Assembly: GCA_031409655.1 (NCBI GenBank) | Contig: JANNXQ010000301.1 | Span: forward strand, 1 to 59,242 | Reading direction: 5' to 3' | DNA from: Chthoniobacteraceae bacterium | GTDB taxonomy: Bacteria > Verrucomicrobiota > Verrucomicrobiia > Chthoniobacterales > Chthoniobacteraceae | DNA length: 59,242 nucleotides | Program-made: the position numbers and the translations under genes | Notes under the pieces: generated by a model | What the model saw: the letters and a program-made list of their open reading frames with translations, nothing else | Database searches by the model: none | What the model was told of the DNA's origin: nothing | Part shown: positions 1 to 59,242 of the stretch, piece by piece | Layout of the letters: every line of letters begins with the position of its first letter | Position numbering within the stretch: the stretch's first letter is position 1

Positions 1-1359
1 GAGATCATCGCTTTGGAAGGTCGCCGCTTTCATCATATCAGTCCCGACCCGGAGCAGCGTGACCGGCGACTTCACGAGGCTCGAACCCAAACGTCCCACC
101 CAGTTGGTCGCGAGATCACTGCCGCGCAGGGGAGCCGAGATGAAGATGACCCGCCCGACTTCCGGGCGGTGTTGGAAAATGATCGCGTCGGCCACCAGCT
201 TCTTGCTTTCCGGCGACATCGACATTTCGCCGGGCTTTTTCTGGAAAATCTCCATCCAGACCTTTTCGCCGGTGTCGGTGATGAGCAGCCGGCTGATGCA
301 TCCGCCCATGCTGTGGCCGATGACAACCATCTTTTTGTGCAGCGGAAAGCGCTTTCCGATCTCGTCCAGTTCGTGCCGCAGGATCGAGGCGGAGTAGGGG
401 TAGGGATAGCCACTCGGGTAGCTGTAAAACCAGAACTGGTAATTGCGCCGGATCGCCTCGTCGCCGCGCAGGGCATTGAGCATCGGCGTCCAGGTGGCGG
501 GCGAATCCATGAGGCCGTGAATGACCAGCACGACCGTCTTGTTTGGATCGTAAGGCTGGAGCCGCGCGATGCGGGCGGTCTCCGCGTATTTCTCCGGGCG
601 CAGCAGGCGGGCGAGTTCGAGTTTCTTCGGGTTCGTGCTCGCGAGCATCACCGCGATCGGCACGGTGAAATCCGCCGCGAGCGGGAAGCTGCGACCGCCG
701 AGGCTGACCTGCTCGGTGGCGAGCGGATCCTCGAAAGCGACCACCGCGCGACGGCCCTCGAAGCGAATGAGCGCGGTGACGCCGTAATAAACCCGCGGCA
801 GCGCGAAGTCCGCCTGCGCGTCTTGGTTCATCTCCCGCCCGATGGCCACGACCGGCGCACCGAGCCCCTCCTTCCGCGTGTGCTCGGTGACGTAGGTGCC
901 CTTCACATCGAACTGATCCGCTGGCGTGAAATCGTAGAGCGCCGGGTTCCAAGCCCTGCGCGCGTCGGGCTTGCGCGTGAGCACGTATTCGCCGCCCGGC
1001 AAAGGCACCCGCAGCGGCTGGGTCCACGGATCGAGCTTCGCGGATTTGATCGTGCCGAGGACGCGCGCGACGGCGAAGTTGTAGGTGTCGCGCGCCGCCG
1101 TGTCGCCGGGATTGCCAGCGAGCTGCCGCGCCGCCGTCTCCGCCACGGCGAGGTATTCGCCCATCGCCACGAGCGGTTCGCGTTTGTCATGCTTCATGGC
1201 GTCGGCGATGCCTTGCGGGATGGACACAATCGCGCCGACTGCGGCGCTCACGGGACGAAATTGCGGCCTCGTCTCCGAGACGGTCGCGTATTGCGCGCAG
1301 CCGTTGAGGAAGAGCGCCGCGGTGAGCGCGAGACAGGATGCAGTGATTCGGAGATTCAT
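1..1359 (-). CDS. Alpha/beta-hydrolase lipoprotein (esterase/lipase-like), 3' end beyond window
   Basis: Manual translation (absent from the ORF track): MNLRITASCLALTAALFLNGC lipobox; MVVIGHSMGG nucleophile elbow; VIFISAPLRGS. Frame is open to position 1. Confidence 0.88.
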   Translation of the reverse strand, partial: MNLRITASCLALTAALFLNGCAQYATVSETRPQFRPVSAAVGAIVSIPQGIADAMKHDKREPLVAMGEYLAVAETAARQLAGNPGDTAARDTYNFAVARVLGTIKSAKLDPWTQPLRVPLPGGEYVLTRKPDARRAWNPALYDFTPADQFDVKGTYVTEHTRKEGLGAPVVAIGREMNQDAQADFALPRVYYGVTALIRFEGRRAVVAFEDPLATEQVSLGGRSFPLAADFTVPIAVMLASTNPKKLELARLLRPEKYAETARIARLQPYDPNKTVVLVIHGLMDSPATWTPMLNALRGDEAIRRNYQFWFYSYPSGYPYPYSASILRHELDEIGKRFPLHKKMVVIGHSMGGCISRLLITDTGEKVWMEIFQKKPGEMSMSPESKKLVADAIIFQHRPEVGRVIFISAPLRGSDLATNWVGRLGSSLVKSPVTLLRVGTDMMKAATFQSDDL

Positions 1360-1368
1360 CGGTGTGGG

Positions 1369-2625
1369 TTAGTGATTGGCGGCGTCGAGCGCGAGCATCC
1401 GATAAGCGATGGCGCGCTTTTTCAGCTCCGCGCAGAGTTGGTCGGAAAGGCGTCCATCGGTCCAGAGCGCGAGGCCCTTGATGCCGTCGCGGCTTTTGCC
1501 GATGGCGGCGAATTCCTCCGTGCGCCGCGCCGTCCGCTCGGCCCAGATCGCGTAGTCGAGCGAGACCGGCACGACGAGCGTCCCGTCCTTGTCGAGCGCG
1601 GTGATGATGCCGCCCTCGAAGCGGATCGCGCGCAGTAGCGCAATGCCCGCGTGGTAACGCGCAAGGATTTGCGCGACGCGCTGGAAGAAGAACGCATCCT
1701 CCGGCGTGAGCGCCCGCACGGCGTCGGTGAGGAAGGCGGTTGGATTCACGCCGATCTGCCCGAGCTCATCGGTGGTGATCGTCTCGTGCCACGGCGAAAA
1801 CCACGGGTGCATGAGAAACTCATCGGCCAGCGCGCGATCCACGCCGAGCGCGAGGAGCTTCTTGCGGTTGATGATGCGCAGGTCTTCCGGGGTCGAGTTG
1901 ATCAGCGTGTCCTGGAGTGTCTGATTCACGCCGACCACGGAGAGCGCGGTGCCCGCGCCGCCGCCCACTGCCGCCGTCGCCGCGCTGACCACGAGCCCAC
2001 CGCCCGCCATCGCCCGCGCCGTGCTCGTGAGTTCGCGCTGGAGTTCCTCGTTCGTCGTGTAAGGGCTCACGCCGAGTTGTGCGGCAAGTTTCGCCTTCGC
2101 CTTGCTCACACCGGTAATGCCTTGCAGCGGATTCCTGCCTTCCTCCTCGCTTCGCCCGCCCTTCAAGCCTTCGCCGATGCGACCAAAGAACCGCGATGCG
2201 CCCCGCGGCACATTCTTGATCGTGCCAATCGGATCGCGCACCACGCCCACGACGCTCTCGACCTTCGCTTCGGCGGTCTTCGCGAGCGCCTTGCCAAATT
2301 CCTCCGTCTTGCTCAGCCCCCGCAGGTGATCGAGCGCATAGAATTCGCGAATGCGGTTAGTGAGCGCCGGCGTCCCGGTGACTTCCAGCACGCCCTCGGA
2401 GGTGTCGAGGAAGTAGGTGTTGTGCAGCCCATCATTGTCAGCCAGCGGGCGCACGGTGTGCAGGCGGCCCGTCATCAACTCGGCGGGGATGAAGTCCTTC
2501 GCGGCGACCGCCCCGTCTTGCTCGAAGGACTTCTCAAACTGCGCGAGGAAAGCCGCGTCGTCAGTTTGCGCGGATGCGCCAGCAACGATGGAAAGGAGGG
2601 TGAGCAGGAAGGATTTGAGTTTCAT
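1369..2625 (-). CDS. Secreted hypothetical protein
   Basis: 418-aa ORF with signal peptide MKLKSFLLTLLSIVAGASA and host-like codon usage; 9 nt from the hydrolase start. Confidence 0.8.
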   Translation of the reverse strand: MKLKSFLLTLLSIVAGASAQTDDAAFLAQFEKSFEQDGAVAAKDFIPAELMTGRLHTVRPLADNDGLHNTYFLDTSEGVLEVTGTPALTNRIREFYALDHLRGLSKTEEFGKALAKTAEAKVESVVGVVRDPIGTIKNVPRGASRFFGRIGEGLKGGRSEEEGRNPLQGITGVSKAKAKLAAQLGVSPYTTNEELQRELTSTARAMAGGGLVVSAATAAVGGGAGTALSVVGVNQTLQDTLINSTPEDLRIINRKKLLALGVDRALADEFLMHPWFSPWHETITTDELGQIGVNPTAFLTDAVRALTPEDAFFFQRVAQILARYHAGIALLRAIRFEGGIITALDKDGTLVVPVSLDYAIWAERTARRTEEFAAIGKSRDGIKGLALWTDGRLSDQLCAELKKRAIAYRMLALDAANH

Positions 2626-2662
2626 CGGTTGAGGGTTCGGTGGTGCGGAGGAAGGTCGCGGA

Positions 2663-3127
2663 TCATTGCACGGGCAGATCCATGCTCGAGTCGGACGCCG
2701 AGTTATCGAGGCTCAGGCGCATCGAGAAGCCGAGGATGTTCAGTTCGGGATCCCGCGTGCGCAGGTCGTGCTGGCGGCCGTAGTAGAGATCGAGCACCCA
2801 GTTGCGCCGCATCTTTTTCTCGAGGCCCACATAGAGCCGGTTGCGCGTCCACTCATCGGCTCGCGTGTCGTAGAAAAGCTCATCCGCGACGTAGGCGGCG
2901 ACACCCCACGCCTCGGGGCCGAAGGCGCGCTTGAGCTTGAGCCGCGGGCGCACCCGCCAGCCGTCGGCCTGCTCGTGTCGGAGAGTGAGTTGCGCGCCGT
3001 GCGTAATCGCCAGACCGTCCTTGTCATAGTCCACCCCGAGCGCGCGGTAGCCGACTCCGGTAAACGCGTCGCGCGAAAGCTGGAAGCCGAGCGCGGCGAA
3101 CCCGTCAACCAGTCCGTCGCCGCGAGC
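2663..3127 (-). pseudogene. Chimeric outer-membrane beta-barrel remnant (porin-like C-terminus fused to DUF2490-like C-terminus)
   Basis: No signal peptide or clear start. GVGYRALGVDYDKDGLAITHGAQLTL is followed by WRVRPRLKL...AYVADELFYD...RNRLYVG...LDLYY. In-frame TAG at 3128-3130. Confidence 0.6.
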
Positions 3128-3129
3128 CT

Positions 3130-3155
3130 AAAAAATGGGTTCGTTTGGCAAAAAT
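3130..3155 (-). other. TTTTTGCCAAACGAACCCATTTTT motif at island edge
   Basis: AT-flanked motif just after the stop of 3168..4067 and directly abutting the truncated barrel gene. Confidence 0.5.
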
Positions 3156-3167
3156 TCGCTCTTTCGT

Positions 3168-4067
3168 TCACGCCCGGTCCGAGACTTCCACGGATAGCGG
3201 CGCGGGGATCGCCTCGCCCCGCCGCATCCGCTGCACGCGTTCGAGCTGCGCCATCGCCCGATACATCTGCCGCTCCAGCTTCGTCTCGTAGCGCAGGATT
3301 TTGTCGAGCACCGCTCCGGAGGGCAGTACCGCCGCCGCCTGCCGCGCCTCCCCCTCGGATTCCTCCTCCTCCACACAGTGCCCCTGCCAGCTTCGGAAGC
3401 CTGCGATCTTCCGATCTAGAAAGGCCAAAGTCTCGTCCTTTCGCCGGTCCCGCGCCACGGCATCCAGCCGATCTGGGTCCGCCTCGAGGTTGCGGCGGAA
3501 GGCCTCCAACTCCTGCGTCAGGCTATTCGGTTTGCCACCGAGTTGTCCGGCCAGCTTCTGCACGGCACCCTCGGTCAGCACGCCTTCTGCCTCCACGGCG
3601 CCGCGCATCTCGCCCACCCAGCTCACCAGGATGGCATTGCCGATCGAGGATTTTTCCATGGCGGGAATGGGATCGCCAAACACCGTCCATTGCATCCATT
3701 GCAGCACAGGGTGCGTCCCACGTGTCCGTTTTCGGTGGCCGCTATCCACGTTGAGTGCGATTTCGCCGGCCTCGGCCGTCAGCGCCCGGCGCAGCCGCCA
3801 ATGGGCCGTTACGATTTGATCCACGAGCATCTCCTCCAGCGGCCCGGCGGGCTCCAACTCGTCCCAAAACCGGCAGTGCAGCGCCTCCAGCTCCTGCATG
3901 CTTTCCTGCAAATTCAGGCCACGCACCAGCACCTGCTTCGAGAGGATGCCGTGTTTGAGCGCATTCATCCGGGAAACCGCGCGCCCTTTCGGGGTCCGCG
4001 GACCGGTGGATTTCATCGCATTCCGCCGATTGGCGGCGAGCTGCTTCGGTGATGGTGTCTTGGGCAT
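3168..4067 (-). CDS. Hypothetical protein with N-terminal ANRRNA-x-KSTGPRT-x-NALKHG motif
   Basis: 299 aa; KQLAANRRNAMKSTGPRTPKGRAVSRMNALKHG, EEMLVDQIVTAHWRLRR, ILRYETKLERQMYRA are typical of this widespread uncharacterised family. Confidence 0.85.
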   Translation of the reverse strand: MPKTPSPKQLAANRRNAMKSTGPRTPKGRAVSRMNALKHGILSKQVLVRGLNLQESMQELEALHCRFWDELEPAGPLEEMLVDQIVTAHWRLRRALTAEAGEIALNVDSGHRKRTRGTHPVLQWMQWTVFGDPIPAMEKSSIGNAILVSWVGEMRGAVEAEGVLTEGAVQKLAGQLGGKPNSLTQELEAFRRNLEADPDRLDAVARDRRKDETLAFLDRKIAGFRSWQGHCVEEEESEGEARQAAAVLPSGAVLDKILRYETKLERQMYRAMAQLERVQRMRRGEAIPAPLSVEVSDRA

Positions 4068-4071
4068 ACGC

Positions 4072-4263
4072 TTAGCGATACCTCCCGCGGATATTGCGAG
4101 CGTAGTAACTGCCCTTGCAGGACGCGCCCATCAGGCCGCGAAATACGGACTCGGGCACGCCGGGGTGATCGTAGATGCGCCCGCCGTGAAATTCGACGGT
4201 GAGCGTGTAGTCGTCGTAGCCGACGGCGCGGATGGCGGAAGACTGAACACGAATCATGGTCAT
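4072..4263 (-). CDS. KTSC domain protein
   Basis: VQSSAIRAVGYD...LTVEFHGGRIYDHPGVPESVFRGLMGASCKGSYYARNIRGRY; GGAGG-type RBS upstream. Confidence 0.92.
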   Translation of the reverse strand: MTMIRVQSSAIRAVGYDDYTLTVEFHGGRIYDHPGVPESVFRGLMGASCKGSYYARNIRGRYR

Positions 4264-4415
4264 GCTCCCATTCCTCCCTCTGTGTTTAGTTTGCTTGGAT
4301 CATCTGCCGCAGTGGTGCCGGCGTGGTGTGGTATAGTATTCACGGAACAAACCACTATGCACACGCGACGCATGTTAAAGCGGGAAGGCCGCTAAGCCGT
4401 GGATAGCTGCCCGTC

Positions 4416-4440
4416 TCGTATGCGAAGGCTTCGCATACGA
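4416..4440. promoter_or_regulatory. 25-bp palindrome (operator or terminator stem)
   Basis: TCGTATGCGAAG-G-CTTCGCATACGA: perfect 12-bp arms around a 1-nt centre, 7 nt past the stop of 4448..5548. Confidence 0.55.
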
Positions 4441-4447
4441 AGCCGCT

Positions 4448-5548
4448 TCACGCGAAGATCTTCGCGCCTGCCCTGCGGGCAAACTGATTCACCTTGTTCC
4501 GGCAGTTGTCCGAAAGCGCCTTCCACTTTGCCCCTTCTGTCCCGTTGTCCGTCAGCTTGCCAAGCTCTGCCCATAGTCCCGCGTTGTGGGCTGGTGTCTT
4601 TTTGAGGCGCTCAAATTCCTCCCGGACCATTGGCTTTACCCGCAGCGTCCACCACGCTTTTGGGTCGTCTTCAAACTTCGGCAAGCTCGCGCAGACCATG
4701 GCGAGTTCAAATTTCGTGGGATAGAGACCTCGGCGCAATGACTCCTCCACACTCATGCCCCGATAGGTCTCCGTGGTTTCATGGAAGTTCTTCAGGCGTT
4801 CCAAGCTCTCCCGTTCGCATTCCACTTGCCGCCGCCAATACATGATCGAGTCCAGTATGTTCGCGACCAGATGCCCGCACATTTCCCCGATTCGCGCCTT
4901 GTCCTCCGTCATGGGTCCAGCGGGGTGCTTTTCGCCGAGATGAATGGCTTTACCGATTGCCTCGGCATCCGCCGCGTATTTCGGATTTCTCGCACGCAGG
5001 GAGGGCATCGTGAGCGATGACTCCGCCGCGCCGATGAAATCCTCCGGGTGCGCTTGCGCCAGGCGGATGAAAGTTTCCGTCAGGATTTTTGCCTGGTAAA
5101 ACACCGCTCGCCTCGCATCAGGGATGCCTTTGTCCGCCAACCGCACCAACTGCTGGTTGAGATACTCCAGGCGAGACTTCAGGCAAACGAAGGCATCATC
5201 CCACTCTGAGAATATGGAGCCATCTTTGCAGAAATACCTTTGTTCCAATTTGCCTGACCGGATCAGCTTCAGGAGCAGCGACGTTCCGTGGTCCATCGCC
5301 TCGTGCGCCTTGCGCAGGACGGCCTTGGGGTCTTTCGCAATCTGCCGCTCAATCGCATCGTGTTCCGCCAGCTTCTTGTTCTGCTCGGGCGTCCGCTTCT
5401 TTCGCTGCCGCATTTGAGCCATGCGGAAATAGTCCAATTCCTCAAAGTCATTCGCGGCGAGAAGTTCCTCCTCCTCTTCTGGCCACTTGGGCGGGGGTTC
5501 GAGAAGCAACCGGCGTTGCGGCGGCTTGGGCTTTGCCTTCTTCTTCAT
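4448..5548 (-). CDS. Hypothetical protein coupled to the type IIG RM gene
   Basis: 366-aa ORF, lower GC than flanks; ATGA overlap with the RM stop; no recognised motif. Confidence 0.75.
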   Translation of the reverse strand: MKKKAKPKPPQRRLLLEPPPKWPEEEEELLAANDFEELDYFRMAQMRQRKKRTPEQNKKLAEHDAIERQIAKDPKAVLRKAHEAMDHGTSLLLKLIRSGKLEQRYFCKDGSIFSEWDDAFVCLKSRLEYLNQQLVRLADKGIPDARRAVFYQAKILTETFIRLAQAHPEDFIGAAESSLTMPSLRARNPKYAADAEAIGKAIHLGEKHPAGPMTEDKARIGEMCGHLVANILDSIMYWRRQVECERESLERLKNFHETTETYRGMSVEESLRRGLYPTKFELAMVCASLPKFEDDPKAWWTLRVKPMVREEFERLKKTPAHNAGLWAELGKLTDNGTEGAKWKALSDNCRNKVNQFARRAGAKIFA

Positions 5549-8500
5549 GGCTCCGGCCTCGGGATCGGCATGCGTGGAGGTGCGGTGTCCCAGAGGAGGG
5601 CGATCTCATCGGAAGTCAGCTCGTAGGCTTGGTTCACGAGGTCGCTGAGGGTGCGCTCCAGCTTCAGCGCTTCGGCGGCGAGGGTGCGCGCGGGTTCGAT
5701 GGTGCGGGTGTATTCGGTGCGCAGGGCTTCCAGGCCAGCGGCGGTGAGCGGGAGTTTCTTGCCGCGGATGCGCTTCACTTCGGCGACGAAGCTGTCGGAA
5801 TCGAGGTCGGTCAGGGCCTGGAGTTTGTTGCCGGGCTTTTCGATGGCGTATTCCACGCGCAGCCAGTCGAGCACCGTGCGGTGGGTCTGCTGGTGGCTCG
5901 CGGTGATCTCAATCAGGCGGCGCACGGCGGACTCGGTCGCTTCACGGATCGGACCCGTCGGCTCGGCGATGGGAAGTTCAGTCATCTTGAACGTCACGAG
6001 TGAGAGCGCCTCATCCTTCATGTGCGGCAGATAGCGCCAGTTGTGCCACCACATCAGTGGAGAGTTCAACACGGCCAGTAGGAACAGGTCATCGGTGCTG
6101 AGGAAGAAGGTCTTGTTGTTACCGAAGCGTCCCGAGGCATCGAGCGAGTAAGAGGGATGGAACTGAATCTCCTGATAGAAGATCTTGGGCTTCTCGAAGA
6201 CTTCCCAGTACGCGCAGGAGCGCAGCTCCCACCAATGCCGCCCTTTGTCCTGACGCTTCCGCAACGGTTCTTCGAGCGGCTTCATGTGGGCATGAAGACT
6301 GGGATACACCTTGCGGAAGTTTTCTTCTGCACCTTCACCCAGGTCCGCCCACGGCCACGCGCGATCGTTACTCGATGGCAGGACGATCATCCAAAGAGTA
6401 GCCCAGTCGGAATTCCAGCGCCCAAGGTCGCTGCCTCGCAGGTAGGGCTTGATGACTTCCTTACACGCCGCGTGCTCGGCGATCAGCTTCCGCTTGCAGT
6501 CGTCGTCGATTAGGAAGGCTTCGTTGAAGCCGGTGAGAATCCCGCGGAACGCTTTCACTCCGCTCATCTCTCCGAGACGCTTTCCGACTCGGCGTAGTTT
6601 ACCGAGGAGACGAACGACTTCTGCCGGCTCTAACTGCCACCCTTCCGCTCCAAGCGCGGCCACGTCCATGTCCGCGCCTTCGCGTTCAATCTGCACACTC
6701 AGGTCGTCGATGCGCAGTTGTTCTCGGGAAATCGTACAAAGCCGCGCCGTCTTTGGTTTGTCGGCTTCCGTCGGCTTCTCCACGACGATGATGCAGGGAA
6801 ACACATCTGCCTCCTCGAAGATTTGTTTGGCGTGGCCGAAGTCCACCACGGACCTAACCCATGCCTTCTCGCTGAAGAAGCGCCGGAGCGGCTCGCCGTA
6901 GCCGGCCTTCATCCATTTGTTAGTGACGATGAACGAGAGCAGGCCGCCCGGTCTCAGCACCCGCACGCCGAGTTCGTAGAAATAGACGTAGAGGTCCGCC
7001 ATGCCGTGAAAGGTTTCGTAGTGGGCTTCCAGCCACGGCTTGAAGGGCGTGAGCAATTCCTGTCGCACATAGGGCGGATTGCCGACCACAACATCGAAGC
7101 CGCCCTGCGCGAAGACTTCGGGAAAAGCCGCCGGCCAGTCGAAGGCCTTGGGATGCTTGGCGGGGTCGCTGACGACGCTGTTTCCCTCACGGATGGTGTG
7201 ATCGAGACTGGTCAGCACCTTGCCGTGCGCGGCGGTCTTGATCCAAAGGCTGAGCTGGCAGATCTGGATGGCCTCGGCGTTGAGGTCCACGCCGTAGAGA
7301 TTGTGCTGGAGGATCTGGCGGTCGAGGTCGAAGAGGGTGCGGTGCCCGCGCAATTCCTCGAGCCGGGCATTGGAGATTTCGTAGAGCGCGTGGAGCTGGT
7401 CGAAAGCTTCGATGAGGAAGGCGCCGCTGCCGCACGCGGGATCGAGAATGCGGAGGCGCTTGAGCACTTCCTGCCACGCTTCCCAAAAGCGGATGAGCGC
7501 CTTGCGTTGCGGCTCATTCAGCGCGGCGAGGTCGTAGGCATTCGGATCGGCCAGCGCGCTGCGCGCCGTGCCGGCGGCTTCCGCTTCATGCTTCCGGCGC
7601 AACTCGTCGAAGCGGACCTTCAAGACGCCACCCAGCGCCTGCTCGACGTTGTAGCGGGTGATGAAAGCCGGGGTGTAAAACGCGCCTTCCTTTTTCCGCC
7701 GGCTCTTCGCCTTCGCCTCGTCGCCCGGCACACCGCCGCTTTCCAAATCCTGCCGGAGGCGTTCGAGGTCGGTGATGGATTGCTCGAAGATGTGTCCGAG
7801 GATGTCCACGTCGATGACCGGGCGGAGTTCCGCGGCTTCGTCCGCCTCCGCCACCTCGCGGGCGGGCCGGTAATCGTAATCGGCGAGGTCGTGGAAATGG
7901 GCGCAGACATCGTCGGGCACTTGCAGCGTGTCGAGGCGCGCATCATGGGCAAAGAGGCCGCCGTTGTAGGCTGGGATTTTCAGCCCGGCATTGCCGACAT
8001 CCACGGAACGGAAAAGGCCGCGGAAGTTATCCCAGATGGGCTTGGGATTGTAGGGATCGCGATGGGTGAAGGCGCTGCGCACGGTGTCGGGCGGGAGCAG
8101 GCTGCGGTCTTCGCAGAAGGCGCAGAAGAGGACGCGATCGAGCAGCCGCTGGGTGCAGCGGAGGATTTCCTGCGGAGCGATGGCGGAGTTTTCCGCGCAG
8201 AGACGGACGAACACTTTTTGCCGAAGGTCGGCGTAGAGCGCGTAGAACTTATTGGTCAGCTCGCGCCCGACGGATTCGGACGCCCGGAGCAAGGCGTAAA
8301 GATGGCAGTCGCCCTTTTCCGGGACGACGCGGGCCGCGCCGAGGAGGAAGACGAAGCGACGCAGCAAGGCGGCATCGCTGGCGAGTCGGGCGGTCTCGAA
8401 GCGCTCGTAGGTCTGCTGGTTTGCGCCCTTGTGATAGAGCCGCGTCTCCCGCATCGAGGTGACGATGATCCAGTCGCACGGGAGATTGATGGCGTAGCGA

Positions 8501-8910
8501 TACGCTTGATCGACCGCCGACATGCGCCGCCCGGCAAAGGGCCGTTCGAGCGGATCGCGAGTCCCCTTCCCTTCGAGCGCGACGACGAAGGTCTTGGTCT
8601 CCGCGTTGAATCGCCCGAGCACGGCATCGGCAAACTGGCCGTCCACCTCGACGTGGGTTTCGCGCGACAAGGTGAAGGTGTCGGTCGGACCAGCGGGACC
8701 GGAATAGCCGAGCAGACAGCCGAAAATGTCGGTGATGAACTCGGGCAGCAGCGCGGTTTCCTTGAAGGTATCCGCGCGCCCGGACGTGATGAGATCGGCC
8801 CAATGCTGTAACCGGGGCCGCGCGTCCTCCACCGCTGCCGGCAGCGTGAAGGCGCGCAGTTGCTGGCGGAGAACCTCCGGGTGAAAGAGCGGCTTGGGTT
8901 CGACGGCCAT
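5545..8910 (-). CDS. Type IIG (Eco57I-like) restriction-modification enzyme: endonuclease, N6-adenine MTase and TRD
   Basis: N-terminal ADAVLG...ALEGKG PD-(D/E)xK-like motif; GAFYTP; ILDPACGSGAFL (motif I); GNPPY (motif IV); TaqI_C-like FEKPKIFYQEI...LLAVLNS. Start placed at ATG 8910 (MAVEPKPLF). Confidence 0.93.
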   Translation of the reverse strand: MAVEPKPLFHPEVLRQQLRAFTLPAAVEDARPRLQHWADLITSGRADTFKETALLPEFITDIFGCLLGYSGPAGPTDTFTLSRETHVEVDGQFADAVLGRFNAETKTFVVALEGKGTRDPLERPFAGRRMSAVDQAYRYAINLPCDWIIVTSMRETRLYHKGANQQTYERFETARLASDAALLRRFVFLLGAARVVPEKGDCHLYALLRASESVGRELTNKFYALYADLRQKVFVRLCAENSAIAPQEILRCTQRLLDRVLFCAFCEDRSLLPPDTVRSAFTHRDPYNPKPIWDNFRGLFRSVDVGNAGLKIPAYNGGLFAHDARLDTLQVPDDVCAHFHDLADYDYRPAREVAEADEAAELRPVIDVDILGHIFEQSITDLERLRQDLESGGVPGDEAKAKSRRKKEGAFYTPAFITRYNVEQALGGVLKVRFDELRRKHEAEAAGTARSALADPNAYDLAALNEPQRKALIRFWEAWQEVLKRLRILDPACGSGAFLIEAFDQLHALYEISNARLEELRGHRTLFDLDRQILQHNLYGVDLNAEAIQICQLSLWIKTAAHGKVLTSLDHTIREGNSVVSDPAKHPKAFDWPAAFPEVFAQGGFDVVVGNPPYVRQELLTPFKPWLEAHYETFHGMADLYVYFYELGVRVLRPGGLLSFIVTNKWMKAGYGEPLRRFFSEKAWVRSVVDFGHAKQIFEEADVFPCIIVVEKPTEADKPKTARLCTISREQLRIDDLSVQIEREGADMDVAALGAEGWQLEPAEVVRLLGKLRRVGKRLGEMSGVKAFRGILTGFNEAFLIDDDCKRKLIAEHAACKEVIKPYLRGSDLGRWNSDWATLWMIVLPSSNDRAWPWADLGEGAEENFRKVYPSLHAHMKPLEEPLRKRQDKGRHWWELRSCAYWEVFEKPKIFYQEIQFHPSYSLDASGRFGNNKTFFLSTDDLFLLAVLNSPLMWWHNWRYLPHMKDEALSLVTFKMTELPIAEPTGPIREATESAVRRLIEITASHQQTHRTVLDWLRVEYAIEKPGNKLQALTDLDSDSFVAEVKRIRGKKLPLTAAGLEALRTEYTRTIEPARTLAAEALKLERTLSDLVNQAYELTSDEIALLWDTAPPRMPIPRPEP

Positions 8911-9040
8911 GGAATGCGCGAGAGGCCTGGCGGCAAAGTTATCCAGGGAGGACGCAATTGAGCCGTGACCAAGCGGCGGACAGTGTCTGGACCGCCCATC
9001 ATGCGCAAGCCCGGGGCGCAACTCCACGCTGCCGGCAGGG

Positions 9041-10354
9041 TTACTTGACCGTGTTCTTGAGGACCTTTCCGTCCTTCATGATGACCACGAAGTTCTTTGC
9101 CGGGTCCTCGACCAGCTTGAGGTCCGCGATGGGATCGCCATCGACGAGTAGGAGATCGGCGAGCGCGCCTTCCGCGACGACGCCGAGTTTGCCGGGATAA
9201 GGATTGCGCGGGCCGGAAAGGGCGAGGAGCGCGGCGTTGCCTGAGGTGGCCTGGCGCAGCGCCTCGGCGGGTGTGAACCAGCGCACCATCTTGGAAAGCT
9301 GCGTCCCTTGCTCGGCGGCGTTGGCCGCGCTGTAGAGAACGTCCGTGCCCCACGCAGTCTTGATGCCGAATTTCTTCGCGAGTTTGTAAGCGGTGTCGGT
9401 GCCGTTATACATCTGGAGTTGCTTGAGGCGGCGCGGCGAACCTTCGGGGAACGCGGACGGCTTGTCGTCGGTGAACGGCTGGAGGCTCCACCACACACCC
9501 TTCTCGGCCATGAGCTTCGCGGTGTCCTCATCGAGGAGTTGGCCGTGCTCGATGCACTTCACGCCGGCCTCGATGGCCTGGCGCACGGCGCGCGGGGTGT
9601 AGGCGTGGACGGTGACGTAGGTGCCCCAGTTTTCCGCCGCCTCGACGGCAGCGCGCAGCTCCGGGACGGTGTATTGCGCCACGTCGAGCGGGTCGAAGCT
9701 GGAACCGACGCCGCCGCCCGCCATCAGCTTGAGCTGGGCAGCGCCGAGCGCGAGCTGCTCGCGGGCGCGTTTGCGGACGGTGTCGGCATCGTCCGCAATG
9801 GCGGCGGCGCCCATGCGCTCGCTGAAGTGGAAACCGCCCGGGGCCGCCGGCAGCTCGGGCGGAAGGCGGAAGTCGCCGTGTCCACCGGTCTGCGAAATCA
9901 TCGCGCCGCTCGCCCAGATGCGTGGGCCGGGCACCAGGCCCTTGTCGATCCCGAGCTTGAGTCCGAAGGCCGGCCCGCCCACGTCGCGGATGCTGGTGAA
10001 GCCGCGCATCAGGATGTCGTTGGCTCCCTTCACGGACGCGACGGTGATGAAGGCAAGATCCGTGGTGAGCACCACTTCCTGCGTCACGGTCTCGAACATG
10101 ATGTGCGTGTGCGCATCAATGAGCCCCGGCATGAGCGTGCGGCCCGCGCCGTCGATGACCGTCGCGCCTTCCGCCGGGACAGCGGTGGAGGAGATTTTTT
10201 CGATCAAGTTGCCACGCACGAGCACCTGCACGGGAGCGGAGAGCTGGTCGCTCACGCCATCAAAGACGCGGACGTTTTGAAACAACACGAACTGCGCGGG
10301 AGCGGCCCCAACGAGCAATGCGAGGACGAGAACGATGAGAGCGGGCATTTTCAT
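9041..10354 (-). CDS. Secreted metal-dependent amidohydrolase (Xaa-Pro dipeptidase-like)
   Basis: Signal peptide; LMPGLIDAHTH, SQTGGHGD, VTVHAY, CIEHG, WGTD, GALADLLLVDGDP. Confidence 0.93.
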   Translation of the reverse strand: MKMPALIVLVLALLVGAAPAQFVLFQNVRVFDGVSDQLSAPVQVLVRGNLIEKISSTAVPAEGATVIDGAGRTLMPGLIDAHTHIMFETVTQEVVLTTDLAFITVASVKGANDILMRGFTSIRDVGGPAFGLKLGIDKGLVPGPRIWASGAMISQTGGHGDFRLPPELPAAPGGFHFSERMGAAAIADDADTVRKRAREQLALGAAQLKLMAGGGVGSSFDPLDVAQYTVPELRAAVEAAENWGTYVTVHAYTPRAVRQAIEAGVKCIEHGQLLDEDTAKLMAEKGVWWSLQPFTDDKPSAFPEGSPRRLKQLQMYNGTDTAYKLAKKFGIKTAWGTDVLYSAANAAEQGTQLSKMVRWFTPAEALRQATSGNAALLALSGPRNPYPGKLGVVAEGALADLLLVDGDPIADLKLVEDPAKNFVVIMKDGKVLKNTVK

Positions 10355-10586
10355 CCCGGCTTTCTCTCGGGTCCATTGGAAATAGTCACGGGCGATTGTC
10401 GAAACAGCGCGCGTTCTCCGCTCCCGCGCGATTTTACCTTTGGATGTCGCCTAGCTTTTCCCAGCATTCGGAATGCTTGGAAAAAAGATCGCCACGGCAT
10501 TCCGGCAAGCCTAGAAAAACTCCAGTATTCCAAAACCCGGACGGGCCGGGCTTCACCCACTGATCACCTCAAGTAATGCGAACCCC

Positions 10587-11405
10587 ATGAAACTCACCCA
10601 CCTCTTCACGACCACGACGGCTTTGGTATTCGCCGGCATCAACGCCCAAGCCGCCTTCGTCACCTTCGAAAGCAGCGGGAGCAACGCCGCCGCGATCACG
10701 CCCGCGCGAGACGCCTTTCGGCTCACGATCGGCGGCGGGACCGTTGCCGGAGCCAATGGGTCCTTTGGCGGTCTGCGCCGGGAGATCAATTGGGACGGCG
10801 TCCCTGCAACGTCCTCGGATCCCAGTCTTCTCGCGGCCAATTTTTTCAACACCACGTCCCCACGCGGCGTTGTCTTCAGCACTCCGGGCACGGGCTTTCT
10901 CGTCAGTGCCAACGCTGGCGGTGCGACTCCGATCCTCTTCGGTTTCCCATCGGATTTTGCCACCTTCAGTGCGCAGAAGCTCTTCACCGCCGTGGGCAGC
11001 AACGTCACGGATGTCTCCTTCTTCCTGCCCGGCACGACGACCCCCGCAACGACCAGCGCGTTCGGTTTGGTTTTCACCGATGTCGAAACCGCCGCCGCGA
11101 CGAAGCTCGAATTCTTCGACACCAATAACCTCCTGCTTTACTCGCGGGACGCTCTGACTTCCGCCAATCAGGGATTCAGCTTCGTGGGCGCGGCCGCCAA
11201 TGCTGGCGAACGGATCGGTCGCGTGCGCATCACTTCCGGCGCGAATACCCTTCTCTCCAACGGGGTCCTCGGGAATCCAAACGACGATATCGTCGTAATG
11301 GATGACTTTCTCTACGCCGAACCCACTGTCATCCCCGAACCGACAACGGTCCTCTTTGGCCTGGCCTTGGTCGGCTTTGCTGCCACGCGGCGCCGTCGGG
11401 GCTGA
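10587..11405 (+). CDS. PEP-CTERM sorting domain protein
   Basis: Signal peptide; C-terminal VIPEPTTVLFGLALVGFAATRRRRG. Confidence 0.92.
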   Translation: MKLTHLFTTTTALVFAGINAQAAFVTFESSGSNAAAITPARDAFRLTIGGGTVAGANGSFGGLRREINWDGVPATSSDPSLLAANFFNTTSPRGVVFSTPGTGFLVSANAGGATPILFGFPSDFATFSAQKLFTAVGSNVTDVSFFLPGTTTPATTSAFGLVFTDVETAAATKLEFFDTNNLLLYSRDALTSANQGFSFVGAAANAGERIGRVRITSGANTLLSNGVLGNPNDDIVVMDDFLYAEPTVIPEPTTVLFGLALVGFAATRRRRG

Positions 11406-11462
11406 TCGAGAGTCGAAGGAGCGCGGGGCGTCCGCCATTCTCGCGACCAGAGGAAGCCAGCA

Positions 11463-11484
11463 CTACACCGCACCGGCGGTGTAG
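11463..11484. terminator. Hairpin downstream of the PEP-CTERM gene
   Basis: CTACACCGC-ACCG-GCGGTGTAG perfect 9-bp stem; no strong U tract. Confidence 0.4.
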
Positions 11485-11486
11485 GC

Positions 11487-11654
11487 TAGCGGCCTGGTGA
11501 AAAACCTCGGGGGCCTCGGTGGATGGCGTCGCTCCGCGCGCCATGACTCGCTTCGCGCGCCGCGCCACTCTGAAAGATGGGCCTGCGGCCAGAGTTTGGC
11601 ATGGCGCGCGGAGCGGCGCCATCCACCGAGGATGCGTTTTTCAAGAGGCTGCTA
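11487..11654. mobile_element. MITE/REPIN-like nested palindromic element
   Basis: Outer imperfect IRs TAGCGGCCTGGTGAAAAAC / GTTTTTCAAGAGGCTGCTA; inner 32-bp IR at 11514-11545 and 11600-11631 with one mismatch; non-coding. Confidence 0.7.
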
Positions 11655-11951
11655 ACGAACCGTATTTCGGATGGCAGGCACAAGTACCTTGGCAACCAGT
11701 TGGTGGCCTAGCTCTCCAGGATGCATGCCGTCGGTGAGCATGGCATCAATGGTAGTTTTATTTTTTGCGGCAAAGGGGGGATAGGCGGCGTGGACATCGA
11801 CGAGCGGAACTTTGAGTTCGGTTGCGAGCATTCCCGCGGCTTCGTTGCAAACTGTCTCTGGTCATATTTTGTGAAAATGCACGGGTTAGATATGGGTGCA
11901 CAAAGGACGAATATGTTCGCATCGATTCTGCATGACGCCCTAACGCGAGGG

Positions 11952-12100
11952 ATGAAAAGGCTAGCTCTGACAGAGCCAGAACTCGAAGACCTTGCCGAAG
12001 CCTTGGACAGTCCGGACGCGATGGAGAAGTTCAAGGGCAAGCTGCTGGTCCTACGCATGCATCGCGAAGGAGTCGATCATGGGATTATCACTCGAGCGGT
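11952..12100 (+). pseudogene. Possible IS630-like transposase N-terminal HTH remnant
   Basis: MKRLALTEPELEDLAEALDSPDAMEKFKGKLLVLRMHREGVDHGII loosely resembles IS630 N-termini; lower-GC surroundings; no DDE domain. Confidence 0.3.
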
Positions 12101-12160
12101 GAGAAGGCAGCGCCATGAGCGTGAGCCCGGCGGATGTCTGTGGGATGAAGGAGCGGCGCT

Positions 12161-13234
12161 TCATGGGGTCTGCAAAGATTTGGATCGCGCCTTCATCCAC
12201 TCCGCGATCCGCAGCGTCAGTTCGCTGACCAGGCGCTCACCATCGACTGGTTTCGTCGCATGTCCCGCATTCAGCCCGGCGCAAAGCAGGAAACATGGCC
12301 CGCCGTTCGCACGGTCGTCGATGCAGCAGAGATCCAGCGCGTAATTGCTAATCAGGCCCGACTTCTGAAAATGCCGTGCCTTGGGAAAAACCTGTGCGGA
12401 GGCTTTTTGCCACACGGTCGGGCCTTCCTTCCCCACCTTCGTTTCCAGACCGTGAAAGCCACCCGCGCTGCCTTCACGCAAAAAAAGCGCCTGCTCGTCG
12501 CTGATGCGAAAACGCTCGTCCGCCGGCAAGTCCGTGTGAAGCAGCACGCGGCGGAGGCAGTCGCACAGTTCGCGGGTGCTCGTCACGTTGCCGTTTTTAG
12601 CAAAGAGCACCGTCGCCCCGCGCTCCGCCGAGTAATCACGGCCTGACCAAACATGCTCCACGAGATGGGGCTGACCCACCTCGCCAACCCGCAGCACCAC
12701 GCGCTGCCTTTCCCGCTGCCCATAAGTCCACGGGCGCGCGGCCACATAGCCGCGCATCAGCGCCGTGTTCGGAAAGCCGCGCTCAGGCGTCAAGAAGCCC
12801 GTGTTGATGCCGTCGATACCGCAGATGCGCAGGAGCAGCGTGTAGTCTTCATTCGAGCTGCGGCGGAAAACCTCGGAGATCATCTCCCGCACCGTGCGGG
12901 CGCAGTCCGTCTGCCATGTTTCATTCACCGCGTGGGAAAAAGTCGCAGTGGTATCCAGGCTCATATTTTGCGCCTGCAACAGCTCACAGACAGCCACGGC
13001 CGTGTAAAGCTTCACCGTGCTCGCAGGCCAGAAGTTCGTTTTGCGCCCCGTATCGCGATACTCCAGCCACTCAAAGCCCGGCTTGCTATCAGCCTCCGCT
13101 TTCAGCACGCAAATCGTCGCCCATTTATCGATCCCCGGCGCGATGCCGTCGATGGCAGTATCGAGCGCGTCATCCGCATGAGCGTGAGAGGCTGCGATGA
13201 GGGAGAGGAGTAAAAGTCGCCGCAGGAGTTGCAT
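12161..13234 (-). CDS. Serine hydrolase, class A beta-lactamase-like fold
   Basis: Signal peptide; FWPASTVKL (SxxK), RSSNE (SxN), QKSG (KTG-like). Confidence 0.85.
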   Translation of the reverse strand: MQLLRRLLLLSLIAASHAHADDALDTAIDGIAPGIDKWATICVLKAEADSKPGFEWLEYRDTGRKTNFWPASTVKLYTAVAVCELLQAQNMSLDTTATFSHAVNETWQTDCARTVREMISEVFRRSSNEDYTLLLRICGIDGINTGFLTPERGFPNTALMRGYVAARPWTYGQRERQRVVLRVGEVGQPHLVEHVWSGRDYSAERGATVLFAKNGNVTSTRELCDCLRRVLLHTDLPADERFRISDEQALFLREGSAGGFHGLETKVGKEGPTVWQKASAQVFPKARHFQKSGLISNYALDLCCIDDRANGGPCFLLCAGLNAGHATKPVDGERLVSELTLRIAEWMKARSKSLQTP

Positions 13235-13281
13235 GGTTCGTTACTGACTGCCAGGAATCGGCATTTTCAAGCCTTCCTCCG

Positions 13282-13965
13282 TCAGCGTTCGTTTTTCAAA
13301 ACGGTGTCATCAGTGCTGTCCATCGTTCCCGAGTAGTCCGGACCGCCTGCGGCGACGTAGCCGTGGCTTGCACCGGTGGGATCGCTCGTGATCCAGAATG
13401 AGTAGAGGCTGCCGTTTGTGAGGTTAAAACGCAGACGCGCGGGTTTGCCGATGAGCGCGGCGAGGGTGGCGTTGTCCTTCCACGTTACGCGCTGCTTCGT
13501 TTGGGCGGCGGTGATGATCTCGGAGTTCCCGACGATGGCGCCGGATTCATCGAGTTCTTCGACGTGCAGCGTGCCTTTCGGATTGGTGATGTTCACGAAG
13601 AGGTGACGGCCTTTGAAGATTGGAGTTTGAGTTCATCAGGTGTCTGCGGTTTGAAGACCGGATTTGCCCGCAAACCTTTCCGTGCGATGAAACGTGCGCT
13701 TCATGTCCGTGCTCTGGATGAGGAAGTCATCCACGAACAACTGCCGTCCCACATCAATCGGGACCACCCGCGGCGGCTGCGCGAGATACGGCACCGGCAT
13801 CGGCTCGTCCGACGAAGGATCACGATCCTGCGGAGGCCAGACCTTTGGCAGCACGATGCCATTGTAGAGCAGTTCGCCGTCGTTCGCCTCGGCCACCGTG
13901 GCTGCAGAGTTCAGTGCGGCCGGCAGGAGCAGCGCGAAAAGCAGGACAAGTTTTGTGGTCGCCAT
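13282..13965 (-). pseudogene. GH32-like glycosyl hydrolase remnant with the catalytic core deleted
   Basis: N-terminal ELLYNGIVLPKVWPP...IDVGRQLFVDDFLI, a frameshift near 13670 (GNPVFKP frame), then directly the C-terminal FKGRHLFVN...RLRFNLTNGSLYSFW...SHGYVAAGGP. Confidence 0.75.
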
Positions 13966-13978
13966 GAGTGGGTCGTCT

Positions 13979-15016
13979 TCAGTGTACTGCCCGAACTTTC
14001 GGCTCCTTCTGCTCAAAGGTCGCCTTGTCGCCGAGATGTTTCGCGTGTGCGCCGCCGAGCAGCCATTGCTTCGCGGCGGCGTTGCCTTTCAGATACGCAT
14101 CCCAAAAGGCGGTGATGCTGGTGCAGATGAGTTTTTGGAACCCAGCATCCTGAGCGGTCTTTTCCGCCGTGGCAGCCATGCGCTCGCGACCGGAGAAGAT
14201 GAAATGGTCGCCGTCATTGAAGATGACGAGGCAGGCTTCCGAGCGGCTCATTTGATCGAAAGGAATGCGACGGTCGGCGGCGCTGGTCTGTGGCAGTATT
14301 TCGACGAAGTCCTTCGTGCCGGTCATGTGCATCACGGGAATCGTGATGGTGGCAAAGGCCCTGTCCATCTCGCGACGGATGGCCGGAGCAGGTGCGCTCA
14401 TCTGGATGGCGGCCTTGATGCGCGGCTCATCAAAACGCTTCGTGCCAAACGGCAGGATGAAGGTCTGGCCTGCGAGCGCCAGCGTGGTGTAGCCACCGAA
14501 CGAATGCCCCGCGATGGCGATGGCTTTCAAATCGAGACGACCCTTGAGCGGCGAAGTCGCATCCACATTGAGCATCTCCAACTGATCAATGACGAACTGT
14601 CCATCCGGCGGGCGGTTTAGACTGTTCGCGATGTTCCCAGCGGAACGTTGCATGACCTTGGCACGATCCGCGAGCGGCACGTCCTTCCACACGCTATCGT
14701 CGCTGCCGATGTGCTGCAGGTGAACGCTCACGTAGCCGCAGCCCGCCCAATGCCTGCCGAGATACTCGTAACCCTCTCGCGAGCCACCGAGTCCGTGGGA
14801 AAAGATGACCAGGGGAAACGGCCCAGCGTCGTCCTTGGGAAAATATAACTTCACGGGCACGGCACGGTCGCGTTTGGCATCATGCCAGTCGTGCAAAACC
14901 GTGCCCACGTCCTGCGTGGGTGTCGGCGGTGAGTAACTGGGGGCCTCGGCCTGGGCGCTGGTCGGCGGAGCAAGCAACAAGGCAGCGCAGGTGAGAGAAA
15001 AGAAAGTGGTTCTCAT
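13979..15016 (-). CDS. Secreted alpha/beta hydrolase (dienelactone/PAF-acetylhydrolase-like)
   Basis: PLVIFSHGLGGS, AGHSFGG, MTGTKD, GDHFIF. Confidence 0.9.
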   Translation of the reverse strand: MRTTFFSLTCAALLLAPPTSAQAEAPSYSPPTPTQDVGTVLHDWHDAKRDRAVPVKLYFPKDDAGPFPLVIFSHGLGGSREGYEYLGRHWAGCGYVSVHLQHIGSDDSVWKDVPLADRAKVMQRSAGNIANSLNRPPDGQFVIDQLEMLNVDATSPLKGRLDLKAIAIAGHSFGGYTTLALAGQTFILPFGTKRFDEPRIKAAIQMSAPAPAIRREMDRAFATITIPVMHMTGTKDFVEILPQTSAADRRIPFDQMSRSEACLVIFNDGDHFIFSGRERMAATAEKTAQDAGFQKLICTSITAFWDAYLKGNAAAKQWLLGGAHAKHLGDKATFEQKEPKVRAVH

Positions 15017-15117
15017 GATCGGTGATTGGCGTCCTGGATATGGCGCTCAGTGTCGCCGTGCTGGGGTTCTTTGCGCAGGAAATGGGACATTGCACGCTGG
15101 TCGGCGGGTTGTTTCGC

Positions 15118-17559
15118 TTATTCGACCTTCAGCTTCCCGAACTTTGTCGGCACATGCCAGCCGGCTTTCGTCGGGGAGAAGGCCTGCAACTCGGGCTTCT
15201 TGAGGTCGAGCATGCGCTGACGACCGATGTTGAAATACCACGGCTGCGCGGCGGTCGGTTTTGTGCCGGCGATGCGGTGGCGCGGGTCGGACAGCGCCTC
15301 GGCCTCGCCGACAACGGGCAGGCGCACGCGCAGTCGCCACGAATCCGCGCCGCGCTCGTGTTTCACCTCGGCGAGGGATTTTCAATTCGCCCCCGGATTG
15401 CCTTCGGCGATGGTGCCGTCGGGATTGATTTCGAGGTGGTAGTAGGAATGCAGCGGCGTCTCGATGGAGATGGCCACGCAGTCGCCGTTGTGAACGTCAC
15501 CGGCGATGTTGAGCTTCTTCATCTCCGGCTCGTGGCAGACGATGTCGAGCACGAGCGCGTTGGTTTCCCAGCTCACGCGGAAGGTCGTGGGCACGGCAGC
15601 GGGCTTATTTGCCGCGTTGTTGTCTTTGAGGCGGAATTCCTTGCCGCTCGTCGCGATAGGCGCGTTGGCCCGTGCGGCGGCGAGTTCCTCATCGCGCTGC
15701 CGGTATTTGGCGATGACCTGCTCGCGCGGTTGCAGTTCGTCGATGATGGCCTGGATGCGTTTGCCGTAAATTGTATCGCCCGCCGTTTTACGCGCGGCGT
15801 CGAGCAGGTCGCGGAATTTCATCGCGACGGCGAGCCTGACATTCGCCGGGCTGCCGCGACCACGGCTGCGGCTCTGGTCTTTGAACGCGAGATTTTGCTC
15901 CGCGAAGGCGATGGCCTCGTCCATGGCCGACGCAGCGGGGCCGTAGAAATCGGCGCAGTATTGTTTCAACACGGCGTCCACATCCTGGTCCGCGTCCCAG
16001 AGGAAGCGCGACTGCACATAGAGCGTGATGTGCTCCAGCGCGGGCGCTTTCCAAGTCCCGTTCTCCTGGCTCTGCTCGCCCGTATCGCCGAGCGAGATGC
16101 CTTTGAGCATTTTCAATTCACGCGCGACTCCGCGTGGATGCAGCACGGGATGCGCGATGGGCACCTTGTCGCCCCAGGCGTGGTAAAGGTTGTTTTCGAG
16201 GCGCAGAAGATTGCCCGGCGCAAGGCGCGTGCGCCACGCCTCGATGCCAGCCGTGTATTCCGCCCAATGCTCCGCATTGGTCATCAACGGGCGCGCGCGA
16301 TTGGAAATCCGTACGGCGAGATTCGGACTGAGCTTGGCCTGCGACGACGGCGGCTCGACATACGAGGTGTAGGCTCCGCAGGTGACACGCTTCGCCGGAT
16401 GGCTCTGCAAAATCTGCCGCGCCACACGGTCGGCGAAACCCCAGACGAGGTCGGACGCGGACTTGCCCGCACATTTCTCGCACTGGCAGAGGCGCAGACC
16501 ATCCACCGGCCAGATGTCCACACTCGGCACGTCGAAGGTATCGTAGAGATAGCGCAAGTAGCTCACCGTCTCCGCCTCCAGTCCGGCGGAGGTGAAGCAA
16601 GGCGTGCCACCGGCGCGATGCTCCGTGTCGCGCTTGCCGCCGATGAGGGCGTAATACTCGGGATGCTTCGCCTTCATCTCGGCCGACTCCATCACCGCCA
16701 CGAGCCCGTGCGGTCCCTTGAGCGGACCGAGCACCTCATGGCACGAATTCATGCCGATGCGCCGCGCCCAGACGAGATCGTCGTAGTTGAAGCTGCTGAA
16801 GTTATACCAGTTCCAGTCGCGCAGCGCGAAGTCGGGCCGCACCGTCGCATTCTGAGCCACGACAGCGAGCGTAGCCTTTTTCGGCACCACCTCACCCAAC
16901 TCGCCTGGCATGAAAAAGTGCGAGCCGAGTTGCCGCAGCAGGCCATGCACCGCATTGAGCGATCCGCCCTGGTCATAGTTCCAGAAACCGTTCTTGCCGC
17001 CCCACAGCTTCGGGAAATCCTCGCCATAACGCGCCGTCATCTGCGGCAGGAAGTCGGCCGGATTCCAATATGCCTTGAAGCCCGACGCAAAGGGAAATCC
17101 CCAAGCCGCGTCCGACTTCCCCGCCGTGAGCTTCTTCCACTCCGCCTCCGCCCGAGGCGCATCGCTCCGCTTCAACGGCCACGGCATCGCCTTCGGGTCA
17201 AAATCGCGGTCCGCCCCGAGCAGCACGACCCAATCTGCACCCGTCGCGATGCGATACGCGCCATCGCGCAACCCTTCCGCCGAGACGCCGAGTCGCTGCG
17301 TCGCCTCGCTCTCACCCACATGAATCTTCACCCGCGCCGCGCCGGGCACCGTGACGATGGGCCAACGTGCCCCGCTCATCTTCTCAATGAAGTGCCGCAA
17401 CTCCAGCGCCGCGAGCGTTGTCATGCGCGGTCGCTGCTCCGCGATGACGATCTCCGCGCGTGGCTGGCCGTTTTCGACGAGCACGAGGTCGGCGGCGAAA
17501 AGTGCGGGTGATGCAAGCACCAGCAGACTGGTGGATAGGAGAGCTGGTGTGCGTTTCAT
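15118..17559 (-). pseudogene. DUF4838 domain protein with C-terminal sugar-binding domain, interrupted by in-frame TGA at 15382-15384
   Basis: AALELRHFIEKMSG, HPEYYALIGGKR, CQCEKC, FLWDAD, DFYGPAA. ORF 15118..15366 continues in the same frame (GAN*KSLAEVK...WYFNIGRQR). Confidence 0.8.
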
Positions 17560-17565
17560 AATTGG

Positions 17566-18696
17566 TTAGGGTTTGGTGTCTGGCAGTCGGTCGATGACTT
17601 GCTTCAACGATGCCTTTGGCGAGACGATTTCAGCCGCGCGGACATCCTCCTCGCGGAACGTCGCCATCTGCACCTCGCCAAGGGGAGTGCGCTGGTGATC
17701 GTAGATGAGGTGGATCGTGCCGTCCTGCGCCTGCACGCCGTCGGGGTAGGTCACGTCATCGCGTTCATCGAGCATGAGTCCGCCTTGCCAGGATTTTCCG
17801 TCGTCGTCGGAAACAAATGCCATGAGTTTTTCGCGTTTCACCTTCTCATTCAACCCACCGTGCTTCACGAGCAGCAGCGCACCCGATTGCAAACGCCGCA
17901 GGAAAAAGCGCGAGGTGGGATGCTGCATGGGGATGTGTTGCACCGGGGTCCACGTCTTGCCTTGGACTTTCGATAGCGTCTCCGCGAGTCCATGACAACG
18001 CACCATCATCCACAGCGAACCGTCTTTCCGCTCAACGATCATCGGTTCATCCGGGCCGCGTGAAGCTGCGGCTTCGATGTTCGCGGTGCCACGGAGCGCG
18101 AAGGTCGCGCCTTTGTCCGTGCTGGCATACACTTTGATGCTGTTGTCCGCCTTCCACACCGATGAGGTCAGCAGCCAGTCGCCGTTGTTCAGCACGGTGG
18201 GTTTGTTGAGCATGATGCCGTCGCCAATGCGAAGCGGGGCGGACCATGCCGGCTCGGCGGCATCGGGTTCCTCTGTGCGGATGGCCCACACGCCGAAGCG
18301 GCCATCCGCCTGGCCCGCGCTCTGGCCCCAAAACACCCACAGCCGGCCCTGTGGATCGATCCAGATCGCTGCGGACATCGCACGGGTGCCCGCACGCGGC
18401 AAAATCATGAGCTTCACCTCCGACCACGTCTTGCCGTCATCATCGCTGCACTTGAGCACTTGGAAGTTGCGCGTGCTCTCGACATCGCGTCCATAAATCG
18501 CCCACAGACGCCCCTTCGACGTGCGCTCGATGCCGGCCACTCCTTGACGCTTCGTCGGCGGAATGTGCTGCTTCCACGGCGCGACGACGATGTGCGCGGG
18601 TTCGAGTGCAAGGTCGTTTGACTGCGCATCAGCTGCGTGCGGCGCGGCCATCGGAGCGAGCAGCAGGGCGGCGATGAGTGAGCGAATGGGTTTCAT
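17566..18696 (-). CDS. Sialidase-family (BNR/Asp-box) protein
   Basis: Asp boxes SDDDGKTW, STDKGATF and SDDDGKSW plus a degenerate SKVQGKTW; VTYPD; signal peptide from ATG 18696. Confidence 0.88.
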   Translation of the reverse strand: MKPIRSLIAALLLAPMAAPHAADAQSNDLALEPAHIVVAPWKQHIPPTKRQGVAGIERTSKGRLWAIYGRDVESTRNFQVLKCSDDDGKTWSEVKLMILPRAGTRAMSAAIWIDPQGRLWVFWGQSAGQADGRFGVWAIRTEEPDAAEPAWSAPLRIGDGIMLNKPTVLNNGDWLLTSSVWKADNSIKVYASTDKGATFALRGTANIEAAASRGPDEPMIVERKDGSLWMMVRCHGLAETLSKVQGKTWTPVQHIPMQHPTSRFFLRRLQSGALLLVKHGGLNEKVKREKLMAFVSDDDGKSWQGGLMLDERDDVTYPDGVQAQDGTIHLIYDHQRTPLGEVQMATFREEDVRAAEIVSPKASLKQVIDRLPDTKP

Positions 18697-18774
18697 GATT
18701 CTGTTTCGGCAGCTTCGCATACTTCAACGTCACCACGGGCTCTCCATTTCCTTCGTTTCAAGGCTGGCCAGCGT

Positions 18775-19715
18775 TCACCTTCCCGCTGCAACGGACTTAT
18801 GCACACCGAACAGCCAGTCCCATGTGGCGTCGTTGTCGTAGGCCTTGGTCCAACTATTGTGGCCTTGGCCGGGATACTCGGTGTATTTGGCGATGCCGCC
18901 TGCCTTGGTGATCGCCTCGCACAGATCCCGCGACCAATGGGGTGGAACAACCGTGTCCGCGCCGCCGTGGGAGGCTCACACAGGCACGCGGGTCATGTTG
19001 GCGGCTTGATTCGGATTCCATGCTCCGGCGATTGGGACCGCGGCGGCGAACAACTCTGGGCAGGTGGCGATGGCTCCCCACGTTCCAGCGCCACCCATGG
19101 ATTGCCCGGTGACGTAGATGCGGGACAAGTCGATGGGTTCCACCGGCAACAGGGACCGCAAGGCCTCGATCACGATGGGCAGTTTCTCGGTCTCTGTTCG
19201 CCGTTCGAGCACATCGGTGTTCATCCAAAACGCCTCCTTCTTGCTGGTGCCAGGCGCCATCACAAAGCACGGATAGCGCTCGCGCATCCGAGCAACGGCG
19301 AGCTTTTCAGCCGCATAACTACTACTGTCAGCACCATGAAGGGAGAGCACCAGCGGGTAACGCTTGTCTTGTTCCCTCTTGTCCGGTCGTAGCCAGCCGA
19401 ACGACAAAGTCTGTTCATCTTTGCCGGTGAAATTGCGGACTTCATAGCTCATCGGCACACCGGCGGGCCGGGTGCCACGCTGGCGGAAGTTCGCCGCCTC
19501 CGACAGCGTCACAGCTCCGTCCCCGTCCGTGTCCATCCGTTCGAGGTTCTGCCACTGCGCCTTGGTGGCTTCTTCGCGAGTGACTTTGCCATCCTGATTC
19601 TTGTCAGCGAGCGCGATCAGGTCGCTGAAGTCTTTCTTCGGCGGATCATCGACGGCGTAGAGCGCGGCCAGCGGCAAGAGCAGCAGGTTGGTGATGAGGT
19701 GAGGATGAGTTTCAT
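18775..19715 (-). pseudogene. EF-hand plus carboxylesterase/peptidase pseudogene
   Basis: DKNQDGKVT and DTDGDGAVT EF-hands; YPLVLSLHG; TGQSMGG. In-frame TGA at 18976 in PV*ASHG (usually PVWAFHG), continuing to YTEYPGQGHNSW...WLF. Frameshift in the signal peptide. Confidence 0.82.
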
Positions 19716-19912
19716 CAATGGGTTTCACTCCGCCAGTTGATGGCGAAGGGCGGATACTCCATTTCCATGACATCGACTCTGGCCCAGTTGGCAAGCACTT
19801 GGGCCTTGGCGGCAGCGTCCCTGCCTTTGGCGACGAGGATGAAGTCAGCGGCGTGGAGTGTGATCAGCAGCGCAAGGAGAAGGGCAAACAAGATTAGGGG
19901 AGTAGTCTTCAT
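19715..19912 (-). pseudogene. Internally deleted secreted-protein remnant (DUF4838-like N-terminus)
   Basis: Signal peptide and AADFILVAKG (compare AADLVLVENG of 15118..17559), ending after 65 aa; TGATG coupling to the next gene. Confidence 0.5.
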
Positions 19913-20022
19913 AATTTTTGAGGCGTAAACACCAGCGCGTCCAGCCCGATGGTTTTTCCATCGGCGGCCTTCGTAAGCGAGCTGTAGAGGGCAGCAATCA
20001 AGTCATGGAAAGTGCGAGTGTG

Positions 20023-21132
20023 TTACTTGCGGGGCATCGGCGCGGCGACGGGAGCCTCCATCGGATTCCAATCCTTCGGCGACCGCGGTTCATAGCCGCG
20101 CGCTTCGAGCCAGGCATTGCGCCTCTGATGCTATTTGTCCTTCGCCGCCTGACCTTCGATGAATCTCATGCCTCCCGGAACCCGCGCGCCGTAGCTCCCC
20201 GGCGTTCCGAGCCAAAGGAGATAGTTCGTTCCCTGAAATGTCGAGTCCTTCGGAAAATTCAGAAGCTTCCAGCCATTGCGCGGTTGTTTGTCGGCGGCAA
20301 AGACTGAATCTGTGATGACGACTTGGTGATTTCTGGATTTGTAGCCATGAAGTTTGAACCATGCGCCCGGCCCTGGCTCACCGGCCGAGGTCACGGCGAG
20401 ACGCACCAGCGTGCGGGTGATGCGGATCGTGGCATCCTCGTCCGGCCCGATCGTCGGAAGCTCCAGATACCTCACGCCGTTGACCTGCTCATTCTGCTCG
20501 GACATGAAGGTGCAGATCCCGTCGAACAGGCTGTCCTCGACTGCCCCGGGCATGAATTCGTCGTCCTCGATGGCGTCATCGCGAATGCCGGTCACATAAC
20601 AATCGCGCATCAGAAAGCGGCCGGTGTTCGGATAGCTTCGCTGCTTGAAGCCCGGGGTCTCCCGCGGTCGCCAGCCATCCTACATATTGTGAATGCGCGT
20701 CCCTTCCACCGACTGGAGACCGCTCGCAATCGTCAGGAAGGCCGACCCGCCAAAGGCGTGCGTCAAAGTCCAACTCTATTCCAGCGGAATTTTGCCGTGG
20801 ATGACCCCTCCGAGCACCCGCAGGTTTTTCGGGGCCGTTTGCTGTTCCCCCGCCACAAACGCGGTGGACGTGGGGTGGTCATCCTTGGAAGTCAAATACA
20901 GCCCCGTGAGATCGAAGGTCGTATCGTCGGCCACATCGGCATGAGCAAAGTAATTGAAGCCAATCCTGCCCTCGATCTTGACGATAGGACCATGCGCTGT
21001 TGTCGCGGGCGTGGCCGAGACTTTGAAGGCGGGTTCTTTGTTTTTGGCGGCGTAAGCGAAGCCGCCGATGCCAAGCAGGTAGAACAAGAAAAGTGGAGCC
21101 ATGTTCGATGGGGCGATGGGTTGGCGGTTCAT
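20023..21132 (-). pseudogene. Secreted beta-helix/pectin-lyase-like protein with three in-frame TAG codons
   Basis: ORFs 20776..21210 and 20131..20610 share one frame. TAG at 20776, 20680 and 20131; final TAA at 20023. Motif RDCYVTGIRDDAIEDD. Confidence 0.72.
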
Positions 21133-21302
21133 GCGATGCGACAGGGTTGGATGGGAGAGACAACAGAGTTTGATCAGGCCGTTCTCGCTCAGCGGGTTCC
21201 ACGTGGTCACGGCTCTTCCGAAGCCTGCCGTTAAACTCGAAATCAGGCACGCTCTTTCAATACGTCATCACGCACCGGCGCGGGGAGCCCTACACGCGCC
21301 AC

Positions 21303-21590
21303 TCAGCGCCGCTCCGCATTGAGGAACTCATCCAGCTTGTTCATCACATCCTGCATCTGGCTCAGGTTGTAGCTGCTGCCAGCGCTCTTCTCCACACCCC
21401 AGGCCAGCCGGGCTCGCACATGCACGCCGGGGATGGTTTCACCGGCCTCAATGCGGCTGATGGTATCGCGTGAGACGCCGCACTTTCGTGATGATGGGAC
21501 TGAGCAGCTCTTTCCCTCTGATTGTGACAGCCTCGTTCAACATGATCTGCACCTGCTTCACATCGCCGGGATTGAGCTTGGGAGTGCCAT
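21303..21590 (-). pseudogene. XRE-family HTH remnant fused to the C-terminus of a small protein
   Basis: KCGVSRDTISRIEAGETIPGVHVRARLAWG runs in frame into SSYNLSQMQDVMNKLDEFLNAERR*; upstream part is frameshifted. Confidence 0.6.
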
Positions 21591-22540
21591 CGGGATAAGC
21601 CGCGCGGAGGTTGCATGAAAAAGTGCATGTCTCATGCGGTGCGAGCGCGGCGGTGCCCTAGTCATGCCTTTATCAATCTTCGCGTAGTCATCGGGCAGAA
21701 TATTCTTGATGGCGAGTTACAGTCGCTTGGTGTTCACCGAGCGCGAGAAGCGCCGGTCGCAGCCAAAGGTCGGCTCGACCGTTCGCAGATGCTGCGCTGC
21801 CGAGTCCGTTAATTTACCGCCGAAGCGGCTCTGGAGACGCGGAATTTCGTGAATGAGGCTTTTTTTGCGAGACGGGAGCATTTTGGCCCGAACCGCCAGA
21901 GCGGAGCGCGACCGATGCGCGGAGTGGATGCGGGTGCGGTGTACACCATGCGCGATCTGCGAGTCCGCGCGATTAGGTCGGGTAGAATTTGCGCGCCGGA
22001 GGGGACGGGCAGCAGCGTTACTTCGTGACCCTCCATCCGGTGGAGCCGCTGCCAGGCGAGTGGCGCACGCGCTTTGTTTCCCCGGGCGGCACCGGACATG
22101 CGGACTTCCCGCCTTTCGTCACCCGGATTGCAAAGCAGGCGCTGCCGGAGGGCTTTTTGGTGGTGCAACTGGTCGCCCCCGTGTGGTCGCCCGCGTAGGC
22201 GGAGAACCCTGATCATCAAGCTGCATGAATGGCGACGGCTTGTCGGTTCTACCGAAATCCGGCGAGACGGGGACCTTCGTGGCGATGTCGGCTTTCCATT
22301 CGCGGCGACTCCCGCAGTTGGCGTCCGCGACGCATCGAGCTTTGGCCAGAAGTTCAAACGCCGCTTTCGCCCGTCCGCGCAAGATCGGTAAAGGCAGGCC
22401 CGTCGATGACCTCCATCCCGCACGAAAGGTGGCTCGGCTTGGGGGCGAGTCTTTGACCTGCCTCAGCGGAAACCAATACGCAGCGATGCGGAAAATTTCT
22501 CGATGAATCGGCACGCGCGGGGTTAGCAATGCAACCCCGC

Positions 22541-23911
22541 ATGAAACTTACCCCTCACCTTTTCACCATTCTCGTCGCCGTCTCCGTGTCGCAAGCCGCC
22601 GACGCTCCACCTGCCGGCTTTACTTCGCTCTTCAATGGCAGGGATCTCACGGGATGGATGCCGGTGAATGTCGCACCGGATACTTTCAGTGTGCGTGAGG
22701 GTATGATCGTGACCAATGGGAAGCCAACGGGCTACATGCGGTCGGCGAAGATGTACGAAAACTTCGTCCTCGAAGTGGACTGGCAGCATCTGACGCCGAA
22801 GGGGAATAGCGGGGTCTTCATTTGGGGGGATGGCATCCCGGCGATGGGTACCGGTTACACCCGTGGCATTGAGGTGCAGGTGCTCGAAAACAGTTACGGC
22901 GAGAATAAAGGGAACAATGAGTGGTTCACGACGCACGGCGACATTTTTCCCATCTGGGGCGCGGAGATGACCCCGATGGGGCGTCTCGCGAAGCGTGGTA
23001 AGCGGAGCTTCCCTACGGAGGATCGGAGTAAGCCAGCGCCGGAATGGAATCACTACCGCATCACGTGCAATGCCGGCGAAATCCGGCTCGAGGTGAACGG
23101 CAAGGAGACCACGGTGGGGAAGGACTGCGTGCCGCGGAAGGGGTTCATCGCGCTCGAGAGTGAAGGTGCGGAGTGTCACTTTAAGAACATCTTCATCAAA
23201 GAACTGCCTTCGACGAACACGCCGCCTGAACAGACTGCGAATCCGTACGAGGGCTATACCTCGCTGTACAACGGCGTCGATTTCACTGGCTGGAAAGTTC
23301 CCGAGGGCGACAACGGTCACTGGAAAGCACAGGATGGCATCATCGACTACGACGCGCGCAGCGAAGCGCCCGGCGAGAAGCATCTGTGGAGCAAAAAGGA
23401 ATACGGCGACTACACCCTGGTGGTCGATTGGCGAATCAAGGAGACGCCGTTTACCAATCCCCGGGCCGCGCAAATCCTGCCCGATGGCTCGGATGCGAAA
23501 GGTCCTGATGGGAAGCCGATTCAACTCACCATTCCCGACTCAGACTCCGGCATCATCCTCGCCGGCGATCAGAAGTATCAGGTGAATATCTGGTGCTGGC
23601 CCATCGGCTCGGGGGAAATGTACGGCGTGCGTCGCGATGCCGCAATGCCGTCGGAAGTGCGCGCTGGCGTGACGCCGAAGGTCAAGGCTGACCATGCCGT
23701 AAAAAGCTGGAACCGCTACGAGATCACCGTTCGCAAAGGCACGGTGACGGTGGTACTGAACGGTCAGGAAGTCGTCTCTAGCGGCCCGATTCCCGGCATG
23801 CCCGCGCGCGGCCGAATTGGCCTGCAGCACCACGGCGCGATGAAGGACGGCGAGTGGACCAGTCCGCCGTCGCTGGTGCAGTTCCGCAACGTTTTCATCA
23901 AAGAGCTGTAA
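22541..23911 (+). CDS. Tandem DUF1080 (3-keto-disaccharide hydrolase-like) protein
   Basis: Two repeats: SLFNGRDLTGW...NSGV...WNHYRI...GFIALESE and SLYNGVDFTGW...DSGI...WNRYEI...GRIGLQHHG; signal peptide. Confidence 0.93.
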   Translation: MKLTPHLFTILVAVSVSQAADAPPAGFTSLFNGRDLTGWMPVNVAPDTFSVREGMIVTNGKPTGYMRSAKMYENFVLEVDWQHLTPKGNSGVFIWGDGIPAMGTGYTRGIEVQVLENSYGENKGNNEWFTTHGDIFPIWGAEMTPMGRLAKRGKRSFPTEDRSKPAPEWNHYRITCNAGEIRLEVNGKETTVGKDCVPRKGFIALESEGAECHFKNIFIKELPSTNTPPEQTANPYEGYTSLYNGVDFTGWKVPEGDNGHWKAQDGIIDYDARSEAPGEKHLWSKKEYGDYTLVVDWRIKETPFTNPRAAQILPDGSDAKGPDGKPIQLTIPDSDSGIILAGDQKYQVNIWCWPIGSGEMYGVRRDAAMPSEVRAGVTPKVKADHAVKSWNRYEITVRKGTVTVVLNGQEVVSSGPIPGMPARGRIGLQHHGAMKDGEWTSPPSLVQFRNVFIKEL

Positions 23912-23912
23912 A

Positions 23913-23950
23913 CGGAGCGGCTGTTTCCAGACTGCTGATCTACCGCTCCG
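23913..23950 (+). terminator. Stem-loop after the DUF1080 gene
   Basis: CGGAGCGG...CCGCTCCG inverted repeat immediately after the stop codon. Confidence 0.4.
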
Positions 23951-24276
23951 AATTATTGTGCCCATTCTTCCAAGGCGGTGCGAGTAGGGCGTGGGCTCCT
24001 GGGTCGGCTGTCTGGAGACAGACGCTTGGAGGGCTGCGCCTCTCCGCCATGGTCACAGTATTTTTGAAAGATGTTATCTGGGACAGCGTGATTATGTCAG
24101 ATGATACCGGAGGGGGCTGGGATTTTCACAGAAGTCGAACAGTGCGAGCCGGAACAGGCATCTTCGAGCGTGCGAATTTGAGAAGGTAAATTGCCCACTC
24201 TCGTGCGCCCTAAAATGTATCGACATCAGCGCGGATCGCCTGATAGGCAACTTGCTGAAGCAATTGCAATTTAACC

Positions 24277-25335
24277 ATGGATCGTCGCTGTCTGAAGATT
24301 CTCCGATATCTTCTATGTGGAATGCTGGTGTTGGTCGCCAAGTCGGCGTCGCTGGCTGGCCGTCCCTTGGACGAGTACGACTTTTCTTTGCGTTTTCCCG
24401 CCGCGATCAGCCGGTTTGCTCCCTACGGGGACGTTGCCGGCTTGGGTGGGGCGCAAGCAGCCAGCGAGTACTCGAGTTCCACCAACCCAGCTTCGGGCGC
24501 ATGGCCCCAGCCGGCGCGGAAATATTCAAATTCCTTCTCTCCCCAGTTTACGACGGTCCGTTTTGCCGAGAGCCAGGATCTCTACGTGACCGCGCAGGCC
24601 TTGGCCGTGGACGCAGGTGTGTGGGGCTCGTTTCTCCCGGCCGCAGCCCAACTCCGCAGTAACCGCGCTGAGGATAGTTCGGGAGTCGGCTTCCGCGTCG
24701 ACGCCGAGTCCTACCAACTGCAATGGGCCAAACGAGTTGGGGATCAGACTACGATTGGCGCAAACTTCAATGCGACCTACACCGACATTCGCTATTACGA
24801 TCGAGATCTCGGCGAGATTGCACGTTCGAGGAGCGATGCTTACGATATCAGGCTGGGCTTGGTTCGTCAGTTTCTCCCGCGGTTGCGGGTTGGCGCTGTC
24901 GTAGATTACGGCTGGTCGCCCGCGCGCACCGACAAGCTCGGGTTTGATTTCAAGACTTTCTCCCTCAAGAATTTCCGCACTCGTGATACGACGCACCAGT
25001 TCCTCTGGAGACTCGGGCTGACGTGGGAATATCAGGAAGGCTCGGATCTGTATCTCGACTACCAAGGTGCCAGCTTCTTTAACGACGAAGGCACTCTGCT
25101 GGTTCATCGCTTCTCCCTGGGAATCGAACAGCAACTCCTCAAGGATATCCTTTTCGGGCGCGTCGGAGTGACGATCGACGCCCGTGGCGAAGTGTCCGCG
25201 ACCGCAGGCATTGGAGTGACACTTGGCACTCGCGCCAGCCTCGATCTCGCATACCAGCACAATTCATTTCCAGAAATCCGCAAAGAGTTCGGCCAAGCGC
25301 AAAGTTTTGTGATTTCGCTGGGTGTCGGCTTTTAG
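24277..25335 (+). CDS. Outer-membrane beta-barrel protein, FadL/OmpP1-like
   Basis: Signal peptide; AGLGGAQAA...TNPA hatch-like motif; alternating beta strands; C-terminal Phe (ISLGVGF). Confidence 0.7.
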   Translation: MDRRCLKILRYLLCGMLVLVAKSASLAGRPLDEYDFSLRFPAAISRFAPYGDVAGLGGAQAASEYSSSTNPASGAWPQPARKYSNSFSPQFTTVRFAESQDLYVTAQALAVDAGVWGSFLPAAAQLRSNRAEDSSGVGFRVDAESYQLQWAKRVGDQTTIGANFNATYTDIRYYDRDLGEIARSRSDAYDIRLGLVRQFLPRLRVGAVVDYGWSPARTDKLGFDFKTFSLKNFRTRDTTHQFLWRLGLTWEYQEGSDLYLDYQGASFFNDEGTLLVHRFSLGIEQQLLKDILFGRVGVTIDARGEVSATAGIGVTLGTRASLDLAYQHNSFPEIRKEFGQAQSFVISLGVGF

Positions 25336-25357
25336 GGGGATCGAGAATGCCGCCGTT

Positions 25358-27016
25358 ATGAATTCGCTGCTCGATCAAACGATTACTATAAATTTCTTCT
25401 CAATAATTGATATCGTCGCATTACTAATTACGACCCCAGTCTTAATTGTATCCGTTATCCGATTCGCCCGCGTTACGCGGGATGAAGCAGACCTCGCTTT
25501 CACGCTGGTCACTCTCGCGGTTGTGTTAGCCGGCGTACTAATCCTCGCAGAGGACAACATTGTGCCAGCCGGAGTTCCGTCAGTCTCAATCCAAGACGGG
25601 GCTTCTTACTCTCTTTCTCTGGTGCGTGGCATCTACGTGCTCGGTGCTCAAATCCTTGCGGCAACCCTTCATTTTGCTTTGCGGTACACCAACAGCCAGC
25701 ATTTGAAAGGAGCGAAGGTGATGTGGCTCTACGCCGGCGCAATATCCTTGTGTCCGCTTATATGGTCTCCACTGTTCCTGAAGATGCCGTCACACCCGAA
25801 CAGCATTACAAGCAGTTGGAAAAGAGCGGTGCCATGGCATCCGGTTTCGGGCGAATTACTTTGGATCTACGCAGCCCTTTGGATCATGGGTGTGTGCTAC
25901 GTACAGTATTTGTTGTGGCGAGGGGCCTCTTCTGGGTCGCTTCGATCCGCTGCCACAGTCCGTTCGACAACGGTCATAATTGGTTTGGCGGTGATTTCAT
26001 TCTCGGCGGTCGTGATGATTATCGAGGCGCTGTCCGGATACCTTGGAGTAGCTCTGGCGCCGTTTGCAATGTCAGTGGGAATGGGAGTCGTCGGAGTGGG
26101 TTTGGTCTTTGAGTGGGAGTTATCCACGAGGGAGCATGAACACGTGACACAACGCTTTCAGAGTTATGTCGATCCGGCTCTCGTAAAGTATGTCCTTGAA
26201 CATCCTGAAAATGTTCGGTTCGAAGGAGAGGTGCGGGAACTCACGGTTGTGTTCACTGATTTGGAGGGTTACACGCCTTTGGCGGAAGCACTTCGTGAGC
26301 GAGCAGTTCCCCTCCTCAATGAATACTTTAGCTTGTTGACACCACTTATCCGCGAGCAAAATGGCTACCGGAGCAAGTTCCTTGGTGATGGGATTATGTT
26401 TTTTTATAAGGCACCCGAGTGGAATTGCGATCATGCCATTCAAGCGGTGGCGACCGTCCTGAAGATGCAGCAAACCCTGGCCCAATTTAACGCTAGTCTG
26501 TTCGATCGGGGGATGAAGCCATTGGTGACACGAATCGGAGTTAGCTCTGGAGAAATGGTTGTTGGTGATGCAGGATCTGCCGAAGGTAGCGACTATACGG
26601 TTTTAGGTGATGCGGTGAATCTTGGCGCGAGGCTTGAGTCGGCAAACAAAATAACTGGAACTCACATTCTGATGGGCGAAGGGACGATGAAGCTTTTGCC
26701 GAGGGATCTATTTCTGGTTCGACCTATCGGCAAGCTGCAAGTTGTAGGATTGAGTCGTGCCGTCATGACTTACGAACCTCTGTCCTACTGTACTCAAGCT
26801 AGCGACTTGCAGCGGAATCTTGCGAGACTGACGCAGCACATGGTCGATGCCTTCATTGGAGGTGATTTCGAGGCTTGCTTGAACGCGGAGCATCATCTCG
26901 TGGAAGCCTGTGGTCCGAGCAAATTGGCCGCTCTTTACCGTCGTTCCTGCGAAGAGTGGATCGCGCAACCCGCTGGCGCTGAGTTTTCCGGGGAAATTGT
27001 CCTCACTGCGAAGTAG
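25358..27016 (+). CDS. Multi-TM (about 7) class III adenylate cyclase
   Basis: About 7 hydrophobic segments, then FQSYVDP, VVFTDLEGYT, SKFLGDG, RIGVSSG, DYTVLGDAVNLGARLES. Confidence 0.92.
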   Translation: MNSLLDQTITINFFSIIDIVALLITTPVLIVSVIRFARVTRDEADLAFTLVTLAVVLAGVLILAEDNIVPAGVPSVSIQDGASYSLSLVRGIYVLGAQILAATLHFALRYTNSQHLKGAKVMWLYAGAISLCPLIWSPLFLKMPSHPNSITSSWKRAVPWHPVSGELLWIYAALWIMGVCYVQYLLWRGASSGSLRSAATVRSTTVIIGLAVISFSAVVMIIEALSGYLGVALAPFAMSVGMGVVGVGLVFEWELSTREHEHVTQRFQSYVDPALVKYVLEHPENVRFEGEVRELTVVFTDLEGYTPLAEALRERAVPLLNEYFSLLTPLIREQNGYRSKFLGDGIMFFYKAPEWNCDHAIQAVATVLKMQQTLAQFNASLFDRGMKPLVTRIGVSSGEMVVGDAGSAEGSDYTVLGDAVNLGARLESANKITGTHILMGEGTMKLLPRDLFLVRPIGKLQVVGLSRAVMTYEPLSYCTQASDLQRNLARLTQHMVDAFIGGDFEACLNAEHHLVEACGPSKLAALYRRSCEEWIAQPAGAEFSGEIVLTAK

Positions 27017-27285
27017 GAGCACTGTTGGAAATTTGGAACACGTTCAGGCGGGTTGAAGCGGGTGGATCGAGGAGCGATTGCACTTTTGGATCGTGGTTGT
27101 GCTTTTGGTTTCAGCGAATCAATGCAGGTGGGGTGCGCTCCCTCGCCTTTGTTTGAAGTGGCCCACGGAAAGGGATCTTTGAATTCGCCTTGTTTAAGGA
27201 TGCCTCGGAGAGGTTGAATGTTCTTCGGTAATGGGCTTTAACAATTGCTGAATCATCTATTCAAAAGTGAGCGGGAGTGTTTTTT

Positions 27286-28629
27286 ATGAAATCACCATTC
27301 GAAGAAATTGCGCTGGAAGCCTTCCAGAGAGCGGCCGCGTGTGTTCCATCCTATCGTGAACTTCTGCTAGAGGCTGGAGTCCGGCCTGGGGAAGTCCGGA
27401 CGATTGAAGACTTCCGGCGGCTACCGATCCTTGAAAAGGAGAATACCTTTCGCCGATTTCCGATCGAAAAGTTGTGTGTCGATGGCGAACTGGGCCGACC
27501 CGATTCCGTGCTGACGAGTTCGGGGCATTCCGGGGTTTTTGCTTTCGGCCTCACTGATGAGGGGAGCACTGCGGCGACGACGGAATGGATCGATGGACTG
27601 TTGGATATGATTTTTGGGGTTCGTTCGCGGAAGACTCTTCTCGTCAACTGCCTGCCGATGGGAGTGAAGGTGCAAACATCGGCATGCACGCTTGCGGAGA
27701 CCAGTGTGCGGGCAGACATGGTGGTCGGGTTGGTAAAGTCTTTCGGGCGGCACTACGCGCAGATTATCCTCGTCGGGGAGGCGGCGTTCGTGAAGCACCT
27801 GCTCGAATTAGGGGAGCATTCTGGGATCCATTGGGCAGACCATCGCGTCCACGTGATTCTTGGCGAAGAGCCCTTGGCCGAGAACGCGCGCAAATATCTC
27901 GAAGGGCTCCTTGGGATCACTCAAGGACGAGAAGATCGTGGGATCGTGTGTTCGTCGATGGGGGTGGGAGAAGTCGGGCTGAATCTTTTCAGCGAAGTGC
28001 CACCGGTCGCGCCCTTGATCGCGCTGCGTCGCGCTCTGCATGAGAGCGAAGCGTTGCGTCAGCTTGTTCTTGGTGGTCCAGACTGCGTACCGTCCATTTT
28101 CACTTACGACCCAAGGCGGATTTACGTGGAGTTTGATCCCGTCGGACGCTTGATCGTCACGACTCTCGATCCTCGTTTGCGCGTTCCTTTGATCCGATAT
28201 GCGACAGGTGATTGCGGGAGCGTGCTGTCCGTGTCGCCGGAGGCTCAGGTGGCGCTTGAGCAAATTGGCATTCCGGCGGCGCTCTTCGATGCCATTCCGA
28301 TCGTCCTGATCGATGGACGAGGAAAGTATGCGTCTTCCGGCGAAGCGCGAGTGTATCCAGAATCGGTGAAGGAGGGCATCTATCTGGTCCCAGAGTTGGC
28401 GAAGCTCACGACGGCAAATTTCCGGCTCGTTTCGGGTGAGGGGTCAGCGACGGTGCGAATTCAGCTTTCGCCTGGCATTCATCCGAGTGCGGAGGTCGAC
28501 GACCGCTTCAACGATGCGATCAGGCGTTACGTCCGCGCGCCGATTATAGTCCGAACCGAAGCCTACGAGACCTTTGGCAGCGGGATGACTTTGGATTTCG
28601 AGCGGAAATTTGACTATCTCGGGCGGTAG
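27286..28629 (+). CDS. Phenylacetate-CoA ligase (PaaK)-like adenylate-forming enzyme
   Basis: VPSYRELL...FRRLPILEK, LTSSGHSG P-loop-like motif, VPLIRYATGD, VYPESV. Confidence 0.85.
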   Translation: MKSPFEEIALEAFQRAAACVPSYRELLLEAGVRPGEVRTIEDFRRLPILEKENTFRRFPIEKLCVDGELGRPDSVLTSSGHSGVFAFGLTDEGSTAATTEWIDGLLDMIFGVRSRKTLLVNCLPMGVKVQTSACTLAETSVRADMVVGLVKSFGRHYAQIILVGEAAFVKHLLELGEHSGIHWADHRVHVILGEEPLAENARKYLEGLLGITQGREDRGIVCSSMGVGEVGLNLFSEVPPVAPLIALRRALHESEALRQLVLGGPDCVPSIFTYDPRRIYVEFDPVGRLIVTTLDPRLRVPLIRYATGDCGSVLSVSPEAQVALEQIGIPAALFDAIPIVLIDGRGKYASSGEARVYPESVKEGIYLVPELAKLTTANFRLVSGEGSATVRIQLSPGIHPSAEVDDRFNDAIRRYVRAPIIVRTEAYETFGSGMTLDFERKFDYLGR

Positions 28630-28641
28630 CAAAGGACGGAT

Positions 28642-29802
28642 TTAAGTCGCAGGCGAGAGATCGAGCATTGATCCGCTGTCGGCGGCACTTGCTGGCTCGT
28701 GACCTAGGGGAAGCGACGAGAACCATTCCTGAATGGTGTCGATGAAGGTGCGTCCGGTGACGGAATCGAAGACGTTTTTGCCCCAGCGGTCGCGGAGGAT
28801 TTCCCACTCGGAGGGCAAGCAGCGGTCGATGAAATTTGATTCCGTGACGAAGAGCTGCCGCAGGGTCTCGATCTGGCCGAATTGCTCCTCGGCCGCGTAG
28901 TCCCAGTCTGCGACGTGGTCGAGGTAAGGGTTGGAAATGGCCATGAACTGGCGCACGAATTCGGCGGCTTCGTCGCGGAGTGGGAGACCGCCGGTGTAGC
29001 GGGCGGATTCCAGGCTGAGCGCGACGACGGGGTCGAAGATGGTCTCGGAATAGCTGCGCTCGGAGCCGACTTCCCGGTAGCCGAGCAATTCGTAAAAGCT
29101 GCCGTGGCTCGGGCTGACCGTGGCGATGGATTCATCGTATTCGGCGTAGATGACGTGGGCGGCGGCGCAGCGCATGAGTTCCGTGGCCAAGCCTGATTTC
29201 CGATGCTCGGCGGCGATGACCTGATTGGTCCACTCGCAGAGGCGAGCGCCAGTGGCCCGCAGACGGTCCAATTCATCGCGGAACGCTGCATCTGATGGCA
29301 GTCCGAGCTCCGGAGAGTCGCCCGCGATGCTTAAGACGCCGACCACTTTGCCGCCCACTTTGGCGACGAAGGTGGCCATCTCCGCAGTGGCTTCAAACAT
29401 CCTCATGCGCAAGCCTGCGGGATCGGGATCGATGTAGCCGGATTCGAGGTAGACATCATGCACGAGCCGATAGGCGTCGCGCAGGTCTTCAAAGCATTGC
29501 GCCCGTTCGATCGTGGCCTCCATCGATTGCCCGAAAAGTCCCGAACGCTTGAGCATGGCGAGTCGGCGGCGGCTCCGGCGTTCATCGGCGGGTTGTTCGG
29601 CGTTCCAGCGGGACGTTTCGAGAGTCGAAGCCTGCAGCCGTTGGTAGTCAGCCGTGGCGTTGAGCGACCGCAGCGAAGGTGGTGCGGTGTTCCTCTTCGC
29701 CATTCGGCTGGAAGACCAACCAGTTTCGCTGGCGACATCATCGAGTCCGCGGTCCAGCGCGCGCTGGGCCTGCATTTCTATGAGATCAAGGGAGTCGTTC
29801 AT
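28642..29802 (-). CDS. FeeM-like N-acyl amino acid synthase (GNAT fold)
   Basis: AYRLVHDVYLESGYI, ATFVAKVGGKVVGVLSIAGDSPELGLPSD, LCE, TVSPSHGSFYELLGY, PVVAL. Confidence 0.82.
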   Translation of the reverse strand: MNDSLDLIEMQAQRALDRGLDDVASETGWSSSRMAKRNTAPPSLRSLNATADYQRLQASTLETSRWNAEQPADERRSRRRLAMLKRSGLFGQSMEATIERAQCFEDLRDAYRLVHDVYLESGYIDPDPAGLRMRMFEATAEMATFVAKVGGKVVGVLSIAGDSPELGLPSDAAFRDELDRLRATGARLCEWTNQVIAAEHRKSGLATELMRCAAAHVIYAEYDESIATVSPSHGSFYELLGYREVGSERSYSETIFDPVVALSLESARYTGGLPLRDEAAEFVRQFMAISNPYLDHVADWDYAAEEQFGQIETLRQLFVTESNFIDRCLPSEWEILRDRWGKNVFDSVTGRTFIDTIQEWFSSLPLGHEPASAADSGSMLDLSPAT

Positions 29803-30343
29803 CACCGGTGAGAAATAAGAGATAAGATTATAAAATTCATAAAGCTGGTGGTGTGCCGTTCACGCTCCCATTTCGTCGAATGAACGGGAGAAACAGCGTG
29901 GCAAGTCGGCTGGAGAGCCAGCCTTCTCAGCCCGCTCGTCTTGCCCTAATCGGCGCTGTTTTGTCGAGCACTCGGAGCTCTTTGAAAGAGGAATAGTGCG
30001 GCGTGAGCCGCTGGAGAAGATGGGTGTTTTGGGGGCTAGGAGTTGCATTCGTGGGGAGAATCGAAAGGGTTGCTTACAAGAACACGGCGGGCTCGCAATA
30101 CATTTTATCAGCGGTTTTTCCATTCTCCTGTAGGCCTCTGCGTGAGCACGGAAAAAAGGCTTGGCGGGCCGTGGCCTGGAACGCCGGTTGTGAGCAGCGC
30201 AATTCGACCGGTTCTTCTCTCATAAAGATTCGGTTCAGACGCTGCAGTTTCATTGCTGCAGCGCGCTCGATCCGGAGTCCTTCGGCAAGCTGAAACTACC
30301 GCATTCCCAACGGCCTACACCGGTGGCCGCGAGGAGCCAGTGG

Positions 30344-31354
30344 CTACTGTTGCGCGGCCAGCTCGGCCCGCGCTTTTGCGATCACGTCCGCAATGCTGAC
30401 CTCCGCTCCTCCGAGCCGCTTGCTTTCGTCTGCGGCCTCCATAAACGCGTAAAGCTCCAGCGTTTCCTGGGCGCTGACCGGGGAGACTCCCGTGCGAAAC
30501 ATTTTGACGATCTCAAAAAGCAGAACGTCGTAGCCGTCGGAGGTGCCGATCGGTGACTCGCCCTTTTCTCCCACCGCCTTGCCTCCGTAGCCCTTTCGAT
30601 CCTGGTTGTTCTCCTCGCGGAAGATGCCGATCCGTCCTCCGTCCCAAGTCCCGGTCACTTCCGTGGTGCCATCCGCAGCCGTCGTGCGTTTTGCGGTTTT
30701 GCAGCCCGTGCCCAGTACCGCGAAAAGCGATTCGCACCCATGCACGCCGTACCAGTACAGGTCGGGATGCGTTGCCTCCAAGCTCATAGGGCTGAAGGTT
30801 TCGGCCGTTTTTACTTTCCCGATGGCACCATTCCGGGCGGCTTGGGTGTTTTTGCCGAAACGCAGCGAGGACGAGCAAAACATCGGCACCTTCGCCTTTT
30901 CCGCTGCTTCCAGGATGCGAATGGCATCGGTGAGCGAGCCGGCGATCGGTTTGTCGATGAAGACTGGTTTTCCCGCTTTCAACACTGGCTGTAACTGCTC
31001 CCAATGCACGCGACCGTCATTGGATTCGAGGAAGACGACATCCACGCGTTGCAGCAGCGCATCGATGGAATCCACAATCTCCACGCCGAGCGCTTTGATT
31101 TTCTCGGTGTACTCGGGCACCCGCTTGGTGCTGCCCTCGATGTCCTTGCTGCCTTGCGGATACGCCGCGACGACGCGCACACCCGCGACTTTCGCGGCGT
31201 CCTCCGGCTTCTTCGGACCCACATTCAGCGTCTTGGTAAAGTGGAGGACGTGTGAAGTATCCAGGCCGATGATGCCGGCCCGGAGCGGCTTCGGCTCCTG
31301 GGCACGGAGGCCGATGGTGAGAGCGAGGAAGGCGAGGAGGAACGGGGGCTTCAT
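30344..31354 (-). CDS. Gfo/Idh/MocA oxidoreductase
   Basis: RAGIIGLDTSH, GKPVFIDKP, SSSLRF, YWYGVHG. Confidence 0.92.
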   Translation of the reverse strand: MKPPFLLAFLALTIGLRAQEPKPLRAGIIGLDTSHVLHFTKTLNVGPKKPEDAAKVAGVRVVAAYPQGSKDIEGSTKRVPEYTEKIKALGVEIVDSIDALLQRVDVVFLESNDGRVHWEQLQPVLKAGKPVFIDKPIAGSLTDAIRILEAAEKAKVPMFCSSSLRFGKNTQAARNGAIGKVKTAETFSPMSLEATHPDLYWYGVHGCESLFAVLGTGCKTAKRTTAADGTTEVTGTWDGGRIGIFREENNQDRKGYGGKAVGEKGESPIGTSDGYDVLLFEIVKMFRTGVSPVSAQETLELYAFMEAADESKRLGGAEVSIADVIAKARAELAAQQ

Positions 31355-31437
31355 ATTCCGGGACTACCCCGCCCGCGGTGGTGTCTTCGGAAAAAGTTCG
31401 CGAAGACTCGGCCGTCTTTGCGGTCCGGCGTTCGCCG

Positions 31438-31911
31438 CTACTTCTCTCCGCTTTCCTTCAGCGCCAGCGCCAGCGGTGCGTAGAGCTCGTGCTTCCGGTT
31501 CACCCCGCGGCGCAGGACCGGCTTCAGATTCGCGGCATCGGAAGGATTCAGGACGAGATCGACACTGTGTTGAAAGGCCTGCATCTCGTCGTTCGTGTTG
31601 AAGCTGGAGCCGATCAGCGTCACGAATTGCCTCCGGCGCTGGCGGGGGGACATCTCGATGGAAGCAGTCACGATTGGATTCGACGCCAGATCGCTGCCAT
31701 TGAAATTCTCGCCCACGATCACCACGTCGTAGGCGTGCGCACGGAGCTTCAGCAGGATGTCTTCAACGAAGAGTCCGGTGTGAATCTTGTAGTTCAGTTC
31801 GCCGAGTTGATCGACGACGAGCCGCTGGATCTCCGGAATATCCACGCAGACAAGCGACGTGAGATCGCCGGGTTCAAAGAAATCGAGGCGGTTTTCCGGG
31901 GTCGTATTCAT
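31438..31911 (-). CDS. Receiver-like protein coupled to the PilT-family ATPase
   Basis: 157 aa; YDVVIVGENF, RRRQFVTLIG, AFQHSVDLVLN; ATGA overlap with the ATPase stop. Confidence 0.78.
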   Translation of the reverse strand: MNTTPENRLDFFEPGDLTSLVCVDIPEIQRLVVDQLGELNYKIHTGLFVEDILLKLRAHAYDVVIVGENFNGSDLASNPIVTASIEMSPRQRRRQFVTLIGSSFNTNDEMQAFQHSVDLVLNPSDAANLKPVLRRGVNRKHELYAPLALALKESGEK

Positions 31912-33110
31912 GAGAGGCGGAGTGCTGAGAAGGTGGCGGACGCGGAGCCGCTCGAGGCGGCATCATTGTCGAGGCGAAGACCAGTGGGCTGGTCTTCGGC
32001 CGAACCGCGTTCCTTTTTGACGCTGTCGATGTAACGAGTCATCCGAGCCTTGTTCGTAGCGTAAAGATTCGAAGTTTCTTCGGTCACGAGACCCGCCTTG
32101 TAAGCGCGGAGCAATGACTGATCGAAGGTCGTCCAGCCGAAGGTCGCATTGGATTCGATGATCTCGTAGAAAGTGCGGCCGTCCTGCTCGCCGAGGGCGA
32201 CAGATTCCCGGGTGCGCAGATTCGAGCCCATGATTTCATTCACGAGCAGGCGTCCGCCGCGAACCTTCGGCACGAGCCGCTGACTCACGATCCAGCGCAA
32301 AGTCTCGCTCAAGCGCAGGCGGAGTTGCGTTTCCTCCGCGAGCTCAAACATGCCGAGCATGCGGTTGATCGACTGACCGGCGTTGATCGTGTGCAGCGTG
32401 CTGAGCACAAGGTGGCCCGTCTCTGCGGCGGTCAACGCGATTTCTACCGTCGCGCGGTCGCGCATTTCGCCGACGAGAATGACCTTCGGCGCCTGGCGCA
32501 GAGCGGCGCGGAGGCCGTTCGGATACGTGTCAAAGTCGCCGCCGAGCTCGCGCTGATTGAAAGTCGCGCGCTTGTGGTTGTGCACGAATTCGATCGGGTC
32601 TTCGAGCGTCACGACGTGAACGCCGTGCGTCTCATTGATCTCATTCAAGAGCGCCGCAAGCGTCGTCGTCTTGCCGCTTCCGGTGGCACCAGTTACGAGG
32701 ATGAGTCCGTTCTTTTCCTTGGCGATGTCGTGAAAGATTGGCTGGAGCGCGAGCGAAGAGATCGTCGGCATTTCGCTCTGCGCTTTGCGCATGACGATCG
32801 AATAACTGCCGCGCTGCCGGAAGACATTCACCCGGAAGCGCGTCTTCTCGCCGAGTGAGTAACTGCAATCGCAGGCACCGTGCGTGATGAGGTGCGCCAG
32901 GAGATGCCGCTGATCGCCGATAATGTTCAGCGCGATCTGTTCGGTCTGGTAGCTCGTCAGCGTTTTTACCGCGGGCTGGATGCGCGCTTCTTTAAGTTCG
33001 CCGAAAGTCTCGACCTGGAAGGGCCGATTGACGGTGAAGAGCAGATCGGAAATGCCCGGATGCGCGTCGAGCATCGCGGTCAGAATGGTATCGAGTTCGG
33101 TAGGTCGCAT
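31908..33110 (-). CDS. PilT/PilU-family type IV pilus ATPase
   Basis: GATGSGKTT Walker A, TLEDPIE, LRQAPKVILVGEMRD, TGHLVLSTLH. Real start ATG 33110; the longer ORF is the antisense shadow of the kinase. Confidence 0.93.
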   Translation of the reverse strand: MRPTELDTILTAMLDAHPGISDLLFTVNRPFQVETFGELKEARIQPAVKTLTSYQTEQIALNIIGDQRHLLAHLITHGACDCSYSLGEKTRFRVNVFRQRGSYSIVMRKAQSEMPTISSLALQPIFHDIAKEKNGLILVTGATGSGKTTTLAALLNEINETHGVHVVTLEDPIEFVHNHKRATFNQRELGGDFDTYPNGLRAALRQAPKVILVGEMRDRATVEIALTAAETGHLVLSTLHTINAGQSINRMLGMFELAEETQLRLRLSETLRWIVSQRLVPKVRGGRLLVNEIMGSNLRTRESVALGEQDGRTFYEIIESNATFGWTTFDQSLLRAYKAGLVTEETSNLYATNKARMTRYIDSVKKERGSAEDQPTGLRLDNDAASSGSASATFSALRLS

Positions 33111-33263
33111 CGCGCTCCCGAGAGTAGCTAAAGGAATGCCACGCCCGGACCTGGGAACGCTGTGCCCAGTCCTCTCCGCTGGGTCCAGGGCGCGCCGGGA
33201 AGTCGTTCCACCTTGGCAACGCACTTCTCCCACGCTAAGCACGCGGCGAAATCGCGACCGCGC

Positions 33264-35630
33264 ATGGCCGAGCCCGACGACTCCCAGGTTATCCCCACTA
33301 AAGCCAATCTGTCGCCCGAAGAGGCGGAGGGCATTCAGTCCGTGCAGGGAATCACCGATTCGGCCGTTGTGCGGATGTTCGGCGCCGCAAGGGGCCGGGG
33401 CGGTCCGGGAGCATGGGCGCCCCCCACGCCGGAGGAGCTGCAGTGCGAGCTCCCGCAGTTCGAGATATTCGATCTTCTGGGTCGCGGTGGCATGGGCGCC
33501 GTTTACAAGGGGCGGCAGCGCAGCCTCGACCGCTACGTCGCGATCAAGATCCTCCCCGGCGCATTTGCCAGCGGCGACCCCGAATACGCCGTGCGCTTCC
33601 AGCGCGAAGCCCGCGCCATGGCCCGACTCAGCCACCCCTGCATCGTCGCCGTCCACGATGCCAGCGAGACCTCCGGCGGGCTGCTCTACTTCGTCATGGA
33701 CTACATCCAGGGCACCGACGTGCAGCAGCTCGTCGCCGCGCAGGGCAGGCTGCCCGTCGAGCGCGCCCTCGCCATCGCCAGCAGCGTCTGCGACGCGCTC
33801 GACTACGCGCATCGCCACGGCGTCATCCACCGCGACATCAAGCCGTCGAACGTCATGGTCGACACCGCCGGCCAGGTGAAGGTCGCCGACTTCGGCCTCG
33901 CTAAACTCGCCACCAACGACTCCGCGCTCCTCACCGCCAGTGACGCCATGATGGGTACGCCCGACTTCATGGCCCCCGAGTCCCACCTCGGCACCGCGCA
34001 GGTCGATCACCGCGCCGACCTCTACGCCATCGGCGTCATGCTCTACCAGATGCTCACGGGGAAGCTGCCGCGCGGCCGCTTCGAGCCGCCCTCCCGTCTC
34101 GTCCCCGGCCTCGATCGCCGGCTCGACGCCATCATCGATCGCACCCTGCAAAACGAACGCGACGCCCGCTACTCCAGCGCCCTCGAGCTGCGCACCGCCC
34201 TCGCTCCCGTCCTCACGCGCAGCCTCGCGCTCACCAGCGCCTCTCCACGTTCGTGGAAAAAGCCTGCGCTGTTCGGTGCGCTCGCCGTCCTGCTGGCGGG
34301 GGCGGCGTTCATTGTTTTTCGTCCATCCACACCCGAGGTGAAGCCCGTCCCACCCGCGGCCGAAACGCCGAAGCTCGCAGGAGCGTCCGCCCCGGCCGCC
34401 GGCACCACTCCACAGTGGCAGCGTTTCGAGTTCGCCAAGATGCCCGTGCTCGAAGCCACGCAGAGCCGCAAGAACGTGTCCATGCAGGGCGATCTGCTCC
34501 ACGTGCACGACTCCGACGGCTGGACTTACGAACGCGAACGCCGCCTCGCGGTCACGAACGCTGCCCTCCGCGCGGTCATCGACTGGAGCACCCCAGCCAG
34601 AAATCCCAAGCTCCTCTTCCGCGAGACCCGCGATCAGCCCGGTCGCCACTGCTACGCCAAACTGGCGCGCGAATCTGTGGAAGTAGGCATCCACCGGGGC
34701 GGCGACCAGACGTTGAAACGCCTCCCCCACGGGCTCGCCACACAGACTCCACGCGAAGTCATCTTCCAAGCCGCCCTCATCGGCACGCGGATGACCGTGT
34801 GGCTCAATGGCCAGCGGCTCGGCGAAGTCGATGGCCTTCCCGCCGACCCCACGGGCACCGCTGGTCTGCAAGCCTCAGATGCGCTCTTCCGCAGCCTCGA
34901 AATCCTCAACCTCGACGGCCTGCCCGAGGCCGAGGCGCTGAAACTTGCGGGAATCACCGGCGATGCGGGGAAGTCGCTGACAACACCAAAGCCCACGGAC
35001 ACCAAAGTCAGCGCCACCTTCCCGCCCGGCGAGTGGGTGCAGCCATATCCCGATCCTTTGAAGATTCCGAACCTCGCGGACTTCACGGACGGCTGGGCAC
35101 GGCTGACCACCCAGGGTGCATACCTCTACCCACGCCCCAGTGGCTGGCCGTCGTACTACATCCGCAACGGCGGCATCCGCGCCCGGTTCGGCGAAAGCAC
35201 AGCCGAGAACGAGTTTAAATATCTCCAAATCCGAAATTCCCAGCGCCCTGGCGAAAAGTCGCGCGTTTTCGAATTACACATCAAGACCACCGAGCCCGCC
35301 ATGATCTCACTGCGCGAACATCGTGGAGAATGGGTACCTGCCAACCCCTCCGAGGCGCAAAAGTGGGCCGCCCACCGCCTGCTCGCACAAAAAGCCATTT
35401 CCCCACTCACCGGTGAGTTCACGGCCGAATTCATTGCCGTCGGGCCGACGCTTTTCGCACGAGTTTACGAGCATACGCTCACTTGGACCCTTGCCGACGA
35501 TGATGGCCGCTTGGGCAGCTGCGGCTTGGCTGGAACCACCGGAAAGCGCTTCCGCGACGTGGAAATCCTCAACCTCGACGGCCTGCCCGAGGCCGAGGCG
35601 CTGAAGCTGCTGGGCCTCGAAAAGCCATGA
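33264..35630 (+). CDS. Membrane Ser/Thr protein kinase with two tandem extracytoplasmic domains
   Basis: GRGGMGAVY, VAIK, HRDIKPSN, DFGLAK, GTPDFMAPE; TM segment PALFGALAVLLAGAAFIVF. Confidence 0.95.
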   Translation: MAEPDDSQVIPTKANLSPEEAEGIQSVQGITDSAVVRMFGAARGRGGPGAWAPPTPEELQCELPQFEIFDLLGRGGMGAVYKGRQRSLDRYVAIKILPGAFASGDPEYAVRFQREARAMARLSHPCIVAVHDASETSGGLLYFVMDYIQGTDVQQLVAAQGRLPVERALAIASSVCDALDYAHRHGVIHRDIKPSNVMVDTAGQVKVADFGLAKLATNDSALLTASDAMMGTPDFMAPESHLGTAQVDHRADLYAIGVMLYQMLTGKLPRGRFEPPSRLVPGLDRRLDAIIDRTLQNERDARYSSALELRTALAPVLTRSLALTSASPRSWKKPALFGALAVLLAGAAFIVFRPSTPEVKPVPPAAETPKLAGASAPAAGTTPQWQRFEFAKMPVLEATQSRKNVSMQGDLLHVHDSDGWTYERERRLAVTNAALRAVIDWSTPARNPKLLFRETRDQPGRHCYAKLARESVEVGIHRGGDQTLKRLPHGLATQTPREVIFQAALIGTRMTVWLNGQRLGEVDGLPADPTGTAGLQASDALFRSLEILNLDGLPEAEALKLAGITGDAGKSLTTPKPTDTKVSATFPPGEWVQPYPDPLKIPNLADFTDGWARLTTQGAYLYPRPSGWPSYYIRNGGIRARFGESTAENEFKYLQIRNSQRPGEKSRVFELHIKTTEPAMISLREHRGEWVPANPSEAQKWAAHRLLAQKAISPLTGEFTAEFIAVGPTLFARVYEHTLTWTLADDDGRLGSCGLAGTTGKRFRDVEILNLDGLPEAEALKLLGLEKP
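34899..35605 (+). repeat. 44-nt exact direct repeat (34899-34942 and 35562-35605)
   Basis: GAAATCCTCAACCTCGACGGCCTGCCCGAGGCCGAGGCGCTGAA, encoding EILNLDGLPEAEALK, occurs twice. Confidence 0.9.
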
Positions 35631-36361
35631 CCCCTCCGGCCGACGGCCAATTTCCAAACACGAGTTGGACCCTCATTGCCCGCCTGAAGTCCGATGACGA
35701 AGCGGTGGCCTCCGCGGCGATCGAGACGCTCTACACGCAGTATCACTTCCCGCTGTACTGCTATCTCCGGCGCCGCGGCTGCGCCTTCCAGGATGCAGAG
35801 GATGTCCTGCACGATTTCCTCGCCGGTCTCCTGCGCAGGCGCTCCTTTGATCGACTGGACGAATCGCGCGGCCGTCTCCGGGGCTGGTTCTGCACCGCGC
35901 TCGGCCGTCATCTGCAGGAGTGGCAGGGCCGCGAACGCCGGCGCGAAGCTGAGCCCCTCCCCCATGGCGTGGACGTGGACTTTGCCCGTGTGGAAGCCCG
36001 CTACCAGCGCGAGCACGCGGCGGATCACGATGCGCCCGATCGGGTCTTCGAGCGGGAATGGGTGCGCGAAATCTTCCGCAGCGTTCTCGCGTCTCTCACC
36101 CGGAAATACGAGGCGCGCGGACGCGGTGCACTGTTCGCGGTGCTCCGGCCGGTGCTGGAGACGGGCGGCAGCCTCCGCGATCACGACAGCGCCACGCTGG
36201 CCGAGACTGCCGGAATGAGCCAGGACGCGCTGCGCGCCGCGCTCGCCCGATTGCTCCGCGAATTCCGCGAGGGCATGCACGCCGAAGTCCGCCTGACCGT
36301 CGAGCACGCCGGGGAAGTGGACGACGAATTGGCTTACCTGATGAGCCTCTTCCGGTCGTGA
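35627..36361 (+). CDS. ECF sigma factor, kinase-associated PVC type
   Basis: FPNTSWTL, YHFPLYCYLRR, DAEDVLHDF, PDRVFEREW, EVDDELAYL; ATGA overlap with the kinase. Confidence 0.9.
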   Translation: MTPPADGQFPNTSWTLIARLKSDDEAVASAAIETLYTQYHFPLYCYLRRRGCAFQDAEDVLHDFLAGLLRRRSFDRLDESRGRLRGWFCTALGRHLQEWQGRERRREAEPLPHGVDVDFARVEARYQREHAADHDAPDRVFEREWVREIFRSVLASLTRKYEARGRGALFAVLRPVLETGGSLRDHDSATLAETAGMSQDALRAALARLLREFREGMHAEVRLTVEHAGEVDDELAYLMSLFRS

Positions 36362-36764
36362 AGCCAGCGGGCTGAATCTCCTTTTTCAGGCGGCTGCACC
36401 GGTGTGCCCGGGTGCGGCGAGGGCTCGCAAGGCAGGTGGCGCGCCTCCCCCCCCAGCGGAGCGGGCAGCCCGTCGTCGGGAGTTCCGGGCGACACGCGCG
36501 ATCCACCCGGCATTTGCATGATTCTCGAAAATTCTTCGTCACGGAGCGCGGGGTGATCCCTATCCGCGAGTGGCCCTATCTCTGCCGATGCCCGTTTCTC
36601 GATATACTCCATTCCTTTCCACCCGCCCTCACGGGTGGGCAGATCGCGAGCATCGAACACGGCCAGGCGGTGCCTCCGGGCGAGACAGATCGGCGGTGTG
36701 GCCGGGCCGCGAGGCGAGGGTCCGGCGGAGCTGTGGAGGAGCTCGGCGAGGCGAGGTCACCGGC

Positions 36765-37147
36765 GGGAACGCGCCGACGGTCGCTGCGGGCGGAAAAACC
36801 CTCAGGCTGGAAGCGGGGAGGGCCGGTGCAGGCGTGGCAGCCACCGGCACGCGAGGAAAGACCGTCGGCGCGCGTGCGGAGATTCTCGGAGCGAGCGTGC
36901 CGGCCGGCGGCGCGCTCACCGCGATCGTCCGCACGCGCGGAGAGACGAATCGCACAGCACGAAAAAGGATCCGCACGGGTGAAAAGACCCGTTTTTCGCC
37001 CATTTCGCGGCGGTCTACCCCCCTTCGCTTGCTGAAGAGGGACTTTTGCCCGGCATGGCACCTCTTTCCGGTCGCAAGTCCCCACTTTGCGGAACTTCCG
37101 CGCCCAGTCTCGCCGGTCCCGCCAAACCTCGTCTCCGGTCCCTGCCA
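36765..37147. repeat. Divergent degenerate 21-nt periodic array
   Basis: 11 purine-rich units at 36765-36995 (e.g. ACGCGAGGAAAGACCGTCGGC, ACGCGCGGAGAGACGAATCGC, ACGGGTGAAAAGACCCGTTTT), then pyrimidine-rich units with CTTT at 37043, 37064 and 37085. Confidence 0.65.
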
Positions 37148-37929
37148 TGCCCTGGGATAGCGGCATCTGGGACACCGGCTCCTGGGACGCCTTGCCGCCG
37201 GTCGCCACTTTCCACCCCAAACCCACCCGTAGAAAATCCATGCCCAAAGCCAGCTACATCAAAAGTGCAGATGAGGAATTCTCCACCCAACTGCTCACCT
37301 TCAAAAATAACATCGGCGCCTACACTGCCACTCTCGGCGTGACCGCGCCCCAAGTCGCCGCACAGGCCGCCGACGCCACCTACTTCGAGTTCCTCGTCGC
37401 CTGCCAGCAGATCGCCCGAAATTTCGGGCAGCAATGCACCGCGTGGAAGGATCTCATCCGCGACGGCGGCGAACCGCCGAGCACTGGCATGCCGGTGGTG
37501 CCGCCCTTTCCCACACCACCGCCGGTCGTCGCACCGGGTCTCGAGGCGCGTTTCCGCGGGCTCGCGCAGCAGCTCAAGAAACACCCTGCCTACAATGCCG
37601 CCATCGGTGAAGCGCTCGGCATCGAAGGCGCCGCACAGGATGCACCTGACCTGAGCGAGCTGCGCCCCGAGATTTCCGCCCGAGTCGTCGGCAGCCGCGT
37701 GGAGATCGAGTGGGGCTGGCAGGGCCAGCGCGCCTTCCTCGACCTGTGCGAGCTGCAGGTCGATCGCGGCAGCGGCTGGGGCATCCTCGCCTTTGATAGC
37801 ACGCCCGGCTACGTGGACACGCAGCCCTTTCCCGCCTCGCCCACTCGCTGGCGCTACCGCGCCATCTATCGCAAGGGAGACCAGCAGGTGGGCCAATGGA
37901 GCCAGGAGGCCAGCGTCGTCGTCGGCTGA
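37147..37929 (+). CDS. Hypothetical protein, helical N-terminus and FN3-like C-terminus
   Basis: MPWDSGIWDTGSWD leader (alternative start 37240); LKKHPAYNAAIGEALGIEG; WRYRAIYRKGDQQVGQWS; no signal peptide. Confidence 0.85.
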   Translation: MPWDSGIWDTGSWDALPPVATFHPKPTRRKSMPKASYIKSADEEFSTQLLTFKNNIGAYTATLGVTAPQVAAQAADATYFEFLVACQQIARNFGQQCTAWKDLIRDGGEPPSTGMPVVPPFPTPPPVVAPGLEARFRGLAQQLKKHPAYNAAIGEALGIEGAAQDAPDLSELRPEISARVVGSRVEIEWGWQGQRAFLDLCELQVDRGSGWGILAFDSTPGYVDTQPFPASPTRWRYRAIYRKGDQQVGQWSQEASVVVG

Positions 37930-37940
37930 GTGGCATCCGC

Positions 37941-38034
37941 GTGATTGGTGATGGGTGAGAAGTGATTAGTCCCGCCGTTTTACCGGCAGCAAGCCCCACC
38001 GAAACGCCCCACCCATCACCCATCACCCATCACG
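37941..38034. repeat. Inverted heptamer tandem repeats
   Basis: GTGATTG GTGATGG GTGAGAA GTGATTA ... CCCCACC CATCACC CATCACC CATCACG. Confidence 0.8.
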
Positions 38035-38043
38035 CTCAACTCC

Positions 38044-38340
38044 ATGCCCTTCGATCCCAGCCAGCCCGCCGACGGCTCCCCGCTCTCCAGTGCCGCGATG
38101 CGCAGTCAGCTCAACGCCCTCAATGCCAAGATCAATTCCATCCCCCAAGGCCCTCCCGGCCCGCAGGGGGGCCCCGGCGAAGTGAGCCAGGCCGCGCTCG
38201 ACGCCGCCATCGCCGACACCGCCCGCAACCCGAGCGGCATCGCGCAGCTCGGTTTCGCCATCAGCGACCCACCCACCCAGAGCGAGGTGCAGGCCATCCT
38301 GGACGCTTACAACGCCCTCCTCGCCGCCCTCTTGCGGTGA
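38044..38340 (+). CDS. Small protein with a short collagen-like G-X-Y run and coiled-coil ends
   Basis: MPFDPSQPADGSPLSSAAMRSQLNAL...QGPPGPQGGPGE...DPPTQSEVQAILDAYNALLAALLR; strong GC3 bias. Confidence 0.8.
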   Translation: MPFDPSQPADGSPLSSAAMRSQLNALNAKINSIPQGPPGPQGGPGEVSQAALDAAIADTARNPSGIAQLGFAISDPPTQSEVQAILDAYNALLAALLR

Positions 38341-38588
38341 AGCGGCGCCCGACGGAGCCGACTTGCAGCCGTGAAAGAAGCCGCCTCTCCATCCGACCGA
38401 GACTCTACCGCCTTGGAGGTTTCCGGTGAGAAAAATCACAGAGTCATCATGATTGCCTTGGCGACACCCACTCAAATCCCCAGAAGCGACCCGCGATTTC
38501 GGGCCGGTCCGGGACCGCCTAATACTCATCACGCTCGCGGCACGGAGCAGCATCCCGGAGCGGGCCTTTGGCACCCACCTACGAACTC

Positions 38589-41500
38589 ATGAAAACACGG
38601 CTCAGTTTCCTTTTCACCCTCGCGCTCGCCCTCATCCTGCCCGCCGCGGCGGTGCAGGCCGGCACCTATTATCAATATGCGACCGACTCCGGATGGTATG
38701 ACGACACCGGGTATCACGATCCGACAAATAGCAACTATCTCGTTGGAAGGAGCTTTTCCGGAGGGATTTTCGGTCGCTATTACGAATACCGGGATTTTCA
38801 AGTATTTAGTCTGCCAACGTTTGCACCGGGCGAGACGTTGGTTTCCGCTCGCGTGGTGCTCTCGTCCGGGAGCGGCGGCTACATCAGTTCAGACCCTACG
38901 GAGACGCTGCAATTCTATGATGTTTCCACCGCGGTCAGCACGCTGACGGCGGGCGGCAGTGGGTTAACCTCGATCTTCACGGATCTCGGGTCTGGGACCG
39001 CTTTCAGCGATGGGCTTACGGTTTCGGCCGCCACGAACACCTACCCGAATAATATAAATGTATTCCCGCTGAATGCGGCCTTCGTGAACTACGCTGCGTC
39101 CAACGCCGGCAGCACCATCGCAATCGGAGGAAGGCTCACCACGCTCGCGACCGGTTACCAACAAGTGATGTTTAGCTTTTCGGGGTCTGCTGGTAACTAT
39201 CTCATTCTGGAAACGACCGGTCCTTTTCCCCCCGTCATCGGCGGCCAGTCCGCCGCGACCAATGGCCTGACCACCGCGGCGCTCTCGGCTACGGTCAATC
39301 CCAGCAGCAACCCGACGACAGCGTATTTCCGCTACGGGACGGCGGCAAATCTCTCGGGGGCGACGAGCACTTCCTCGCAGTCGATTGGCAGCGGGGCGAG
39401 CGCTGTGGCTGTCCAGCAAGGTCTCAGTGGGCTGACACCGAACGTGACCTACTACTACCAGACCGTGGCGTCCAACGGTGGTGGGACGACGAACGGAGCG
39501 ATCCAGAGCTTTGTGCAGAATAGCCCACTCGATCCGAGCTTTGACACCGACGGCGTGCAGACCACCGCCTTCCCCGCCGCCGCCAATGGGCGCGCGGTGG
39601 TGGTGCAGGCGGATGGGAAAACGGTGGTCGCGGGGGAAGTCGCCAGCGGCGCTTACACGGATTCGGTCCTGGCGCGCTATCTGGTGGACGGGACGCTGGA
39701 CCCGGCGTTTGGCACCGGGGGCACGGTCACCACTGTCCTGAGCGCGACCAACGATCAAATCCGCGGCCTGGCGTTGCAGAGCGATGGGAAGATCCTCGCC
39801 GCGGGCTACGCCGGCAGCCCCACCGCGGATTTCGCGGTCGCGCGCTACAATGCGGATGGATCGCTCGATGCCACCTTCGGCACGGGGGGAAAGGTATTGA
39901 CGGACTTCGTCGGCGACGACGGCGCCCGCGCGGTAGTCGTGCAGAGCGATGGGAAGATCGTCGTGGTCGGCACCTCGAATGGTGCCGGCGGCAGCTACGA
40001 TTTCGCCCTGGCCCGCTACAACTCGAACGGGAGCCTGGACACGAGCTTCGATGGCGATGGCAAGGTGATCATGCCCATCGGCAGTTTCTTCGATGAAGGC
40101 TGGAGTGTGAAACTACAGAGCGATGGAAAAATCGTCATGGGGGGCATCGCCTACAACGGCACGAACTACGACTTCGCGCTGGCACGCTTCAATGCCAATG
40201 GGAGCCTGGATCTCTCGTTCAACGGCACGGGCAAAGTGACCGTGGGCATCGGGACGGGGGACGATTTCAGCAAAAGCATAGCGATCCTACCGGACGGGAA
40301 GATCGTCCTCGCCGGGCAATCGAACATCGGCGGGAACTACGACTTCGCGGTGGCGCGCTTCAATGCCAATGGCAGCCTCGACACGACATTCGATGGCGAC
40401 GGCAAGGCGACGACGGTCATCGGCAGCTCCGACGACACGGGTGAGAATATGGTGGTGCAGAGCGACGGGAAAATCGTGGTCGTGGGCGGGAGCTACAACG
40501 GGAGCAACTATGACTTCGCCGTGGTGCGCTACAATACAAACGGGAGCCTGGACACGACCTTCGATGGGGACGGCAAGCTGACATTGGCGGGCGGCACAGG
40601 CACCGATTACCTCTACGCCGTGGCGATCGATGCGGAGGGCAGGATCGTGTGCGCGGGCACATCGAACAATGCCAGCGGCGTGGCGCAATTCGCCGTGGTG
40701 CGGGTGCTCGGGTTCCCGGCACCGGGCGTGTGGAATGTGAATGAGGTGCAGCTTCAGGCGGGGGCGGGAGGAATCAGCGTGACGGGGCAGATGGACGCGG
40801 CGGGGCTGAGCACGACGGCGACGCTGGAATACGGGACGACGGCGGCCTTCGGCAGCAGCACGGCGCTGGGAACCTTCACGGGGAATGGGCTGCAAGCGGT
40901 GAGCGCGACGCTTTACCCCGGCGGCCTGACGCGCGGGACGACCTACTATTTCCGCATCGTGGCCACGAATGCGAACGGGACGACGACGGGCGCGACGCAG
41001 AGCCTCACCTTCGCGCCGGGGGCGCTGGATTATACCTTTGGCCAAAGGGGCACGGTGACCACCCCCATCGGCGCGGCCAATGAGCAAGCAAACGCTGTGG
41101 TGGTGCAGAGCGACGGCAAGGTGTTGGCGGCAGGGTTTAGCAACAACGGGAGCAACGACGACTTTGCGCTCGTGCGCTACAACGCCGATGGAACGCTGGA
41201 TACCAGCTTCGGGGGCTCGGGCCGGGTCACGACGGCTTTTGCCAGTGGTAACGATGGGATCAACGCGGTGGCCTTGCAGCCGGATGGAAAAATCCTCGTC
41301 GCCGGGCAGACGCACAACGGGAGCAACTACGACTTCGCCCTCGCCCGTTATCTCGCCAATGGCACGCTGGACACCTCCTTTGGAAGTGGCGGAAAAGTGG
41401 CCACGGCCTTCGGGACATCGGACGATGCGGCCTACGGCGTGGCCATCCAGGCCGACGGGAAGATCGTGGTGGTAGGGGCGGCGATCATCGGATCGACCTA

Positions 41501-44500
41501 TGACTTTGCGGTGGCGCGCTACCTGCCCAATGGGGCGCTGGATATGAGCTTCGATGGCGACGGAAAGCTGACCACGCAGATCGCGACCAGCGGCGACGGG
41601 TATGACTATGCCCAGGGCGTGGTGATCCAGCCGGACGGAAAGATCTTGGTCGCAGGTCACTCCACCAACGGGACGAACCTGGACTTTTCCGCGGTGCGCT
41701 ACAATCCGGACGGGAGTCTGGATACGAGCCTCGATGGCGATGGCAAGGTGCTGGTGCCGATCGGCGGGGCAGATGTCGGGACTGCCGTGGCCTTGCAGAG
41801 CGACGGCAAGATCCTGGTCGCGGGGCAGGCGGTGGTGGGGGCATTCAACGACTTCGCCCTGGTGCGCCTCAATGCCAATGGCGGCCTAGATTCAACCTTC
41901 GGCAGCGGCGGCAAAGTGAACTCGCCTTTCGGCAGCGGGGACGACTTCGGGCGCAGCGTGGTCGTGCAGGCGGATGGAAAGATCGTCATGGCGGGGTTCG
42001 CCGTCATCGGCGGCACCTATAACATGGCGGTGGTGCGCTACCTGCCGGACGGGTCGCTGGATCCGACTTTTGCCACCAGTGGCAAGACCACGATTCGGAT
42101 CGGCGCGGGCAATGATGTGGGCGTCGCCCTCGCGCTTCAGGCGGATGGAAATCTGGTGCTGGCTGGATATTCAAACAATGGCAACAACGACATCGCCGTG
42201 GTGCGGCTGCTGGGGATGCCGCTGCCGAACCCGGCGAATATCGTGGTGAATCCCGCCGCCGCGGGCGCGGGGCTGACGGTGAGCGGGCAGGTCGATCCGG
42301 GTGGGCTGAGCACGAGCATCTCGATCGAGTACGGGACGACGGCGGCGCTGGGGAGCAGCGTCTCGGGGGGCACCTTCACGGGCACCGGCGCGCAGTCCTT
42401 TAGCGGCAATGTCTTCACCGGCGGCATCGCGAAGGGGGCGACGATCTACTACCGGGTGTCGGCGACGAATGCGAACGGGACGACGACGGGGAGCATCCTG
42501 AGTTTCATCAACCCGGTGACGTATGAGCTGGTGACGGGCTTTCAGACCGGGCCGAGCGTACCGGATCGGGGGAATCTCCTCCTGCATACGGATGGGAATT
42601 TCTACGGAACCTCGCGCACTGGCGGGACGTTTGGCAACGGGACGATCTTCAAGGTGACGCCGGCTGGGGTGGTGACGACGCTGGTCAACTTCTCGGGAAC
42701 GACCGGCACGGCGGAAGGACGCAGTCCGCTCGCTGGGATGGTGAGTGACGGAGCGGGCGTCTTCTGGGGCGCCACGCGCTTCGGCGGGGCCAATGATCTG
42801 GGCACGGTCTATAAATACGCCCCGGCGACGGGCACGCTGACGACGGTGGGGGAATTCACCGGAGGAGTGGGTGCGCAGCGCGGGGCGCAGCCAAATCGTG
42901 AACTGGTCTCAGATGGCGCGGGGAGCTGGTGGGGCACCACCTACCAGGGCGGCTTCAACGGGATGAGCACCGTCTACAAGATCAACAATGCGACCGGGGC
43001 CTTCACGACGGTGATCGACTTCGCAGGTACGACCACGGCACCCCGCGGTCGCGGGTGTGAGCAGGCGCTGACCTATGACGGGGCGGGCACGATGTGGGGC
43101 ACCACCAGCTTCGGGGGCGCGGGCGATTTCGGCACGATCTTCAAGATCAACACGACGACCGGGGTGTTGACCACGGTGCAGGAGTTCACCGGCACCACTG
43201 GGGCCGTGCTGGGCAATGATCCCGATGGCAATCTGGTGAGTGACGGTGCGGGTTTTTTCTGGGGCAGCACCTATTCGGGCGGGACCAGCGGCAACGGCAC
43301 CATCTTCAAGGTGAACGCCAGCACCGGAGCTTTTTCGACACTGATCAACTTCCAGAACACGACGGCACCCAAGGGAGCAAATCCGATCGCCACTTTCTAT
43401 CGCGACGACACCAGCAACGTCATGTGGGGCACCACCCGCAACGGCGGCGCCAACTCGCTGGGCACGATCTTCAAGATCAACCGCAGCACGAACGCGCTCA
43501 CCACAGTCCAGGAATTCACCGGGACCAGCGGCGCGGTGAAGGGCAGCGAGCCCTTTGCGGGGTTGATCAGCGACGGCGCGAGTTTCCTCTGGGGCACGAC
43601 GACTGTCGGCGGCGCGGCCAACCTCGGCACGGTCTTCAAGATCAACGCGACCACGAACGCCCTGACGACGGTGTCGGAACTGACGACGACCGACAACAAA
43701 GGTGGGTTGAACCCCATCTTCGTCGGGACGATCCGGGATGCGGCGGGAAATCTCTATGGCACGGCGGCGAATGGCGGTGCGTTCGGCCACGGAACGGTTT
43801 TCAAGATTACACCAGCGGGCGTGGTCACGTCGCTCGTCGATTTTACCGGCACCACCGGAAGCGCTCTCGGGCGCCAGCCGCATGCCGATCTGCTGCTGGC
43901 CAGCGATGGAAATTTCTACGGGACGACCAAATTTGGCGGAGTGTCAGACTTTGGCACGGTCTTCAAGCTGACTCCGGCGGGCGTGTTCACTACGTTGGCG
44001 GTATTCAATGGCACGACGGGGAACAAGGGCGCGCAGCCGCTGCCGGAGCTGGTGGAAGGAGCGGACGGGCAGCTCTACGGCACGACATCCCTGGGAGGTA
44101 ACGCGAACATTGGCACCATCTTCAAGATCGCCAAGACGGGCGGCACCTTGACGACCCTGATCAACTTCGCGGGCAATACGACCGCTCCCGTGGGAAACGG
44201 TCCTGCTGGCAAGCTGCTCCTGGCCAACGATGGAAACTTTTACGGGATCACCGGGTCCGGCGGAGCCTCAGGCTTCGGCACGATCTTCAAGATGACTCCC
44301 GGGAGCGTGCTGACGACGCTGGTCCAATTCACCGGCACCTCCGGAGCCAATCCTGGGCGCGCTCCCGAAGCCAGGCTCATGCAAGCCGCCGATGGCCTGA
44401 TCTATGGGACCACGATTTACGGCGGCGCCAATGACTGGGGCACGATCTTCAAGCTGACACTCGCCGGAGTGCGCACCACGCTCTACGACTTCTCCTCAGC

Positions 44501-46079
44501 CAATGGCTACGGGACCATGGGCGTCAACAACCTGGCGCAACTTCCTGACGGCGCGCTCTACAGCACGGCTTACTCGAGCGGGGCGAATAACGCAGGCACG
44601 CTGTTCCGCATCACCACCGGCGGAGTGTTTACGCCCTTGGGCAGCTTTACCGGGACCGGCACGGGCTACCTCGCCGGCAACAATCCGCGCTACGTCAGCT
44701 ACCAGGCGGATGGCAATCTCTACGGCAGCACCACGGGTGGAGGCCCCGGCGGCGGCACGATCTATCGCATCCGCTTCGGCCCCACGCCATCCACCCAGCC
44801 GGCGACAAATTTGACCACCCGCACGGCAACGCTGAATGCGACGGTGAATCCGAACGGGACGGCTTCGACGGTGAGATACGAGTGGGGCACCTCGGCCGGT
44901 GCGCTGACCAATAGCACCACGGCGCAGGCGCTGGCCGCGAGCACCGTGGCGGTGACGCAACCGGTGGCGCTGACGGGGCTGCAACCCGCGACCACTTACT
45001 TCTTCCGCGTGCGGGCGGAGAATGCGGATCAGTTTCAGCCGCAGTTTGGCGAGGTGCTGAGCTTCACGACGTTGGCCGACACTACGCCACCGACGCTCTC
45101 GACCGTCAGCATCGCGAGCATCAACGCGAACCCCGTCTGGGCGAAACTCGGCGACACGGTGATGCTCAGCTTCACCGCAAACGAGGCGATCCAGACACCG
45201 AGTGTGACGCTGCTGGGCGCGGCGGCGACGGCGGTCAATGTGGGCGGTAATAACTGGACGGCGACCGTGACCGTCGGCACGGGCACGGTGGAAGGAGCCG
45301 CGACTTTCTCCATCGTCGCCGGCGATCTCGCCGGCAACCTGGCTGCGGCGGTGCCGGCGACTACGGATAATTCGCTCGTGACGGTGGACAAAACCGCGCC
45401 GGTGGTGACGCCGCCGGCAAACCTCGTCGCGCATGCCACCAGTCCGGCAGGGGCGGTGGCGAGTTATCCAGCAGCGACGGCGCCGCCGGATGCCTCCGGC
45501 GCCGCCACGCTGACTTATTCGCAGAATAGCGGTACGCTTTTTGCCAACGGCCCGACCACGGTGACGGTAACGGCACGGGACGCGGCGAATAACGTGGGCA
45601 CGGCGACTTTCACCGTGACGGTGACGCCGCTGACCAGCCTGGACCTGTGGCGTTACACTTACTTTGGCACCGCGACGGAGAATGGGAACACGGCGGACAG
45701 CGCGGACTATGACGGTGACGGCACGTCCAATCTGCTCGAGTGGGCCTTCGGTCTCGATCCGACCGTGGCCTCAAACGGCGCGCTCATCGTTTCCGGCGCG
45801 ACGATCGTGCAACGCGGGACGCCGACGGTGTGGCTGCAAAACCTGAATTATGGCGTGGATTACCGCGCGCTCTTTGGCCGGCGGAAGGATTACCTCGCGG
45901 TCGGGCTTACTTACACGGTGCAGTTCAGTGCGGACTTACTTATTTGGGAGACCAGCACGGACGCGCCCACGGTCATCGCTTCGGATGTGCTCATCGATGC
46001 GGTGACGGTGCCTTATCCATTCTTCCTGACGACCGGGCAAAAGGCGCAATTCTTCCGCGTGACGGTGACGGTGCCTTGA
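38589..46079 (+). CDS. Giant surface protein: two delta-60 propellers, two GloVer-repeat propellers, FN3-like spacers and an HYR domain
   Basis: Signal peptide; 7+7 QxDGKI(V/L) repeats; 14 G-x-(F/L)(Y/W)GTT-xx-GG...GT(I/V)FK repeats; C-terminal DYDGDGTSNLLEWAFGLDP...QFFRV. Confidence 0.93.
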   Translation: MKTRLSFLFTLALALILPAAAVQAGTYYQYATDSGWYDDTGYHDPTNSNYLVGRSFSGGIFGRYYEYRDFQVFSLPTFAPGETLVSARVVLSSGSGGYISSDPTETLQFYDVSTAVSTLTAGGSGLTSIFTDLGSGTAFSDGLTVSAATNTYPNNINVFPLNAAFVNYAASNAGSTIAIGGRLTTLATGYQQVMFSFSGSAGNYLILETTGPFPPVIGGQSAATNGLTTAALSATVNPSSNPTTAYFRYGTAANLSGATSTSSQSIGSGASAVAVQQGLSGLTPNVTYYYQTVASNGGGTTNGAIQSFVQNSPLDPSFDTDGVQTTAFPAAANGRAVVVQADGKTVVAGEVASGAYTDSVLARYLVDGTLDPAFGTGGTVTTVLSATNDQIRGLALQSDGKILAAGYAGSPTADFAVARYNADGSLDATFGTGGKVLTDFVGDDGARAVVVQSDGKIVVVGTSNGAGGSYDFALARYNSNGSLDTSFDGDGKVIMPIGSFFDEGWSVKLQSDGKIVMGGIAYNGTNYDFALARFNANGSLDLSFNGTGKVTVGIGTGDDFSKSIAILPDGKIVLAGQSNIGGNYDFAVARFNANGSLDTTFDGDGKATTVIGSSDDTGENMVVQSDGKIVVVGGSYNGSNYDFAVVRYNTNGSLDTTFDGDGKLTLAGGTGTDYLYAVAIDAEGRIVCAGTSNNASGVAQFAVVRVLGFPAPGVWNVNEVQLQAGAGGISVTGQMDAAGLSTTATLEYGTTAAFGSSTALGTFTGNGLQAVSATLYPGGLTRGTTYYFRIVATNANGTTTGATQSLTFAPGALDYTFGQRGTVTTPIGAANEQANAVVVQSDGKVLAAGFSNNGSNDDFALVRYNADGTLDTSFGGSGRVTTAFASGNDGINAVALQPDGKILVAGQTHNGSNYDFALARYLANGTLDTSFGSGGKVATAFGTSDDAAYGVAIQADGKIVVVGAAIIGSTYDFAVARYLPNGALDMSFDGDGKLTTQIATSGDGYDYAQGVVIQPDGKILVAGHSTNGTNLDFSAVRYNPDGSLDTSLDGDGKVLVPIGGADVGTAVALQSDGKILVAGQAVVGAFNDFALVRLNANGGLDSTFGSGGKVNSPFGSGDDFGRSVVVQADGKIVMAGFAVIGGTYNMAVVRYLPDGSLDPTFATSGKTTIRIGAGNDVGVALALQADGNLVLAGYSNNGNNDIAVVRLLGMPLPNPANIVVNPAAAGAGLTVSGQVDPGGLSTSISIEYGTTAALGSSVSGGTFTGTGAQSFSGNVFTGGIAKGATIYYRVSATNANGTTTGSILSFINPVTYELVTGFQTGPSVPDRGNLLLHTDGNFYGTSRTGGTFGNGTIFKVTPAGVVTTLVNFSGTTGTAEGRSPLAGMVSDGAGVFWGATRFGGANDLGTVYKYAPATGTLTTVGEFTGGVGAQRGAQPNRELVSDGAGSWWGTTYQGGFNGMSTVYKINNATGAFTTVIDFAGTTTAPRGRGCEQALTYDGAGTMWGTTSFGGAGDFGTIFKINTTTGVLTTVQEFTGTTGAVLGNDPDGNLVSDGAGFFWGSTYSGGTSGNGTIFKVNASTGAFSTLINFQNTTAPKGANPIATFYRDDTSNVMWGTTRNGGANSLGTIFKINRSTNALTTVQEFTGTSGAVKGSEPFAGLISDGASFLWGTTTVGGAANLGTVFKINATTNALTTVSELTTTDNKGGLNPIFVGTIRDAAGNLYGTAANGGAFGHGTVFKITPAGVVTSLVDFTGTTGSALGRQPHADLLLASDGNFYGTTKFGGVSDFGTVFKLTPAGVFTTLAVFNGTTGNKGAQPLPELVEGADGQLYGTTSLGGNANIGTIFKIAKTGGTLTTLINFAGNTTAPVGNGPAGKLLLANDGNFYGITGSGGASGFGTIFKMTPGSVLTTLVQFTGTSGANPGRAPEARLMQAADGLIYGTTIYGGANDWGTIFKLTLAGVRTTLYDFSSANGYGTMGVNNLAQLPDGALYSTAYSSGANNAGTLFRITTGGVFTPLGSFTGTGTGYLAGNNPRYVSYQADGNLYGSTTGGGPGGGTIYRIRFGPTPSTQPATNLTTRTATLNATVNPNGTASTVRYEWGTSAGALTNSTTAQALAASTVAVTQPVALTGLQPATTYFFRVRAENADQFQPQFGEVLSFTTLADTTPPTLSTVSIASINANPVWAKLGDTVMLSFTANEAIQTPSVTLLGAAATAVNVGGNNWTATVTVGTGTVEGAATFSIVAGDLAGNLAAAVPATTDNSLVTVDKTAPVVTPPANLVAHATSPAGAVASYPAATAPPDASGAATLTYSQNSGTLFANGPTTVTVTARDAANNVGTATFTVTVTPLTSLDLWRYTYFGTATENGNTADSADYDGDGTSNLLEWAFGLDPTVASNGALIVSGATIVQRGTPTVWLQNLNYGVDYRALFGRRKDYLAVGLTYTVQFSADLLIWETSTDAPTVIASDVLIDAVTVPYPFFLTTGQKAQFFRVTVTVP

Positions 46080-46111
46080 AGCGGCCAGCACGACTTTTGG
46101 AATTCACCGAT

Positions 46112-47422
46112 ATGAACAAGAGATTTTTTTGCATTTGCGGATTGTTAATGGCGGCGCTCCCGGCGCAGGCGGCGACGATCTACAGCGGGCTCGAAGACCT
46201 CGCGATCCCGACGAATTTTGCGGGCATCTACCTGGACCTCGACACGGGTGCGACGAGTAGCGCCGCATTCACCGGCTGGGATGTGAATCCATTCTTCGGC
46301 GGAGCAGGCTTGGGCAATAGCGCGGCCTTTCAGCCAGTGCGCGTGGGTTCGAGCAATCTCGATGCAGTGCTGAAACTCGCGCCCGGCACCATCGTCTCCA
46401 GCAGCCTGCTCTATGCGTCCGGCGTGGGCGGCTCGGGCAATCCTGGGCACGAACATCTCGGCGCAAATATCGCAACCCAGTTCCAGCCCGGCAGTGAAGG
46501 TTATCTCGGCTTTAAGGTCACCACGAACAACAGTGCCGGCCCTTACTTCGGCTGGATGCGCGTTGTCTTCACGGCCAACGGCGGCGGGGCGTTGGTCAAA
46601 GATTGGGCCTACGAAACGAGCGGTGGCTCCATCGGCACTGGCAATGTGATCCAATCCGCGCCAGTCGGTGGCGTGCAGATGGTCACCTTATCCGGCGGCG
46701 GCAGCGAGAACTACACGCTCAGCAATCCGCTCGCAAATACGAGCAGCACGACGGCGCTCGTGAAAAACGGCGCGGGTTCGTGGAGCCTCAATGGGGAGCA
46801 AACTTTCACCGGTGCCACCACGATCAACGCCGGCACGCTCGATCTCGGCGGGAGCGCCCGGATTACGGCAACCTCTTCGATCACGATCAACAGCGGCGGC
46901 ACGCTGCTGCTCGGCGCGGCGAATGGTCTCAGTCAACTGGCCGATTCAGCACCCATCACGCTCGCCGGCGGGACCCTCGCGCGCGGCGGTCTCGAGGGGC
47001 TGCAAGAGAACGTCGGCAGGCTCACGCTGAGCGCGACTTCGACGATTGATTTTGGCGCTTCGAGTAATGATCAGACACTCCGTTTCGCCGACAGCCATTT
47101 GGCGACCTGGACTGGGAACCTGAACATCTGGAACTGGACCCGCGGGGTGGATCATCTCGATTTTGGCAACAGCGGCTCGGGGCTGAGCGTGAGTCAGCTA
47201 TCGCGCATCCGCTTCTACAGCGATGGTGGCACCACGGAGATCGGCGCTGGCTTTAGTCCAGTCTTCAGCGGTTCGCTGGGTGAAGTCGTGCCCGTCCCGG
47301 AGCCGGGATCCGCTCTCTCCGCTGCGGCGCTGCTGGGGCTCGCGGCACTGCGCGAGCAGAGGCGCGGGAGGGGATGCGCAGTGCGGCAGGCTACTCGTCG
47401 AGGTCGTCCGGCGGGGTCTTGA
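46112..47422 (+). CDS. PEP-CTERM protein with an autotransporter-associated beta-strand repeat
   Basis: Signal peptide; LVKNGAGSWSLNGEQTFTGATTINAGTL; VPVPEPGSALSAAALLGLAALREQRR. Start ATG 46112. Confidence 0.88.
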   Translation: MNKRFFCICGLLMAALPAQAATIYSGLEDLAIPTNFAGIYLDLDTGATSSAAFTGWDVNPFFGGAGLGNSAAFQPVRVGSSNLDAVLKLAPGTIVSSSLLYASGVGGSGNPGHEHLGANIATQFQPGSEGYLGFKVTTNNSAGPYFGWMRVVFTANGGGALVKDWAYETSGGSIGTGNVIQSAPVGGVQMVTLSGGGSENYTLSNPLANTSSTTALVKNGAGSWSLNGEQTFTGATTINAGTLDLGGSARITATSSITINSGGTLLLGAANGLSQLADSAPITLAGGTLARGGLEGLQENVGRLTLSATSTIDFGASSNDQTLRFADSHLATWTGNLNIWNWTRGVDHLDFGNSGSGLSVSQLSRIRFYSDGGTTEIGAGFSPVFSGSLGEVVPVPEPGSALSAAALLGLAALREQRRGRGCAVRQATRRGRPAGS

Positions 47423-48470
47423 GGAAGACGCGAAATTTTTTCCGGTCCTGGCACTTCTCGTAGGCCTCCTCGGGCGAGATCCGCGCCGCGCGCAGATGCT
47501 CCATGATGGCGTCGTCGAGCGGCTGGTTGCCCTTCTTCTTACCCACCTGCATCATGCCCGGGATCTGGTGCGTCTTGCCCTCGCGGATGAGGTTGGCGAT
47601 CGGCGTATCGACCACGAGCACCTCGAGCGCGGCGACCCGGCCTGGCTTGTCGATGCGCTTGAAAAGGTTCTGCGCCACGACGCCTTTGAGCGATTCGGAA
47701 AGTCCGGCACGGACCTGGTTCTGCTGGCCCGCAGGAAAGACGTCGATGACGCGATCAATGGTCTTCGGCGCACTTGGCGTATGCAGTGTGCCAAAGACGA
47801 GATGGCCCGTGGCGGCGGCAGTGAGCGCGAGTTCGATGGTCTCCAAGTCGCGCATTTCCCCGACGAGGATGATGTCCGGATCTTCGCGCAGCGCGCCGCG
47901 GAGGGCGGAGGCGAAACCTTTGGTGTGTACGCCGACTTCGCGATGATTCACGAGACACTGCTGGCTCCGATGCACAAACTCGATCGGATCTTCGACCGTG
48001 ATGATGTGGTCCTTCCGCTGAAGATTTGCGTAGTCGAGCATCGCCGCGAGCGTCGTCGATTTTCCGGAGCCGGTCGGGCCGGTCACGAGCACGAGGCCCT
48101 TTTTCAAGAGCGAGAATTTTTTGAGCACCGGCGGCAGGCCGAGGTCGTCAGCCGTGAGCACCTTGCTCGGGATCAATCGGAAGACGGCCGCGATGCCCGA
48201 TTTCTGATTGAAGAAATTCGCGCGGTAGCGGGCGAAGCCGGGATACTCGTAGCCGAAGTCCACGTCGCCGGTCTCTTCGAAGACTTTGATTTTATGTTCC
48301 GGGGCGATCTCGTAAACGAGCGCCTTGAGGTCGTCGTTTTCCATCGGTGACATGTCCACGCGGACGAGTTCGCCGTGGATGCGGAGCATTGGGGGATTCC
48401 CAGTGGAGAGGTGAAGGTCAGAAGCGCTCTGCTCCTTCATGAACTTGAAGAACGAATCAATACGGGCCAT
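47391..48470 (-). CDS. pilT: Type IV pilus retraction ATPase PilT
   Basis: ASDLHL, GPTGSGKSTT, EDPIE, LREDPDIILVGEMRD, TGHLVFGTLHT, PIANLIRE (AIRNLIRE-like). Confidence 0.93.
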   Translation of the reverse strand: MARIDSFFKFMKEQSASDLHLSTGNPPMLRIHGELVRVDMSPMENDDLKALVYEIAPEHKIKVFEETGDVDFGYEYPGFARYRANFFNQKSGIAAVFRLIPSKVLTADDLGLPPVLKKFSLLKKGLVLVTGPTGSGKSTTLAAMLDYANLQRKDHIITVEDPIEFVHRSQQCLVNHREVGVHTKGFASALRGALREDPDIILVGEMRDLETIELALTAAATGHLVFGTLHTPSAPKTIDRVIDVFPAGQQNQVRAGLSESLKGVVAQNLFKRIDKPGRVAALEVLVVDTPIANLIREGKTHQIPGMMQVGKKKGNQPLDDAIMEHLRAARISPEEAYEKCQDRKKFRVFLKTPPDDLDE

Positions 48471-48513
48471 GCCGACCTGACAAAGCTAGTCGAGTGCCAA
48501 GCCGCCCTGCTGG

Positions 48514-48662
48514 AAACTCCAAGTTCCAAGCGCCAAATTCCAAACAATTTCCAGCAAATGGAAAGCGGCGAAACGGACCGACGAAGCGGGGCCCAATCGT
48601 TTCATCCATTGCTCTTCCTTGCTCCCCATTGTTTGGAGCTTGGACCTTGGGCTTTGGAGTTT
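48514..48662. repeat. Inverted heptamer tandem repeats (35-bp arms)
   Basis: AAACTCC AAGTTCC AAGCGCC AAATTCC AAACAAT (48514-48548) versus ATTGTTTGGAGCTTGGACCTTGGGCTTTGGAGTTT (48628-48662). Confidence 0.85.
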
Positions 48663-48666
48663 TCTT

Positions 48667-49488
48667 TTACAGCACCCGCCGCTGTCCGCTCCGCTCCGAC
48701 TGGAGGGTGTCCAGGACCGAGCGCACCTGTTCCAAAAGCTTCTTCTGCGTGTAGGGCTTCGGGATGAAGCCGCGCAGACCGCGGGCAAGCATCGCGCGGA
48801 TGCTCTCCTGCTCCGCAAAGCCGCTGCTCAGCACCACGGGCACCCGCGGATTGATGGCGAGCAGCTCATTGAAAACGTCCGCTCCATCCATCACCGGCAT
48901 CGTGAAATCGAGGATGACCAGCGAGAGGTGATCGCGCAGCTTGCGGTAGAGATCGAGCGCCTGGAATCCGTCCTTCGCTGTGACCACGCGGTAGCCCTCG
49001 TCGGTGAGGACGCGCTGGGCGAGCAGGGTCACAAAGTCTTCGTCATCGACGATCATCAGAAGCTCCCGCGCACCGGTCGGGTTGTTCACTTTGATGTCAC
49101 TCGGGATCGGGAGGAGGGAAGGAGCGGCGGGACGCGGAGAAGATGTCGCTGGAGCCGCTGCGCCCGTCGTCGTGGTCGGGCGTCCTGGTGCCGCCACCTG
49201 AGCTTGAGCGGGAGCGGGGAGGATGCGGGGAGCCGCCGGGGCGCTCGACATGCTCGGCATGGCGACCGAAGGCCCGGTGCTGTAGCCGCCCACGCGGGTG
49301 ATCATGATCTGGGTCACGCGCGCGGCACGTTCGACGCCATTGCGCAGGATGCCGAAGTACTTGTCCGAGTCCGGCGTGCTGCCGCAGAGACTTTCGATCA
49401 CCTGACTCGACTCCGAGATGACCTGGAGCAGGTTGTTCAGTTCATTGGCCGTGGATTTAACCCAGCGGATTTCGTCTTGGTCGAGCAT
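48667..49488 (-). CDS. Response regulator with a degenerate HisKA-like N-terminus
   Basis: STANELNNLL H-box-like motif without His; Pro/Ala linker; MIVDDE, VILDFTMPVMDG, LSSG, FIPKPY. Confidence 0.88.
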   Translation of the reverse strand: MLDQDEIRWVKSTANELNNLLQVISESSQVIESLCGSTPDSDKYFGILRNGVERAARVTQIMITRVGGYSTGPSVAMPSMSSAPAAPRILPAPAQAQVAAPGRPTTTTGAAAPATSSPRPAAPSLLPIPSDIKVNNPTGARELLMIVDDEDFVTLLAQRVLTDEGYRVVTAKDGFQALDLYRKLRDHLSLVILDFTMPVMDGADVFNELLAINPRVPVVLSSGFAEQESIRAMLARGLRGFIPKPYTQKKLLEQVRSVLDTLQSERSGQRRVL

Positions 49489-49512
49489 GAGCTTAGGATA
49501 GCAGGTTTCCGC

Positions 49513-49596
49513 TCACACGCGCTCGTCGCGGCACGCCCACCAGACGGACCCAGCGATGGCGGCAACGACAAAGGAAAGCATCCCTAAACTCAGCAT
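49513..49596 (-). CDS. Candidate 27-aa membrane micro-protein
   Basis: MLSLGMLSFVVAAIAGSVWWACRDERV*, a single TM-like segment between the Nudix gene and the regulator. Confidence 0.4.
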   Translation of the reverse strand: MLSLGMLSFVVAAIAGSVWWACRDERV

Positions 49597-49655
49597 ATGT
49601 GGGGAGGAGTAGCGGCATTTGCAAACCTGGGTCAACAGGATTCATGCCCGCGGAT

Positions 49656-50117
49656 TTAGATTTTCTGCCCAAAGAAATCCGTGAAGACCGCGCGATAGAC
49701 TTCGCGCTTCATTTCGGGGAGCCACTCGATCCGAAAATCCCCGGGAGCGATCCAGCGGAAGGCCTGAAACTCGGGGTGCTCAGTGGCAACATTGATGCCC
49801 TCGTCCGCCGCGTGGAAGCGGCACAGGAAATACGTCTGCTCCTTCCCGTGATGGCCGCGTTTCTTTCGCCCTTCACCGAAGAGATAGCGGTAGGGGCCGC
49901 GCGCTTCCGCGATCGTATAATCTTCCGGCAGCACGCCGATCTCTTCGCGCAGTTCGCGTCGGAGCGCTTGCTCCGCGGTCTCGCCGTCGTCGATGCCCCC
50001 TTGCGGGAATTGCCACGCGCCGGACACGTCGAGTCGCTCGCAGATCAGGATTTCGCCCCGGGAATTCCGGAGAATGGCCGCGACATTCGTCTTCAGTTTG
50101 ATTTCAGTCTCGCTCAT
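49656..50117 (-). CDS. Nudix hydrolase, RppH-like
   Basis: WQFPQGGIDDGETAEQALRRELREEIG Nudix box; HPEFQAFRW; KREVYRAV. Confidence 0.9.
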   Translation of the reverse strand: MSETEIKLKTNVAAILRNSRGEILICERLDVSGAWQFPQGGIDDGETAEQALRRELREEIGVLPEDYTIAEARGPYRYLFGEGRKKRGHHGKEQTYFLCRFHAADEGINVATEHPEFQAFRWIAPGDFRIEWLPEMKREVYRAVFTDFFGQKI

Positions 50118-50601
50118 GGATTGGAAAAAAATCGCCACTGCCGTCGCGGGCGGTTTCGTCGTGTTTGCGCTCTTTGTGGCCTGGCTCTGGCAGCCGGAAC
50201 GGCAGGTGCAGCTGCATCAAAAGCATTTTTTGCAGGCCGTCGAGCGGCGAAATTGGCGGACGGTGGAGAAATTTCTCTCGCCTGATTATCTCGATCAGTG
50301 GGGCTACAATGCCCACCGGCTTGGCCCGTCCATGGAGGAAGGGTTTGGCCAGTTCCTTTTCCTCTCCATCGAGCAGCGCCTCGAAGAATGTGCGGTGGAA
50401 GGTGACTGGGGGACGACGAAGGTCACAGTCAGGATGAAGGGGAGCGGTGGTCCCATGGCGCAGCAGGCGATGAGCGTCGTCAATGCGTTGCGAAAACCAT
50501 TCACCTTCACGTGGCGACGGGAGAGTGGTTCCCTCTCGGAATGGCGCCTCGAGCGGGTGGAAAACGAAGAACTGACTCTCCATAGCCTCCTTTCACTCTG
50601 A
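50116..50601 (+). CDS. Membrane-anchored hypothetical protein (NTF2-like)
   Basis: N-terminal TM segment; WQPERQV...LSPDYLDQWG...PFTFTWRRES...WRLERVEN. Confidence 0.75.
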   Translation: MDWKKIATAVAGGFVVFALFVAWLWQPERQVQLHQKHFLQAVERRNWRTVEKFLSPDYLDQWGYNAHRLGPSMEEGFGQFLFLSIEQRLEECAVEGDWGTTKVTVRMKGSGGPMAQQAMSVVNALRKPFTFTWRRESGSLSEWRLERVENEELTLHSLLSL

Positions 50602-50672
50602 CGGTCCGCGAGTCGGGGTTTCGGACTTCGCCGCTCGGCAGCCAGCCGCGAGATCGGCAAGTCCCGCCGGCG

Positions 50673-51521
50673 TTATGCGTCCGGTTCGCCGAGGACTTCG
50701 ACGACCAGGGCGGTGGTGTTGTCGCGGCCGGCTTCGCGGAGGGAAGCGTGGACGAGGCGTTCGGCGGGGTTTTGCGCGGCCTGCTCCGGGGTGGGGCTGC
50801 GGAGGAGGTCGAGGAGGGTGTGGTCGTAGAGGCCTTCGACGAGGCCGTCGGAGCAGAGGAGGAAGATGTCGCCGGGTTCGCAGGCGACGGAGCCGACTTG
50901 CGGGTCCACAAATTGGTGGCCGGCACCGAGGGCTTTTTGCAGGACGTTGCGGCGCGGGTGGCTGCGGGCTTCGCGCTCATTGATCTGGCCCTGGCGGCGG
51001 AGCCAGCCGACGTGGGAGTCGTCCTGGGTGATCGGGTGGAGGCCGCCTTCGCGGGCGGGGAGGTAGTAGATGCGGCTGTCGCCGATGTGGCCGAAGAAGA
51101 CCCAGCCGGGCGTGAACCAGCAGAGGCTCAGGGTCGCGCCCATGCCGGAGCATTCCTCATAGCTCTCGCTGTGAAAGGTGAGGGCGCGGTGGATCTGGTC
51201 GAATAGTTCCTCGAGCACATCGGAGAAGCCGGCCTGGAGACCGCCGGCGGATTGCTTGAAGGCGCGCGGCAGGAGTCGGGTGACTTTGTCGATGGTGATG
51301 CGGCTGGCAAATTCGCCAGCCATGGCGCCGCCCATGCCATCGCTCACGGCGAAGACAAAGTCCGCATCGCCCGTGGGGGCTTCGCCGATTTTCCCGAGAT
51401 GCTGGACCTCGCGGGCGTCGAAGCGCAGGCCGAGGAAGCTGTCCTCGTTGTTCTTCCGGATGCGGCCGATGTCGGAAAGGCCGGACCAGCGCAGGCGCGG
51501 GGGATTAGTGGGGGGCAGCAT
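50673..51521 (-). CDS. PP2C/PPM-family Ser/Thr phosphatase
   Basis: GRIRKNNED, VSDGMGG, HIGDSRIY, LCSDGL, GRDNTT. Confidence 0.93.
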   Translation of the reverse strand: MLPPTNPPRLRWSGLSDIGRIRKNNEDSFLGLRFDAREVQHLGKIGEAPTGDADFVFAVSDGMGGAMAGEFASRITIDKVTRLLPRAFKQSAGGLQAGFSDVLEELFDQIHRALTFHSESYEECSGMGATLSLCWFTPGWVFFGHIGDSRIYYLPAREGGLHPITQDDSHVGWLRRQGQINEREARSHPRRNVLQKALGAGHQFVDPQVGSVACEPGDIFLLCSDGLVEGLYDHTLLDLLRSPTPEQAAQNPAERLVHASLREAGRDNTTALVVEVLGEPDA

Positions 51522-51912
51522 CCGCAGGGTTTTCCGCGTCCGGCAGGATCGTCGCAAACTCAAAATCAATGAGGCAGAAGCGGCCGTCGGACTGGCGGTA
51601 GGTGATGTTGCGCATCTCGGCGTCGTCGTGGCGGACGCCGTAGGGGAGGAGGTCGGCGAAAAGCTCTTTGGTCCGCGCTTCGTCGAGGTGCTCGACGCGC
51701 TGGCCGCAGTTCGTGGTCACGATGGTGAGGGTTTCCGGATCGGACTCGAGCAGGCGCGGGACAAAGGTGCAGCCGCGCTCTTCGAGATGGCGCAGGACGC
51801 GCGCTTCAGTGGCAAAGCGCTCCTCGGCGTGCGGTCCGCGGAAGGTCTTGTGGACGCGGCCGTCGTAGCTGAGGCGGACGGTGGCGCGGAGGGTGTCCTT
51901 CACTTGGATCAT
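51505..51912 (-). CDS. Minimal protein-kinase-like (APH/RIO fold) protein
   Basis: VHK, E in ATEARVL, VPRLL, HDDAEMRN catalytic loop, LIDFE; 135 aa. Confidence 0.82.
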   Translation of the reverse strand: MIQVKDTLRATVRLSYDGRVHKTFRGPHAEERFATEARVLRHLEERGCTFVPRLLESDPETLTIVTTNCGQRVEHLDEARTKELFADLLPYGVRHDDAEMRNITYRQSDGRFCLIDFEFATILPDAENPADAAPH

Positions 51913-51972
51913 GGGCTGAGGAAGATGGAGTGGGGGGCGGGCGGGGCAAGGGCGGAGTGGGAGGGAGGGGGG

Positions 51973-52062
51973 AAACGCAAAACTTCAAACGCCAAACTTT
52001 AAACTTCAAAGGTCAGAGAGCGGACGGTCTCGCGATCCGCGCCGTTTGGAGTTTGGCGTTGA
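51973..52062. repeat. Inverted heptamer tandem repeats
   Basis: AAACGCA AAACTTC AAACGCC AAACTTT AAACTTC ... GTTTGGA GTTTGGC GTTGA. Confidence 0.75.
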
Positions 52063-52171
52063 TTCCTCGCGACTGGTTTCAATGCACCGGCTTTCGGCCC
52101 GCGCATTGATCCGTGCGCGGAACGGGTTTTTCGATTGCGCCTACCGGAAGGGGATCGGTATCACGGGAGGC

Positions 52172-55100
52172 ATGGGAAGCGTGCGTCGTGTTTGTATCTG
52201 GCTGAGCCTCGCGGTGGGGCTCGGAGTTCTGTCGTTTGCGGGTCGTGCTCTCGCGGAGTCCGCGGCCGTCCTCGTGGAGAAAGAGAAGGTGGTGGAGGCG
52301 CGCTTGCAGGGTGCGGGTTGGGATGCGGCGGCGCTTGGGCGGGAATTTGCGACGCGCGATGGCTTGCGCACGGGGGAGTTCAGTCGCGCGGCGCTGCGCT
52401 TCACGGATCGCAGCATGTTGCGCTTGGATGAGCTGACGACGATCGAGATCAGCGCGTCGCCGGCGGCGGCGGAGAAGACGCTCGAGATGAAACGCGGCGG
52501 TGCGTATTTCTACAGTCGGGAGCGGCCGGAGCAGATCAAGATCCGCACGGCGGTGGTGAATGGAGCGCTGCGCGGGACGGAGTTTGCGCTGCGCGTGGCG
52601 GCGGATGGGAAGACGACAGTGGCGATGTTTGAAGGCGAGGTTGAACTGAGCAATCCGCAGGGCCGACTGCTGGTCCGCAGCGGTGAGATGGCGGAGGTGG
52701 CGGCGGGCGGCGCGCCGCGGAAGACGGCGCTGATCGAGGCGAGGAATATCATCCAGTGGTGTCTCTACTACCCGGCGGTGCTCGATCCGGCGGAGCTGGG
52801 CTTTGGTGCGGAGTCGGAGACGGTGGCGGCGTATCGCGCCGGGAATCTTCCGGGAGCGCTCGCGGCATTGCCGTCGGCGGGTGGTGCGAAGGCGGCGCGA
52901 CTTTACCGCGCGGCAGTGATTCTTTCGTCCGGACAGGTGAAAAAGGCACAGATGATTTTGCAAGGCGTGCCGGCGAGCGATGCCGGGCGACGGGCGCTGG
53001 AGCGGATGATCGCGGCGGTGCAGATGCGCGAGTCTTCCGGGAGCGGCGAACCCAGCACCGCGAGTGAGTGGCTGGCGGAATCTTACGCGCAGCAATCGCG
53101 GCACGACCTCGAAGCCGCGCGCGCCGCGGCGCGACGGGCGACGGAGCTTTCACCGGGCTTCGGCTTTGCCTGGGCGCGATTGGCGGAGCTGGAGTTTTCT
53201 TTCGGCCGCACGAAGTCGGCGATGCAGTTGGTCGAGCGGGCGCTGGAACTCGCGCCGCAAAATGCGCAGGCCCACGCGTTGCAAGGTTTCCTGCTGAGCG
53301 CGGAGAATCGTCTCGGGGCGGCGCGGCGCTGCTTTGAGCAGGCGATCGCGCTCGATGGTGCGCTCGGGAATGCGTGGCTCGGGCGCGGACTCATTTCCAT
53401 CCGGCGCGGCGACGAGGAAGCGGGACGGCATGACTTGCAGACGGCGGCGGTGCTCGAGCCGACGCGCTCCGTCCTGCGCAGCTATCTCGGCAAGGCTTTC
53501 AGCCAGGTGGGGATCGACGACAAAGCGAATCTGGAACTCGAGCGCGCGAAGGAACTCGACCCCGCGGACCCGACGCCGTGGCTCTACTCCGCGATCCAGC
53601 GCAAGCAGGAGAATCGTTACAACGAAGCCATCGAGGCGCTCGAAAAATCCGTGGAGCTGAATGATAACCGGCGCGTCTATCGCTCGCTGTTTCTGCTCGA
53701 TCAGGATCGCGCCGTCCGCGGCACGAACCTCGCGTCGATCTATCTGAACAACGGCCTGACCGAGCAGAGCGTGCGCGAAGCGGTGCGCGCGGTGGGCAGC
53801 GATTACGCCAGCGCGGGTGCGCACCTTTTCCTCGCGAATAGCTACAACGCCCTGCGCGATCCGAACCGCGTGCTGCTCCGCTACGAGACGGCATGGTTCA
53901 ATGAATTGCTGCTCTCGAATCTGCTCTCGCCGGTGGGCGCCGGGCCGCTCTCGCAGTTCGTCTCCGAGCAGGAGTACTCGAAGCTTTTTGAAAAGGACGG
54001 ACTCGGTCTGAGTTCGGTCACCGAGTATCGGAGCGACGGGCAGGTGCGGGCGATCGCGTCCCAGTTTGGCACGACCGGAAACCTCAGCTACGCGCTGGAT
54101 GCGGAATACTTTTTCGACAACGGAAACCGACCAAACAACGAGGTCTCGCGCTTCGAAAGTTACGGCACTTTCAAGCTCCAACTCAGCCCGCAGGACACGG
54201 TCTTTTTGCAGGTGAAGTATCAGGACTTTTCCAGCGGCGATGTTTTCCAGCGGTACGATCCGCGGGACGTGGAGCGCACCGTGACCGGCACGGGCGTGAC
54301 GAAGAAGGTCGAGAAAAATTTCGAGGGACTCACCTTTGACTTCCGCGAAAAACAGGAGCCCGGGCTGCTCCTTGGCGGCTGGCATCACGAGTGGGCGCCC
54401 GGCCAGCACACCCTGCTCCTGCTCGGTCGCTTCGCGGCGGACGATGCGCTGCGCTACGACGATGCGCGGGTGCCCTTCGTCCTGCGCGATGCGAGTCTGC
54501 TCGCGGCTCCGGAGACCGACACGGGCGTCTCGGATGGAACGATCCCGCGGGACCGGCAGTTTTTCTCCGCGATGCGCCGGCTGCTCGGACGCGCGCAGCT
54601 CTTCGAGGGAGACACCAAGAGCTTCGATCTCGAAAGCAGTCAGCGTTTTGAAATCCTGAGCGCGGAGTTGCAGCACATCGCGACCTTCGGCGCGCACACC
54701 GTGATCGTGGGCGGACGTTTTCAGAGCGGGCGCTTTGAGGCGGAGTCGCGGCTTTCGGATTTTGAAAATGGGCTCGATGGGTTCGGGGCCGTGGCGTTTG
54801 AGAAGCCCGAACTCCGGCAGCGCACGTCGGTGGATCTGGAGCGGGTGAGCCTGTACCTCTACGAACTCTGGCGTCCGTGGTCGTGGCTCGGCGTCACCGC
54901 GGGGGTGACTTACGACAGCCTCGATTTCCCCGCGAATCCGACGAGCCCGCCGATCAGTGGCCGCCAATCTTCCGTGGACGAGGTTTCGCCAAAGTTCGGA
55001 CTCATCCTCCAGCCGTGGCGCGGGGCGACTTTGCGCGCGGCCTATTCGGAATCGCTCGGCGGCGCGAGCTTTGAGGAAAGTGTGCGGCTCGAGCCGACGC

Positions 55101-55921
55101 AGGTGGCGGGCTTTCTCCAGGGGACGCGCTCGGTGCTCTCCGAGTCGCTGCTCGGATCGGTGACGGGGAGCAAGTATCGCTTCACGGGGCTGAGCTTTGA
55201 GCAAAAGCTGCCGTCGCGCACTTACCTCGGCTTTGAGTATCGGCTGCTGCGGCAGGATCTCGAGCGCACGCTTGGGGCGATCGCGAGTCTCGACTTTGCC
55301 GGCACGCCGCTCGCGAATCTGCCGTCGTCGATCGAGGAGAAGGATGCATATCGCGAGGACACTTTCACCTTCACCGCGAACCAACTCCTCGGGGAGCGCT
55401 GGGCGTTCGGCGCGCGCTACGATTACACGCGGGCTTCCTTGCGGCAGCAGCTCGCGGGATTCAGCGATGCCTATGCGGCGGGATTGCTGGACCCGGGGAC
55501 GGTGGAGTCTCGGCGCGCGGAACTGGCGCGCCTGGCCGATGGCGCGGACGAGCGCACTGTGACTGGCCTGCATCACCTGCAACTCGACGTGTTGTACAAT
55601 CACCCCTCGGGTTTCTTCGCGCGAGCCGATGCGCAGTGGTATCGGCAGGATGAAAACAGTTTCGTCACGCGACCGGACTTCAGCGCCGTGGATGCGGGCA
55701 CGGGCGCGACGCGGCGGCGCGTGGATCGGGAGGGTCGGCCGAGTGACGACTTCTGGCAGTTCAATGTGACGGCGGGCTATCGCTTCCTGCGGAATCAGTG
55801 CGAGGTGAGCTGCGGGGTGCTGAATCTGAGTGGGCAGGATTACCAGCTCGATCCCCTCACCCCTTACGCCGAACTGCCACGCGATCGGACGTTCTTCGTC
55901 CGCTGCCGGCTGAATTTCTAG
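52172..55921 (+). CDS. FecR, TPR and beta-barrel outer-membrane receptor (NsrA-like)
   Basis: GGAGG RBS; signal peptide; LRTGEFSRA...ALRGTEF FecR; TPRs (DPADPTPWLY, NDNRRVYRS); barrel ending in CRLNF. Confidence 0.88.
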   Translation: MGSVRRVCIWLSLAVGLGVLSFAGRALAESAAVLVEKEKVVEARLQGAGWDAAALGREFATRDGLRTGEFSRAALRFTDRSMLRLDELTTIEISASPAAAEKTLEMKRGGAYFYSRERPEQIKIRTAVVNGALRGTEFALRVAADGKTTVAMFEGEVELSNPQGRLLVRSGEMAEVAAGGAPRKTALIEARNIIQWCLYYPAVLDPAELGFGAESETVAAYRAGNLPGALAALPSAGGAKAARLYRAAVILSSGQVKKAQMILQGVPASDAGRRALERMIAAVQMRESSGSGEPSTASEWLAESYAQQSRHDLEAARAAARRATELSPGFGFAWARLAELEFSFGRTKSAMQLVERALELAPQNAQAHALQGFLLSAENRLGAARRCFEQAIALDGALGNAWLGRGLISIRRGDEEAGRHDLQTAAVLEPTRSVLRSYLGKAFSQVGIDDKANLELERAKELDPADPTPWLYSAIQRKQENRYNEAIEALEKSVELNDNRRVYRSLFLLDQDRAVRGTNLASIYLNNGLTEQSVREAVRAVGSDYASAGAHLFLANSYNALRDPNRVLLRYETAWFNELLLSNLLSPVGAGPLSQFVSEQEYSKLFEKDGLGLSSVTEYRSDGQVRAIASQFGTTGNLSYALDAEYFFDNGNRPNNEVSRFESYGTFKLQLSPQDTVFLQVKYQDFSSGDVFQRYDPRDVERTVTGTGVTKKVEKNFEGLTFDFREKQEPGLLLGGWHHEWAPGQHTLLLLGRFAADDALRYDDARVPFVLRDASLLAAPETDTGVSDGTIPRDRQFFSAMRRLLGRAQLFEGDTKSFDLESSQRFEILSAELQHIATFGAHTVIVGGRFQSGRFEAESRLSDFENGLDGFGAVAFEKPELRQRTSVDLERVSLYLYELWRPWSWLGVTAGVTYDSLDFPANPTSPPISGRQSSVDEVSPKFGLILQPWRGATLRAAYSESLGGASFEESVRLEPTQVAGFLQGTRSVLSESLLGSVTGSKYRFTGLSFEQKLPSRTYLGFEYRLLRQDLERTLGAIASLDFAGTPLANLPSSIEEKDAYREDTFTFTANQLLGERWAFGARYDYTRASLRQQLAGFSDAYAAGLLDPGTVESRRAELARLADGADERTVTGLHHLQLDVLYNHPSGFFARADAQWYRQDENSFVTRPDFSAVDAGTGATRRRVDREGRPSDDFWQFNVTAGYRFLRNQCEVSCGVLNLSGQDYQLDPLTPYAELPRDRTFFVRCRLNF

Positions 55922-55926
55922 CCGCC

Positions 55927-58017
55927 GTGCCAGAACGCCCCCAAGCCCCTCCTGCGAATCGCCGGCGCCGTCGGCGGCTCGCACTTGCGGCGCTGAGCCT
56001 CGCCGGCGCGGTGCTGGTCGCGGCGCTCGGCTATGGGCTGGTGCGGGGCTCGATCGTGGAGCGGAGCGACGTGAAAGCGCGGCCGCTGTTCGGTTGGGTG
56101 CAGTCGTCGCTCGGGGAAGGGCTGGCGCGCTTGAGCTACGATCTGCCGTTCATCGTCCGAGCGCGGCGGGCGGCGCGTGAGCTGCCGCCGGCTTGCGTCA
56201 TTTATCTGGATGAAGGTTCGGCGGCGAAACTCGATCAACGCGGCGGGGTTTGGGATCGGCAGTTGCACGCCGATCTCGTCCGTCGGCTGAAGCGCGAAGG
56301 CGCGCGGGCGATTTTTTTCGACATCGTCTTTTCCGATGCGTGGCCTGATCCGGCGGTGGATGAGGATTTCGCGGAAGCCATCGCGGAACATGGGAATGTC
56401 TTCCTCGGTGCGGCGCTGGAACTCGACCACGGAGCAAAGGCGTTGCAGGAGCGCACGGTGCCGCCGACGCCGGTGCTGCGGAAAAGCGCGGCGGGCTGGG
56501 GACTGATTGCCTTTCGACCGCTCGATCCGGATTTCGGGGTGCGGCGGATTTTCACCGGCACGGAACAAGTGCCGTCAGCAACGTGGCGGGCGGCCCTGGC
56601 ACTCGGCGCGAAGCTGCCGACGACTGACGAAGGACGTTTGGAAGCGCGCTGGCTGAATTTTTACGGCCCGCCGAATACCTTCCCCAATGTCAGCTACGAC
56701 CGGGCGTTGCGGGACAATGAAGTGCCGCCTGATTTCTTTCGGGACAAGTTGGTCTTCGTCGGCGGTCGCTCCACGCTGGGTTCGCTGATGCTCGGCAAGG
56801 ATGACTTTCGCACGCCTTACGGATTGTTCGGCGAGCAGTTCGCGCACGGGGTGGAACTGCATCTCACAATTCTGCAAAATCTGCTGCGGGGCGAATGGCT
56901 CACGCGCCTCGCGCCGAGCTGGGAGCTGTGGTTCGTGGTGACGTTTGGCGCGCTGCTCGGCGGTGGGTTGCCGTGGTTGCGCCCGCATTGGGCAGCGGTC
57001 GTGGCACTGCTCGCGGTGGCGGTGCTGGCGGCGGTGGCACTGTGGTTGCACGCGCATCGGCAGGTCTGGTTCGCGTGGTGTATCTCGGCGCTCGTGCAGG
57101 TGCCGCTGGCGCTGGTCTGGGCGGTGGGCGTGCGGTACTTCGTGGAGGAAAAGAGGCGACGGGCGTTGCGCGATGCCTTTGGGCTCTATCTGTCGCCGCA
57201 GATGGCGGATCGCATCGCGGAGGCGGACTTCGACTTAAAGCCCGGCGGCGCGGTCGTGGATTGCACCGTGATCTTCACCGATCTCGAAGACTACACAGGC
57301 CTCTGCCCGCGCATGGATGATCCGCTGCACATCTCGCGGGTCCTCACCACTTACTTCACGCACACGACCGGTCACATTCTCGAAAGCGACGGGACGATCA
57401 TCAAATACATGGGCGATGCGGTGCAGGCCGTCTGGGGTGCGCCGCTGAACGATGCCGACCATGTGCGCAAAGCAGTCCGCGCGGCTTGGCGGATGCACGT
57501 CGCCTCGCGGATCGAATGCGAAGGCCATCCGTTGCGGACGCGCATCGGCGTGAATACGGGGCCGATGATCGCCGGGAACCTCGGCTCGGCGCAGCGCTTC
57601 GACTACACCGTGACGGGTGACGCCGTGAACTTTGCCTCGCGCCTCGAAGGCTTGAACAAGTTCCTCGGCACGGACGTTCTGCTTTCGGACACCATCGTCC
57701 GCGCGCTCGATACGGAGTTCCTCACGCGACCGCTGGGTGAATTCCTGGTCGCGGGACGGAAGGAGCCCCGGCTCGTCCACGAACTCCTCGGCCCCGCCGA
57801 CGGCGAGGCGCGCCCGTGGCTCGAGACCTTTGCCCGCGCGCTGGCGGCATTTCAGGCCGGCGATCTCGATGCCGCGGAACGCGGAATGCGCGAGACCGTG
57901 GCGCAGCGCGACGGCGCGGATGGGCCTTCGACGATGTATTTGAAGAAGATCGCGGAGTATCGCCTTTCCGGCCGGCCTGCGGATTGGCGAGGGGTCATCG
58001 AGTTTGGGAAAAAGTAA
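55927..58017 (+). CDS. CHASE2 adenylate cyclase
   Basis: WDRQLHADLV...FDIVF CHASE2 and GVELH; 3 TM segments; VIFTDLEDYT, IKYMGD, DYTVTGDAVNFASRLEG. Confidence 0.92.
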   Translation: MPERPQAPPANRRRRRRLALAALSLAGAVLVAALGYGLVRGSIVERSDVKARPLFGWVQSSLGEGLARLSYDLPFIVRARRAARELPPACVIYLDEGSAAKLDQRGGVWDRQLHADLVRRLKREGARAIFFDIVFSDAWPDPAVDEDFAEAIAEHGNVFLGAALELDHGAKALQERTVPPTPVLRKSAAGWGLIAFRPLDPDFGVRRIFTGTEQVPSATWRAALALGAKLPTTDEGRLEARWLNFYGPPNTFPNVSYDRALRDNEVPPDFFRDKLVFVGGRSTLGSLMLGKDDFRTPYGLFGEQFAHGVELHLTILQNLLRGEWLTRLAPSWELWFVVTFGALLGGGLPWLRPHWAAVVALLAVAVLAAVALWLHAHRQVWFAWCISALVQVPLALVWAVGVRYFVEEKRRRALRDAFGLYLSPQMADRIAEADFDLKPGGAVVDCTVIFTDLEDYTGLCPRMDDPLHISRVLTTYFTHTTGHILESDGTIIKYMGDAVQAVWGAPLNDADHVRKAVRAAWRMHVASRIECEGHPLRTRIGVNTGPMIAGNLGSAQRFDYTVTGDAVNFASRLEGLNKFLGTDVLLSDTIVRALDTEFLTRPLGEFLVAGRKEPRLVHELLGPADGEARPWLETFARALAAFQAGDLDAAERGMRETVAQRDGADGPSTMYLKKIAEYRLSGRPADWRGVIEFGKK

Positions 58018-58084
58018 GTGCGGGGCGCGTTCCGGGCGCGTTCCGCCTTGCCAGCCTCCGGTGGAAGTGAAATGAAATGCGGCC

Positions 58085-58483
58085 ATGAGGACCGTGACGC
58101 TTCCGATGTTTTTCGGCCTGGTCGCCCTGTTGGTCGGGGTGCCGGTGACGGTGCTGGCGCTCACCGGGCGCGTGCCGACTCGCAATCTGGATGGCGTCTC
58201 CACCACCGGCGGTTGTGGCCAAATCCTCGTGCGTTATCACAACGCCAACTCCGCCAAACTGGCGACCGAGTGGCGAGCCAGCATCGGCAATAAGGCGGGC
58301 TCGTGGGCCGCGGTCCGACCGGTGGCTGCGCAGACGGGCGCCATCCTCAAGCGGCAGGGGCGTTACCTCATCGAATTCCGATTCAAGACCGTGCAGAACG
58401 GACACAAGGTGCCCGACGCCTTCACGGTCGATGTGGTGGATCAACAACGGCTGGTCCTGCCCGTCGAGTACTACAACCCGTGA
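58085..58483 (+). CDS. Small secreted beta-rich protein
   Basis: Signal peptide; 132 aa; paralogous to the next gene. Confidence 0.7.
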   Translation: MRTVTLPMFFGLVALLVGVPVTVLALTGRVPTRNLDGVSTTGGCGQILVRYHNANSAKLATEWRASIGNKAGSWAAVRPVAAQTGAILKRQGRYLIEFRFKTVQNGHKVPDAFTVDVVDQQRLVLPVEYYNP

Positions 58484-58494
58484 CCACGAAACCC

Positions 58495-58902
58495 ATGGCT
58501 CTTCCCTGTTTGCCAACCCTCCGCGCGCTGCTGGCTGGCGGCGTGGCGCTGCTGCTCGCGGGCTGCGGCACGCTGCCGTTCACGAGTGCAAAAGGCCGGA
58601 TCAGCAAGATTCGTTACGATCGCGATCCGTGTCCACTCGCGGATCGGGGCAGGATCGCCGTCTATTTTGACCCCAAGTGGCCGCTCTGCCGTCCGGCTAC
58701 GGAGTGGCGGTTGGTCACTTCGGATGGGCCAAAGTGCTGGCACCGCGTCACGGCAAAGCCGGTCTTTCGCGCGGAAGCGGCGGACGTTTACGGCATCCAG
58801 TTTCAAATTTGCGATCCGAAGAGGCTGGCCCAGCCACCTCCTTCCGGAACGGTCACTCTCCTCGAAAAGCAGCGCCTCCACGTCCCGATTTACTATCGGT
58901 AA
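58495..58902 (+). CDS. Small lipoprotein, paralog of 58085..58483
   Basis: LLLAGC lipobox; shared ATEWR, Y-x-I-x-F and QRL-x-x-P-x-x-Y motifs. Confidence 0.72.
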   Translation: MALPCLPTLRALLAGGVALLLAGCGTLPFTSAKGRISKIRYDRDPCPLADRGRIAVYFDPKWPLCRPATEWRLVTSDGPKCWHRVTAKPVFRAEAADVYGIQFQICDPKRLAQPPPSGTVTLLEKQRLHVPIYYR

Positions 58903-58955
58903 GTGGTCGGAGGGATGAGTGCAGCGGGGCCGGCCAGGCGGAGAAGAATAAATCG

Positions 58956-58997
58956 TGGCACTCATTTTGCGGTCGCATTTCTGGCACTGCATCTGCT
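58956..58997 (+). promoter_or_regulatory. Two tandem sigma54 (-24/-12) motifs
   Basis: TGGCACTCATTTTGC (58956-58970) and TGGCACTGCATCTGCT (58982-58997), both GG-N10-GC, upstream of glutamine synthetase. Confidence 0.7.
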
Positions 58998-59104
58998 CAA
59001 TTCTGAAACGCGTCTAACCTCAGGGTAAAAAGGGCAACAACTAACATCTAAGCGGTCGCTTTTGGCTCAGCCCGCTCAAAAATAAACACCACCACACCGA
59101 TAAC

Positions 59105-59242
59105 ATGGCGAAGTACAAACTGGAATACATCTGGCTCGACGGATACGAGCCCGTCGCGAACCTCCGCGGCAAAACCCTGGTCAAGGATTTCGAGAGCTTT
59201 CCGAAGCTCGGAGAACTTCCCGATTGGGGATTTGACGGCAGT
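59105..59242 (+). CDS. glnII: Glutamine synthetase type II, 5' part
   Basis: MAKYKLEYIWLDGYEPVANLRGKT...LPDWGFDGS. Confidence 0.88.
   Translation, partial: MAKYKLEYIWLDGYEPVANLRGKTLVKDFESFPKLGELPDWGFDGS

Follow-up and report, generated by a model that had tools for sequence, protein, structure and literature searches.

A predicted FadL-fold barrel with a seven-helix receptor-cyclase and a ligase with a synthase of N-acyl amino acids: two recurring gene modules joined at one verrucomicrobial locus

Introduction

What might link an outer-membrane barrel, a membrane-bound adenylate cyclase, a PaaK-like ligase and a FeeM-like N-acyl amino acid synthase that are encoded side by side in a freshwater-sediment bacterium of the Chthoniobacteraceae? 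The original prediction for this locus, which lies within a 59,242-nucleotide stretch of DNA (the window), was a self-contained circuit in which ligase and synthase make an amide that passes the barrel and is read by the cyclase. The 5.5-kb unit bears on the role of N-acyl amino acids in PEP-CTERM/exosortase loci, which has been termed unclear or speculative (PMC4897644, PMC7293339), on the ligands of HisKA_7TM-type sensors, none of which was found in the literature searched, including the accessible part of PMC5847659, and on the question whether bacterial adenylate cyclases have native receptors as their anchors in the membrane. According to the accessible text of PMC4821796, a receptor function of such an anchor has been demonstrated with a chimera, and a class III cyclase can be driven by a quorum receptor.

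Results

Organization of the locus

All four predicted open reading frames were confirmed (Table 1), as were the intervals given for them, i.e., 22 nt from the barrel stop codon to the cyclase ATG and 12 nt between the convergent ligase and FeeM genes, both read directly from the sequence. Barrel plus cyclase, ligase, and FeeM gene are likely three transcription units, because the FeeM gene is on the opposite strand and cyclase and ligase are separated by a hairpin; terminator-like hairpins numbered 2 against 7.5 expected in shuffled sequence. Upstream of the three units, CRP-like or sigma-54 boxes were matched only with 2–3 mismatches, none convincingly, and sigma-70-like sites occurred at chance level. 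The lower GC content claimed for all four genes was borne out for three of them: relative to the 2668 ORFs of the genome that exceed 300 aa (genome mean 0.634), cyclase (0.517, 0.3rd percentile), ligase (0.574, 2.5th percentile) and barrel (0.578, 3.1st percentile) are low, whereas the FeeM gene is ordinary (0.617, 22nd percentile). A misjoin of the locus is unlikely, since positions 25015–28939 are spanned without differences by one public contig in each of two runs, which may themselves be the source of the window DNA, so that the match is not independent support.

Table 1 Features of the four-gene locus, in window coordinates
Feature	Position	Strand	Basis or remark
Outer-membrane beta-barrel, 352 aa	24277..25335	+	FadL/TodX/CymD-type predicted fold
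7TM receptor-class III adenylate cyclase, 552 aa	25358..27016	+	ATG 25358
7TM sensor domain, HisKA_7TM-related	25394..26137	+	Predicted GPCR-like fold
Class III cyclase catalytic domain	26234..26773	+	Pfam PF00211, E 2e-19; alignment
Terminator-like hairpin, cyclase-ligase interval	27126..27148	+	Consensus match only
PaaK-like short adenylate-forming (ANL) enzyme, 447 aa	27286..28629	+	ATG start; no curated family model
FeeM-type GNAT N-acyl amino acid synthase homologue, 387 aa	28642..29805 (alternative start 29802)	-	PF21926

The barrel is predicted to have the FadL fold

In the AlphaFold model of the barrel (pLDDT 92), a helical N-terminal segment is followed by 14 strands, i.e., the 14-stranded barrel with N-terminal hatch domain by which FadL proteins are recognized. 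The top 21 VIA rows all belong to the FadL family, with CymD as the best (Z 29.9, rmsd 3.5, 291 aligned); CymD, TbuX, TodX and FadL align with Z 27–30, and PorV with Z 26.8, about 3 Z below the FadL/TodX channels. In the NPA-like hatch motif, a name taken from the titles of PDB mutant entries, N55 and P56 are invariant among 43 homologues and A57 is present in at least 90%, and the protein ends in a C-terminal Phe. The FadL-like label of the original prediction agrees with the predicted fold and has no counterpart in Pfam, where the FadL/Toluene_X models gave no match at E up to 0.1 and only weak generic barrel models appeared. On the basis of its model, the barrel is classed as FadL-fold and not as a member of the Pfam FadL family. 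A barrel profile run against PDB sequences returned only spurious T-cell receptor matches and CymD at E 0.15. The nearest ESM Atlas clusters are labeled hypothetical, OMP and TraF_2.

A predicted seven-helix receptor domain precedes a class III cyclase domain

The catalytic domain matches Pfam Guanylate_cyc with 70.4 bits (cut-off 21.9), and alignment places all six predicted residues (counted from the ATG at 25358): D301 and D344, which we take to be the metal-binding Asp residues, K340 and T414, presumably the ATP-specifying pair, and N421 and R425, presumably the Asn/Arg pair. The class III catalytic set is complete. The usual KGK lysine is replaced (LQVVG), likewise in the two close orthologues, which are 47–50% identical and encoded immediately behind the barrel in genomes G007 and G012.

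As in HisKA_7TM proteins, seven transmembrane helices precede the signalling output. The model of this domain (pLDDT 89) has seven long helices, and its top 50 rows in structure comparison are of the GPCR fold (Z 16.6, rmsd 4.0, 226 aligned). N12, D66, N67, R90 and a loop motif, W-x5-P-W-x-P, form invariant columns of the alignment, and would face the periplasm in the inferred N-out topology. The HisKA_7TM model PF16927 (cut-off 28.6 bits) does not match the window protein, gives 17–20 bits for the close orthologues, and 29–39 bits, above the cut-off, for several relatives. Among ESM Atlas clusters, HisKA_7TM is the nearest to the 7TM domain, at 0.87, which is no more than a lead. Many ligase loci of proteobacteria have the kinase PrsK, which was rejected as a counterpart of the 7TM there (hhalign probability 0.5%, not homologous).

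Five kinds of output are joined to the 7TM domain among the 60 relatives scanned, most of which carry, instead of a cyclase, outputs other than cAMP, such as phosphatases, histidine kinase, Ser/Thr kinase and TIR domains. Such diversity is the signature of a ligand sensor; this strengthens the earlier view of the cyclase as a membrane sensor, its anchor being a swappable receptor domain.

Ligase and synthase

Against the PaaK equivalog models (TIGR02155, NF041878) the ligase failed, with 36–38 bits far below the cut-offs of 646–700, and the PaaK-like label survives as a weak similarity, which extends, below cut-off, to FlxY/F390 models. The ligase profile matches PaaK structures in the PDB (E 6e-7). 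Columns invariant in 29 homologues, i.e., TSSGHSG, SSMG..E, RY.TGD, GR and K441, are presumably the ANL P-loop, A5 Glu, A7 Asp, A8 Arg and C-terminal Lys, with which the adenylate-forming motif set is complete.

The FeeM-like label, by comparison with PF21926, is well founded (126.8 bits, cut-off 27, E 8.5e-37). The synthase aligns to FeeM (2g0b, E 6e-7) and retains the Glu of LCEWT, which we take to be the catalytic Glu of FeeM; it also has a GNAT RxxGxA loop, the candidate CoA-binding loop, whose pattern is matched strictly by only 3/29 relatives. It does not match TIGR03694, and Pfam detects no cNMP-binding domain in it. NasP acts through a cNMP-binding domain, and direct NasP-type activation of the synthase was rejected because this domain is lacking in the window protein. 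Ligase and synthase are likely to make a hydrophobic fatty-acyl amide.

Two modules recur across genomes

In a survey of 80 ligase loci, a synthase gene lies within 10 kb of the ligase in 68/80 and within 1.5 kb in 60/80, and near it in 50 of the 54 loci that extend for 3 kb or more to either side; the neighbour is FeeM-like in 22 of the 80 loci and of the TIGR03694 family in 47. A PepA/THxN-like PEP-CTERM gene is found within 10 kb in 56/80 loci (within 1.5 kb in 45), and such a gene is present in 13/15 rows of the clade to which the window ligase belongs. As a pair, ligase and synthase are widespread and associated with PEP-CTERM genes. Export genes (LolCDE-like ABC, MMPL, DUF1302) recur at these loci, and ThiF, absent from the window locus, is an extra gene in 5/80. 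No PEP-CTERM gene is present at the window locus; two of that family lie on other contigs of the genome, which has six exosortase matches (PF09721) over cut-off. The original prediction did not include a PEP-CTERM/exosortase link.

The main clade of the barrel comprises 42 groups, which are to be read with the reservation that many of the loci lie on short contigs and that kin are not independent. A signalling gene is located within 600 bp of the barrel in 25/42 groups, compared with 6.4% of random genome intervals; the 7TM is present in 11, a ligase within 10 kb in 14, and both in 9; of the 18 groups that have 2 kb or more on each side, only one has neither. The ligases next to the barrel come from four or more separate branches in the ligase tree (barrel and ligase trees being quick trees, with the L011 ligase as a long branch); the barrel is also a neighbour of a polyketide synthase and of unrelated receptors (6TM HD-GYP, GGDEF, one-TM hybrid kinases). 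In G943, the barrel is directly behind a PEP-CTERM gene of the PepA/THxN-like kind. The role assigned to the barrel as a part of the circuit is in agreement with its links to receptors and to the ligase.

The co-occurrence of four families that had been proposed as a check was found: they cluster with a cyclase in the window, G007 and G012, i.e., three genomes of three genera, and with a histidine kinase in place of the cyclase at locus L157. The ligases of G007 and G012 share no more than 35% and 28% identity, respectively, with that of the window. The barrel family was found in 0/400 genomes of the class and the 7TM family in 0/400 of the phylum. In a census of the bacterium's own family (150 genomes, centres excluded), genome sharing was 3/4 for ligase and barrel, 2/4 for ligase and 7TM, and 3/4 for barrel and 7TM; a Phycisphaerae-centred class sample (215 genomes, centres excluded) gave 4/7 for ligase and barrel, 2/3 for barrel and 7TM, and only 1/3 for ligase and 7TM (p 0.09). 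G509 and G511 (79% and 71% complete) have the 7TM and no ligase or FeeM match, G994 has two barrel–7TM pairs and no ligase match, and G012 has two further 7TM proteins in unrelated contexts.

Barrel and 7TM form a recurring sensing module, of which no earlier description was found in the literature searched, and the locus joins two modules that each recur together, the ligase–synthase pair and the pair of barrel and 7TM receptor-cyclase. The circuit is modular and not, as suggested originally, self-contained, because the 7TM is near only 1/80 ligase loci (the barrel near 4/80), and because the 7TM, also paired with the barrel, occurs without a ligase.

Discussion

We propose that the ligase would activate an acid for the synthase, or adenylate the synthase product in the manner of the ThiF enzymes of oxazolone pathways. 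The acyl amide would leave the cell and be brought back across the outer membrane into the periplasm by the barrel, and may be bound there by the 7TM on its conserved outer face; the receptor-cyclase would turn this signal into cAMP, which may act on PEP-CTERM/exopolysaccharide genes (floc or biofilm) by way of a cNMP-binding protein encoded in the genome. The locus would be one version of a modular system, in relatives of which the 7TM carries a phosphatase, histidine kinase or Ser/Thr kinase, or the barrel is accompanied by a different receptor. That the receptor reads an acyl amide made by the enzymes of the locus has, in our estimate, slightly less than an even chance. Single steps have precedents: FadL helps the uptake of long-chain AHLs (PMC5977203, accessible text), acyl-CoA is the substrate of OxzA (bioRxiv 2020.06.11.147165, likewise), and stieleriacine shortens the lag phase of its producer (PMC7293339). 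Distinctly more tentative is the proposal of a new class of autoinducer system in Verrucomicrobiota and Planctomycetota, with a PaaK-like ligase/FeeM amide, FadL-fold import, a GPCR-fold 7TM with swappable output, and control of PEP-CTERM- or slime-dependent aggregation.

A rather unlikely alternative is that the product of ligase and synthase is an envelope lipoamino acid, which serves the PEP-CTERM/exosortase system as anchor or slime component, that the barrel exports it or, PorV-like, shuttles a surface protein, and that the 7TM cyclase senses something else and merely shares the island. The PEP-CTERM and export genes at ligase loci, the exosortases and same-family PEP-CTERM genes elsewhere in the genome, the barrel position in G943 and the alignment of the barrel model to PorV are all consistent with it, as is the loss of a polysaccharide band in an ExoAT mutant (accessible part of PMC11072679); however, it leaves the signalling gene nearest the barrel in most groups unexplained, the FadL/TodX channels align better than PorV, and the window retains barrel, receptor and enzymes without a PEP-CTERM gene. 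Were the direction reversed, barrel and 7TM cyclase would sense a hydrophobic cue from outside, i.e., a lipid or aromatic from a host or a competitor, and cAMP would in turn activate the enzyme itself or the genes for ligase, synthase and PEP-CTERM proteins. We regard this as unlikely, considering that the window FeeM protein has no cNMP-binding domain, that no good CRP-like box was found, and that most 7TM relatives have outputs other than cAMP.

It is very unlikely that the two pairs are functionally unlinked and came together by chance in a variable island. Low GC in three genes, the variation of cassette content and orientation at the locus site among genomes of the same genus, and genes adjoining the G007 cluster that we take to be insertion-sequence-like are what chance assembly would leave, but families this rare meet repeatedly in two phyla, and the barrel meets several ligase clades. 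For the barrel–ligase and barrel–receptor links, chance assembly is largely refuted.

In the Vibrio CqsA/CqsS and LuxM/LuxN systems, an acyl-derived autoinducer is read by a polytopic membrane receptor. The circuit proposed here resembles them in its acyl-derived signal, its polytopic membrane sensor and the absence of a LuxR-type receptor from the locus, and differs by a dedicated outer-membrane channel (predicted) and a synthase composed of ligase and FeeM. The AHL receptor of Sinorhizobium is a cytoplasmic LuxR-type protein. FadL-assisted AHL sensing in that organism (PMC5977203, in the text accessible) would share with the locus a FadL-type channel for signal uptake rather than nutrition, whereas at the window locus the gene for the channel, which has diverged beyond the reach of the Pfam FadL model, is coupled to membrane receptors. 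Unlike the Vibrio sensors and the CqsS-cyclase chimera (PMC4821796, accessible part), the window sensor is a predicted GPCR-fold 7TM on a native cyclase.

The synthase is of the FeeM type also found in PEP-CTERM/exosortase-linked enzymes (TIGR03694 ExoAT; Craig, Cherry and Brady 2011; the stieleriacine cluster, PMC7293339; as far as these sources were accessible), and its relatives adjoin PEP-CTERM, ThiF and exopolysaccharide genes; the window synthase differs in not matching TIGR03694, and the PaaK-like partner that is constant here is not annotated in the stieleriacine cluster (PMC7293339). No receptor or channel for the products of these synthases was found described in the literature searched. 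The OxzAB/TyzACB oxazolone pathways likewise combine an N-acyltransferase with an ATP-dependent adenylating enzyme, which in the accessible text (bioRxiv 2020.06.11.147165, PMC12479983) is ThiF, in contrast to the ANL/PaaK-like enzyme here.

No description of the four-family combination was found in the literature searched, which included few subscription papers, and the proposed circuit, should it hold, would amount to a signal loop between cells with a build not described before. The autoinducer reading, if true, would provide an endogenous lipid-amide ligand for a bacterial GPCR-fold receptor and account for N-acyl amino acid synthases in PEP-CTERM loci. The cyclase output suits a simple readout in cya-minus E. 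coli. Even if the self-signal link fails, the sensing module of barrel and 7TM stands: like the HisKA_7TM (PF16927) sensors, it places a seven-helix N-terminal sensor on varied outputs, but the window 7TM belongs to a distinct subfamily of 131 representatives that is tied to one barrel family.

Four adjacent genes at a mosaic site

The barrel, cyclase, ligase and FeeM-like genes lie where the original prediction had placed them, and the gaps of 22 nt between barrel and cyclase and of 12 nt between ligase and FeeM-like gene are exact. The key cyclase residues are likewise present (D301, K340, D344, T414, N421 and R425), and the lysine of the KGK motif is substituted in this cyclase and in its two close orthologues. 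The low GC content ascribed to all four genes holds for the cyclase, ligase and barrel (0.3rd, 2.5th and 3.1st percentile, respectively, of 2668 long ORFs in the genome), but not for the FeeM gene (22nd percentile). Contigs of freshwater-sediment runs from one study, which may also be the source of the window, cover the region, and a single one of them reaches from the barrel end to the FeeM gene.

Coordinates of the genes discussed (window, or locus where named)
Feature	Position	Strand
3-keto-disaccharide hydrolase	22529-23911	
Barrel	24277-25335	+
Cyclase	25358-27016	+
Ligase	27286-28629	+
FeeM-like gene	29805-28642	-
Ser/Thr kinase and following gene	33162-36361	
1291-aa protein and second cyclase	52046-58017	
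Barrel paralogue, contig C248 of the same genome	L008:5951-7144	
ThiF-lyase fusion, genome G007	L009:12226-14409	
ThiF-lyase fusion, genome G001	L010:4994-7171	
Acyltransferase-ligase fusion	L049:3474-6239	
cNMP-binding patatin	L185:569-2482	
cNMP-binding patatin	L187:1122-3101	
C-terminal 7TM protein	L206:2006-4483	
C-terminal 7TM protein	L207:7193-9595	
C-terminal 7TM protein	L208:7412-9808	
C-terminal 7TM protein	L209:8409-10859	
Barrel and polyketide synthase	L221:2-9198	

In three of the four genomes of the genus the cassette site can be recognised by the hydrolase gene, and the content and orientation of the cassette at this site differ between genomes. A FeeM gene lies 3' of the hydrolase gene in G001 and G003, and not in G002; the window cassette is inverted relative to the G001/G003 arrangement, and that of G001 carries a different ligase together with ThiF-lyase and amidohydrolase genes. 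The hydrolase-marked site is a mosaic.

Elsewhere in the window, a further class III cyclase of the membrane type shares 30% identity with the first in its C-terminal half and is preceded by a 1291-aa protein that we take to be a TPR/beta-barrel receptor, and a Ser/Thr kinase gene is followed by one that is presumably ECF-sigma-like. Similar kinase-ECF pairs are found near the ligase at L021, L022 and L025.

The ligase is linked to N-acyl amino acid synthases

The synthase of the window clearly belongs to the FeeM family of GNAT enzymes. Similarity of the ligase to PaaK is only distant, with scores far under all curated cut-offs, but its adenylation motifs are retained. Its closest relatives are from Verrucomicrobiota, and scanning species genomes recovered 80 loci of the family, spread over many phyla. 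A synthase lies within 10 kb of the ligase at 68 of these loci and within 1.5 kb at 60, the slot being FeeM-like in 22 and of the second family, TIGR03694, in 47, and 56 loci have a PepA/THxN-like PEP-CTERM gene no more than 10 kb away; the HMMs behind these counts were trained on the same loci, and representatives were verified with NCBIfam and Pfam. Where at least 3 kb of DNA is available on each side, a synthase is near the ligase at 50 of 54 loci. The synthase-PEP-CTERM association is already published, being credited to Craig 2011 by papers that cite it. Either the ligase or the synthase may act first: a preprint (bioRxiv 2020.06.11.147165) gives acyl-CoA as the OxzA substrate and has OxzB adenylate the product. 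PEP-CTERM genes occur in 13 of the 15 rows of the window's ligase clade, and both remaining rows (the window and L012) have a barrel; the window's genome holds two PepA/THxN-like PEP-CTERM genes on other contigs, plus six exosortases.

Next to the ligase in G007 and G001, ThiF is fused to a beta-eliminating, tryptophanase-like lyase and accompanied by an Amidohydro_2 gene, which suggests a tailored product, possibly tryptophan-related. At L049, L038 and L040, in the neighbourhood of the PaaK-like ligase, a TIGR03694 acyltransferase and a long-chain acyl-CoA ligase form a single fusion protein.

The barrel bridges the enzymes and the receptors

The original prediction of a self-contained circuit is not borne out, as the barrel is near the ligase at only four of the 80 loci and the 7TM at only one. 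All four families do occur in one cluster in G012, in G007 (where both FeeM genes are slightly more than 10 kb from the ligase) and in the window itself, and also at L157, where the 7TM is on a histidine kinase.

Barrel loci comprised 60 from metagenomes plus genome loci; after removal of eight fragments below 200 aa, 69 barrels formed 52 groups at 85% identity, with 42 in a main clade of which the window forms part, as do a few loci initially reached via the ligase. In 25 of these 42 groups the barrel has a signalling gene at most 600 bp away, versus 6.4% for intervals drawn at random from the window's genome, a control that may be undercounted because the signalling HMMs were partly built from barrel neighbours, whose identities were confirmed with Pfam. 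Eleven of the 25 are the same 7TM, often 1-22 nt 3' of the barrel. A ligase is present no more than 10 kb away in 14 of the 42 groups, nine of which also have a signalling gene; of the 18 groups that retain 2 kb or more on each side, 13 have a receptor, 11 a ligase, seven both and one neither. The ten groups of the side clade lack a ligase, and an AAA-type cyclase is often close by. The paralogue in the window's genome is of this kind, from a clade whose members are often near zinc-ribbon/cyclase/AAA/TPR proteins.

Genome censuses agree with this linkage. Among 150 other genomes of the family, the ligase, a close barrel and a strong 7TM occur in four each (ligase-barrel 3, ligase-7TM 2, barrel-7TM 3); in a class sample centred on Phycisphaerae (215 genomes) they occur in seven, seven and three (4, 1 and 2, respectively), and since related genomes are not independent, co-occurrence p values overstate. 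The 7TM is present with no ligase match in G509, G511, G994 and G953, some of which are incomplete, and also occurs in unrelated gene contexts; other receptors too adjoin the barrel. Of the three links, the one that joins ligase and 7TM directly is the weakest, and the barrel is the bridge. At one locus the barrel gene is immediately 5' of a gene for a highly reducing polyketide synthase of 2600 aa.

The 7TM is a swappable receptor domain

The membrane part of the cyclase is modelled as seven helices, and the 50 best of its matches in a set of 48,161 chains are all GPCR folds (best Z 16.6), although helical bundles readily reach high Z and such a match says nothing on function. A profile search gave 131 representatives. 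The outputs on 60 scanned proteins are SpoIIE phosphatase (17), histidine kinase (17), cyclase (8), Ser/Thr kinase (7), TIR domain (3), cyclase plus kinase (1) and none recognised (7); with outputs this varied, the 7TM, which is related to HisKA_7TM, is a receptor domain that can be swapped between proteins. The membrane domain of PrsK, the kinase of many proteobacterial ligase loci, was rejected as a counterpart, being non-homologous. The TIR fusions (P0225, P0243 and P0257) could be ligand-gated NADases or defence receptors. In four proteins of about 800 aa the 7TM is C-terminal, and the one scanned (L207) combines a cyclase-like domain, a Ser/Thr kinase and the 7TM.

Possible roles of the locus

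Hydrophobic solutes cross the outer membrane via FadL-type channels. The barrel model has 14 strands after a helical hatch (pLDDT 92), its NPA-like motif is kept among homologues, and FadL, TodX, TbuX and CymD make up its best 21 structural matches (Z 26.8-29.9), followed by PorV and BAM-associated barrels (Z 25.5-26.8). When one channel gene is linked to membrane receptors as well as to a pair of enzymes making an acyl amide, the simplest role for the channel is to let such a signal in, and because of this double linkage we favour, tentatively and at somewhat under even chances, a signal loop. Ligase and synthase would produce an amide that is let in through the barrel and bound by the 7TM on a conserved face predicted to be periplasmic; cAMP would then shift and be relayed by cNMP-binding proteins (13 matches), probably to PEP-CTERM/slime genes. 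Receptors without enzymes would be listeners. It is rather unlikely that the enzymes make a structural envelope lipid, with the barrel exporting it or acting like PorV, and less likely again that an outside cue is sensed and the cAMP output turns on the two enzymes, by analogy with NasP, which cAMP activates. Chance assembly is improbable.

Every part of the favoured signal loop has precedent: synthases in PEP-CTERM loci, FadL signal uptake (PMC5977203 describes rhizobial FadL as the entry route for long-chain AHLs), membrane autoinducer receptors, and a chimeric cyclase under ligand control (PMC4821796). The literature searched, which covered few subscription papers, yielded no role for the ligase family, no account of the barrel-7TM pair and no receptor for these amides. 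The locus is a candidate for autoinducer-type signalling via a membrane receptor.

Genes for cNMP-binding patatins are found 5' of barrels at L185 and L187, with a membrane cyclase next in the latter, and at several ligase loci (L052, L071, L089 and L090); a cAMP-lipase link is possible.
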